In this document: one piece after another, positions 1 to 64,000 of the stretch | How positions within the stretch are numbered: position 1 is the first letter of the stretch | Layout of the letters: the number at the start of each line of letters is the position of its first letter | From: Phoronis australis | Taxonomy: Eukaryota > Animalia > Phoronida | Direction of reading: 5' to 3' | Assembly (NCBI GenBank): GCA_002633005.1 | Contig: NMRA01000020.1 | Span: 1,211,650-1,275,649, forward strand | Length of the DNA stretch: 64,000 nucleotides | The notes under the pieces: generated by a model | What the model was told of the DNA's origin: nothing | The model's database searches: none | What the model saw: only the letters and a program-made list of their open reading frames with translations | Translations under genes and position numbers: made by a program

Positions 1-152
1 GGTGTTTCTTCGGGTGCGAATCGTGAGTGGCGCGTTCATTTAAATTTTTTTCGAGTACGGATTGTGTATTAGTTATGGGGTAGGCACTTCTTTGATCCTT
101 ATAACATCTTCTAACCATGTAATAAAGGTTAACAACGCGTGGGAGAAGGACT
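1..152. mobile_element. Right end of a TTAA-flanked (Kolobok-like) DNA element, family A
   Basis: Ends in GAGAAGGACT followed by TTAA (153-156). The sequence 1-156 recurs nearly identically at ~34951-35107. Its reverse complement matches TTAA-AGTACTTCTCTCA at 32470. Confidence 0.6.
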
Positions 153-222
153 TTAAAGAGTTGTATTAACATTCAAGTCTCTAAAACTGTCGAATTTATT
201 TAACCCTAAGGACAAAATTTCT

Positions 223-534
223 ATGGGTCTACGGTCTAAGGTAGTATACAAATTTATCTCTGCTGGATGTGGCTCCAGTTATATGGGCGAAACTGTTCGC
301 TATTTGAAAACCAGGACCAAGGAACATCTAAATTCTGACAGAAATTCACATGTAAATATGCACCTACAGAGCTCCAATCATTGTTATCAGCAGTGCTCTT
401 TCAGTGACTTTGCAGTAATAGTCCAGGCAGTAACAACAAAGGAGCTTAAAATTCGTGAGGCTTTACACATCAGTTGGTGCAAGCCCAATCTCAATAGGCA
501 ACTGACACACCACAGGTTGCCATTGTTGGTCTAG
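223..534 (+). CDS. GIY-YIG endonuclease domain, C-terminal remnant of a Penelope-like polyprotein
   Basis: Motifs VVY/YMG(E)T, R..EH, REAL.I and P.LN in the translation. 5'-truncated. Confidence 0.7.
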   Translation: MGLRSKVVYKFISAGCGSSYMGETVRYLKTRTKEHLNSDRNSHVNMHLQSSNHCYQQCSFSDFAVIVQAVTTKELKIREALHISWCKPNLNRQLTHHRLPLLV

Positions 535-619
535 TTCATTGTCACTCCCTGTAACTGACTGTGTCTGAGTGTGCTTCATTACTTGTTGCTAGGCCTAGCT
601 AGGTGGCCACTGTATTCTC

Positions 620-665
620 ACTTCTGAAGATGGTGTTGAATAAATGACACCGAAACATGTCAAGT
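620..665 (+). ncRNA. Minimal type I hammerhead ribozyme associated with the PLE 3' region
   Basis: ACTT-CTGAAGA-T-GGTGTT(gaataaat)GACACC-GAAAC-AT-GTC-AAGT. Contains the CUGANGA and GAAA cores, helix II, a palindromic ACATGT in place of helix III, a GUC cleavage triplet, and helix I ACTT/AAGT. Confidence 0.7.
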
Positions 666-1806
666 CTTAAAACCGTTGTTGTTTTCTTTAATATATGCTG
701 CTACTTGCTATCATGGAAATCTTTAATAACGTTTGGTGAAAAATTTGTAACGCAAATAATGAAAAATCCCGGTTTAGTCGAGGAGTCTGATTGCTGACAC
801 TGTGAAAATAATTCTAAAATTTCAGGGTGCCGCCAAGGATGTGGATATTGGTGACCCTGCACCGAGCTCCTCTACACAGCCTTCGGAATTTGACTCTGGG
901 AAAATCAAAGTCTTCTAGATACTGGTGCTATGGACTTCTTAAAAGGTATGTACCTGATTGTGCAGCACTCTGAGACTGATTTTGCACAGTTTGATAGGGT
1001 ACAATTCTCTAATGTGTTGGCCAATGGGTATGCTAATTTCGTTCAGGTATTAAGCACCCAAAGGATAAACCATGCAGTATTGCACTGTTCATCTCCACTG
1101 GCTTTTGGAATAGCTAGTCTAATTTGGACTAATCTACATACGTTTTTGGTTGGGATGAAGCTAGTAAAAATCCATGATCACAGTTCTGCCTCTTGGTAAA
1201 CTGAGTCACCACAAAACAGCCTGCCAACAATAATGCGTTAAGTGAGTGTTTGTTACAGGATGTTGGTGTCCAAATAAAAATAAGCAAGCGGGTTTGTATT
1301 TGTGAAAATGTACAGGTTCAAATTTTTCTTCAAAGCATTCATGATTCTGATTATTTTTTCATACATACTTTCTCATGGAAATCAAAATGTATCTGAAGTG
1401 TCATCAGTAGAGAATACACTTTCCACAGGAGACGCAGCTTCTCTATCAGGTAAAGTTTAAATCATGGAATGAAAATTAGTTGTGCATTTTGGCAGTTAAG
1501 TTCATTCTGAACTAAAGTCTGAGGCAGGAAAAAGTAAAAAGAATGTAGTTATTGAATTTTCCAAAAAGTAGATTATGATTGAATGTGTATGTAGCATAGG
1601 AATACATTACAATTTTATGAAAGCCCGTGAGAATCAATGATAATCTAACTAATTAAGATGATATTGATATTAATGAAACAATGCACTTATGAGAATACAA
1701 TGATATTGCATTGAGAATCGTATTTGCGAATCTTATTTGCATAGCATTCCAAGTCAGTGAGAATTCGTCAAGAGAATCTCACTGGGTGAGAATTTTGAAC
1801 TTAGAG

Positions 1807-1940
1807 TATTTTCAGTGCATTTTATGTCAAGTGACTGAATTAGACGAGAGTTTAAAGCTTTATTGATAACCAATATTTTCAGTGCATTTTATGTCAAGTG
1901 ACTGAATTAGATGAGAGTTTAAAGCTTTATTGATAACCAA
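1807..1940. repeat. Tandem duplication, 2 x 67 bp
   Basis: TATTTTCAGTGCATTTTATGTCAAG...TTGATAACCAA at 1807-1873 and 1874-1940, one mismatch seen. Confidence 0.9.
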
Positions 1941-2253
1941 AATGCTGCTTATTTTTGTGAGTTTGTCTTGAAAATTTGTCTATTTGTCTGAATATACAAT
2001 TTAATTGCAATTATGAACATGATGGTATCATGAGGAGTGGTTTACGATAGGACTAGGAGTGTTCACTCTGCCTTCTTGCCATTCGCCACTGTGGTTATCA
2101 GTCAAAAACTAACGCCCCGAGAGGCTAATAAGCAACATTAATTAAGTGGTGGAGTCTGAACCATGTAAACACAAATCATATCTTAATAATGTTCCACATA
2201 CAATAAAATTACTTTTTGAACACTACTAGATTTGTGGAATATACTAATCTTAA

Positions 2254-3952
2254 AGGAGAATGCCACCCGATTTGATTAGTCTTTTTTGCCGTCTTAATCG
2301 GTCTATATCCACATCGCCTCGCATACGGTCGACCTTACCTTGCCAAGAGGTGTCGCGTTAGCATGTGAAGAAGGTGAGAAACGACGCCAGCGACGTCAGT
2401 GGTTCATATGCAAAGTGAATGCCGCTATGTTGCGGTGCATCTTGAGTCCCGCTTGTCCGAACTAAGCAGCTGCAAGGAAAGCGGGTTTATCGTTTTTTTT
2501 ACTTCCTCGAGAGTCCAAAATGCTTAGGAAGTGGCTCATGGTAGTAAAGAACGAAATGTACGCTGTAAGTAGCAAGTATGATGCCGTGAAACATCTCCGT
2601 GTCTGTGGCTTGCAGACTTCAGTGCCTGACGCCATGCTGGCTTACAAAATGACTCCATACGTCCCGTTGTCTGAGCTTGTTCACGGCGCCTCTCTAGTAT
2701 TTCTTCATCACTGTATTCCTATTCGAATTGATTGCCTGTAAAACTTAACGATCCACCTGCGAAGTCGGGACTGATGAGCTCTAGCTCGTCCTAAGTCGGG
2801 ATTGCGAGTTGCCGTGTTGGCGTTTATTAATGAGCGATCTATTCTCACCCTAACCAATATAAAACTGAAACAAAGTCTGTCTCATTAAATGCAATTTGTA
2901 ATGCCTTTGGAGTGTTCGTGAGTGCAAATGATTTGAGAAGCCAGCAACGAAGAAATCACCGCGTTACGGCTTTAGGTGCAACAAAACTATAATTGACGGG
3001 ACACCGAGGCCGTGTGAGCTCATGCTAATTCATTGTTTGGTGGCAGAAACTGTCGGAAACAACTCGATTTCCATCCCACTGTCAGGTGTTAGGGGAATCT
3101 TTATTTACATTTACATTACTCAAATAATGATTGTCAATGTACAACTTCTGAACTGACGGTGCTGTGGCCAAAGCGGAACCTGAATTCGCGGCCCCCGACG
3201 AGTAATTAGATTTACAGTTTCGTGGCTAATTCACCAACATAATCACGAGCACATTACTTTGGCTCACAACTATAGTATTTTCTTGACTCAGCTGGAGAAG
3301 CCCAGTGGTTTATGCCGTTATCTGACATAAACTGCCTCGTTGATCTGCTCGTGTGCTTTGGATCATTGTTTTGATAGAGACGATGTGTCGCTGGGAAAAC
3401 TGATCTTTGGAAAGGCAAAAATGTTTTCCTTAAAATGCTCTGATAAAAGAGAGAATCCATTTTGCCCTCAAAGATGNTGTGTTTAGAACTCAAAAAATCA
3501 CAAGTCTAAACAACACAGATCTAGGTTCTCCTGTCTGCATCTCACGGAAAATACTTCAAAATTATCTCGATCAGACCCCAAACTCCTGCTACGGACCTTA
3601 TTGGCCTGCCGAACTTTGTAGGCTACGGTGTGTCCAAATACCAATATATCCGTAAGAGAGAAACAAAACAACACGTTTTTTGTAAGAACTCGGTGTATTT
3701 TCAAGGGTTTTACATCGAAGTTTGATGATTTATTGGTGTTAAACGATGACTTCAAGCGATAAGCTGACACCAGTAACCCGTGTTGTGAACTGCTGAAAAG
3801 ACTACGTGTGAAACCGATGACGTCATTGGATAATTTCAACACCTCCGTCTGCCGTCAGGTGTCAGGTAACGCAACCGTACGTGTCGTTATGGAGTAGAAC
3901 TACTCGATCTAAATTGATACAAATTAGGTTGCTTTTTAGGTGGCATGCTCCT
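2254..3952. mobile_element. Non-autonomous TTAA-flanked DNA transposon (Kolobok-like), family B copy 1
   Basis: TTAA|AGGAGAATGCCACC ... GGTGGCATGCTCCT|TTAA terminal inverted repeats. A homologous copy lies at 55211-56407. Confidence 0.85.
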
Positions 3953-5466
3953 TTAAGCTTATTAACACACAGCTTCAGTCCTGGATCCCCTCTGGTTAAC
4001 TTGCAGACAAACTGTTCAGCAATTTCACAATATATGTGAAAAGTGTCATCAATCTTCCAGCTATTTCTCTAATTGATGTGTACTGTTCCTGGTGCCATTT
4101 TATTTTGAATTCAGAAATCTGGTCTACTCAAATTTCCACAGGAACAGCCAATGAGCAGCGTTTGTTTATCCTAAATTCTCATTCAATTCTCATTCAGAAA
4201 ATTTCCAAGTCTGAAATTCTCCCTGCATTCTCATTTGCAATTTGTCACTGATTTTCCACTTTTCTCCCACTACCCGCCATTCGACTCCTCCACATGCTCA
4301 CTGCAATATAACTTGCATGTCTCACTCGAATGGTTGTTTTAGTAAGAATCTCACTGGAATCTCTTTGGAGTCCAGTGAAATTCGCCCTTTCCTTTTGATA
4401 AGGATAATATAAACAATTCATTAGTTCTATGTGAGTAATCGAGATGCACACCCATACCAGACAGACTTTCTTTTGCTTGATGTGTTTTCAGTTAAGTTAA
4501 TGATTTAGTTTGATGTAATTATATTACATCAGAGGTTGGTAGAACTGGTAATGAGGAGCTTACTGGCGGTGAAGCTTGGGAGGCTTGTGTGACAGAAGCA
4601 AGTTTGGTCGATCGGGAAGCAGATGTGACTAATGTCAGTGGCGTGTATGCCATAAACGGAAGATGTGATGGTTGGCTGGCACTCCCCGCAGCAGTCCTTT
4701 GAAATGCAGCAAGTCGTGCAGACGCCTGAGTCTACAGTCAGCACTAGTGAGTATAGTTGTATAGTTGTTCTATAACTTTCTAGGAATATCGATTCAGGAT
4801 TAATTATCATTTGAGGTGGAAGTTTTCTGTTGGCTTTTTCTGATGATTGAAATTAATTGTTATGGACCCAAATAACAGTTTTTCAGATGGTTTTCAACAA
4901 TCAGACCTCGGCACTTTTCTCTTTTATGAAGTTCAAATTTATTTTTTGAGATTCATCGATTCCTTCTTATTAAAACCTAGGGTAAGAATTTAAAGGAATG
5001 TTTAAATCCTATGAACGTAAGGACTTATACATGATATTGGGAGACAAGTTGCTAATTTTTTCTCTTTTTAAAAAAATGGCTGTCTATGAAAATAACTTAC
5101 TGATATTTTGTGGTCACAAATGTTCTGGGAGGTTGTTGAATGAATGTCTGTGATATACAATGATAATAAATATAAACACTATCAAATGTTGTAACTTTGA
5201 CCAGAGAATGGTGACTCCCAGAACTATCTATTTAATAGAATGTACATTTTCTGATTTCCTAATTCCCAAAAAGCTCGTTTTGATTCACAGTAATGGTCAA
5301 AAAGTTACTTGAAAAAATCAACCTTCCGTAGGCAGTGACATTAAACTGCCTATTGTAGACCTTAGTTATCAGTTATAACCGAAAAGTCATCCTCCTGTCA
5401 ACTGTTCTGAACATCCAGGTTTACAAATGATTTGTAGTAGCATCTGACAATTTGGTTTTATTTTAG

Positions 5467-6075
5467 GACAGCTACGCTCACCAGCAAGCATGTCAGTAGC
5501 CATGCATGACCCAGCAAGGAGTGCACTTCTTAGGTCCCCTGCTGTGCATGCATCACAATGGAATTCAATGCACCAATTCAACAAGTTAGTGCAGTCCGTT
5601 GAGGTATTGGCAAAACGACTTGCAGTACTGGAAAGCAAAAAGGCCAACAAAAATAACGATTCATGATCCAAAGATATCGAAACTGAAGTTATCGGAAATC
5701 GAGAATGTGGTTATCTCTGAACGTTAGAAAGTGAGCTGCGACCATTGTCATCTGTGGCACCCTTTCTACCTAAACAAAGGGTGGTGGAAATTGTTAATGT
5801 TTCTTCGTCACCTGAGTCAGATGCGAAATCAGTGATGTTTTGAATTTTAACCGTCGGAGAAGCTAATAATAGGAATGTAAATGGAGTAAAATATTCCAAA
5901 TCTGGTACAAAAGGAAGACTTAACAAGGACAAATCAAATTTGTTTTGGACAGTGTGATGACACTGTCAGAGTATTCAAGATTCTTCAACACTCCAGATCA
6001 GAAGTTACCCTCCAAATTGGTAAAGGCAATCGACAGTGGGATCATAAAACTGTTTTATAAGTTGTCTGAAAGAGT
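5467..6075 (+). pseudogene. Degenerate exon encoding a coiled coil plus BEN-domain-like region
   Basis: Acceptor TTTTATTTTAG at 5466. Translation FNKLVQSVEVLAKRLAVLESKK...AKSVMF*ILTVGEANNRNVNG...KGRLNKDK/IKFVLDSV...KLVKAIDSGI resembles the BEN pattern (F..EE..RNV.G..K..L..K.I....AID). It has 3 stops and a frameshift. Possible upstream exon relics at ~826-945 and ~4533-4747. Confidence 0.5.
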
Positions 6076-7827
6076 GATTCTCCCACGCCCTATTTTATGA
6101 AAGGTGACTTAACACTCTACAAACATTCAGCCTCATGCTACACACCTTGACATGTGAGTGGCTTCTAGGTTGATTGACATTTGTCTGTATGTGTGCAAGA
6201 TGAAGAAAATCACTTTTTATTGTATAATATATGTACCTTTCATGATTTACATCTTGTGTTCTTTTCGACTTACTATCATGGCTAAATTTTGAAAATCCTA
6301 TTTCAAGAATAACTGATTTGATTCAATGGAAACTATTAGGTATCATAATTCATGCAGAATTCTCAAAAACAGTGTTCGAAATTAGTTTCAAAGCATAAAA
6401 CGAAAATGAGCAATGAGAGAAAAATCGAAAGCACTTCTGAGAATTCATCATTAACATTAATTCAACCAAAATTTAGTCATTGTATTGATACCAGTATTTT
6501 GCTATGAGCGTACCTTTCCTTTTTACTACTAAAATGCTTGGTCACGTGGTATGAATTTTAAAATCTAATTCTGCATAGCTATTTCTACTTTCAGCGAATA
6601 TATACTTTTAATGAGCTAAAATCTATATTCTATAGATATTTGGTAAATGCATAGGTTGGTCTATAAGATAAGGACACGTCCTATAATTCAAATAAGCCAG
6701 CAGTTTTTACTATGCTCGTAGTGTTTGACAGTTTTGAATAAACCATCAGTGTTATTATAGAGGGAGTTGAAGGCTGCATGAACCACATCTTATATATATT
6801 GAGCAGTAAGAGACAGATACATTTGATCATTCTGTTGCCACCAGAACATTCACAATCTCAACAAATGTTCAACTTAAATTTGAATATTTTTCAAAGAATT
6901 ATCCACTTCAACAATCATTTTCTCACCAGAAGATAATGCAGACTCAAATACAACACACAACCGATTTTGTATACTTGCACTAACTCCTATAGAAAAGTTA
7001 TGCTCAATTACAATGGCATCAATAAAACAGGCAATGTAATGTTAACAGTGCTGGTTATGTGACCTTACTCAGAAACAAGCTTAAACACAATTCGTTACAC
7101 AGCTTTAATGTTTAAACAATACAACATGTCTATGATATAACGTATCTGTGAATGCAATTGCAAAATTGATAAAACAGGTAAAATAGCCATTTGATATCAA
7201 TATTACTGTAATGCCAACATTTCAAGCACTTCCATTCCCAGGCTTTCCCTTCTGTATCAATTTGATTTCAGACATAAGTTTCTTATATGCTTATTTCTGT
7301 TAATAGCTAAACAATAAGGGATTTGTTTCATGACTGTGTGCTGTGACATTAAAAATATCTGACGAACTTACTGAACTGCAGCAGTTATCGCAAAAAGTGA
7401 ACAATATTTCTTCTCTTCGAAAATCGACTAAATTTTGAGGAAATACTTTCGGCTAATTTTTAAATAATTTAGTACTATCTTTCAGCTGCTTTACTCCTGG
7501 ATTTTGAGTGCAATTTCAATGAAGCCTGACGAATTTCGACGAAAATTTAAACCATTCACTTTTTTAAACTACTGTGTTTAGCAACATAAAAATGTTTCTT
7601 GATGTTACCCTCATGAAACGATTATGTATCTGTAACTGATATCGGAAAACAGTTTTCCTACACGAGATTTAGAAATGGCATTGCTGTGACTTATACCAAC
7701 GCATTTTCTCCAAATTACATCTTACTGTAATATACAAAATTTCCAGAAGGCAACACAGTAAAACAAAAATAAGCCAAATGTACAGAGATCACTATGGCCC
7801 GGGAATCCAGAAAATGTGATTTCAGTA

Positions 7828-8230
7828 CCCGGTTGCATGAAACAGCCCAAAATAGGGACTCAACTAAGTTCCCTACATTGCTTGCGTTTTTGTTTCATTT
7901 GTTTACTCACAGGCGGAAGATTTTTTCTATCATGTTATCTTTATTATAAACTCTCCTTTGACTAATTACATTTCAAATAATATTACTGAAATCTGAGCAC
8001 TTAATTCAGTTAAACTATTTAGGGACTTAGTCCTTAAATTGGGAGTGCTGCGTGAAAGAATTTCTACTTATTTTCAATAATGTTGAGAATTCAAAGTAGA
8101 GTTTACTTTTGTACCAAAGTCCAAAAATGAATTAGTAATGAGACTCATAACAGCATAAGAAATGACAATCAGCGTTTTCACAAGCCCACAAATACGCAGT
8201 AGATTTAGGGAACTTAGTTGAGCCCCTACT
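7828..8230. repeat. Inverted-repeat structure immediately 3' of the transposase stop (possible TE terminus)
   Basis: AGGGACTCAACTAAGTTCCCTA (~7853) is inverted as TAGGGAACTTAGTTGAGCCCCT (~8205). Internal palindrome TTAGGGACTTAGTCCTTAA (~8019). Begins TA|CCCGGTTGCATGAAAC. Confidence 0.5.
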
Positions 8231-8240
8231 TGACTCCGCT

Positions 8241-8690
8241 TTAGAAACCAGAAGAATTCCCTTTGTTGGCGATGACCTGTGGCAGAACCTTGTAGATATG
8301 GTTAATGTAACGGTTACACTTTTCAGGTGTAACCGTTGCCCAAAAATTCTTTATTCCACTCACCAACTCTGCCTTTGTAGTTGGCTGAGCATGCTTCCAA
8401 ATGTAGGCTTTCAGCTCATGCCATAAATTCTCTATGGGATTTAGGTCTGGCGACTCAGCTGGAGAAGCCCAGTGGTTTATGCCGTTATCTGACATAAACT
8501 GCCTCGTTGATCTGCTCGTGTGCTTTGGATCATTGTTTTGATAGAGACGATGTGTCGCTGGGAAAACTGATCTTTGGAAAGGCAAAAATGTTTTCCTTAA
8601 AATGCTCTGATAAAAGAGAGAATCCATTTTGCCCTCAAAGATGTGGATCCTAGTGGCACCTCTCCTGGAAATTCCAGCCCAAACATGCAA
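8241..8690 (-). CDS. Tc1-like transposase gene, exon 5 of 5 (DDE domain C-terminal half, stop)
   Basis: Acceptor CTTATTTCAG. LHVWAGIS...YQNNDPKH...SPDLNPIENLW. There are 34 residues between the second triad position (here N) and E. Ends in TAA. Confidence 0.92.
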   Translation of the reverse strand: MHVWAGISRRGATRIHIFEGKMDSLFYQSILRKTFLPFQRSVFPATHRLYQNNDPKHTSRSTRQFMSDNGINHWASPAESPDLNPIENLWHELKAYIWKHAQPTTKAELVSGIKNFWATVTPEKCNRYINHIYKVLPQVIANKGNSSGF

Positions 8691-9185
8691 CTGAAATAAG
8701 AAGTTGAGTGTGAAATTGCGAAATTAAACGAGAATGAAAAGAATTATTACATGGCAACTGATACTTCTGTCCTACAGGTGGCTAAAACAAAATATACATA
8801 TGAACTTCTTATAACAATAGACCAATAGCTGTAAAATGCACAGTTATGAACTGACACATACAAGGTAGTTATTCCACAACGCACTTAACCTGTTTTTACA
8901 GATCTTTGTTCATACTTATCTGACAGAAAGAGTTGAGAGGGGTAATCCGTCCACATATCAAACTTCAAGTCAACTTTTTTATTGTTCGCACACCCTTCAG
9001 AAATTCAACTGCATATTCCAACCTCTAAACCTATGATTGATACCAATATCAATCTTTGGAAATTTATGTCACTTCATTTAGAAATCATTGAAACTTGGCA
9101 TGGAAAGCTTTGACTCAAAAGTTCACAAAAGACACTGATTAATGTGGCATGGGGGTGCTGAAAACAAGAGCTAGAGATATCTCAC

Positions 9186-9362
9186 CTTCAATGGGTGCTT
9201 GAAAAGCCCCGTCTGTTGTTCAGGCTTTCCCTTTTCTTGAAAATATTTACTAGTTGTCCGTTCCATTTTAATGGATGATTCATCAGTGAAAATGACATCA
9301 TCGAACGTTTCCTTTGTCGCAATGCACCTCACGGCATAAACAACCCGAGGTGGTCTGTTCTT
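9186..9362 (-). CDS. Tc1-like transposase gene, exon 4 of 5 (first catalytic Asp)
   Basis: TTTTACAG|...|GTGAG, 177 nt, phase 0-0. KNRPPRVVYAVRCIATKETFDDVIFTDESSIKME...KHPLK contains the VIFTDES motif. Confidence 0.9.
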
Positions 9363-10149
9363 CTGTAAAAGAAATTAAGAAAAGTAATGTAAAAACTGTG
9401 CTCACAAAGCAACAAAACTAGAGGATGAATGTTGATAAAACACGACTGCTACAGAATAAAAAGCAGACGGAACAAACTATATGCAGTAAAGGAAAAGTGA
9501 CTTTAAATAAACCCACTCTTTCTGTCTCAGCGAGTTCCACGGGCACGTTATATGGAATTATAGTTGTGACCATTATTAAGAAAGCATTTAGTGGCGGTAG
9601 TCTGTTGCATGGACGCAGAATTGGAACGTTGATAAATATTGATTCGAAACTATGTATCTTTCATGAAAAAAGAGGAAGTAAAACGTCAATTGTGTGTCAT
9701 ATTGGGATTACACTGGTACAATTGTGCTGTAGCTTACTTTTAGCTGCGTTTACTTGGTTTTACACCCTCCATCTGTTCCATGGGTGCCAATTTGTTTGAA
9801 GGTGCATGCTGTGTCCACATATTGCTTATATGCAAATTTACAAAATACTACTAATTGCACAATCCTATCAAACTCTGTTTCGCTGAGAAATGTTGCTTGA
9901 ATTAATAATGGCAATGAGCGTTCATTGTAGCAAGAGAAATAAAGTCGTATCATGGTATGGACAAATTTGCTATACCAATTTCCTTTTGAAAATGGCCTTG
10001 CTTTGAGTTTGGTACAATGGCTTGTAGTTATAAATTTATTTTATAGATAGTTGTTAATTCGTCTTATCCTACAGATTTTTATCTATTAATCACATAGTAT
10101 ATTTTGTCAGTGAGAAGAATAGTGGGATCTAAAACTGTACAGAAGTGCT

Positions 10150-10365
10150 TAAAAAAGTGGGCAAGAAAAGGTCCGCTTCAAAGAAACATAAAGTCCGAGA
10201 AAGCGAGAGAAAAGTCCACTAAGGTAGGAATTCGGCGCATATATATATGCACAATTCATAGCCCTGAAAAACCCCGTATTCTGTCATTTTTTTTTCTTTA
10301 GTACAAGGTCCACATCCTCAAACATTCGAGCCCCCCTATGTTTTAGAGTGGGTGCGCGCATGCCG
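10150..10365 (+). repeat. Dispersed repeat family (diverged copies also at ~34000-34200, ~37460-37620 reversed, ~39020-39240)
   Basis: Shared blocks AAAGTCCACTAA, CATAGCYC, AGGTCCACAT..CAAAMATTCGAGSCCC and TGCGCGCATG. Confidence 0.6.
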
Positions 10366-10563
10366 TGTGTGTAGTATGCACGGGAAATGCAAGCAAAGAT
10401 TCGGTTTTGTAGAACAAAAATTCAATACGCAATAACCTCAAAACTTCAAGGAAGTGCAAAGAGAACTTTTCCAGTTTGATTCTTTTTCAATCTACAGTTT
10501 GTAAATTTAAATGCTGTGGACCATAAACAAGTAGGTCTCTTAGTATGAGATTAGTAGTTAAAT

Positions 10564-10630
10564 CGTGGTGGTGTAGTGGCAACGCACGTGCGCACTAATC
10601 GCTAGGTCGTGAGTTCGAGTCTTTGCTACT
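10564..10630 (+). mobile_element. tRNA-derived SINE head or tRNA pseudogene
   Basis: Pol III A box GGTGTAGTGG and B box GTTCGAGTC at tRNA-like spacing. No convincing acceptor stem. Confidence 0.5.
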
Positions 10631-12349
10631 TGCAGTTTTTCCTGTTTGACACGTTCTCCGTTTTTTTGCCTTTTTTCGTGAATAATACTTCAGGAATCAA
10701 GGAAAATGCTTGATTTTTAGAGGTAAAAACAGAAAAATTTCCCGGGCGGGAGAGGGGTTTGCCCCCTCCCGACCTCCCCCCCCATTCGGTGCTATGCGCA
10801 TCTACAATCGTGGTTCAGTTTACACAAATTCTTACAGCCGGACAAAATGTTGGGCCCCCCTTGTGATATCCTAGATCCGCCACTGTAATACAAAAAGGTC
10901 GGACACTCGATTTTTGTGTGAAGTGAAGCACTCATGGAATTACTAGATCCGAGTGTCATGCCTTGTGGTAGGCTTATTATTAAGAATGATCAGAAGTTGA
11001 GGATGCCTGTTATTTACAACAGGGGCNAATGAACAATTTATTGCCATTTGAATTGTGACAATATTTTGGGACAATTTGTAGAGCTGTCCGAAATTCATCA
11101 ATTTCCTTGAGACTTATTTCAGATAGATGAAACTCGTTTAGTGTACTTTTATATTTGGGGATCTGATGATAGATCGAATTTTTCCAATGTCGACTTGCAA
11201 CTAATTTCATTGAGGCATTGCCATTTCTTACAAGATTAGCTTCTACCTGTCAAAAAATCACCTCTCAATCAGTCCATTTTCACTAATACATAAACGTGTA
11301 AATCAGAAACCAATAATCAAATGCATGAGCAATGCGTTTACCTTAATTTAATGACTTAATTCCTTTTTGATCACCTGTTAGTGAGTTCAAACAACAGATC
11401 TTGTCAAAAAAGCAATGTATTACTGTCATTTGAATGGTGAGTAAATTTTTGGGAAGTGTCCAAATTTCATCAATGTCTTTGAGAGCTATTTTAGACAGGC
11501 AAAAAGCGTCAAAGTGCACTTCACTATTTGGAGATCGGATTATAGAGTTTTTCCATATTTAGGCTTCAACTTAATTCCCTTAATAGTAATCATTTCTTAA
11601 AAGATTAGCTTCTAGTTGCCAAAAATCATCTATTAACCTGTCGGTTTTCGTAGATACACAAACATGTCAATCAGAAACCAACGAATTTGTTGATAAAACG
11701 GAATGTTATAAGTATTTTACGCAGGCGTGCTCACAGATTTTTGACGGGTAACCGGGGGAAAATGGAAGATTGGGCATTCACAGTATTTTTGCTCATTTCC
11801 GAGGTACCTATAACGGTTCACGAGTTGAACTTGAGCTCAAAAAGCTGCATTATTTGTTTACTATTACGAGTATTTGAGTACACACGTAAGATATGTACAC
11901 GGTCACCCCAATGGTAGCAGCGACAGCAGTGTTTTTCACATGTGGGAAATGCTTACGAACAACTCACAGTAACCATTTTCAAAAGATATACTATTCTTGT
12001 GATACTAAGGGAAACAGTAACATTATTCTATAACTAACCATCGGAAATATTCCTTTTTTGTAATTCACAGATAGTGGTTTTCACGTTCTTCAAAATTCCA
12101 CCCTTTCGATGGTCAATTTCTTTTGTATTTTTTCACATTTTTGGTTGTTTGGGTAGAATGTCCTGATACTTCTGGGCTGTGCACGAATATTTAGTGTTTT
12201 TTGATGAATTTGGAATCTCAGCTTCCCTCGTGAACAGTTGGCAGTGTTGGATTTACATGTATAGAGGGACAAAGGGACTGTTCTCTGAACTGCTCCACCG
12301 AGAGGGGGTCCAGTCTGAAATGGGACACCTTAATTATGAAAAGCTAAAC

Positions 12350-12670
12350 ATAATTAAGCTTGGAAAAGAATGGCAGTTCATTCCACCGCCGTGTGGTAAC
12401 AAGACGGTGCAGGAAGTGACCTTCTTCAAAATGAAAGTCGGTCGCACAATTTGACAAAAAACTAAACGTAATCGAGTCCAACTTTAAGCCCTCTATCAGT
12501 GAGCGAACCCTTAAGAATTTGTCAATAAAACATAAAAAGGGTGGCCACTTGAATGTCATCAATGGCCACCTACAAGGGTGGGGCACCTCAATATGAAAAT
12601 ATCTATATTTTGAAAAATCAAGAAATGTGCAGGCAATTGATGATATCTGTCAGATCATCAATTTTTCTCA
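12350..12670 (+). repeat. Dispersed repeat, diverged copy at ~35858-36168
   Basis: Both start TTAAGCTTGGAAAA..TGGCAGTT.ATTCCA and end GCAATTGAT.....TCATCAATTTTT. Confidence 0.75.
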
Positions 12671-13655
12671 AGTGATATACAATTCGAGAAAAAAGCGACA
12701 GTTGTCTCCGTTATGGCTTCCCAGAGATGGGCCTGTGGAAAAATGTGGTTTTACTATTGCAAAATTTGACTTATTTATTTAAAAAGACAGCAAATCAATA
12801 CGCTCCGCAAAAAGCTTTGCTTTGCATTTTTTTCAATATGCATATGTGCACGTTTTCAAGTGCGTTTAGATGACCTGTGCTGCGAAAGCGGAGACCCTAA
12901 CAACAGTGTCCTGGGCCCGGTCTCCAATCTCCGAACTCAGACTCGAATCATGCTCAAACATAGTCTATGCTGGCAGCAGGCGTATTGTAATCCCTTGTCG
13001 GCGAGTCATAACAAGCGCTGAAAGCAGTTGCGGGAAAAGTCGTGTGAGAAGTTTGTGCTGCCCTTATTTCGGTATGTGTGCCTACGTTTTGTAGGGTTTC
13101 CAAAAGACGAGGAGGGGAGGGAAGTTAAAAAAAGTTCGCTTCCCTGTCAGGTACATTTCTCATCATAACTTAGTCATCTATAATTCCTCAATCCCCAAAT
13201 GGAATTCCAGATTTTATTTGCCGATTTCTAAGTAGACGTCTCGTCCCGTTCACTGCCACTGGTGAACTCTGAATGCCTGCACAAGTATTGTTTTTTAACT
13301 CACGTGCCAAATGTTACTCACTTGATACATCCCGGTAAAATTCAAAGATACAGTATCAAAGTTTGAAATCAGCGTAGGCCTACACAGCAATGGGTTTTAT
13401 GTCAAGACTTAATTAGCAACAGAGAGGTGATGTGATAAGCTGTTACATATTTCTTAAGACAATTTCGGGACTGGGTGAGGAACTAACTCAAGAAGCAAAG
13501 CTTAATAATTGCCAAATGTATCAAAGAAATTGCATAAGAATATTTATTGAAACTAAAAAATGAATAACAGTTACAGAACACTCAGAATTCCACGTTATAG
13601 ACATACTCTTGTAATTGTAGCGACAGCAGACGATAATGTAGGCCTAGTTCTTGGG

Positions 13656-14993
13656 GCGAAAGGTACCCGCTCACCCAAAACCTTTACGACAAACAGATGG
13701 CGCTTCTCATCAATCACGAGTCATTTTATCGCTCAAATAAGACTGTCTGCCAGAGAATCTTGACCAAGCACTTTGACCTACATTCTGCTGTTGTTGACTG
13801 TAGCAACAGGTCACGAGAGTTCATGAACCAGACAGTGTATGTCCTGATGAGTGGCGAATTTGTGTGGAAAAGAAATCTTTGTGTCCGACATTCCATGTTT
13901 ATAGTGCATGGTTCAGTTCGTTAAATAGATACTATATAAGTTGAAACCACTCTCTTTCGACTTAGTGTTGATAGAACATAAAATAGTACAGACGTTTCTA
14001 CTTGGTGAACCATCAGCTGTCGTGCCACGGCCAGTCCGGTCTGCTAGACTGACGGTTGTTGGCTAACGAGACACTGAATGAAAAAGAAAATATCGCAAGA
14101 GAATAAAACCTAGCATGTATATCACCATGTATAATTCAAGCATAATTTAAAAAATATAGTGGTTATATTTCAACCTAATTAAAATTAGGGTTGTTGAGTT
14201 GCCAAAATCTCGCCGGGCGGAAAAGTGGCCGGGCCCGGTTTAGTCAGCCACCTTAAAAGCTGGCCGGGTGTGGTGGCGACCAGGCTCATGCTTCCCCAAG
14301 GGTTGCAACATTGTAGGCTGCAAATTGTAAGATAAATTTCACCTCACACACTTAGGTTTAGTTTGGCACAAACTTCTGACAGAAAAATACCTGACAGAAT
14401 GTTTAATGTCAGCACTGCATGGGGGAATTATGTAACAGCTAAAAATGAATTATCAAAGCTCTTTATGCATTTTTGACCGAAAGGATTAATTTTGGCATGG
14501 TGAAATGATTTATTTTACGGAGTTTATCGGGTGAACGTTCAAGTACTGACCAATATAGGTTCGCTCAAAAACCAGACGATTGAACAGCAAAAAATCGGTT
14601 TATTTGACCAACTTATATGTCGCCTCACCATGGTCACGTTCATTGAATATATATTTTACCCCAGCGTTTAGGCCGAGCAACCACAACAGCGTAGATTTGA
14701 ACACTTTCATCTTAATTATATGTTATAAATAGTTATTACAAAAGGGGTTATAAACATGGAGTGTCGGACACAAAGATTTATTTTCCACACAAATTCGCTA
14801 CTCATGACATACACTGTCTGGTTCATGTACTCTCGTGACCTGTGGCTACAGTCAGCAGCAGCAGAATCTAGGTAAAGGTTTTTGGTCAAGATTCTCTGGC
14901 AGACAGTCTTATTTGAGCGATAAAATGACACGTGATTGAGGAGAAGCGCCATCTGTTTATCGTAAAGGTTTTGGGTGAGCGGATACCTTTTGC
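13656..14993. mobile_element. Non-autonomous Mutator-like (MULE) element with ~245-bp TIRs and 9-bp TSD
   Basis: TSD GTTCTTGGG at 13647-13655 and 14994-15002. TIRs begin GCGAAAGGTACCCGCTCACC and GCAAAAGGTATCCGCTCACC (13656-13903 vs 14748-14993). Confidence 0.85.
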
Positions 14994-15798
14994 GTTCTTG
15001 GGGTGGTCTATTCCAATAGGGAGCGATGAATCAGCGCGGCTTTGCGTGATTTTGCATTTCACATCATAAAGAGTTCCATAGCAACTCGAGTATGAGTGTC
15101 AAATTTGAGTACGTTTGTTGTCTACTCGAAATACGACATTAGATACGCTTTTTGAGTACGACTCCAGTGAGCACGATTTTGAGTATGAAATCTCGAGTGT
15201 GAGTATGAGTCTGAGTACGGAGATTGGAGATTGGAGACCGGGCACTGGCCAAAGTCCTCCAAAGGTAAACCATACACTGATACAGAGTTGTTAAATATTT
15301 TCTGAAATTTTGCCCTTATCCGCATTTAGCAGTGTCTTTCTTTTCTCGACTGTCCCCGTCCCACGCGTATGTCGGTTGCCACGGTTTAACCCTGACGTCT
15401 GAAAATTTTGGAGGGCCCGTGCCCCCCCCCCCCGGCTCTCCGCTTTCTACGGCCCTGTTTTACAGATATTCTTGAATTTAAGCTGCGTTTCTGTTACTTA
15501 CATTTGTGCATTTAAGACATATTTTACTGAAATTGTTAAAATATACCAATACCATGCTACATGCAGTTATTTCATTATTTATCAAATGTGCCTATGAAAT
15601 CGTGACTTTGGACCATTTCAGGAAAAACGGTTCAGTTTAAAGTGTAATGACAAAAGCTGCCACAAGGCGATGTTTTAAGTAGTAATGAACACTCACAACA
15701 ATGTTAAAGCCTTTAAACAATGAAAAACTTAATTTTGGGAATTATCTTTTCCCAAATTAGTGACATTTTAATGCATTATCTTTGCAAACTTTACATAC

Positions 15799-15991
15799 CT
15801 GTTTAACATTTTTGCAGTATTTCCGATTTACAAAGGACAAATTTAACTTCTGTCTTATTCTCCTGACTGAGGAGGCACTCGTCTTTACGCCAATTATATT
15901 TGCCAGTTCTTGGGATGACATCTTACGATTCCCCTCAGTCAGGCTGACAATTTCCCCCAGCTTAAGCGTAAGAGGTGATGGTCTACCTGGC
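15799..15991 (-). CDS. Tc1-like transposase gene, exon 3 of 5 (GRP linker and second HTH)
   Basis: TTTGTTTCAG|...|GTATGT, 193 nt, phase 2-0. (R)PGRPSPLTLKLGEIVSLTEGNRKMSSQELANIIGVKTSASSVRRIRQKLNL...KQ. Confidence 0.88.
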
Positions 15992-17617
15992 CTGAAACAA
16001 ACATATACACAGTAACAATGCAGCCATTATTCTTCACCTAGAGACCGACTCTGCTTGGCGTCTGCAAAATAAGATTCTCGGATTAACAGCTTGAAGTTGG
16101 AGTGAGGATAGACTTCAGCAAGTTCAACCAGTTAATTCGAAATTCTACACCAAGTACTCCAGGAAACAACATTCCCATCTTGTTTAAGTTTTGTCAAACT
16201 GTTTAAAGATGGGAAACAAGTGGCCACTTCATACGATTCTGTTCCTTAGCTTATTATACACAATTGATGCATCATCAAGTGAAGTTTTTGGAGATTTGAC
16301 AATACTCGCAAATTACTTTAGCCCCTCTGAACTAAAGTTTACAAAAATGGTGCTTTCTATACAAGGCCTTTAGTGAAGAAAGGATCGGTGTTAAATTCCA
16401 CGCCCTGAACAAAGACCAGAGCAATTTTGTGAAAAGGTTCACCTTAAGACAAAACATTTCTGATCTCATCTGGAAGCCCAGCTGCTCTTGTTTAAGGGTC
16501 ACTTGTCAATACAAAATTACTCAGGTCACCTACTCAGATTCTGAAAAATATGTTCAAATTGTTTATTCAAGTTTTTGGCCATTGTTAATTTGAATTAGAG
16601 CATCATGAATAATTTGGCCCAAAATATCGGTAGCTCATTTTTGGCTAAAGAAAAATATATATTTAAAGACACATTGAACCTCTTTATCAGAAGATAGTCC
16701 ATGAATTTCTAAAGGGGTTTCCATTAATCATCACTGGAGAGTAGTAAATTTTGCCAATTTTGTGAAATTGATTTTCAGCCATTTTGAGGTGCTCGTGGGG
16801 TCAGTTTGCAAGGTGCTGATGAGTTCCAATAATAATTATTGTGAGTTTGTTGTCTGACTAAGAAAATAAAAACAAACTTTTTGTTTATTTTTAAGCAACA
16901 GACGATGGAAAAGTGATCATAGTCGGAATTAGTACGTCAACTAAAATGATTCTAAAGGCCATTTGCCACAATAAGTAACTTAAATGTAACATGAAATTTT
17001 TCAGCCATACAGGCTGAACAAAGTATGAAAGTAGATATACACAATTGGTACCATGGGCACTAAGTACCATAAAAGCGTTTCTCCCGAAACTGGAATTTGG
17101 CAAACATGATAATTTAGTCAGTGTGACTGCGATTTTTAGTCGGTGTAAGGCATAATTTGTCGAAAAGATTTCAGCGTATGATGCTACTTTATGAGCAACA
17201 CCATCTCTAGTCAGTTAGAGACAGTGGTCATTGGCTAGCATCGAAGGTGCAGTCTACTGCACAACAGTAAAATTTCACCGACACCAGAAGTTTGAATACA
17301 ATACCGTTGATGAGAAAAGCAGTTTTTTTAACAACACCGCAATGAAAAAAAACAATGGCGTGAAAGCTAGGTCATGGTTCTGATTGATGCATAAATACTA
17401 TGGCGGGAATATTCAATTAATTGTAACTGCGTAATTATGGAACAGCCCTATTCTAGTTTCTTGTGCCAACCCACTTCTACTGGCAACTTAAAATATATAG
17501 GTACTTAGTCTTAGTGCCTAATGCACTGTGTACAATACTAGAAGTAGAACTAATACTTCTAATTGTGCAATAGTTTCCTGAAAATACCTTTGACACAATG
17601 TTGGAGAGAAAATATAC

Positions 17618-17688
17618 CTGCTCCTGTCTGTCAGTAGGCCAGTCTTCATATATCTTTGAGACCACTTGACAATGGTTTTTCTTGATAC
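17618..17688 (-). CDS. Tc1-like transposase gene, exon 2 of 5
   Basis: GTCTTTTAG|...|GTATAT, 71 nt, phase 0-2. VSRKTIVKWSQRYMKTGLLTDRS(R) matches the Tc1 first-HTH recognition helix and ..TG...D..R before GRP. Confidence 0.85.
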
Positions 17689-17827
17689 CTAAAAGACAGT
17701 GGAATGGGCTATTCCTCAGTCACGATGCTAGCAATCACACTGTAGCATTTCCTCAGCAAGGAAGTATCCATTTAAAAGTCATTTGCACAAAATAAAATCT
17801 GACTCTATGATTGGTCAGTTTTGAATT

Positions 17828-17853
<26 letters not shown>
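17828..17853. repeat. (TA)n microsatellite
   Basis: Direct read. Confidence 0.95.
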
Positions 17854-17859
<6 letters not shown>

Positions 17860-20689
17860 CGTGTGTGTAAATAAAATGACAATAGTGCATCAACTAGTTG
17901 ATCACATCCTTTGTCAACAGTTGATGCCCATTGTCTTATTTACACATGGGCAATTCCGTTTACATACATTACACAGGGGTACGTACACTACATTTCAATG
18001 ACATGTCAGATTTGTAACTAAATACTAAGAATCTACTGACAGTTAGTTGATTTACTAAATCAATTCAAAAAGAAAAAATATAAATAAAAAGCAAAGCATT
18101 CATGTGCATATCTGCCATACTTTGAAAATGGGCACAAATTAAGATATGGGAGTACGTAAATGCTAATATTTCACTCAAAACAACTGTATTTGCAATAAAT
18201 ACTCTTTTAACCTAGCATTTTTAAAGAAGGAAACTGTCTGTGACCAATGTTGCTCACTTACGGTAAAGTCGCGTGATTTTCGGGCGACCCGCCATTTTCG
18301 ACCAAGAATAAATATTTCCGAAATGAGTTTTTCATAGTCCACGAAATTCGTACAAGGTCCAAAACTGTTTATCAAAGATCCTCGAATTTCGGACATTGTC
18401 ATAAACGCCGAATTTTGTCCGCGACTTTCGGACAAGGAAAATTTTAGAAATTTGGGATCGACGCAACTCCCGTGTCACTAAAGCGTTCAACGGAACTCTA
18501 TAAGGCTTGAATCTGAGAATCGGTGTAACGGGCTTTGACTATAATTTTTACCTTGTCTTGACGATGTCACGACCGTTACTCGATTGTCTTGCGTTTAGCT
18601 TGTGTTTGGCGCTTTAGCTATGAAAGGAATCACAGAGTCCCGTATGACGAAAATTTCTGATGAAAATACAAATGGGAAATACACCGAAGGCTGCAACTTT
18701 TCGTTGTAGCGTAACATGTGCTCTGGTTTAATTAGACCGTAGTGTTCGACCTCCGACTGTGACTTTGAACTTGCACGCCTGACATCAACTTGCGTTTTTA
18801 CGAAACTTTTATATTTTTAAAACGTCCTGCCCTTTGCAAATGCCCTTGTCAGTGGCTAAAATCTCCCGACGACGTGTCAGGATTGTATCCTTGACGCGAT
18901 GAGAAATATTTTTTGTTTAGGCCCCCATACACAATAGGCCACAGCTAAGTCTGTCCGTGGGATATCGAACGTTCAAAGTAGTTTAGATAGTGAACAGCAG
19001 TAGCCGAATGAGACGGAGCCAAAGTAAAGCTGGATACAAAGCAAACATAATTAAGTCGCACCCCGCGTGAGCCCAACCGAGTGATATTTTAATTTTATGG
19101 CATTTGTAAACATGGGGGTACGTACACTACAAAAGAGGGTACGTACACTACATCACTGTTTCTGCATCACATGGTAACATAATGATGTGTGGCCATTTAT
19201 TTTTCTTTGGTGATAATACGCGTCATGTTGTTATTTAAAAGGCAATAATTTCATTTGCAATGACCATTTGTATTACTGTGTTTCACATGGGGGTACATAC
19301 ATTACCTTTTGTTAGTCTTTTTGGCCCATTTTTAACATAGCAGAACTGATTCAATATCCAAACTTTTGGTTTGTTTAGATATTGAATAATTTGCTGTGTT
19401 GCCTAGGCTGACATATTTTGCAGTTCTTTTTGTTACATAGTGTGAACTTTGGTTTTTAACCTTCTTTATAGTAGGTGAGGGTTAGAAACACAGAATTTAC
19501 AAATTTCGTAACGACTGCCTGTTTTATGATGAACCCTACCATTTCTCAATGATTAAGCACAACTTCATCTAATTGACTCTGAAAGTGACTCATGTTATTC
19601 CCAGTCATATCTAAACAATTGCTTGCTCGATAAAATAAATTTCTTTTCTACTCTTGACAGTTGAAAATTGTTATTTTTAAAATGGCCACTCGTAATGCTA
19701 AAAATGCATGAAATTGATAGGCAAAAATATGCATAAATTTCTTAAACATTGTCCGATTTTGATGATTCTTTTTTTAATTTTCACAACTAAATAACTCCTT
19801 GCATAACGAGATTCAGTTGGAATTTGGTAAGTGACCAAAAAATTATTTTAGACCGTAACACAGTCAAGTCTCGAATATGGACTTTGATTGTGATTTAGCC
19901 AACACCGATATTACAAAGACAGCTTTAAAATTAGGTAGGCCTAATTAAAGTTGCTACAGATCTAAACTTGATTCGTCTTTTGCAATCTCAAAAGTATTTG
20001 CAGAAAAGTTATAGTTCACAATGTCATCTAGTTATTTTTAGTGGAATTCAATTTATTAAAATCAGATAGCTGGACCATATTGATTATAAAACGTAAATGA
20101 AACAAAATGTTAATTAACTGATCATATTGTTTTTTCTGATGCTGCAAATGTCTGCATGTAAACTGTATGTCAGTATGGTGAAACCATAGACTTTACGAGT
20201 TTCTATGGTGACACTTGCCACTTGACCGTGACTTTCCTCTCCTTACTGCCGTCTGCTGGTTTATGTTTATGGGCGTTAGTCTGGCTTGAATAACGGTCAT
20301 GTTAGTGAATGCAACTGGTTCTCTAAATTTGGGTTCATTTTATCCTACTAGTGCCCTTACTCCTCGGTAATTAGCGGAGTTGCAACCGAATCGATTTAAC
20401 GATTGCGCATGTCCGGAAATTAGGGTGCGCAAAGGCTATTGGGATTCATAAGGGTAAATTGAATGGCCAATTGGTTTGCACGACATGTGATTTGTGTGCA
20501 TTAAACTACGTTGCTGTATGCAATTCTGCTCGCCCTAATAAGCGCCCATGCCCCAACAAGTGCCCCAACGCGTTTTCAGACTTTGCTAAAGTAAGCGCTG
20601 AGCCCATGAACTACATGCAAAAAATGCCCTTACCTACAGTTCTAACGTCTCCAATTTATCAATTGAAAGATCCGACAGTCCTGGATTTG

Positions 20690-20940
20690 TAGACCACGAG
20701 CCCCACCGTTATGTCCGTATACACTTCAAACTTACGCCGCGATTCAAAAAAGAACGCATCAGGTTTGCTGCTCTTGCGAGGGATGTGCCCCACTACGCGG
20801 GTGTGGACTTTGAAAAGAGATGCAGCGTACTTGTCAGCGGCTTTGCATTGTTTCTTTCCGGTACAGATCTTCTCCGGCCTCAACAGGAATCCAAACTTCT
20901 TTGTACACGTGAAAACCGTGAATCGAAGACTAATAAAAAA
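20690..20940 (-). pseudogene. Degenerate HIRAN-like domain ORF (TE-associated)
   Basis: SSIHGFHVYKEVWIPVEAGEDL, then after a frameshift DKYAASLF...VVGHIPRK.S...FF. This matches the GYHVYK.W.P..GE.L...D.YAV...VGH.PR pattern. Confidence 0.6.
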
Positions 20941-22014
20941 ATCGACCAGTGTTAGCACGCGGCCAAGAATCGCGCGCTGCATAATGTACCGGCTGTCATC
21001 GAAGACATTTAGTCGGGAACTATCTATTCATGAAACGGGTAACATAGCATCGACAAATAAATATTGGCACTAATTTCCGAAAGTTTCTAATACCGTAAAA
21101 AACTTTTGCATTATTTTTAAGAGAAATTATTTAACTAATCGTAATTGGTGTTTTTAAGGTCAAAATGACCCACTTCGCACCCTTTGCCCCCCAAATCTTC
21201 CGGAAAATAGCTGTTCCACTACGGTCACGCATCCACTCACCCGGCGACTCAATGAGTGACATATCGGTCTTACCGAAAAAAATTCTCGAACGTTTTTTAG
21301 CAGATTAGGCCAGCAAGTGCTAAGCTAAATATTAAAACACGCTCTGCTTGACTGCTTGACTTAATTTCTTTGGATACAATGCACACCTAGATCATTACAT
21401 TACTCTGGCAAACGAACTTTGATGACAAGCACACGCACGCTTACTGTCACATACACGCATACAAACTTCAAAACAATCGTCACGTGACAACAACATGTGT
21501 GTTCCTCCAGAGATTTTTATCGTGTTGCGGTCTACAATCTAGCGCAGATTTGGACTTAATCTGCAGTTAATACAGACTCCACAAGAACTTAAACATCTTA
21601 GAGACGCTATTTGGAAAACTTGAGGAGGATTTCAGGTAATTTGTTGAGTCGAAGCTGTATTCTTATTCAAAAATTCAAGCCCTATCGACGATTGCGAGAC
21701 CGGCAGCTACGCATTTGTCGTCAAGATTTCGCCCTGGGACTTCAACACAATTTTATGAAAAATGATCGTAATTTAACAACGAATTTTGATAGCAATGCAC
21801 CACAATTTTGTAGAAAGTAAATAATGATATTCTGCACGCTTTATCCTAGCGTGTAATACATGTAGTGTGCGTACGTTAATTGAGTTGACCCAGAACAGGT
21901 GATTGTGCAGAGGCATTATCCTCAAAATTGCTCATGTTGGCTTGGTTCTGGTCAAGCGAAAACATTTCTTTTTTCACTACCAACCGCCGTAGAGTATTTT
22001 GTTACTGTTTCTTT

Positions 22015-22260
22015 GAAGGGAGATATTGTTGGGCAGTTTCCAAGATACGTTTTCTTGCCGCCCTCAAAATGAGCGCTGCATACTTTATGCTACCAAGTCG
22101 GAAAGAATTCACGAAGTCGGCCTTTGCTACCAGCTCTACCAATGTCTCTGTCCCATGTTTAACGCAGTTCTTGATCCTTGGGAAACAGGTAGTAACTAAT
22201 TTTTTTATCTCGCTAACTGGTATTATAGCATGCCAGGCACACAACACGTATAACTTCCCT
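22015..22260 (-). pseudogene. Degenerate THAP zinc-finger ORF (DNA-transposon relic)
   Basis: GSYTCCVPG/CYNTS*RDKKISYYLFPKDQELR*TW...FPTW*HKVCSAHFEGGKKTYLGNCPTISP. Shows the C2CH signature, FP, W and PTI box, with 3 stops and a frameshift. Confidence 0.75.
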
Positions 22261-23505
22261 GTGGCCGGTTCGCCCCCACGCTTGCCGACGTACTTGTTTA
22301 CCGGCTTAACCACAATGCAACATTCTGACCCATTTCCAATATGGCGGCGTTGCAACTCCGCTAATAGCACACCCATCCAAGAATTAATACTATCACAAGC
22401 AGACAGTAGTTGTAAACAAGTTAGCCAAGCCAGCAAGACAGCTAGATAGTTGATAAATGCTGAAGCAGACGACTTGGGAATGAAAAGGTACGACACAATA
22501 TTTTTTTGGCATTTGATTGGCTGTTCTGGTCATTTTGCACTGACATATTAGTTGAGGCATGATTTTTAAGTTTTGTTAGAAACTATATGGTTACTTTTTG
22601 TTGTTGAATTATTTGTGAAAATAATCAGCAACTCATGGAAAACTGTGCAAAATTTATTCAGAATACAGTACAGTTCCACTCCAAAGCTTTTAGGAATCAT
22701 TTTCCCACCTACACCTGTATTTCGGGAAAACGTCACTGATAAAATGCATGCAAAATATTATTGTCTTATTAGGTGCGGAGAAATAGGGTGTCCAAGGGTG
22801 TTTACTCCCTCACTGTACATTTTTACTCAGTAATTAACTCACAGTCAATGTTTAATGTAGAATTGTGGTTACACCCACCCAGAAAAGAGTATGAATCCCC
22901 GTCTGCTAGGAGGGCACACCAGTAGAATCGGGTCTGCATGGTTGTTTTAATCCAACGTCGGTAGGCGCATTGACTATACATTACAGGCCTACACAACGGC
23001 CTATATAGTTACAAATAGGACCAGCTACAGATTGTTCTTTCAAGAAAGCGTTTACAAGCGGTACTGTTTCATTATATCGAGTCCCTGGTTTTCGGCTTTC
23101 AAAAATGGTTGTTCAAAAACAGAGAAATCTGTCTCGCCTGAAATTCTTTTTTTTACGTTTTGCATTTTTGCATTTCCCGCTTTACTACTGCAGAAAAGGA
23201 GCACCACCTCATCCAACAATCGGATGAATGCAAAACCTCTTAATTGAACATGCCCGCGGTGTGAAAAGCATTTGTCGATGGACTTTGGTCCACAATGAGT
23301 ATCAGACATCGATTTGATGAATTAGTGCATTGTAATCTTCTTTTGTTACTTTAATGCTGAGAATATTAGAATTTCGGGTTTAGCACTGAAAATATAATTT
23401 CTCCCCGGCGGAAACCTCAGATACCATATTTGAAGTCCGATCTTGTGAATTCCTTCAGTTTTGGCCGTTTTCACGGAAAACCAGACTCTCTAATAAAATA
23501 CGTAC

Positions 23506-23625
23506 CTTCACATCATTCTCTTTCATGAGCCGTTGTTGAATCTGTGATGCACTGAGTCCCTCGCTGTGCAAAGTAGCAATTTTTCGCCGCAAAACAATGC
23601 TCAGTCTCAGGACACGATGTACCAT
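23506..23625 (-). CDS. Tc1-like transposase gene, exon 1 of 5 (start, first HTH)
   Basis: ATG in good context (AAGATGG). MVHRVLRLSIVLRRKIATLHSEGLSASQIQQRLMKENDVK. Donor AAG|GTACGT, phase 0, joins VSRKTIVKW. Confidence 0.82.
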
Positions 23626-26600
23626 CTTCCTAGTGGTGTTGAAAGCGTTCAAACCAGCGATTACGATTAAAAGTGAAGCAATGAAGTATGTTGGGTTGGA
23701 ACTGACTCCTCACCATGTGTTCTAGGTACCACAAACAACTGTCACTGAAACCTTCTATCAATGAACTTGGGAAAATATTTATCCAATCAAAACGCACAGT
23801 GACAAAACTAGTTGACCTAAGAAAAGCTGGCAACAATGGTTGTTGGAATGTCTTTGTATATGTTCAGTTTTAAAGTTATCTATTATTAAATGGAGCCATA
23901 AATCTGCAGCCATCTATTCATTTCTTCATGGATTAGTTCTTACTTCATTACACTCGTTCCTGTTTCGTTTAGTTGACTTGATAGCTCCTCTATTATGTTA
24001 GCTGTCTACAGGAGTTAGTGAGAGTGATAACCTATTGTATTCTCATACTTGTAGCAGCTTAAATTCTTGATCCTAGTCACCAGCCTCTGTTGCTAAGTCT
24101 TGTCTTGATTCACAAACAACACAGCCAAAGCTTCTCACTCACTGATTAGTTTTCTATTTGGCGAACATTCATCGAATAAGTTCACTTGCAAGGAATGCAA
24201 TATCTTTACACTATTCAAGGCTTGGGATTTCATCTTTTTTCGTCATTCAGTTAAGTTTCACAACATCGCACCAGCCTATTTCTTAGTAGAACGATGCATC
24301 ACCTGGGAAATTTTCCTCTTTTTGTCATTGGTGATTGCAAGCCCTGGTAATTATCACGCCAGAAGCTTTTAAAACACAAATATGTTTTTTCTCTCTGAAG
24401 CACCTCGGGTTTTTTCATTCATAAGAAAACCCACAAAACTTAATAATACTGAATGGAGTCTGTACTGAAATGAATTTTGAAAATGAACCTAGCACTGGGC
24501 TGTCTTTCAGTAGATACTTAGCGATATTAAAAAGTGCCAATGCTTTCTGAGAATAACAGCCTGTGCAGCTCATTGAGCGAAAATACTACCCGGAAAACTG
24601 CCTTTCTCCTCCGTTACCTGTGCCGTATAGGTCAGCTGAATGAGCAGTATGCAGTACACCGGTATAGCACCTAACCCACAACGAAGCAATGACTTGGGGA
24701 AAAAGCCAGATGCAACTTGTCCCTTGTCCAATGCATGCCAACGTGCCTGTCAAGGCCTATTCAATTTTCGGACATTCTTGAGATACGACAGAGAATGCCA
24801 TGAAACAACGAAATAATCATAAACAGTGAAAATAATTTGATATATAATTAACTTGTCATTGTTTCAATACTCGCAATGCCTTCGAACAAAGTGCTCAATT
24901 CTATTTACAAACTTTTTTTAAAGCAAACAGGATCAGTGATTCAAGCCAGTGTTGTTCAACAGGGCGAGTCACTTTCATTTGCACTTCCCATTTTGTTTTT
25001 TTCGGCCGCCTTGACTGTCTTGAAAATCAGAGCAAAGTGCGTAGCCGACGGCGTCATTTGATAGGTTTCGGGACTGCCAGTTTCCAATCTTCGGAGTTTC
25101 CAGTAAAACGCCTCACCGATTTTAATTGTTATTGATTATTTTGTCTTTCCATGACATTCTGTCACATTTCATTCAGAAAAATCTGTTAAAGGTCATATGT
25201 GATTAGGAATTTCTAATTTTTGAACTTGACGGGGAACAGCCGGGAAGCCAAGTTTGTAAAATGATTCGTGTAGACAAATCGTTTCAGTTTTGGGATTCCT
25301 ACCAAAAAGTTCCTTGTTAGTCTATACATAAATTTGCACCCTGATTGTTGTGTCGGCCCAAAATGAATTCTAATTACATGAGTATGTTGTTGTTAAGCCC
25401 GTAGTGCAGTTTCCGTAATAGAGACAAGATATACAAAGAAGTTTATAAATTGTTATTTAGTAGGTAACTGCAGGGTGAGACACCTTTTTCAAATTTACGT
25501 TTTTTGGAAAATGAACAAGAGCAGACAATTCTGAGAATCACTGATCTTAATTAAGCGTGCAAACTACTGTAGACGCACACAAAATGATATCATTCGTCCT
25601 CAGGCCAATCACTTCCTCCACAGAACGGCCAGGCTCGTACATATGTATGTTAGTACACAATTACATTTACGTAATGCTTAATTACTATAATGGCAGATGA
25701 AGGAAGATAATTATAGTTAAGTTTAAACGTCTTTTAAATCTCTTCGTATTGACTTTGGCAACTGTGACCGCAATTGCTGTTTAGATATATCACGGACACG
25801 CACATGTGAACGCCACTCTCAAACTGCATTTCCACTGACCAATTCTACGTGCACTTTAATTATAACAAGTCTATGAAATCCTCGGTTATAACATTATTCG
25901 CCACATCTCAATGGTACTGTTATTATCGCCAGCACGGATCTATCGGTAACTAACGAACGAAGCATTTTTTTCCGAGCTAAGGCAAGGCTTCTCATCTAAT
26001 TAAAGCAGGTTTGTTTTGTGTTTTGACCAACGTACGTTAAATTATTAGTATATTCCGTAACTGGCTATGTTCTACCTAACTGCTAGACCCAACACAAAAC
26101 ACGATCGTTCAGTATAGCCGCTAAGGAAAGCAAGACGGAGACATTCTTTCAGACCACATGGACAGTGACTAGGCCTGTATTGAACGTGTTGGCTTAGCTC
26201 CTTTGTGCGAAGACTGCCTTAGGGCTCAGTGCTTAACCACCAATTGTACCTCGTCATTGTGCGTAAGTGAAAAATCCCAACGCGGCACCGTATTGATGGC
26301 ACTTTCACTGAACAGCGAAATCGGACAAGGAGTTGTTGTGCAACCCGGGGTACAACTTTAATATGGTGTCAAAAGGTGCAATGAACACAAAACAGTAAGT
26401 TATAAACGAGGACATAATTTATCAATGGCCCCATGGACTACTGCAAGTTGTCACGTACTGCATTGTAGAACTGTGGGGATACTCCAGTTTTTATAAGATC
26501 CTGGGTCACTTTCATTCAGTGGCGCCAAAACGTGATTAATTTGTCGTTCGTTGACACGTTAGATAACCATCACCTCGACACCACTGGATCGAATGAAATC

Positions 26601-28125
26601 AGCACAGCTAATTGTTTCCACGAACTTCGAAGAGAATTGCGCGGCACTCATACCACTTACAGTCTTTTCCTCCCCCTTCGCCATTCCGAATAGTATGGTG
26701 CGGTAGTCATGCCACTCGCAGTCTGTCCTTCACCCTTTCGCATCGTCAAATGCCAGGTCTAATTTAATTTCTCCCCCGAAAATCCGACCTATCAATGTAA
26801 TTAAAAAACATATTCGACACAAAAGCACAACCTCGACAAAAACCTGCGAGGAAATTAATAGTGCTGGTTCAGCGGTCAGTGGTAGCATATGCAGGAGTAA
26901 CCCCCCGGACATTAAATGACTCAATAACCGCAGTCCATCCGAGGTCCAGCCTCAACCCAACCGAGTTCAGAGCGCGTCCAGGTGAAGCCTTTCCTCACTC
27001 CGGTTGAGGATCACCCGAGGCTTGACTAAGGCTGAAGCGCGTTCGATGGGAAGCTACTTCGATCAGCACTGTATATCGCCCATCGGTCTTATCATTGTTT
27101 TCCTTGGTTGTGTCATTGTTGGATATAACAACAACACAGGTCGCATGGATATCGAACCTTGGGCGTACATAAGACCGTTGCCGATAAATGCTCGTTATTA
27201 TCTTTTCTATAACAACGGGAACAATGATGATGCTAATCTATGCGACCAGGTTTCCCGTGGATGACCACAGAAGGGAATCCCAAATTATCCACAAAAACTT
27301 ATCATGTACCTCAGTAACTGTTACCGCGCACACGAATCCATCCCGTGGAACCTAAACACCAATTTTTTATATCCATGTATTGTGTTGTATTGCTCGTGGT
27401 ACGGTTCAGATTCCTTTGTATTAAGATATAAATTCCCAACCCTGTAATACGTAGTTTGAGTAAAATACCTAGCGCCATTACAGTGTTATTCGTACGACTG
27501 TGTTTGGTGTGAGCCCTTCCGGTTCCGCTTCGCTGTATTGTAGCCTGCGTTGAACTTACAACTCATTGTCTAGTTTATCCGGCGTAGACAATGAAATTTA
27601 TGATTCATTCTCTTTTAAATGGAGAGTAACCATCAAATTCTGCACTGTTTTTCAAAAGTAACCACATATCTGAAAAGTAAAACCATGTTTGACAATTTCA
27701 TTCCTTATCTCATTTGAATTTTGTCTACCGCACAGACAACACATTTATGATGAAAATATTCCGTGTGAAAAAAAATATAAAACACCAACCCCAGACTTGT
27801 ATACTACAAAATATGTTTTCATAATACAATACAAAGTACAGTCAAAAGTGCAAATGTTATGACTCGAATAAAAATGCCTTCTACATCTTTTCAAAACTCC
27901 AATTGTACGGAGTGGTGAACAGTTGCCGAGCAACTTCTTTCAGTACTTCTGAGGTAAACTGTGTCCCAAAGTCACTAAGCACCTCTCGTGGAAAGCCAAT
28001 TCTACAGAAGGTTTCAAACAGTGCTTCTGCGACTCGCTCAGCTTCTATTCTGGGAAGAGGGACTGCCTCTGGGTATCTTGTGGCATAGTCTACGATGATG
28101 AGAATGTACCGGTTGCCTCTGTGAT

Positions 28126-30090
28126 TGACCTATCGCAAGCTCCGCCCCTATGCGAAAAGTCACGTGATACCCGACATTCGAACGCGATGTCAGAGGCAAA
28201 TACACTGTCGCTAAACGACGTTCCTGGTGGAATCGATGAGTCTTTTTGCACTATTTGAAAACGCGTCGACAGAGACAAGAGGCGATGCTTTTCAACAGTG
28301 AATCGTACGTTCATGATATAGGAATTTGTAAAGGTGACGATGAAAAAATAAGTGCTCGAGGAGCCAGCGAAAATCCAAAGAATCCCTCGGCCTCGGGGCC
28401 ACTTCACCTGACTAACAAATGACAAGGCCACTGATACGATATGTTCATGTAAAGCTGGGTATGTACCTTAAAGTCGAATTATCTGTACGATTCCATAGAT
28501 TTCATGATCTTTCGGATAAAATCAGTGAAGATTCACCGATATTTTTATTCTGTCGTCTGCTAAATTTCGCCAAATGAAAAGTAGGTCACAACTGGTGGGA
28601 CTCCTGGAGTAAAGTAGGTCATAGATTACAGACAACACATGCACTATAGTCTCTGACTAGATCGACTCGATAGCTTTTCTAATCTTGTAACGAAATATTT
28701 TGATAAAAAAATTCAGGTTCATAGCTCAGGTACGCACTCATCTCGTCCTGCATGGCAAACAGTTAGCTCCGGTAGGTATAGAGCTGTGTCTAAGTAAAAT
28801 TAATGTCTGGAATTCAGAGGCGGATCTAGGATACAACAGGGGGGCCCAACACGTGGAGTTGGGCAAAGTGCGATTGTATGTGCACAGGTGGCCCGAAAGT
28901 TGCAGGGGCCAGGGATGTAGACCGTTGGACCTTCTGTTCAGAAAATCTATCGGTGGACTAAAAAAAACAGGAACACGATTCCGCCGCGATCTGGGGTCTG
29001 AGCCCCCCCCTCTTCCGCTACCGGTCCTAGTTACTGAACTCAATATTTTGCTGTTTCATTTTGCTTGCAGCCGCCAAGGGGGGGGGGGGCATTTTTTGTA
29101 GTTTCATTCCATAAAGGTAGTTTTCATTTAATTTTGAAGGTAGCATGATCACTAAGCCGTGGTATGGTTACAAAAGGTTACAAGTCTGGTGTGGTAGTTG
29201 CAAAAATAGGGTATTTACAAAAATAACTCAAATTCTTTTTTAAAGCTTCGTAAATCTAAATATCATGTTTGAACAACTCCAAAATGAGCTCTCTCTAACC
29301 CTACAGACATAGTGTATACTAGAGGTACATGTCAAAAAGTAATTCAACAGTTTATTTTTAGTGACAACAGCTCGACCAAGGCTTTGAGTTCCGGCAGTAA
29401 TCCAGTGCCCTTCCCTGTGCCGATCGAATCTCTGACTTTTGACCGGGAGAGAAGTTCAGTTGAACTCCAGCTTACGGTTTATGAATAACAAAAATGTACC
29501 TCTGATACGAAACAAAATGATGTCCATTAGGTTGAAATAAAAAAAAAAAACATCAAATAAAAATATCCTTGAAAACAACAATTTCCGGGGACTACCACTA
29601 GAGTGCTGAGATCCAGCAGGTGCCGAGACAAAGGCGGCCAGACGTAGCCAACTCGGGAGTCAAAATCTGAGATAGCCCGGCACCATGCCAACAAGCTGAA
29701 AAGTGCGTATCTTGGAACTAATATATTTGTGTTTATTATAGCCTTCGAGTTATCAAGCAACATCGCTAAGTTCAGCTGCTCGTGTGACCGTACAGTTTGA
29801 TCCATAGTTTACGCTTTTCAACATCATTTTTTGGCTTAGGACATGCCTAAAATGACGGGATATTATTCTAGAGCAGCATAACGGCTGTCGGTGCTACACA
29901 CATCATATCAACACCCTTTCCCCATTCTTAGCGGACAATTTCTTGAGCTATAGACTAAAGTAAGTTTTACTGGACTGCGTGTGGTTTGTCGGGTAAGATG
30001 GCGGCTTGGAAACGCAAACGAAGGTGTGCCAAGAATGCTGCATTCTGATTGGTCAATTAAGCCGTCCGTTATAATCTTGGCGATAGGTCA
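28126..30090. mobile_element. Non-autonomous DNA element (ISL2EU/PIF-Harbinger-like), copy 1, inserted in the Gypsy integrase
   Basis: AT|TGACCTATCGC ... GCGATAGGTCA|AT. The integrase coding sequence resumes on both sides. A homologous copy lies at 42406-44863. Confidence 0.8.
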
Positions 30091-31645
30091 ATTGGCGACA
30101 CAGGACCAATCAAATCAACAGCTATACGCTGGAACGGTTCTTCCATAAGCGGCATCTCACCCAATGGCACTTTAGAGATCCTGCCCTCAGGAGTTGTTCG
30201 CTGGCAGATGTCAAATGATCTGCAGAAACGATTTATGTCACTACCAGCTCCTGGTCAGTGAAAGCTACTGACTATTCTATCACTGGTCTTCTTCACACCA
30301 AGGTGCCCACCAACAATAGATTCATGAGCTAGCGTCATAACCTGTTGTCGAAATTTGACAGGGACAACTATCTGACGCAACTCTTTGGTGTTATCAGCAT
30401 ACACTCGGTACAGGACCACCTTTTGCTTCTCACACCAGTATTGACCTCTACCATGTGTTCTTGCTGGTTTGTCTTTCTCAACAAAGCTTCATGCGCTTAC
30501 GTAGGGAAGGATCATGGTGTTGTTCGTCTTTCAACTTGCTGACGTCGAGACTTTCCTCTCCGGATGGAGTCACCGCCAAAAGCTTGATAGGTTTTTCTCT
30601 CTTCTTAGCATGTGCTCTAGTAGTTACTGCGGACATGTCGCTGCCTTAGGGCTGCCAAGTGGGATCAGGATCCTTGCTGACGCCAACAGCATTCCCTATG
30701 ATGAGGTCGTATATCGGTGCACGCATACGCATCGCCTCGATTTCATCAACGAAGTATGGAGTGTCTACCTCAATCTTCGCTATGGGGAAGGATCGTGCTG
30801 TCCCATATATTAACACACAGATGTGTTGTTCCCTGTCAGTTGACTTTCTTTGACTAGGAATGTCTTCCGTTCGGCTGCACTACTGCAAACAGTGTCACGC
30901 GTCATGCGTACTTTTGTTTCGTTGAAGTAACTGTCACAAACGAGCATATTGTGGTCAGCTGGAGGTTCTCTGTTCTTTTCACATGCTCCTGTATCAACGG
31001 GTATCGATGTCCTATCGAATAACTTTAGACAGACATCAACTATATGCTGCTCTAAAGGGCAACCCGTCGCTACAACAGCTTGACATATTCCCGCCTTTTT
31101 TCTTAGTCCGTTCTTGCTGCGAGGAGAACGACTGCTCACTTGCAGCGAACTTTTTGGACTGTGATTGTTTCATCCAGAAGTCCCTGGCTAGATGACCCTT
31201 GCGATGACAATTGATACACTCCATGTCACCCTTGTTTCTGGTCATTGTCGAACGAGGAGTCTCTGTCCTTCACTCCTCTGTGTTGCTTGGCGGTGCTTAT
31301 CTTCTGGCTAACTGTCCCAAGTTTTTCTTTTCGAACCCTTTGCCCAACAAACCAGTACAATGGGCGTCCATGTACTGTTGAACAATGGCCGACATCTCGT
31401 CGAAGGTCTTCGGTTTCCGTTCCCTCAGGAATAGAGACATACTACCAGAAACTGCTCTCGGATCACTAAATCTCTGAGTCCATCATAAGTCACCTCGACC
31501 TCCGCCAGTTGTGTACATCGGTTAAAGAACCTTTTCAGTCTTGCCCCGAATTGGAACACGTTTTCACACTTTTCATGCTATGGCACTCTGAACTTCCGTC
31601 GGAACCCATCTTCAGTTAGTTCCTATCTGTGCAGTAGCGCCACCT

Positions 31646-32161
31646 TTAGTTGGTCGTAGTTTTAATTTGGTCGGACGGCATGTTGTTGAATACCTGTATG
31701 CCCTTTCCTGTTAACAATGGACTCAAGTCCACAGCCCAATCCGATTTATCCCATTTCTGACTTGTGGCGAACGTCTCCAATCGGGCTAGGAAGGTATCCA
31801 TGTCGTAGACGCGCTCGTCAAACTTTGGCAGTTTGGGACGACTGGTACGTACGCCACTGCTTACAGCACCACCACTAGGTGTCGTTTTGAGCTCAATCTG
31901 GAGTTGCAGTGTCTTCTGCTTCTCAATCTCAATCACTTGGTGCAGCTCTGGTTGTTCCCGTGCAAGCTTTGCCTTTTCCAGCTCTTGTTTATGGGTACGC
32001 TCAGCTTGCACTTGTACAAGCGTTGCCTGTTCCAGTTCCCGTTTATGGGCACGCTCTTCACGCTCCAAGGCCTGCCGCAAGAGCTCCTCTGCGCACTTCC
32101 TTAACTCTTCACCGGTAAAACCAAATTGTTTCGCTTGCGCAATATATTTTTCAAAATCCAT
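31646..32161 (-). pseudogene. Gypsy gag N-terminal ORF (frameshifted downstream)
   Basis: Coiled coil followed by RPKLPKFDERVYDMDTFLARLETFATSQKWDKSDWAVDLSPLLTGK. Confidence 0.8.
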
Positions 32162-32271
32162 TTTAGAGGAAGGGTATTATTTCCATAATACACTTTATTA
32201 ATTAATATTCAAACGGTAATTACTGAGCTCAAAACAGTTAAGCACAACCACGTAAACCTTTATTTAAACTA

Positions 32272-32289
32272 CTCCCAGACTGGCCCCCA
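32272..32289 (-). other. Primer-binding site, tRNA-Pro-like
   Basis: TGGGGGCCAGTCTGGGAG just after the LTR end TGTGACA. 14/18 match to the tRNA-Pro PBS TGGGGGCTCGTCCGGGAT. Confidence 0.65.
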
Positions 32290-32291
32290 AA

Positions 32292-34452
32292 TGTCACAGA
32301 TTGAATGTGGGTTTGTTTAAAAGGTAGCTATGCTTTGAGATTGTGCGTAGATGGAGAGTGAATAATTAAATCCAGTAATTAATTAATTATATGATAACCA
32401 CTAACTAGTGAAACCTGTTGTTAATTAAGTAATAAATTACAAAGAAGAGTAACTACGCTAGCGCCCTCTTTAAAGTACTTCTCTCAAACTGCCCATGTGG
32501 TTCCAGTATCCGAAAATACTTACTACATAAAATCTTATTTTCGACAACCTTTCTTTATATTCTTTTCGCCTTTCTTGCCAAAAGCGATTTTTGAACAGTA
32601 TTTGACCCTTCTCTCTATTTCCGTACCCACATTTCCGGCTCATCAGTTCAGGAACTTGTCCTGAACGCCGCCATTTTTTCCTTGTTACTGAATGTGCTAT
32701 CGCTTGCTCGAAAAGTCTTCATTATTTTGTATTATTAGTAATATCTCGTGATTCGTTTGCATATGTACTGTATTTATAGCTTGTAGTTAGTGGTCGTTGA
32801 TTTTTTTGGAATGTTACGCGTACTTAGTATGTTAAAATAGCATTGGTGTTTAGTTCCTTACGTAGGCCGATCGAACCTAGGAGTCAATATGAGTCGAACC
32901 ATTTTTTTTTCGGTTTTATTTTTTTCTCGTTTTGAAAAAGTACTTAGCTATCATCGGAAAGGTAGTACATTCTACTCAGTAAAAATCGAAAAAGTATCAA
33001 GATCGGGGCAAGCAGTGTAAAGTTATTGCAAGTTTTGTGGCGAAATTTGGGTCACTTTGTTTGGATCGCGTCGGCCATATTGGGGGACAGCGGGATAAGT
33101 TACGAGTTCAAGAATTCGTGTAAATTGTTTTCGCCAACAAATTACGGTGAAATTTAGTTAGACATATCTTTACTTACTATTCTACACGATTTAACAGTGT
33201 TCACCAAATTTCAGCCTCGCAGGTGTTACTCATTAAGTGATAAATGTGCTCACAATTCCCGTTGGACTTCGTCTCATTTCTGGCGGCACCGACAACATGG
33301 CGACTTTTGCTGAACTGAAAGGCATGTTCAGTCGGCTACTTTGTAATTTGTGAAGATTTAACGTTGATACATTTTGACAAACGTTGCTACAAAAAAAGAA
33401 ACTCTGTTCAATTTTCGTGCTTTTTGTACAAAAATATAAGATGCATTCGAATTTTTTACTGTAAATTTCCCATTCAGGTGATCTTTCTAAGCTAAAAAAA
33501 TAGTTGAAATAATTTTGAAATGTTTTTTGTTTGACTGTCAACTGCTGTTCAGGACTTGATTCGGTGTCACAAAATGATTCATATTTTTCTAAATTTTAAG
33601 TCTCAATTGCTTTCAAGTCATGTTTTGTAACTTATTGCTTCTTAATTCAGGTTATCAAGTCAACAATACGAATAATCTTAATTTGAGAAATAAGCTACAT
33701 GTATGTTGGATTGTGAAGCTTGAAGCCTCTAATTCTTGTTCCTTGCAACTTCGTATATTTTTTAAATGATGCTAGTCAAATTCTGGTGTAAAGAAACACT
33801 ATTCCGTCACCATGGTAATAATTACATGTATGTCCACTTTCATATCATGGAAACTTGCTGTTGAATAGTGTTTGTAATGCTAAATGTTGTAAAGTGTGCA
33901 TTTTAAGTTACGTATCATGTTAGAAGTTTGAATCATTTTGGGTTAATGAATAAAAATGATAATATTTTGTATTGGACTTCTCATACTTATGTGCTCTAAG
34001 GAGCTCCCTTTTTGGAGAACTGGAAAAAGGTCTGTTTCAGTCAGAGAAACCCGAATTCCGAAAAAATAGAAAATGAGACAAAATTCCACTTGAAGACAGG
34101 AAGTACCAAATTTTAGCGTCTGCAATTCATAGCTCTGAACAAACTCACTGAATCTTATAGTAAAAGATAGACATTCCCAAAAATTCCAGCCCCCCATTCT
34201 TTTAGGCTTGGTGCGCTCATATAAAGTCTGGGAAAATCTCTATTGAAAGCCAATAACTTTGCTTAGTTCGCCTGAAGTACCCAAGTTCTAAATAAACCTC
34301 GTTTGAGCGAGCGCTGCAGCCAGCGACCAGTTAGGCCTAAGGGTAGCCTTGGCGCAAAGCTGAATAGGCCTACTGACAAGCTGTATTTTGACGATAGTCT
34401 TCACTGGTAGCTGGCACTGAGGCTAACTAAGGTCTGCCGCGGCAGTGTGACA
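32292..34452 (-). mobile_element. Putative 5' LTR of the Gypsy element, interrupted by other insertions
   Basis: TGTCACA at 32292 next to the PBS and TGTGACA at 34446-34452. The intervening DNA contains a TTAA element end and a dispersed repeat, so the far boundary is tentative. Confidence 0.35.
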
Positions 34453-35103
34453 CAGGACTAACCAGCCCGTAATTTCATGCAAGTGTCTGAAACTACCCTT
34501 GAATATATGCAGCATTTATGATTTGACCATTTTACTTCGACAAAACAGCTTGCAACCGCATGCNNNNNNNNNNNNNNNNNNNNNNNNNNNNNNNNNNNNN
34601 NNNNNNNNNNNNNNNNNNNNNNNNNNNNNNNNNNNNNNNNNNNNNNNNNNNNNNNNNNNNNNNNNNNNNNNNNNNNNNNNNNNNNNNNNNNNNNNNNNNN
34701 NNNNNNNNNNNNNNNNNNNNNNNNNNNNNNNNNNNNNNNNNNNNNNNNNNNNNNNNNNNNNNNNNNNNNNNNNNNNNNNNNGCAAACTCGATAAAATTGT
34801 CCGTATTTTGACTTAATTAAAATTAAGGCGCGCTGTCGATTATTTTATCCCCGTTTGCAGGCTGGTAACAGGCACTCACACTGACGGCGTTTTCTTAGCC
34901 TGGGTTCCTGAATGAATTGTACTTCCGGGTTCGCGGCAAGATCAAAATGGAGGTGGTTCTTCGGGTGCGAATCGTGAATGGCGCGTTCATTTAAATTTTT
35001 TTCGAGTACGGATCGTGTATTAGTTATGGGGTAGGTACTTCTTGGATCCTTATAACATCCTCTAACCATGTAATAAGGGTTAACAACGTGTGAGAGAAGG
35101 ACT
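32474..35103. mobile_element. TTAA-flanked (Kolobok-like) family A termini spanning an assembly gap
   Basis: TTAA|AGTACTTCTCTCA at 32470 and TGAGAGAAGGACT|TTAA ending 35107. Pairing of the two ends across the gap is unverified. Confidence 0.45.
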
Positions 35104-36200
35104 TTAAAGATTACTTCAGTCAATCAACCAAAATAATCAAATGTCTTATCTGCTATCATAGTTCAAGCTAGGACTCTCCACTTGTTGGTGACTGTCCTGT
35201 TGGTGAATCTTCGAACCACATACACTGTATTGTGACGGTGTACTTGCTGGACACCGTCTCTGGTGATACAACACATGCAGGCAGTTTCTTCTACCCACGT
35301 TTCTTCTTGCTGGTCACAGTCTCTGGTGACGCAACAATTCAGTCAGTATCTTACAACCCACGATGCAAGTGACAAGCTCTTAGTTAACTTCCTGTTCGTT
35401 AACCCTTGCCCTTGCTATAAGACCCTTTCTAGAATCTTCCACGAGATGGCTCTGTCGTACAATTTCCTCTGTACACTGTAGTAAGTCTTTATGCTTCAAC
35501 TACTATAGCGCATCTGATTATCTTTTTGATTTTAACCCATGAATATTATAGTATTCAATTTATTCGGGGATTGGCTAATAAAAACCACATGATCATATCC
35601 AATCATATCATTGGTCGTTTCAGTTTGTTCTCAGAAATTTCCAAAATCTCTAGAGTGCTTTGATCCCAGAACCCAAAGTTGTAAACACCATCTTAAAATA
35701 GATTTTGCCGTTAAAATACATGTCAACAAGTCTGACCCCATGATTTAAAAGTATATAATGCACAAATTTTGGGAAACTTGAAATGGATCTATTCTTACTA
35801 AATACTTAATCGATATTTATTCTGACAGACACCTTGTGATGAAAAGGCAGTAAACATCATTAAGCTTGGAAAAAAGTGGCAGTTTATTCCATCATCGTGT
35901 GATACTGCAAGAGGTGACGCTCCTCAACATGAAAGCTGGTTGCAAGATTTCACCAAAACAGGACAACAGAGAAAATCGATTCCAACATTGGTCCCTCTCT
36001 CCGTGATCGGCCCTGAAGAAGTTGTCAAAAAAAACACGAAAAGGGAGGTCAGGTGAATGTCGTCACTGGCCCCCTTCGAGGGCCGAGTCCCTGAATATGA
36101 AGAGATCTATATTTGCAAAGATCAGGAAATGCGCTGCAATTGATATTATCAGTTAGGTCATCAATTTTTAATTGATTAGTGTCAGAATATAGTCTGACAG

Positions 36201-36691
36201 TGTTATTAGTTCTATTGTTTTGTTTTGTTATTCAGTTTGATTGGCATGACCCCTGAGTTAAGTACAATGATGATGTAATTTGTTTTACTACACAATAGTG
36301 TGGAACTTTCTAGAAGACTGAGGTCAGAACAGTGATGATGTAATTTGTTTACTACAGTATAGTGTGGAACTTTCTAGAAGACTCTAGCATGACAGTGATT
36401 AATGCAGTCTGGAATATTCTAGAGACTAGTACATGTTTGTAGAATGATTGGGTAGATTCAGGAAAGTTCTAGAATGTGCTTGAATTGATGTAAAGTTCCA
36501 GAACAATGCATTAGGCTATAAATACACAAGCACGGGTTTGTGTTAGTGAGTTGAGTCCAAGAAGATCAAGTAAGTTCAAGAAAGTTAATCAAGAGAACTA
36601 CAGTTGAGTTGCAGTGAAGAGAATCAGCAGTTACAGCGATAGTCAATAGAGAGCCAGCTATAGAGACAGCAGGTTATTGAATCGAGTGTAA
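36201..36691 (+). mobile_element. LTR-like sequence truncated by a gap
   Basis: Starts TGTTA. Internal ~65-bp tandem duplication (GATGATGTAATTTGTTT..AGTGTGGAACTTTCTAGAAGACT), repeated TCTAGA motifs, and a TATA box CTATAAATA at ~36516. Confidence 0.5.
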
Positions 36692-39668
36692 NNNNNNNNN
36701 NNNNNNNNNNNNNNNNNNNNNNNNNNNNNNNNNNNNNNNNNNNNNNNNNNNNNNNNNNNNNNNNNNNNNNNNNNNNNNNNNNNNNNNNNNNNNNNNNNNN
36801 NNNNNNNNNNNNNNNNNNNNNNNNNNNNNNNNNNNNNNNNNNNNNNNNNNNNNNNNNNNNNNNNNNNNNNNNNNNNNNNNNNNNNNNNNNNNNNNNNNNN
36901 NNNNNNNNNNNNNNNNNNNNNNNNNNNNNNNNNNNNNNNNNNNNNNNNNNNNNNNNNNNNNNNNNNNNNNNNNNNNNNNNNNNNNNNNNNNNNNNNNNNN
37001 NNNNNNNNNNNNNNNNNNNNNNNNNNNNNNNNNNNNNNNNNNNNNNNNNNNNNNNNNNNNNNNNNNNNNNNNNNNNNNNNNNNNNNNNNNNNNNNNNNNN
37101 NNNNNNNNNNNNNNNNNNNNNNNNNNNNNNNNNNNNNNNNNNNNNNNNNNNNNNNNNNNNNNNNNNNNNNNNNNNNNNNNNNNNNNNNNNNNNNNNNNNN
37201 NNNNNNNNNNNNNNNNNNNNNNNNNNNNNNNNNNNNNNNNNNNNNNNNNNNNNNNNNNNNNNNNNNNNNNNNNNNNNNNNNNNNNTTTGTGTGTCTGAAA
37301 AAACTCACTCTCCCGCCCCTGTATGTTTTAGATATCGCGCTTTGAAAAGGGCAATTTGCCCCGTTTTTTTACACGGCGATAAACCGTGTAACGTGACTAA
37401 AAACACTCTCCAATATGGCGTCAAGTTGTCAGCTGCTGTAGCGCGTGCGCCTGGTCTTTAGCATGCGCGCACCCAGCTTTGAAAATGGGGGGCTCAAATT
37501 TCCGTGGACCTTTTGCTGACAAAGAATCGGGAGGACTAAAATAACTTCACTACTGTAAACAGTGCGTCTGCATCTTTTTAGTGAACTTTTGTCTCGTTTT
37601 CTCGGACTTTTTGTTTCTCTCGATCGAGCCCCCTCCTGTGCGCGCGCATGCATAGTATTACATAATAGGCTACCTGTAATATAGGTCCACTGCCTAAGAG
37701 TAGAGCATGGCTTTGTAGTCGAATATGTATGGTCCGGGTGATTTGCATTCTGGCGTGAGCAAAAGCATTGATTCATTATGTTTTTTATAGAATTATCTTA
37801 TCAATATTTCCATGGGGTGCTAAACCAAATTGCACACAAAACTAGCTAGTGTTTGGTTAGGACTGATTGGCAAAAACAAAAAACGATAGCCTGTCATATA
37901 TCTGAAATAACGGTAAGGTTTTACACTCAAAGATCCGATACATTACATGCTGGGACATTTGCATGCATGTTTACGTGTTCTAAAAACGCGTTGTGCACAG
38001 CCTATGAGGCGATGGCTTCATAGATTCCGGGTACGGTTAATTAACTTCGCAAGCACTAGAACTGGGTCGAGTGACTAACGTTAGTGCAGTGCGTTAACTT
38101 GGAATTGAATATTCATTTGGGCAATCAGGTGAACTTTTTTGCTCAGTGTAAAAAATGCATGCTTCTAACTATTGACTTCATCATCACCCAAATTCTCCTT
38201 TATCGTAACTTGAGTCAAAGGATCGAAGGAATATAAATAAATCAATTATTGTTTGATGAATAAGATCTAGTTTACTACAGAGTTCATCAATACATGTGTT
38301 GACGCACCGAATGGGTCGCTGACTCAGCTGACATCCAAAACAAGTCACTATAAACACAGATAATTTGCTAGCAAAGAAATAATATCAATAATACTATCAA
38401 ACTAACATACAATGTACTAAGTAATATGTAAAAATATCGTGAATTTCACGGATTTCCTGACAATAATTAAAGGATCTCATAATATCGACCATCCAAAAGA
38501 AAATGTCAAGCGGACCATGATTTCTCACGCTTTTTCTGACTCGACTGTACCTTTGCCGAACAATTAGGAAAGTCACATACGTGACGTTAACCGGGAATTA
38601 CGTGTTTCAGAAGGGCTAAGTTTTTTGCCGTTTCTGTTGTGTGGCGGCGTATAGCGCCAAAACCGGTGACGTATTTTCGGTAATAATACGACGCATCTTT
38701 ACCGATGTTCATAACGAAGTTTTCAAACCTGATTGTTATGACTTTTACTGGCAATCTCTTTTTTCAAAATAATGTCATATCACGAGCCTTGCTGGTCAGG
38801 GCAAAGGGAGTTACCAAGGAGTATAACGACACTCGAAGTCATTAAACGTAAGACCTTCAAAATGTAGGTACATGCAATGCATTTCGACACTAGTTGAACC
38901 ATTTTGGACTCGTTTTCGTCAGTGCTATGGTTTGATATGTTTTTTATAAAAATTGCTATGGTTAGAGCAAAAAATGGTGACAGATCGCTTGCGCGCACCC
39001 ATGACACGAGGGGGAGGCTCTGGGGGCTCGAAAGAGTGGCAAACTGGGCAAAAAGGTTCGCCTCAGAGAAACAATTGACACACCGAAAAAAGTAAAAAAC
39101 GAGACAAAAGTCCACTAAAAAGACAGGAACTACCAAAATTCGGCGAATGCACAATCCATAGCTCCGAAAGTACCCCGTAAATCTTAAAAGGTCCACATTC
39201 TCAAAAATTCGAGGCCCATTGTTTAGCAGGATGCGCGCATGATGTGGAGTCATGAAAAGTTTCCACATTTTGAAGTTGGGATCAACGGCGGAAAACGCCC
39301 TAAATTAATGATATTTGTATATAGACAGTATGTCAAAATACAAAATTTAACCAGTTGAATGTACTATACCATCATTGACCTCATTGCTAGAACACACTAG
39401 CTTATTCGCTAGTCAAAGGAATGCAACCTAACCTTACGGCTGATGTTATTGAACATATAAAAGAAAACATCGAAAATATTTTTGGAAACATCGAACATTA
39501 AGTAATTAATCGCGCATAGTTTATTATTGAATATGAAAATGAAAATAATATCAACAAATGTACAAAGAATAAAATCAAATATAAATGTACGACATCGAAT
39601 ACATATAATAACACCCGAACATAATTTTTGAACATTGAATTTTGCAACCTTTCATATTGACTTAACTC

Positions 39669-39955
39669 CGGCTAAAAACCGGCCACTGCCTGCTCCTCTC
39701 CCACATGCATCGCCTGAAAATCTCTCATAGAGACGAGTGCCCCTGTGGCACTGGCCCCCACACACCAGAGCATTTACTGCAGAGCTGCCCTACGTTCGAT
39801 TCCCTAAGGCGCCAGACATGGCCCAGTCCGGTGGAACTCAAGGTAAAACTGTGGGGCCCGATGGCATCATTGCGGCGAACTGCAGACTTCGCCCAAAAGA
39901 CCCAACTGACTATCTAAGCTACATGGCCGGGAGTGCTGAAGAAGAAGAGGAAGAA
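39669..39955 (+). mobile_element. 5'-truncated non-LTR retrotransposon (I/RTE-X-like 3' end) with (GAA)n tail and 10-bp TSD
   Basis: RLKTGHC...ECPCGTGPHTPEHLLQSCP zinc knuckle, stop at 39917, GAAGAAGAAGAGGAAGAA tail, and TSD GACTTAACTC at 39659-39668 and 39956-39965. Confidence 0.85.
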
Positions 39956-42405
39956 GACTTAACTCTGATCTGAGCGGAGCGCAGTTAACTGGACCGTTCA
40001 TACTGGCTTCGGTACTAGATAATGACCATAGAAGTAAACTGTTGGTGACGCTGACTTCATCGAAGTTATCGCAAGGCAGCGCTGCAAACTAAGACTTTTT
40101 CAATATGACATTTCAGGATTATTTAAATGTGCTAAATGACATTAAACTTATTCTTAAATCGATTGGTTATCATTAGAGCAAAAGCTAAGTAGCTATCAGT
40201 GACGGCACTACCCTGTAACTTGACGATAACAGTGGCACCTGGCGATAACTTCGATCGGACCGAAGTTAAGCGTTCATACAGCACCGCAGCGTCGACGTTG
40301 CGCTATTAAATCCACCTGTGAACTGCGATGTTTCTTGAGCCGTTAACTGTGATCCAGGACCGCAGATAAGCGTTCCTACTGCAACTTCCGAAGCCGTCGA
40401 CGCATCGACGTTAGTATGAAAGGCCCCGTGAATACTACATAGTTGTCTATTATATAATTAGTGTTGGCACTGACCCTTTGTCTGTTGGATCAGTCACGAC
40501 TAAAGGTCGGCGGGTAAGTTGCAAAGTCCAGTCAGCTGGGCAGATTATCTGAAGTGTGGATCGCCAGTAAATACTTTAATGTGCGTTTACTGAAGCTCTA
40601 CGGGTTTGCGGTGCGACATTGAAGTAAGTATACTGTGTCGTAACAACATACTATAACTGTGCTCATGGACCATCTCAGCTACAGTATACTGAAGTCGCAC
40701 AGCCACTTTGTCAGTTCACGGGAGACGCGGGCGGCAGTGCTGTCTACCGTTGTCAACATCAAAAACAAATGATTGAGGCCACTTATCATTTTCAGAAGGA
40801 CCCTTGATCAAATTACCGAGGTGATTTTCAGTGCGTCCGTCGTGAGACCAAATCAATCATAACTGTAGCCTGTTGAGCCTTTTGAGACACGGCGGAATGC
40901 CATTTAGGCCTATGCATAATTCTTGCCTAGCCCAGCTGACTTGTGAGCAGAATAAGGAACAAGATAACACCTATGTTGTAAAAATAAGTGGACTGACATC
41001 AAAACCTATTGTTAACAGTAAATGCGTTGATGATTACTAAAACTCCCATTATGGCTGTCTATCGGAAAGGAACTTGACCTATTTTAATGCCTTGATCGTA
41101 TGCGTGTGCGACATCTTTTGGCTGTCGTCGGGAATGAATCCATCTGCTGTGTGTGAACTTGGAATCCTTCTGAATCTCAAAAATATTTGTTTGGGCAGGC
41201 ATGTGAAATTTTTTGTTCAGTGTAAAGAATTTTTGTAATTATTGACCTCATGATCACCCCCTTTTCCCTTTATCGTATCTGATGACAAAGAATGGGTGGA
41301 ATTTTTGAGTGGTTAAATCAGTTATTGTTTTATCGCCAGTAGTTGAAAAAAGATTGGTTAAAATTTGTGTCATTTTATTATTAGCGCTATGGAAATTTTA
41401 TCAATGTGAAAGTGATTATTTATGTGAACTAGTCAAGTTTCCTAGTGTATTCCACTTTCACACATACGCGATCTTGACTAGAGATTAAGCAAGATTCCAA
41501 GTTCACGCATGGCAAATCGATGGAATATGGCCGAGGATTCGGCCCCAGTTCATTTGTGTGACTAGTTAAATCTAAATTCACATCTGCTTAAGGAGAAATG
41601 TTCGATTCTTTTACATCACGTTCAAAGCAGGTGGTGAGAACTTTGTCACTGTTATCAAGAAACCGTGTCATTGTCGCAAAAGCTCATAAACCACATCAGT
41701 GCAGCTACTTTGTCTTCGCTAAGACCTAGCTCATAGATTTCAGTATTGAATTGTGTCCTTGAATTTTTTCCGGATAATAGTTACTAGCTGAAGTTCATTT
41801 AAAACAATACCAAACCTGGCCGCTTTCGCCGGGCTATTACTAGTGAACTAGGACTTTCCCGGCATCCTGATCCAGCACGCAAACAAATAATATCGTCTCT
41901 GCCACTCTCGAGCTTCAACGCTCAAAAGTTTGGATCAAAATTTGAAATTTCTTACAAAGTCTGCTTAACGGACACGCGTGACCTTCACCTTACTAGGCGA
42001 TTTACACCACATCTACAAGGAAAGACCACCCGCCAAGAACCACAATAATCTATCCTGTGACTCATAGATTAAGGGTTTTTAGTTGAATCCTGCTTTTATA
42101 ACTCACAATGGAGACGCCATTGGTGTATTTGCAGGGGACACTTAGAACGAGGATTGATAACAGTCATGAAAACACGGTTTATTATCCCTTTAAACCGTTA
42201 AATGCTTGTCACGGCGATAGTCTGATATAAATCGTCCCCGTATTTTGAGGACCAGTTTAATGCCACCTATTCAATGGAGAAAACTGGTTCTCAAGTGTCA
42301 CTATATACTTACACCGGTGCATGATCAGATTAAAGTCGGATTGCTGAGCACGAACGATGCACCAAAGCGTACGCATAGTACGTCAGCCGACCACTTTCTG
42401 AAAAC

Positions 42406-44863
42406 TGACCTATCGCAAGCTCCGCTCCCTTGCGAAAAGTCGCGTGATAGGCCCGTAGCCAGCATTGCGCGGGCGGGGTGATTCGAATTTCTGGTACGGT
42501 GAACCTTTGATATTATGCAAACGTCGACACTGTAAAGTTTTTGGTAAGGCCCTTGACGTAGCTTAACTAGGACGTGGGGGAATCTATATGCACAACGACG
42601 ACTCTCAGCTCTATTGTCGAAGTGGGCAAAAAGGTCCGCGGAAACGAGACTGAGCTAGTTTGGGGTCGCTGCCCCTCAACCTCACCCATCAGAACCACGC
42701 GCATGGCCGGGTCGAAACTAAATGTAGTTTGTAGGCTACCCCGTCCCTGCCAGTCTTCACGAAGTCGTAGAGTCCTATTAAGACCTACTAAATTTAAAAC
42801 CGCCGCTGTTGGTAGCTGAAGTCCTGACCCGATGTGCCTGCTTGAGACTGAATGAGTCGTCAGTTAGATTGACGATTGGCAGTGATTGGAACTGAGCTCA
42901 TCTGTAAACAATGTAATCAATGTTTTAAGACTATTCAACTTTTGTACACCCTTTAAATTTTTACTAAATGGGCACAAATACAGTACTTTTTTCATGTCAG
43001 TTCCGACTCATTAGCAGACAATCAGAATTAATGAACTGTCGGAGTTCTGGTTTCGGAATTGTGGACATTCGAAGTAGTGAACTTTCGAAGGTAGCGAACC
43101 TTCGCAGTAATTTCGGAGTAGTGGACTTTCGGAGTAGCGAACATTCGGAATAGTCACATGAAACCTTGGAAATCTTTTCCATCTTGTTGCTCGTAAGACG
43201 CCTGAAAGGCTGTGTGGGATTGGCACTGATTGACAAGAGAAGACTTTCTTCATTGACCAAAGTTTTTATTATGTCTAGACCTACTTTTCCCTAATAACAT
43301 TAACATGCTCCTGTGCTCACTGCCTATAGACCATGGGCTGCGCAGCACTGAAAAAAGTGGGTACCATAGCCCCCCCTCCCCCCTCCAACCCCCTATGGTG
43401 CGCCGCCCATGCAGTTAAATGTCTGATTCTTGAGAAATGACGGAGGACTGCCTATAGAGAGCTTAAAAGTATCACCGGCGTGTACTGAATTTGAAAGAAT
43501 GGAAAAGCAGACACGTGTACACGCATACATGTCATCCAACAATCCACTGCCAATGTGGAAATTTGGAAATGTCTGAAATTTACCGTACTCTGCCAATGTC
43601 AAAATAGCAGATAAACCTACTTTCTGCTATTTTGTTCCTTGGTCGATTTTAAGACGTTCACACGGCACTACTTTTTGGGAGCTCTCTCGCTGCTATATAA
43701 CCTATCTAGATATAGACATTTACTTAGACTCTCGTGTTAGCCTGCCACCACGCGCTCAGTGCCGATGAATAACCTAAAGCCTCTTCTTATCATATACACG
43801 ATCCTATCATCAAGCACCATTCGGGCGAAGTTGACCTAGTAAGTTAGGCCAACCATCTGATGAACTTCACATTTTTTGTAGTTTCATTGCATAAAGGTAG
43901 CTTTCATTTAATTTTAAAAGTGGCATGATCACTAAGCTATAGTATGGTAACAAAAGATTGACAAGTCTGGTGTAGTGGCGAAAAGTGGCCATTTCCAAAA
44001 ATAACTAAAATTGTTTTTAAAGCTTCATAAATCCAAGTATGGTGTTTGAACACCTGCAACATGAGCTCTTCTTAACTCTAAAGGCGTAGTGTATACTAAA
44101 GCTTCTCATCAAAAAGTAATTCAACTGTTTATTTTTTCTAGTGACAACAGCTCAAACGAGGCTTTGAGTTCAGTAATCCAGTACCCCTACCTGCAATGCC
44201 GATCGAATCTGTCAATTTTGGTGAGAAGTTCAATTGAACGCCAACCTACGGGTATATGAATAACAAAAAATGTAACTATGCTACGAAACAGAAGTATGTC
44301 CATTATAAATCGAAATAAATGAAAAATAATAAAAAAATGTCCTTAAAAACAATTTTCCGGTCCTTCAGACCAGTGCTGGGATCCAGCAGATGCCGAGACA
44401 AAGGCGCCCCAGACGAGTGAAACTCCGAACTAAGTTAAAATCAGATAGGCCTACAGTATAGCCACCAAACTGAAAAGTATGTATCTTGGAACAAATATAT
44501 TTTTGTTTAACCTTCGAGTAATCCAGCAACATTGCCAAGTTTAGCTGCTCGTGTGGCCGTCCCCACAATTTGATCCATCGTTTACACAGGCGACAACACT
44601 TTTCGGATTAGGGAATGCCCAAAATATGATGGGATGTTCTTCTCGATCTGTAAAACTGCTGTCAAAACTACACACGGCATATCAACACCGTTTCACCATT
44701 CTTATCGCACAATTTTTTAGCTTTAGACTCAAAAACGCTTTACCTACAACGACGTTGTTTGTCGGGTAAAATGACGGCTTGGAAAAGCAGACGAAAGTAT
44801 GTCAAGAATGCTGTGTTCTGATTGGTCAGTTAAGCCGTCAATCATAATCCTGGCGATAGATCA
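42406..44863. mobile_element. ISL2EU/PIF-Harbinger-like non-autonomous element, copy 2
   Basis: TGACCTATCGCAAG ... GCGATAGATCA|AT. Region 43870-44863 aligns by eye with 29091-30090. Confidence 0.8.
43038..43153. repeat. Degenerate ~16-bp tandem repeat (TTCGGAGTAGTGGACT-like)
   Basis: About 7 imperfect units read directly. Confidence 0.75.
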
Positions 44864-45053
44864 ATTATTTTGGCAACGCATAGTTTGCTATGATATTGTA
44901 AGAAATTCTCTTTCTACCAGACCAATGCTGACTATGTGCATTGTTTTGAGATCAACTCTACTGTACAACCATTGCAAGACTGTATTAATAAAATTTGATC
45001 AATTTTAGGTTCTTTAACTTCCAACCGACGTCGTGCCCACTGTTTTGACGAAG

Positions 45054-46173
45054 ATGGCGCCGAAAAATGATGACGAAACTCAACCCTTGTTGTTATCAGT
45101 GGTCATACAGAAGCCCAAGCGATCTATAGTTTTGGAGCCTGTTGTCTTGATGTACGCATTGGGTTTGTTTGGTCTGATACCAGTCAGTGGGCAGTATGTT
45201 TTCGTGCAGATAGGCAAGAAATACAATTATACACAGGCGGGAATTGGTAACGCCGACAATGGAAGTTTGTGTAGCGTGAATAAGTCAGATCCAACTTACG
45301 TGCTGCAGCAACAAATTGAAAGCGAGGCTGCTACATTTTCGCTGTACTCGTCAATGCTGTCCTCCTTGCCGGCCATTATTTCGGCTACATACATTGGCGG
45401 GTATACGGACAAACGCGGTAGACGACCTGGAATTATCATGCCTGTGTTTGGTGCCTTCGTCCAAGTTCTTGTCTATATTCCAGTTATTTATTTCGAAATG
45501 AGTATCTATTTTCTCTTGATTGGGTCTTTTGTCAATGGTCTGAGCGGTTATTTCACAGTATTCCTATCGTCTGTTTTTTCTTATATGGCTGACAGTTCAA
45601 CCCACGAAACGAGATCACGGAGAATTGTAATAGCAGAATTGTTACTCACTGTTGGTTCTTTTATCTCCAATTTCGGCCTCGGCTACATGATAACTGGTGT
45701 CGGTTTTCTGTGGCCAGCCATATTGCTGTCAGGGATTCTCGCACTATCATTCACATATGCGTTGTTTTTCGTCCCTGAAACGATTGTCCAGCAACCAAAT
45801 TCACCCATTGATATCGTCAGTGTACTACGAAATGGTCTCAAGGTGTTCCAAGACGACAAGTCTACTCGCCGCCCTGTCAAACTTCTACTGTTGTTGCTAG
45901 CACTTTGTTTCTTTTTTCTTGTTGTGGTTTCAAGCGCGACCATTGTGGGTTATTTTTTGATAGACTCGCCTTTGTGCTTTTCGTCTTTAGCAACTGGCAT
46001 TTACTACGCAGCTACTAGTTTGATTGTTTCAATTGGAGTTGGTTCTGGCCTCTTTTTCTTCTTGAAAGTGATGAAGTTAAAGGACTTGACAGTTGTTCAG
46101 ATAGCCTGCGTGTCGTTTGTGGCACACTACATCATACTTGGCTTGTCAAAGAACCAATTTCTTGCTTATCTAG
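45054..46173 (+). CDS. SLC46A1: SLC46-family (proton-coupled folate transporter-like) MFS transporter, coding exon 1
   Basis: ATG at 45054 (AAGATGG) after an acceptor at 45008. Many TM helices, LEPVVLMY, GGYTDKRGRRP (MFS motif A) and FSYMAD. Donor G|GTAAGT, phase 1. The symbol is family-level; the paralog (A1 vs A3) cannot be resolved. Confidence 0.88.
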
Positions 46174-47808
46174 GTAAGTGAGTTATTTTCCTTTGTTAGA
46201 AAGAGTGACGTGGTGGTTAGAAAAATTAAATCCTGATTCAATAAAGGCTTTCAGTATCACTTAGAAATCAGGACTGTGTGCACACTGAGTAGTGTCCGAC
46301 TCGGCTTCACTCGTCGAAGTCGACGGTGCGGGAGGGTCGAGTTCGTGCGGCCTCAAATACACCAAAGTCTGCCGATATGGCGAGGTCTAACTCATTACCT
46401 GTTTCCCTTATCGTCTGAGTGCCGTCTTCACCCCCATCTCCGTAACTGTCTTCATAATGCCGGTACTTGTCAAGCTCGCTCTCTAAGTCTTCGTAACTTA
46501 AATATCATTACTGTCCGCCATTACATATATTGTCAACTCAACGCCGTCTATTAATGACATCATGTTGCGGGAAACCAAAAATTCGTTAATTTTTCTTTAA
46601 AATTCAAAATTTCTCAATTATTTTCCAAAATAAGTCCTTGTTTAGTTAGTTTTTGCGTTATAAAGTTATTGTACACGGTCTAAAACCTCAAAAAGTGCAA
46701 AAATCCATTGCAGGAACGCGTTAACGTCTAAACGGGATTGCATCAATGAAGTTCATTCCTAATTGCATGTCGTTAGCACGTGCAATTAGGAACATTAACC
46801 TTCCGCGCATATTTAGAGAAAAAACAAAATAGTTTCACCACGAAACAACAAAAACAATGGTTTCCTAATACGGCATGACGTTCTGCTCTGAAATTAAGTC
46901 TGTTAGCTGTAATATTGAATTGGAATAAATTGAATCCTCAAGTGATGATACAGAAAGCATCTTGTTAAAAAGCGAAATTCTTCAATTTCATACAAAATAA
47001 AATTCTGGCAGTATTTGAACAGCCGTAATTCTGTATCTACTCTTCTTCACCACACCTCGATTTCAAGAGTATATAAAGGATATTAACCCAGTTCACCCAA
47101 TACAGCAGCATTGGTAGTTTTTGAGCCGACTCTCAATATGTATTTACAGAATATAATTTGTGTGCTTTCTATGGAGCTGTACTGCTTTACAGTCCAAACC
47201 TCAACACCATACATTAGACTCGGTGCTACCACTTTATCAAAGAGTAGTCACAAAATCTAAACCACCAATATATCTGTCAAACCAAACAATGTCGTGAACT
47301 ACCTTTTTCCCTTAATGGCTAGTTCATCAGCATTTTTAGCATACACAAGGCGTGATGAAAAAATACTGCCAACATACATGTACGTCTAAGATGGAACTAT
47401 TTTAATTTCCGATGATTTAATTTCTCACACCTCTTTATTCCACAATTGTCACAAAGCGATAGTACAATGTACATCCTGTTTAAGGTAAATAAATAACGTT
47501 TCAAGTACCTTCTTAGTTAATCTATCAAAATTGATCAGGAAAGCTTTTCTCACAAGAGCTAGTGTCTAAATGCTTCAGTGTTCTGATTGTTATATAGTCT
47601 TCCTTTTTTTCACACATCATTGTGTCTGCATATATACTTTGTGTGTACTATGGGCCGGTGGCCTTTTATATACAGAGAATAAAGAACGTTTCTCTTGTAT
47701 GCATTAAACTGACATGAGAATATGAACTTACTGTACTTTCAAGTTTTGCTGAACGTCATTTGTTCAGGAGATGTTCGTAACATTTTCTCTTTACATTTTG
47801 TTTTGCAG

Positions 47809-47892
47809 CTATTGGTGTGAGCTTCGTTGAGTTCATGTGTGTTCCAGTCCTGAGGTCCACTATGTCAAAGCTGGTGCATCCTACCGAACAAG
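47809..47892 (+). CDS. SLC46A1: SLC46-like transporter, coding exon 2
   Basis: TTTTGCAG|...|GTGGGT, phase 1-1. AIGVSFVEFMCVPVLRSTMSKLVHPTEQG contains the conserved RS.MSK.V...EQG. Confidence 0.88.
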
Positions 47893-48869
47893 GTGGGTGC
47901 ATTCATCTATTCTCTATTTGTAAGGAGTGCAACAGGTTACATAGTCATGTAGTTGCCGAACGATCGGGCCAGCCATTTAAGGCGTCACGTCATCATTTTC
48001 AAATCATGCAGTTATGGTCCAGTGCAGTTACAAATACGCTAACTCGTAATCGACGTCGATACTCATGCGGTTAGGATTCATGCCTCTTTTGTGACCAAAC
48101 ACGTCCGACTGATCGACTATAACCACCCATATGTGCATTATACATGTATTAACCACAACAGCTTATAACTACTTGAGTACCAGGCGATGTTAACAAACAA
48201 CAACCAATTCATTTTGTTACCCGAATCGATATCAGCATCAATCCATGTTTGAACGTGAAAATACCACCAACATTTAATATTTTCATGTACAAGAAAGAAA
48301 TAAATTCTTCTCATTGTATGGCTTGTTACATTATATCCTCCTGCTGTCGCCGGGAGGAAGCATAATTGGTCTTGCTGTCATACAAGTGAATGTAAAATTA
48401 TATCTTTTTCGTCATCATTAGTCTACCAGGGTATGCCGTACCGTGAAAACAGTGCAAAAGAAAACACTCTTTCATAGTGCTACGAAAGATAGGTGGCGCT
48501 GTGTCAGAGGATATGCAGAAGAATATAACGATTTTCAATAAACATCCTTTAAAAGATAAGCGTGGCTTGTGAACATGCTTGCTCGCATGGAGGGAAAAAA
48601 CGAATGCACGTTACCGTGGTATTTGAATAAGTTGTATGGAAGAGGTCGTTAGAAGCAGAAGCGTAGCCGGCGCCGACTGATGTGACAACTAATACACCGT
48701 CTGCACCAACCGTTTCTTTAGAGTTTGTCCGTAATGGCCAAAACATTTGGCCAGGCGCTTGTACGTTAGTGAAATTAGCCTTACTAATGGGCATGCGTTT
48801 AAGCTGGAAAACTCCAGACATATTTCTCCGTACTGGAATTGAACGTAATCAAGCCCTGTGTATTTGCAG

Positions 48870-49026
48870 GTTCGCTATTCTCCTTCGTAGCTACAGTGGA
48901 GGGTATTTGCTCCTTTGCCGGCAGCTTTCTGTGGACTTTTGTCTATGGAAGAACAGTAACTTTCTTTAACGGTTTCACCTTCTTTTGTATGGCTGCTTCC
49001 GGTTTAACGACATTCGTTATCGTTAC
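48870..49026 (+). CDS. SLC46A1: SLC46-like transporter, coding exon 3
   Basis: TTTGCAG|...|GTAAGT, phase 1-2. GSLFSFVATVEGICSFAGSFLWTFVYGRTVTFFNGFTFFCMAASG. Confidence 0.88.
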
Positions 49027-49947
49027 GTAAGTAATCAGTTTCATTCCGTTCACAGTTGCTCGGAACATGAAAATCTAGTTTGTGCATGAATAAGTATTGC
49101 GTACTGTCACGAGTGTTCAATCACTTCATTATGTTTTGATGTGAATGACTGGCGTAACAGACCTGTTAAGTATTATTTAATAGTTTTATTGTTTCAATAA
49201 GGCTTGCTTCCCCCATCACATTCGGAAGAACACGTGAATACTTGTCACAGACAATTTTTAGTTTCGTCTAAAATATTGCTTTTCCATATGCTTGAAGAAT
49301 TGCTTGAAAATAACTCAAGTGCATGAAGTAAAGGCAGACAATGTCAATGTCCACAAAGAAAAAGTTCTTTTCATGCAACACCCCGTAAAAGCTGGATTGT
49401 GACTATCATGGAAGTTTTCATAAAATGAAACTTGCGCGCTAATTCCTTATCTTGTGATTGCTCAGTCACATTACATAGAAACACAACGTATAGCGACAAT
49501 GTGAATATGAAGTACGTTGAAAATTCCCAAATGTTTTCAAGAACGAGTTTGTGTCGAAAATGATCCGCCGTAAATCACACAATCGTGTCCAGTACGTATC
49601 GTGACGTAGAGATGTTTCTGGTGACATTAAATAAATTAACTGTCTCCTTTGTAAACCTAAAATTACCAGCTTATATACAAAATCGTCGTCTTGGGACCAC
49701 AAACTGAAAAAATGTACTAACAATCATTTTGGGTGTAATGCGTTCTAAACATCACCCTTCGCTTTTGTTACTGGCGTTCTCCATAGTTTACAAAAAGTGC
49801 CCGTGGTCCTTAGACCTTTCCTGGTGATAGGTACTTTATTGATAATCAGAAACTACGAAACGAATTACAGAGCAAGCCTATGTTTTAGCACTTATTTTTT
49901 GTTCACTTTGAGCGCAGTAGTTGGTGATTAGGAGAAGTAGTTTCGAC

Positions 49948-50053
49948 CAAATCGAGCATGAAATGCCTATAAACATATTAAGCATGAAGCGCCTATAAAC
50001 AAATCGAGCATGAAATGCCTATATACAAATCGAGCATGAAATGCCTATAAACA
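49948..50053. repeat. Minisatellite, about 4 x 26 bp (CAAATCGAGCATGAAATGCCTATAAA)
   Basis: Direct read. Confidence 0.85.
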
Positions 50054-50092
50054 TGTTTATGTTTAGTTAGTTTGCACGTTGTTGTATTGTAG

Positions 50093-50168
50093 CATCCACA
50101 AGAGCATATTTCGTGACAACCAGCAGCACCAGAATGATGGGAGAGAGAACGGGGAAAGGATTCAGTAG
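50093..50168 (+). CDS. SLC46A1: SLC46-like transporter, probable terminal coding exon
   Basis: Acceptor TTGTATTGTAG, phase 2 compatible. Hydrophilic tail (T)IHKSIFRDNQQHQNDGRENGERIQ*, giving 478 aa in total. Other acceptors (e.g. 49830) cannot be excluded. Confidence 0.55.
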
Positions 50169-51272
50169 AACAAATCAAGGTAATACGACGGTCCCGGATA
50201 GAAATATCCTGTGCCTTGGAGGTAGGAAAACGCGTTGTTACATCGTGACATTGGCTCCATTTTAGAAATGTCAGTCAGGCTGAATCTCAAAAATTGTGTG
50301 GGAAATATTGCATCCATGGAAACTTCTCAAGTTCATCAACATTCAGCTGTCGGAATTGCAGCCCACAACACAGCAGTAAAACTTCGTTGACACTGAAAGG
50401 TCAAATACAGTTCATGCAGTCGAGAACTTGAAAAAGCAAGTCACCTACAAATGACACGAGAAACTCCAGTGGAGCAAAACCGAAGCAAGAGAAGTGCTGC
50501 ACGGAAGGATTGTGGGTAATTTGAAGTGTGGCTGTGCAATTTGGGACCGCCCTATCATGAGTCACCACAATACTATCACTGTGATGAAGAGCCACGAGTT
50601 TTTACATTTCTACTGACAGTAAAGACTATCGTTGATTTCTGTCACTGCTTGTATAAAGCGTAGATTCGTTTTAACAGCCTGTGATCTCGGTTTATTTTGT
50701 ACACCGCCGAATTTTTGGCAAACAATAGACAGATTAAAGAGCGCTCGTGTATTTCAGCCTGTGATAACTGCAATCAGTGGACTGGGGTTTTCAACTCCCC
50801 GACTAAAGGGTTAACTGGTGGAGGTGTTCACTATAACGATGTACAAGTCTCTATATTTTACAATGACTATATTCTGAGACTTAGTCAAGCGAGCCCTTTA
50901 GTGTAACATAATTCCGAATTCTTTCCGCAAAATGTTCTAGCGAAAAAAGGTAATATTTTTATTCCTTATTTTTACGTCTACATGTATGCGATAAATTTTC
51001 AAAATTCCGCAAAAAGACTTGTATGAAACGTTTGTGAAGTGCTAAGCCAGACTTACAGGCTCTCTTTGTGTTATTATTGCATTCATGTTCATGTATATAT
51101 TTATATACTTTCATGGACAATCACAACCATAACATTTAATATATTCTGTCTTATGTCAAAAATTGATCTTTCCTCAGAATAGAGTATTGGAGTTCTTAAA
51201 AACGCACCGTTCGTTAAAGCTTTAACCTAACTAAAGTACATGTATAATGGCTTCCACCCGCCACACTCTTCT

Positions 51273-51346
51273 ATGCACTGAGCATACACTCATGCACTGA
51301 GCATACACTCATGCACTGAGCATACACTCATGTACTGAGCATACAC
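51273..51346. repeat. Minisatellite, about 4 x 19 bp (ATGCACTGAGCATACACTC), resuming at 52111
   Basis: Direct read. CTGAGCATGCACTCATGCACT follows the LINE poly(A). Confidence 0.85.
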
Positions 51347-52110
51347 CCCATATGCAATTCCTCCGTCGTTCAGTCAAGCATTCAGAAGGTCTACAGTCAT
51401 GATGTGCATCAACAACTGGAATTCTCTTCCAGTCTCTGTTAAGGAAAGCAACTGTTTTACGAGTATAGATAATAATTCTAGAACTGTTTCTCATCATTTT
51501 GATAACTCAACACCCTTGACTCAATTCTCCCTTCCCCGCGATAACGAAATAGCATTGTACAGATCAAGATGTGGCCTTTTCGTCAACTCCGACAAGTTCA
51601 GGCACAACTTTAGTAATGTCTCTCCAAACTGTAAATGCGGTGACCATCAATCTTATACTCATATTTTCTTCAAATGTCCCCTCATCGAATACCTGAGGGA
51701 CTCACTCTTTCGTGCACTCAATGATAATCAATCAATTGTTAACGCTCTCAATTCTTGCAATAATATCCCTACTAGAGTTACATTATTATTGAATGGTAGT
51801 CCTAACCTTGACCTCGTTCTCAACGAATACCTCCTAAGCAACGTTAGAAAATTTTTATGTACCGTTTATCAATATTGTTGCATCTGATTTCCATACATGA
51901 ATCTGTACATATTTTTGTTTTTATATATTTGTAATAACATATTGGAATACTTATATTAGATACTACTTAATTGTATATACCTCTATGTATATTAGTTTCA
52001 TTTATGAGTTGTTTACAACCCAGATAAAATGCTTCGCGGTTTCTGGGTTTGTTATTATTTCTTTGTATGTTCTGTGTAATCTTCAATAAATATATATCAC
52101 TTTAAAAAAA
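51347..52110 (+). mobile_element. 5'-truncated CR1/L2-group LINE 3' end
   Basis: ORF 51399-51887 with WNSLP and C.CG....H.FF.CP, AT-rich 3' UTR, AATAAA and a short poly(A). Confidence 0.75.
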
Positions 52111-53744
52111 CTGAGCATGCACTCATGCACTAACTAACTGTCAGTTAAGTAAATTTGGTTCAGTTGTATTCACTGACACCTGCATCTCAATTTCAGCCAT
52201 GGTAATGTTTTGTAAGTTTCACGAAGGTACTCCCAGTCCGCAGGCCTTGGTTTAGAAGTTATGCCGCTCATACGGCGATGCACCGCTTTAAAAGGTGGTC
52301 AAAGTGATTATGGCACTTGGTTACGCAATAAGTTAATGGTTGATAACGAGCGTGTGACGCACGTTTCATTTATATATTATTCGGTACAAATGCTGATCAT
52401 ACATAACACATGCTCCTGAAGGTACTCCATGAACAAAGTAGTTCGAGTTGCTGACTTGCCCAACGATATACGTGTAACGCATACTACGCCCTCTCAGTTT
52501 ACAGCAACGAGTCAACGACCGGCGAAATAGACATTAATTACTGCTCACAACATGCATTTTAAGGACATTTTTGACCTCCGATCGAATGCATTATCGTCGC
52601 AATTGTTCACTTACACTTAAAAGGGTTACCAGGGAAAATTAGTTTTGGGCTCCCGTTTCCACAAGGTGGGATCCCTAGCGTTTTGTGTGTTACTCCCAAG
52701 ATGTAGCTTATTTACCTTAATGTATAACTCGGACCTGACAGTGCATAAAGTTGGAGTGGTGAATATTTCGACAAACGCATGTTTACATCTAAATAACAAA
52801 GCAAATACTGCTCGCCGATTCGCATATCATTTATTATAGGAGATGAGGAAAGGATTGTAGACACAAAAACGCTCATATTGCTACGCTTAGAATTTATTGT
52901 TTGCTTCCTGTTGTTCCGTGGTCGATCGTACTGTCGTTCAATGAACACCTAATAACGCCACAAGCATGGTGCATAACGTTGTGCTAGCATTCACTTCAAC
53001 GGAAGTAACTCCTGCAACGACACAGATATTATTAGTCGTGCCGCAAAGCGTCCAGCGGAGCATCCATGGGGGTCTCAAAGGGCACGTGTTCCTTCCAAAC
53101 TGTAATATAGCCCTACTGCCGTCGAAACTAGTTTCAATGTTACATTTACCCCCTCCCCCCTGTTCACTGGAAAGTGCTCCCTCTTTTAGACCACCCACGT
53201 TGCAAACGATTTCGCGATTCCTCCCTGTGTAAGTCGAAATATAACTGTCATCATTTCATGCTCGTTACAGAGCTTTGTCGACCACAAACAAATTTCGAAA
53301 AACAAAGCCAAGGTAAGCTCTTTAATAACCAGTCTATAAGGGCTGGCCGAAAAATTATGAGTGACGTCTTTTTGAAAATTTATACCGAAGGCAAAATTCT
53401 GCTTGACTAGTATATATGTGAAGTACGTAATTATGACTTGATACTGTGAACAGTTCCCGAAAATTTACCGTTAACGTATGGTCGAGCGTTTTTTGAGGCC
53501 GTCGTTTTTTTCCCTTCTTTGCTTGGTCCCGGTGTCACGTTCTTATTCGGTCCCACTGGTAAAATAAAGACCTCAAAGTATTATTGCATTCTGTCAAGAT
53601 GTACATGTGATGCGCTTAATATGATAAAAAAATAATTGCAGGCGGTCTGATACACGTTGTACCAGACGTGCGCAGGCCGCGCATGTAGGCTCATTGCACT
53701 GATCACCTGGAACTATTTTTGTGCTTTATTAATAATAGTTAAAA

Positions 53745-53862
53745 TCGAGCTGAGGAGCTAGAGACCTGACTCAAGGGTCTAGCAGTGTGGCCCAGTGGGA
53801 CTTGAACCCACGACCTCGAGTAAAGAAGGCGGGCACCATCACAATAGGCCACACTGCCTCCT
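53745..53862 (-). mobile_element. tRNA-derived SINE
   Basis: Minus strand GGCAGTGTGGCCTATTGTG (A box-like), GGTTCAAGTCCC (B box), then a CCCTTGAGTCAGG core-like segment. Confidence 0.65.
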
Positions 53863-55210
53863 CTAATGAACTTATGAACTCGGGTTAAATATGTCCTTTC
53901 GGTTGTTTGTCAAACACATGTATCAGTGCCCTGCTCATACTTGTTCAGTTCAAGCACCTAGGAGATCTAAATTCATCATTTGTCAAATACAAACATGAAA
54001 ACGTTACTGCTATTTGTAATTCAGGATAGTTTTATGATGTACCACTAGATAGCGGTGTGATTTTTAAAACGCTTATTTTTATCAAGGGGGTATGGCATGC
54101 CATCGTGTATTTTTGGGAATCACTTCAACCGGCTTTATGTTTTGAAAATTAGTACAATAGCATTGGCTGTTTTTGATATCATTATTCAACGATAATGTCT
54201 ACTAACTGCCCTCAGTAACTAAAGGTTATCTGAATGTAATTGTTATTTTTGTTGCTTCAGACTCTGTAAAGAGTTTGACTGGCGTTTCTCATTATTTCAT
54301 CGTTTTTCATATTTTATGGACACAAGCACACTAAATTCGTCTTTGAATACAATACTTACCCAACAGTCGTATACACATTTTAGTTGGAAAAGACAATCTA
54401 AAACTCCCTGGACGCTGTATCTCTCATCCATAAAAGACTCATCAGTCACAACGGTTTTCAACAAATTTCAAGATCGTTTTCAACTTGGCGATGAAACAGA
54501 CCGCGTGAGGTTACGTTTCGTTTTGAGGAAAGCAAATAATTGTTAAGTATACACATCAAGAGGATTTCCAAAATGGAGGGTTAGAAAAATGTACGCTTTG
54601 ACTAGACTCGACTTAAGTTAGACATTCAACAGAAAATTGCTCTTAATGATCGAAAAGATTTTAAACGAAAAAATCAACCTTCTACAGAAAGGCTGAGCTC
54701 AAAATAACGTTAACAAACAATGACTTTTGACCTTTGAAGCGCATCATTCCTTCAGAAAACTTTATCTCGAACTGATGAAGTTATGTAGTTCAAGGGCATA
54801 CCAATTAACAAAATTTGCGAAGCTTAAATCACAAAATGTAAAATAGAAACGGTTTTTGAAGAAATGGAAATTTATTTGTGTATTGTTTGTCTGAACAATA
54901 CGATAATTCGATTGAAGAAATGTTGAGCCATTGTGAATACGAGAGTTACTCTGAACCTGACAAAATAGAAAAGTAGCCAAAAAAGTCAACAGACAACTAC
55001 ACTTGATGTCTCTAAAAATGCGTCCAATGTCCACACAAAAGTTTGGGATTCCCTGTAGGAATGTAAAACATAGTCGCTAACCAATAAACTCCTTTGCACT
55101 CAATAATATTGACCTTTCAAACCGTTTCAGTTGAATAGATCGGAAACTCGTAATTTGAAAAGAGTGTTACACATTAGCGACTACAAAGCAGCAAAATTTG
55201 GAGAGCTTAA

Positions 55211-56407
55211 AGGAGAATGCCACCCAATTTAATTAGTCTTTTTTACCGTCTTAATCGGTCTATATCAACATCGCCTCTTATACGGTCGACCTCACCTTGC
55301 TGAGAGGTGTCGCGTTAACCGGTGAGGAAGGTGAGGAACGACGCAGCGACGTCAGTGGTTCGTCTGCAGAGTGAATGCCGCTATATTTCGGTGCATCGTT
55401 CCCGCTGCGAAGAAAGCGGGTATATCATTTTTTCGACTTCCTCGAGAGCCCGAAATGCTTAGGAAGGCTCGTGGTAGTGAAGAATGAAAGGTGTGGCTGT
55501 TAACAGCAAGTATGAGGCCGTGAAACATCTCTGTGTCAGACTCTGTGGCCGGTATTTGGTTGACAGTATTTATCAGACGAATTCCGGCTTACCAAAGAAC
55601 TATCCATTCGTTCCGTTGCCTGTGCTTGTTCACAGCGCCTCTCTAGTATTTTTTTATCAGTGTATTCCGATTCTAACTGATAGCCTGTGAAACCTAATGA
55701 TCCTACCCGTGAAATCTTCGTCGGATGAGCTCTTGACTAAGTCGGGATTGGCGCCGAGCGAGTTGCCATGTCTGCGTTCTGTTTCAAAATGAATTGTTCT
55801 CATCCTAACCAATGCTTATATAAAACTGAAACAAAGTCTGTCTCATTAGATACAATTTGTAATGCCTTTGCAGTATTCGTGAGTGCGCATGTTGAGAAGC
55901 CAGCAATGAATAAACCACTGCGTTACCAGCTTTTGATACTGTTGGATCTTTGGTTAGACATCAACAACCCAGATGGTTAAGATAATCAACGATTTATTCT
56001 ACACTAAACAAAGCTACAAACTTGCCAACATAGTGGCTAAACCGGTTGTCCTCTTTACATCCTGTTCCCAGTAAAACATGCTTACGACTTAGGTTTCTAT
56101 TCTACATAAAACTTGAGTACGACTAAAGTCGTTTTTATAAGAACTCGGTGTATTTTTAAGGATTTTACAACGAAGTTTGATGATTTATTGGTGTTAAACG
56201 ATGAATTCAAGCGATAAGCTGACACCAGTAACCCGTGTTGTGAACTACTGAACAGACTACGTGTGAAACCAATGACGTCACTGGATAATTTCAACACCTC
56301 CGTCTGCCGTCAGGTGTCAGGTAACGCAACCGAACGTGCCGTTATGGAGTAGAACTACTCGATCTAAATTGATGCAAAATAGGTTGTTTTTTGGGTGGCA
56401 TTCTCCT
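55211..56407. mobile_element. Non-autonomous TTAA-flanked DNA transposon (Kolobok-like), family B copy 2
   Basis: TTAA|AGGAGAATGCCACCC ... GGGTGGCATTCTCCT|TTAA. Homologous to 2254-3952. Confidence 0.85.
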
Positions 56408-56682
56408 TTAACTCACAAGACGTTGAAACAGCAAAATTTTTAAAATATGCCAATCTTGCGATACCTCTTGATCTAAATAATATTATGTATAAAAATTGAT
56501 TTCATGAATCACTTTTAATATGAAATTTGTGACTGTGGTCAGCCAAGAGTAACAATAATCTGAAATCGGCAGCATAACAATTACATTTATTATTTCCATC
56601 AATAAGAACAACAATAATATTTATTTTTACTAATAATTATAATTGTTCATATTAAAGTTGAAACTGGTCTGATGGATTACCT

Positions 56683-56797
56683 TTGTTGTTATTGTTGTCA
56701 TTGGTATTATTATTATTATTATTATTATTTTTATTAATAATTATAAATGTTATCAATGTCATCATCATCATCATTATTGTTGTTATTGTTATCATTT
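56683..56797. repeat. Compound (ATT/GTT/ATC)n microsatellite
   Basis: Direct read. Confidence 0.85.
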
Positions 56798-57008
56798 TAA
56801 GAAGAAATACGTACGTCAATAGTACTGTGTGTAAACGCAAGCAAGAATGAAGAAATAATAATAAAAATAATAATATCATTATCCTTGTCATTATTACTAT
56901 AAAGATAAGATACGTACATAAGTAAACTGTGTTCGAATTCACGTAGAGTAATGATAATGGTTTTAATAAGAATGAAGAAGTGATGTGCACATAATTGTGG
57001 ATACCTAC

Positions 57009-57209
57009 CTGGTTCTGTGTAGCAGTTAGAATCGTCAGACCGTGAGTTACAGGCACACACGCCTAAGTCGAAATAGGGATTCGCCATAGTTATGGCACAG
57101 GTTTTAGAGAGCTGCAACTTTTTGGGATCCTTGGATGCTTTGAAATCCTCCTGAGAAATGTACGTATGGCAGTCCAATCGCATGTAATAGGTTTCTCCTT
57201 TGGCGCACT
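57009..57209 (-). CDS. Internal exon encoding a six-Cys module (chitin-binding type-2-like)
   Basis: CATTTTAG|...|GTAGGT, 201 nt, phase 1-1. CAKGETYYMRLDCHTY...TCAITMANPYFDLGVCAC...NCY. Confidence 0.6.
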
Positions 57210-60200
57210 CTAAAATGAGCAAACAACAGTTCTCAACTGTGTAGAGAGGTAATTGCCTCCACCTGGTATTCCTCTTGGAGCGCTGTCCTCCAAAAGGTGG
57301 CACTAAGCACTGAAATAATGTGTGCATCAGTTAATATACGTTTGTTTGGAAGAGAAGTAATTGGATTTAGTCTTTCCAGATGAAACTGTAGGCAATACTT
57401 CGCCAAAGGGGCAAAATACTCAGTGCTAATAATACCGTTTATAACGAGGCCACCTTTGAGTTTTTCCAAAGAGGTTCATCTTTTACTGCATATATTTAGC
57501 CGACATCATTGATAATTCAGCAACATGGCAATTGCCACGTGCAAAACGCCGAGCAATTTTGCTCTTGAAAATCTCTGCATATCAAGATTCTTGGACTTTG
57601 TGAAGGTGTAGTAAAATATCCGTTTAGTTTTCATGTGCTTGCAAGCAGTGCATGCTGAATTTTTTTGTAACTTAGTACTCATATCAAAACAACTTGGACT
57701 ATGCTTCAGTTGTTATAAAAGAGTGGTCCTACTTTAAATGTTTATTAACTAGCAATGCTGGGTTACACAGCTAAAGGGCAAATACCTCAATTCAAGTGGC
57801 TGATTTTGACGTTACCACTGGTCTCGGTCAGTGAAACCCAAAATACATGAAAAAGCCAAAATTTTCAGAAAGCTCACTCGATGAGGTTTCTCAGATATTA
57901 AGAAATTTAACAAAACCATTTCTTTATACCTTTTTCTGTCCACCAGAAAAAAATCCGTGATGCTAAAAATGACGAAAAAGTGCGAAAGTGGCCTTTTGTA
58001 CTTAAAATTCAGGACCAGTAGCCTGCAGAAGGGCAGGATTAGTGAATAAATATTTACGCTCTGAAACTTGTAATTGTCAAGCACAGTTTCATCCTTGAAA
58101 ACTACATAACTTTTAAAAACCAATAAATGTACTACAAAATTTATTTTAAACATACTTCGTTTATCGGCGAATCGTGACATCCCAAAATTAGATAACGTGT
58201 TGATGGAACTCCTCCTCTAACAAACGAGTTCACTCATTTAAACATCCTCTTTATGAAAATCTGCACAATCGTTCTAACATAAAAGCCCGATGCCATTTTC
58301 CGTTTTCACTCTCTTAGGATTAGAAATGTGCCATTAAGCCAGCTACCACTGGAGGCACAACGGGCCCAACCGTCGGGGTGCGCGACTTACTCCTTTGCAA
58401 TTGATTATACGAAACGAGACCTTTCATTACTACGACTATCATTGAGGTGTACCAGGTTGCATATCACCACTTCAGAACAAAGCTCGTAACCTCTAGATTA
58501 GCCGCGAGAGTTTGCATTGCGAATTTCAGTTGGTCTGCTCGACTGAGTTTCAATCGAGTGTTGTAGTTATCAAATCAAGCCTAATTTCATTGCTTTAGTT
58601 TCACTGTGCCGTTCGTTTCATCAAGTGAGAGTCTGGGTTTACGGTTCTTCTGGACAACGCCCAGCTTTCCTTCTTTGGCGTTAGATGCCTCTATGGTTCG
58701 AATTTAAAACTAAATCAAAGTTCCCTCGGGCACTGTCAGTAAAATAAACCCCTAATATTTCGTGGAAATTACCCTGCGCACTTAGAAGGTATAATAGTCA
58801 AAATGGCTAAAAGCATCGAAAATCAAAATGCCTGAAAATGACCGATAAAGATTTGCCACGTAGGCATCATGGAAGTCAATTGAAGTCGTCCCACAAGGCC
58901 GTATATCCGGATCATGAATACTTTGGCTATCACCAATTTTTTTACTTTTGGCAATTAAAAATAAAACAAATATATAATTTACACAAATTATGAAAATGGC
59001 ATGCATTTTTGAAAAAAAACACTAAAGTTGACAAATACTGATTATTTTTATCATGCAATGCAGCTAATTATTCAAAAACCAATACAAAAGTGTGGATGCC
59101 AGTACGTCACCCACACGTGATTGAGGTTATTTGGGATCCCCAAAATGACTACATTTGGCCAAGTTCAGAAATGGCGAATCAGATTCGTTTGAAACTTTCG
59201 CATACTATGCAATGCTCTCCAACAAAATATTTGGATGGTCTGTCAAAATAAGGTTTTGTGATTTTTATTAAGTCAAAAGTTGCTTAAATGAAAACGAAAT
59301 TACATTTTAGAAATCTGTAACGGCAGGGATATTTGGCTAAATGCGCATTTGGATGAGATCTTGCATAATATTAAAAGCAAAGAAAATAAATAATTACCCC
59401 GCTTAAACGTTGGTAAAACGACTTTCGGCGGATCTGTAATGTCTTCTGCGGGGTTTGCGACTGCAAAAGATTTGTGTCAATGGTTATTGAAGTCATTTCC
59501 AGCGTCATATTCGAAAAGGCAAATGAAAAACACAAATCGAAGAGTGCCGCACCCGATTGGAACGGCATCGGCTATCCTCTCAAACGTGAAATTCAAATAC
59601 ACAAATCTGGTTTTACATCTATCTTCAAAGACGGAGCTTAGAAATCTTCGTACTATAAACACAAATGCTTTACTTCAAGCCACTTTTGAGCCCTAATCAC
59701 GTGAGTGTTTTTCTTCAATTGCAGACGATTGAAATTTCATCAGCAATCTGTCAAATGACCCCTCAATCGCCTAAGACATCAGAAACTGGCGTCAGTGTTG
59801 TCTTGAACATGAAGGCTCCTTTGCGAGTTTTATCACCAACTTACAAGTCCAGGACAACGAAATCCTGTCAAGTGTAAAACTTTTACGGAAATTTATTCGT
59901 TGACCTTTGAAATCCGAGCAGACTTTTTTTTGGATTGGATGTGACTGCATTAAACGGATCCCATAACATGTCGTGTTACTGTTAGACGCTATCTGTTTCA
60001 AGTTAAGAAAGGGGACTGAGGTCTTCCCCAATTAGGAACGATTCTTTAATGTTTGTACTCCATATCGAACTTAACATAATTTTTGGCATTTTTCGTTGTA
60101 CTTGTGTGGAAACTGTCAATTATACCATGCTCGATTGTATTATGTTTCTATCACGAAGAGGTAACCCATTCTGGTTTTATGCACACGAGTTTCTAGTCCA

Positions 60201-63200
60201 TGCTCGCACTTGATGATTTCTGAGATACAAACTCGAACATTAACTCGAGATTTTTAGTAAAGGCTCGAAATATCAAGTTTAGACCCGAGCCTTAACTGTT
60301 GATGCAGGAGTCGCCAATGTTAACTGGGAAAAAGAAATGACCCTAATGAACCATTATGTATCTGCACATGGAAAAATAAACACTACCTCGAGTTTGTAAA
60401 AAATTAGAAAATGGCCAAAGTAATTTTTAGTTCAGTTTCCGGTAGACAGATTAGACTACGGGCATAGAGCTGTATTTTGGTTATTGTCTGGACTGATACC
60501 AATTTTCCTACCCTCAGTGTTGCCATGCGTTCGTATAAAATTATGCGTCTTAGACGAAAAATCATTCGGTGTACTTTGTAAATACAAGTCAATACAGTGA
60601 CACGGGAGGAGTTCCAGCGGCGGGGTGTACACCTCTTGTTGCACGTAGATGACGCTGTGGGAACATTAATTATTACGTCAAGTTAATGTTCTGTGTTTGG
60701 GAAAGCCCAAATTTGCCCTTACCAAAGGCGGGTGGTAGCCAAGTTCGACGCGATTGCCTAGACATTTCAGCTTATTCCATTTTTTTTGCTCTGGAAATCC
60801 TGTGCACAAGTTTGTATTTATTTGGAAACTGGCGCTGCATCAAACGATCCTGGCGTGTATCATGGAATCAACAGATCCACTTATGCAATGCTTTGACATG
60901 GCTTCACAACCTGTGATTTTGAAAGGTATAAATGTCCCAGCCACAAATCATTGGGGAGAGTTGTACCACATCAATGTAATCAATGTTCTTTGAATTTGCG
61001 GAACCATAAACAGCTGTCACGCGGTCTAGTGTGTTTACTACACATGATGGAGTCTGAAAGAAAATTTTAAACAGGCGATAAAACAGAAAAGAGCCAATAC
61101 TTTTTGTAATTTGATAGAACTGTCATCCAGTCATAGCAACTTTGTTTTTTAAAATTTGGTAGAATTTCTAAAGCATCGTTTTTTCTTAAAAGAAGTGTAA
61201 ACGTGGGTAGCAGTTTCTTGGATTGCCTGCAAATTAATGTCTTGAGCGAAGGATTGTCTAGGCCCACGTCATCTGATCACGCTGAAGTTTCAAAGAACAG
61301 CTAAATGTCAGTTCTTCATTGGGAAAGCTAGAAGTTTCTTTTCACATGAGTATGGTTAAAGCGAGACCATTACGCTGTGAATAGCCTGAATCAAATGTTC
61401 GTTTCTTGGAGAGAACGGGGTTTTACGGCCGCTGTTATAAGTGACATTGTTAATCGGCAGATTTTTATTATTTGAGGCTATGAATTGGTGTGGAGGACCC
61501 AAACAGAGCTGAGTGGCGTAGGCGCAAAAATTTTTTAAAGCGTGATCAAGTGCTTCTTTTGTAATGCATGGCAATCATTCGCGAACATAGACTCTATTCA
61601 CGCGGCGGACATTAAAATCCAAAGCGAGGCTCACTGCGATAAACAAAGCGAAAGTAGACATTGTGTGAGTTAAATAGCCGGTCTTTCGAGTCCAACCTGG
61701 ATATTGAATTTTAATAATGTGTCAACAATTAAACCACACAGACGTAGAAAATTACATTAGAGAACAAGTTAAGGCGTCAAAGAGTTGTCTGACGAAAGAG
61801 TTTAATTTTTCTCGGAAAACTAGGCTCGAAACATGAAAAGTAAATATGACCAAATTGCGGCGATCGTAGTGTTACGGATTAGGTATTATGCTGAATGCAG
61901 GGTTACTTTTTTCTTGTAAATTGTTGATCAAAATACTTTCTACGCGGACCAGGTCATCTGCTCGTATTGTTGACGAGTTGAAGACATATTCGACAGTGGT
62001 GGCTGTCATGTGCAATTAGTCACATCTGGTTTAATTTGTTGATCAAGAATATTAAAATCAAGCATAGCCTGATCCTATGCACTCCCTGGGACTAACAGTT
62101 GATTTGTCATTGATCTGAAAGAATAATATTTATTGATGTTATTAAATATAATATTTTTATTAAAATAGTAAACCAGACTCGCAATTGAAAGAAAAATTAT
62201 TTGACCATCAATTCTGTTTTCTTGGTTGTAATAATTCTTACGTCTATTTCATGTGTTAGATTTCAAGTATCAATTTGGACCAAGTTGAATTTTAAAATTA
62301 AAACACCTAATTCGTTCGTCCAAAACGTAACCTCGTTTCAGAACTCAATTTCATTTAACTGGAAAATGAAATCATAGTTATCATGTTTCTGCAGGAACCT
62401 CGTTCATCCGAGGGGAAAGGTGCCAGTGCCTACTGAGAGGGGATTTTTTCGTCGTGTGAGGGCGGTAACAGTCTACCTCCCGATCACCATCAATAGCACC
62501 CTCGCCCTGTTGCAAGCTCTCAGAGGCTCTGTCTCATTTTAAAGTAGCCTTTTGTGCTCTTAAAAATTGTCACCTGTGTGGTTACAGGTTATGTGAACTC
62601 AGATTTTTCACTAGGGGAATTTTTATGCCTCGTGGGGGGAATTTCGCGTGATATTTCAATATTTTGAGAGGGGAATAGGGCCGATATTGGGCCCTAAATT
62701 TGAGGGATTGAGGGCTCTGTCCTTTTTGGAAAGAAAAATTATAATGTTTCAACCCGTGCAGGGGCGGATCCAGGATTTTGAATTAAGGGGGGCAGGCACA
62801 GGAATAAGCAGCATTTCGGCAGATGCGCGCGCCCAGCCTAAAATCTGGGGATGCAGGGGTCTTGAATTCTTGGGTTTGCGGACCTGTTGACTAAAAAAAC
62901 GGTAAACGGGGTTCATTCAGCGCCTATGCGTTGTTTACTCACCCCCAAGACCCCCTGGCTGCGCACGTGTGCTAGTCAGCAATTCGCACCCGCACGCGTA
63001 AACCTGTGAAACCCGCACGCGTTACGTACTGACAGGCTTGAAATTAGAATTCCATAACGCACGGCTGGTATGCATTGCTGACTCGTGTGGGGACAACTGA
63101 CTTTTCTGGGTGCTTCCCACTCGTTCTTTCCGGCTTCGAGATCGTACTGAATGCCCAAGACTCCCTTACCATCTTAGTGAAACGGGATTGGGACTGGTCA

Positions 63201-63560
63201 AAACGGGAACTTCAGACAAACACATGCATGCAATGTATAATACCTTGCACGGGTTGACAACGTTTAACATGTGCGTAACTGGTTTGAGTCGCGCTTTCGA
63301 AATCGCGCTCAACAGAAATATGGTTTGACAGGGTTCTACGTAAAACAAGTACGGATCCACTACTGGCTTGAAATAAATGAACGTAGGAATTATTGGTACT
63401 AGGCATGGAACAAACATGGGACAAAAGAGCATTGACCCAATGAAAGTGACAAAGTAGGGAATCCGACCCCCTGGACTCCCATTTAGATTTTAATTGCCCG
63501 GATACTTCACGAACCTAAATCTTTCGATTACTTAACAGCTAAGTTTGTAGCAGTGATTAC

Positions 63561-63758
63561 CTCCAACCCATGTGCTACCACAGACTCCGCCTTTTTCACA
63601 TTGGCAGGTTTCGATATTGAAGAAGGGAGTGTCTTTTGGACAGTTAACTGCATAGCCTTTCATCATCGTTTGAGTGTGATGGCGTACAAAGGTATTGCAG
63701 TCCCTCTCTAGAACCAACGTATACGTGTAATCGCCTTTTTTGCAGAATGAACCGCTTG
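63561..63758 (-). CDS. Internal exon encoding a paralogous six-Cys module (chitin-binding type-2-like)
   Basis: TTTGCTTTTAG|...|GTAATC, 198 nt, phase 1-1. CKKGDYTY...DCNTF...CPKDTPFFNIETCQCEKGGVC. Confidence 0.65.
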
Positions 63759-64000
63759 CTAAAAGCAAAAACAAAAATTTGTATTACAACAATGGGACAT
63801 TTCCTCATGCCTCAGAAAAATCTGGAAACATCTGGAAGAAAATAAAAAGGGGAAGCAAGTGAACATGTTGACATTTCCAACAATAAATCTAATGGACAGA
63901 TATGGAGTGTTAATCCTGAAATTAAGGGCGGCGCATGAAAAGGGTTGGAATCTGAATTCGAAGAAAAGATTCTGGGCTCAGATTTGAGATTAGATCGCGG

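Follow-up and report, generated by a model that had tools for sequence, protein, structure and literature searches.

On the minus strand of the window (a stretch of 64,000 nucleotides of Phoronis australis DNA), we found a Tc1-like transposase gene of five exons. The joined exons comprise 1011 nt and encode 336 amino acids plus a stop codon, without any internal stop. All four introns follow the GT...AG rule, the eight splice sites are intact and 13-16 pyrimidines occur in the 20 bases before each of the four acceptors. When intron lengths and phases (0, 2, 0, 0) were calculated from the exon coordinates, the original prediction of five minus-strand exons with GT-AG ends, matching phases and an uninterrupted 336-aa reading frame was reproduced in full. 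The features of the locus are as follows:

23506..23625, minus strand: exon 1, 120 nt, ATG start, aa 1-40, first helix-turn-helix (HTH)
17689..23505, minus strand: intron 1, 5817 nt, packed with high-copy repeats
17618..17688, minus strand: exon 2, 71 nt, aa 41-64
15992..17617, minus strand: intron 2, 1626 nt, low-copy sequence
15799..15991, minus strand: exon 3, 193 nt, aa 64-128, GRP motif and second HTH
9363..15798, minus strand: intron 3, 6436 nt, packed with high-copy repeats
9186..9362, minus strand: exon 4, 177 nt, aa 129-187, containing the linker and D155, the first catalytic Asp (FTDES)
8691..9185, minus strand: intron 4, 495 nt, two likely haplotypes
8241..8690, minus strand: exon 5, 450 nt, aa 188-336 and stop codon, RNase H-like core with N239 and E274
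13656..14993, no strand assigned: TIR element with 248-nt TIRs, 92% identical, and a 9-10-nt target duplication
7850..8231, no strand assigned: high-copy miniature TIR element, beginning 10 nt past the stop codon
3284..3476, minus strand: partial copy of exon 5, 192-193 nt, identical, including the Asn codon

Introns and flanks of the gene

Alignment of the protein to intronless relatives required no gap at any of the four exon junctions. Since this comes together with an open 336-aa join, the gene model is more than a product of chance. Exon 3 carries two private in-frame gaps (1 aa after aa 80 and 3-4 aa after aa 97) and no frameshift.

Inside intron 3, the element at 13656..14993 sits within a larger TIR element spanning about 12892-15257, and three RNA runs as well as one DNA run yielded the empty-site joint (13646-14994). 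We take the inner element to be MULE-like. A decayed MULE with diverged TIRs had been proposed for the introns; the element and its 92% identical TIRs were confirmed. The THAP, HIRAN and SINE relics proposed for the same introns did not find support, as none of the 89 intron reading frames of at least 48 aa gave a Pfam hit to THAP or HIRAN with E ≤ 0.01 and Rfam returned no match in 3000-27000. A motif at 20659-21027 (minus strand), recognised by eye, may be HIRAN-like.

The original prediction regarded Tc1 elements as typically intronless or with short introns, a premise that does not hold for this family. Here, we found an intron-like leader about seven codons upstream of the position of intron 4 in 39 of 120 shorter relatives; in three of the 120 such a leader lies at the exact intron 4 site, and a fourth such case was seen by eye. 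Because introns look common in this DD34E lineage, they are by themselves no sign of domestication.

No TIR pair enclosing the gene was found when 23626-27000 was compared with 4000-8240 (best blastn E-value 0.15, best inverted score equal to that of shuffles). The TIRs of the miniature element at 7850..8231 pair with each other and not with the 5' flank of the gene. A repeat directly preceding the ATG is a candidate for the old 5' end. The exon-5 partial copy at 3284..3476 adjoins a single N and lies within an unrelated TIR element, and it is likely to reflect either an error of assembly or the capture of a piece. Its status as a real paralog is doubtful, and a contig from DNA run X1 (8260-8648) is continuous through the matching part.

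Catalytic core and divergence of the protein

The catalytic triad reads D155-N239-E274, with the Asn codon at 8537-8535, and the intact D-D-E triad of an active Tc1 transposon is thus absent. The second and third triad positions are separated by 34 residues, a spacing shared by 119 of 120 full-length relatives. At the second position, all 120 full-length relatives and 119 of 120 shorter ones carry Asp, which bears out the predicted Asp-to-Asn change; the Asn codon is a single transition away from Asp. In Sleeping Beauty, the corresponding D244 is catalytic and even the conservative E279D exchange inactivates the enzyme, according to the available part of PMC4820933. We infer from these sequence comparisons that the Asn239 protein has lost catalysis. 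Asn was found at the same position in six of 150 representatives. Since none of these groups with the Phoronis protein in a tree of unnamed database hits, the six are, as judged from their tree positions, separate losses.

Apart from this residue the core is well preserved. Exon 5 matched Pfam DDE_3 (E 2.5e-12) and the sequence of Sleeping Beauty 5cr4 (E 7e-21), and its predicted model (pLDDT 92.5, TM 0.91 to 5cr4) suggests an intact fold. Exon 1 yielded a weak HTH_38 match (E 0.0012, below the curated cutoff) and exon 3 a weak HTH_Tnp_Tc3_2 match (E 0.018, below the cutoff); the database and fold queries were made with exon 5 and with single exons. From its placement in the alignment, exon 2 probably encodes the recognition helix of the first HTH. 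The motifs FTDES, NDPKH and SPDLNPIE are retained, and descent from a Tc1 element of the DD34E type is indicated by GRP at aa 66-68, the double HTH (weak Pfam matches and alignment to relatives), the DDE_3 match and the 34-residue spacing.

The remaining parts of the protein have changed much more. Its branch length is 0.72-0.76, compared with 0.26-0.33 for three sisters. Among sister-conserved sites, 33 of 49 were altered in the DNA-binding part and about 22 of 40 to 23 of 41 in the linker, and exon 4 is strongly altered relative to the sister transposases. It can be seen that the DNA-binding and linker parts diverged much faster than the catalytic fold, but this regional comparison is biased because the sisters were found through exon 5. 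The second HTH is shortened by 3-4 residues. At 21 of 102 well-conserved columns the protein has another residue, a degree of departure reached by only three of 120 relatives; these departures and the loss in the second HTH also fit weak selection or early decay. A relative-rate count against one sister (P0002) gave 44 versus 30 sites and was not significant (p 0.13). The window allele has a Trp at a position where this residue is none of the five commonest states among relatives.

Transcripts, haplotypes and copy number

Three raw RNA runs (X5, X6, X7) were picked by species label, and 18-19% of each was sampled. In X7 we found about 14 reads confined to exons and likely in sense direction, with about two in exon 4 and a depth of up to 8 in exon 5; over exons 1-2 this sample gave no depth in sense direction. 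The samples of X5 and X6 contained no RNA inside exon 5. At the Asn codon (depth about 6.5 in X7), no change was among the differences listed; 44 further rows of differences lie outside that list, and a minority Asp allele at codon 239 is possible. Mapping over 19.9 kb was dominated by intron repeats and gave no gene junction among 15 listed of 200 joints; in a narrower mapping of the gene no splice joint reached the listing threshold.

DNA run X1 appeared to contain two haplotypes. Across 466 nt of intron 4, 37 letters and 11 gap letters separate these likely haplotypes (about 9% plus indels), whereas in exons 4-5 they differ by about 1-3%. Expressed as counts, 42-46 of 495 intron bases and 7-16 of 548 exon bases are different (Fisher p 1e-9 to 1e-4); these counts are bounds read off two contigs of one DNA sample, they cover exons 4-5, and contigs drop close variants. 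A contig over exon 4 (9175-9302, depth 69.2) had no difference. The four variants listed for exon 5 include two silent ones and one that restores R, the commonest residue of the family (73/120). RNA run X7 and the X1 contig share three exon-5 letters that differ from the window. The depths were 37.9 and 41.5 for the two intron 4 contigs and 64.6 and 69.2 in the exons, with unique bins at 40-70, and they fit two alleles of a single locus. Since the difference between the likely living haplotypes is 3 to 7 times smaller in exons 4-5 than in intron 4, the constraint lasted into the history of the present population, and this contrast makes purifying selection on the coding sequence likely.

In neutral simulations with indels, the reading frame stayed intact in 7-34 of 3000 runs at 4.5% divergence and in 0-2 of 3000 at 6.7%; without indels it survived in 201 of 3000 runs at 4.5%, and the locus itself had been chosen for being intact. 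Clean exons amid transposon-riddled introns had been put forward as a sign of selection. The exons are indeed clean, but that insertions spared 1 kb of exon amid several kb of older intron is, by our rough estimate (about 0.2), a weak sign when taken alone.

Over exon 5 (8400-8609), X1 contained a single contig at ≥82% identity, at single-locus depth (a rough guide), plus decayed pieces. Many dispersed near-identical copies, as expected of an active Tc1 transposon, were not seen in this run. A related fragment elsewhere in the genome carries 19 changes and a 1-nt insertion, which shifts the frame, in 141 nt. With exon 5 as query, used in three ways, the best match reached 63% identity and no ortholog came up. 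The best matches of a neighbouring transporter gene (45018-46181) are only 28-31% identical, and host relatives therefore look absent from the databases.

Fate and possible function of the gene

Host retention under selection, as originally proposed, gains from the haplotype contrast, the single-locus depth, the missing TIR pair, the exon-limited RNA and the frameshifted fragment. We consider it reasonably probable that the gene is an immobile-looking, low-copy descendant of a DD34E Tc1 element, which the host has retained as a DNA-binding pseudo-transposase that likely does not cut. This reading follows from the missing catalytic Asp, the lack of TIR ends and the far lower divergence of exons 4-5 than of intron 4. 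The ancestor would have been a member of an element lineage with frequent introns, and it would have lost its ends. Its introns may have grown to 14.4 kb by nested insertions, Asn239 would have arisen before the two exon-5 alleles split, and the exons would have stayed constrained at a time when there could be no more selection for mobility. An Asn should not hold the catalytic metal as Asp does, and the protein may thus bind DNA via its two HTH modules without cutting. It might also pair through the retained RNase H-like core.

As to function, a changed or loosened DNA target, making the protein a regulator or chromatin factor, is a tentative suggestion. That the protein represses the transposon family it came from, which now seems to be absent, is unlikely, and residual nicking slightly more so. 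A new target is favoured over these two because the DNA-binding and linker parts changed far more than the core. A more specific version is doubtful. It holds that a new host DNA-binding factor emerged with rewritten DNA-binding and linker surfaces and a catalytic fold that persists minus one metal ligand. Its source would be a DD34E Tc1 lineage rich in introns that is distinct from TLEWI and has repeatedly yielded intact but catalytically dead genes in other animals (such as P0340 of Saccoglossus kowalevskii, and P0298, P0342 and P0346).

Among the alternatives, the one that survives best is still rather unlikely: the gene may have been under selection until recently, as the master copy of an active element or as a short-lived host gene, and may now be relaxing towards a pseudogene. 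The long branch, the 22 of 40 altered linker sites, the unusual Trp, the RNA in one of three runs and the decayed related fragment all fit such a course. However, intron 4 differs 3 to 7 times more than exons 4-5 between likely living haplotypes, and despite the long branch there is neither a stop nor a frameshift and the relative-rate difference (44 versus 30, p 0.13) is not significant.

It is improbable that the locus is just one more dead copy from a Tc1 family with introns, intact by chance and inactivated solely by Asn239. Such a copy would need one transition, introns appear frequent among its relatives, some of them at the intron 4 site, TLEWI elements moved after gaining introns (10.1101/656579, available part), and no ortholog was found. 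Against it stand the haplotype contrast, nested insertions with 8% TIR divergence, the low neutral survival with indels, the lack of TIRs and the lack of a close-copy family in the DNA run.

A transposase that is still mobile or catalytic, with Asn239 or the nearby Asp241 supporting the cut, is very improbable: D155, E274, NDPKH, SPDLNPIE and the fold are retained and Metnase is reported to cleave with an Asn at its third catalytic position (PMC4036204), but the near-invariant Asp of the relatives, the Sleeping Beauty mutants and a 15.4-kb locus that lacks TIRs and looks single speak against it.

When compared with known systems, the gene shares with Sleeping Beauty (5cr4, Tc1 DD34E) the two HTH modules, GRP, FTDES, NDPKH, SPDLNPIE and the 34-residue spacing, but differs by its Asn at the second Asp position, its four introns totalling 14.4 kb, the lack of detectable TIRs and the apparently single intact locus. 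The TLEWI elements of pteriomorph bivalves are, in the available part of their description (10.1101/656579), Tc1-like elements with introns (3-6 exons, GT-AG) that are low in copy number, usually lack TIRs, are sometimes transcribed and have been proposed to be co-opted by the host. They still moved after intron gain, and most of the genes are proposed to drift to pseudogenes. The Phoronis gene resembles them in its spliceosomal introns, low copy number and lack of TIRs. However, TLEWI elements are DD36E, mostly carry YQDNDSKH, lack a GRPR-like motif and span 2.2-11.5 kb, whereas the Phoronis gene combines 34-residue spacing, NDPKH and GRP with Asn as the second triad residue and a length of 15.4 kb; spacing, NDPKH and GRP rule out membership in this group.

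Four Drosophila genes (CG14478, CG4570, cag, LOC26532114) are described in the available text of PMC13548663 as single host genes that arose from Tc1/mariner transposases and lack TIRs. There, LOC26532114 is lineage-restricted, near full-length, mildly selected and modestly expressed; it retains the HTH and has lost its DDE domain, while CG14478 keeps the DDE fold. The Phoronis gene, in contrast, keeps both parts, with the core best conserved and one catalytic residue changed. Orthologs and dN/dS values are given for the fly genes. In SETMAR/Metnase of anthropoid primates, a host-kept mariner domain is fused to SET and binds relic TIRs (PMC8994322), and cleavage is reported to be kept with an Asn at the third catalytic position (PMC4036204). 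In both proteins a Tc1/mariner transposase domain, host-kept in SETMAR and probably so here, carries an Asn in the triad, but the Phoronis protein is of the Tc1 type, shows no fusion partner and has its Asn at the second position.

A host-kept non-cutting transposase would belong to a kind with earlier examples from bivalves, flies and primates. Among titles and the beginnings of abstracts, with subscription papers mostly outside this scope, we found no report of this lineage or of a Tc1 gene with the second Asp changed to Asn. If our preferred reading of host retention is correct, a lineage-restricted Tc1 transposase was kept after catalysis was likely lost, with selection seen within one species, and the locus allows a direct test of DNA-binding regulator versus transposon repressor versus weak nuclease. 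The apparent commonness of introns in this DD34E lineage may be of more relevance to transposon specialists.

Gene structure and the altered catalytic residue

The five minus-strand exons lay where the original prediction had placed them, GT-AG ends were found at every intron and the joined exons gave an uninterrupted reading frame of 1011 nt (336 amino acids plus stop).

8241-23625, minus strand, five-exon Tc1-type transposase gene
9186-9362, minus strand, exon 4
8691-9185, minus strand, intron 4
8241-8690, minus strand, exon 5 (Asn239 codon at 8537-8535)

At the four exon junctions we found no alignment gap when the protein was compared with intronless relatives. The DDE_3 domain corresponded to exon 5 (E 2.5e-12), and exons 1 and 3 gave weak HTH matches below the cutoffs. 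Exon 5 was aligned by sequence to the catalytic domain of Sleeping Beauty, where N239 faces D244, and its predicted fold was that of the same domain (pLDDT 92.5; TM 0.91). The second Asp of DDE enzymes is a metal ligand and Asn at this position usually abolishes cutting. Among the titles and abstract starts searched, none described a direct test in a Tc1 enzyme. Searches with exon 5 matched 439 proteins of greater and 442 of near-equal length, 120 being listed in either case, as well as 12,784 distant representatives (150 listed). The predicted D-to-N exchange was borne out, with Asp at position 239 in 120/120 full-length and 119/120 shorter matches listed. Among the best 150 of the 12,784 representatives, 129 carried Asp and six Asn, and in the tree these six clustered apart from our protein. 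For Sleeping Beauty, even the exchange E279D is inactivating (PMC4820933).

Allelic variation, age of the Asn and transcription

In the DNA read run X1, intron 4 was represented by two contigs at depths of 37.9 and 41.5. One agreed fully with the window sequence, and the other (466 nt) differed by 37 letters and 11 gap letters. Since the two depths add up to about one diploid locus, the contigs were taken as alleles. Exon 5 (8260-8648) and exon 4 (9175-9302) each gave one contig, with five differing letters at depth 64.6 and none at depth 69.2, respectively; contigs lose close variants, and the near-full depth restricts the number concealed. For the contig pair over 8619-8768 (11 differences) exon and intron shares were not separable, and the differences were therefore bounded at 7-16 for 548 exon bases and at 42-46 for 495 intron bases, a contrast with p 1e-9 to 1e-4 in Fisher tests. 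Several low-copy non-coding stretches at 6632-24887 also appeared in X1 as contigs of 350-420 nt at about half depth, and therefore very high heterozygosity is suggested for this region.

These data make it somewhat probable that the gene has been retained by the host. It could also be a former gene that is now relaxing, a reading to which we give clearly less weight. The four exon-5 variants listed comprise two silent changes, A232V in a variable column and W285R, where R is the commonest family residue. According to a third reading, the locus is a dead copy that is intact by chance. In neutral simulations at 4.5% divergence, frame and splice sites survived in 201/3000 runs without indels and in 7-34/3000 with them, and at 6.7% divergence with indels in 0-2/3000; the indel rates were assumed and the locus had been selected because it was intact. 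Survival by chance is unlikely, and the gene is real and probably functional.

The RNA run X7, a separate sample, shared three non-window exon-5 letters with the X1 contig. No difference was listed at 8537 (depth about 6.5). A majority Asp in X7 would likely have shown, because neighbouring differences at 4/4 and 8/8 reads did get listed; 44 difference rows were unseen, and a minority Asp allele at 8537 is possible. Asn was present on two distinct exon-5 alleles, which we infer to go with the two intron haplotypes, although recombination could uncouple them. If they match, the exon constraint postdates the catalytic change and selection for transposition does not explain it.

X7 contributed about 14 reads, the first mate always on the plus strand. 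In most stranded libraries this indicates minus-strand RNA, the gene's sense strand. Depth was 1-8 over exon 5, 0 in the bins of 8694-9155 and at most 2 over exon 4, where the reads ended about at the exon boundary, as expected of spliced reads. With 18-19% of each RNA run sampled, no splice joint was supported by the three reads set as threshold, X5 and X6 had no reads in the exon 5 interior and X7 had no sense-direction depth on exons 1-2.

Relatives and proposed role

The best identity to exon 5 among the matches listed was 63%. A neighbouring transporter gene in the window would serve as a synteny anchor.

45018-46181, plus strand, MFS transporter reading frame of the proton-coupled folate transporter type (387 codons)

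The transporter had only two matches at E<=1e-30 (28% and 31% identity), so the host lineage looks unsampled and a missing ortholog tells little. In trees restricted to set length ranges, the transposase clustered with four related proteins (P0002, P0122, P0123, P0434) at a support of 0.97-0.98, its branch being 0.72-0.76 long. Sites common to two sisters at which it differed numbered 33/49 in residues 1-120, 23/41 in residues 121-187 and 25/103 in exon 5, a comparison biased by the recruitment of the sisters via exon 5. With three sisters the linker showed an excess (22/40 versus 30/106; p 0.004) that no sister had.

A non-transposase leader preceded the R-P/A-K-H-P motif in 39/120 shorter matches listed (P0124-P0239) and the V-H-V-W site, which is that of intron 4, in 3/120. 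The F, L, Y, C and I content of the leaders was 58% versus 9%, as would be expected of a translated pyrimidine tract. Judged from these protein leaders, introns seem to be frequent in this family, suggesting that a DD34E Tc1 lineage with introns is widespread. Some long open relatives have neither catalytic Asp left (P0298; P0340, predicted from Saccoglossus kowalevskii, XP_006819059.1; P0342/P0433; P0346); they group apart from our protein and may be separate domestications.

As a host-retained factor the protein would be nuclear, its two HTH modules would contact DNA and the retained core would mediate pairing. For a repressor, dominant-negative self-regulation offers a precedent (PMC6719617). 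We rate a role as DNA-binding regulator or chromatin factor higher, because X1 showed no close active family and the portion that binds DNA has changed strongly. That it is a re-targeted factor out of an undescribed intron-rich lineage is a tentative proposal of fairly low probability. Genes of this kind are known from Drosophila (PMC13548663) and, if our reading holds, the protein would act like SETMAR minus its fused domain (PMC8994322). The gene shares a similar way of life with TLEWI, the intron-bearing Tc1-like elements of pteriomorph bivalves, but lies outside that family, whose members are DD36E, carry YQDNDSKH in most cases and lack a GRPR motif (10.1101/656579). A search by title and abstract start, with most subscription papers outside it, found no literature on the lineage.

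Copies, mobility and insertions

Tc1 DD34E transposases are the ancestors of the gene, which does not qualify as an active element. A comparison of 23626-27000 with 4000-8240 found no inverted-repeat pair, and the top local score was equal to that of shuffles. Copy number was judged from X1 alone. Over 8400-8609 (exon 5) there was one contig at >=82% identity (depth 64.6; unique bins 40-70); read depth is not copy number, and the firmer point is that no additional similar contig covered this stretch. Metnase has been reported to cut despite Asn at the third position (PMC4036204), which calls for caution; that our protein is still catalytic or the gene still mobile is nevertheless very improbable.

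A related 141-nt contig carried 19 changes and a 1-nt insertion. A 39-nt piece over the exon 4 donor (9178-9216) had four changes against the exon 4/intron 4 border; by eye, its loose end goes on resembling exon 4 apart from two 1-nt gaps. It was transcribed in X5, X6 and X7, mostly in the opposite direction, and is likely part of a decayed copy. Therefore, at least one decayed copy, which probably has intron 4 in common, exists elsewhere in the genome. Part of exon 5 also recurs within the window.

3284-3476, exon 5 duplicate (192 nt identical; 193 nt against the allele in the reads), adjoining a single N

The duplicate lies inside a TIR element (about 2249-3957) whose sister (55206-56411) lacks it, and is either an assembly artefact or a captured gene piece. 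The same element contains a weak THAP match (2466-2741, plus strand; E 0.018), outside the gene.

Of the intron insertions predicted originally, a nested TIR element was verified, and its target duplication measures 9-10 nt; the THAP, HIRAN and SINE labels were not upheld, with 0/89 intron frames matching THAP or HIRAN in Pfam and 0 matches in Rfam. A high-copy miniature element that pairs only with itself begins 10 nt past the stop codon. A repeated stretch (about 23670-23810; contig depth about 1800-2200) precedes the ATG by 50-180 nt and could be the old 5' end of the element or a later promoter-supplying insertion. Elsewhere, a minus-strand frame without Pfam match (31646-32176) is by eye what we take to be gag-like retrotransposon sequence, and a plus-strand GIY-YIG-like frame (157-534, by eye) presumably belongs to a Penelope-type element.
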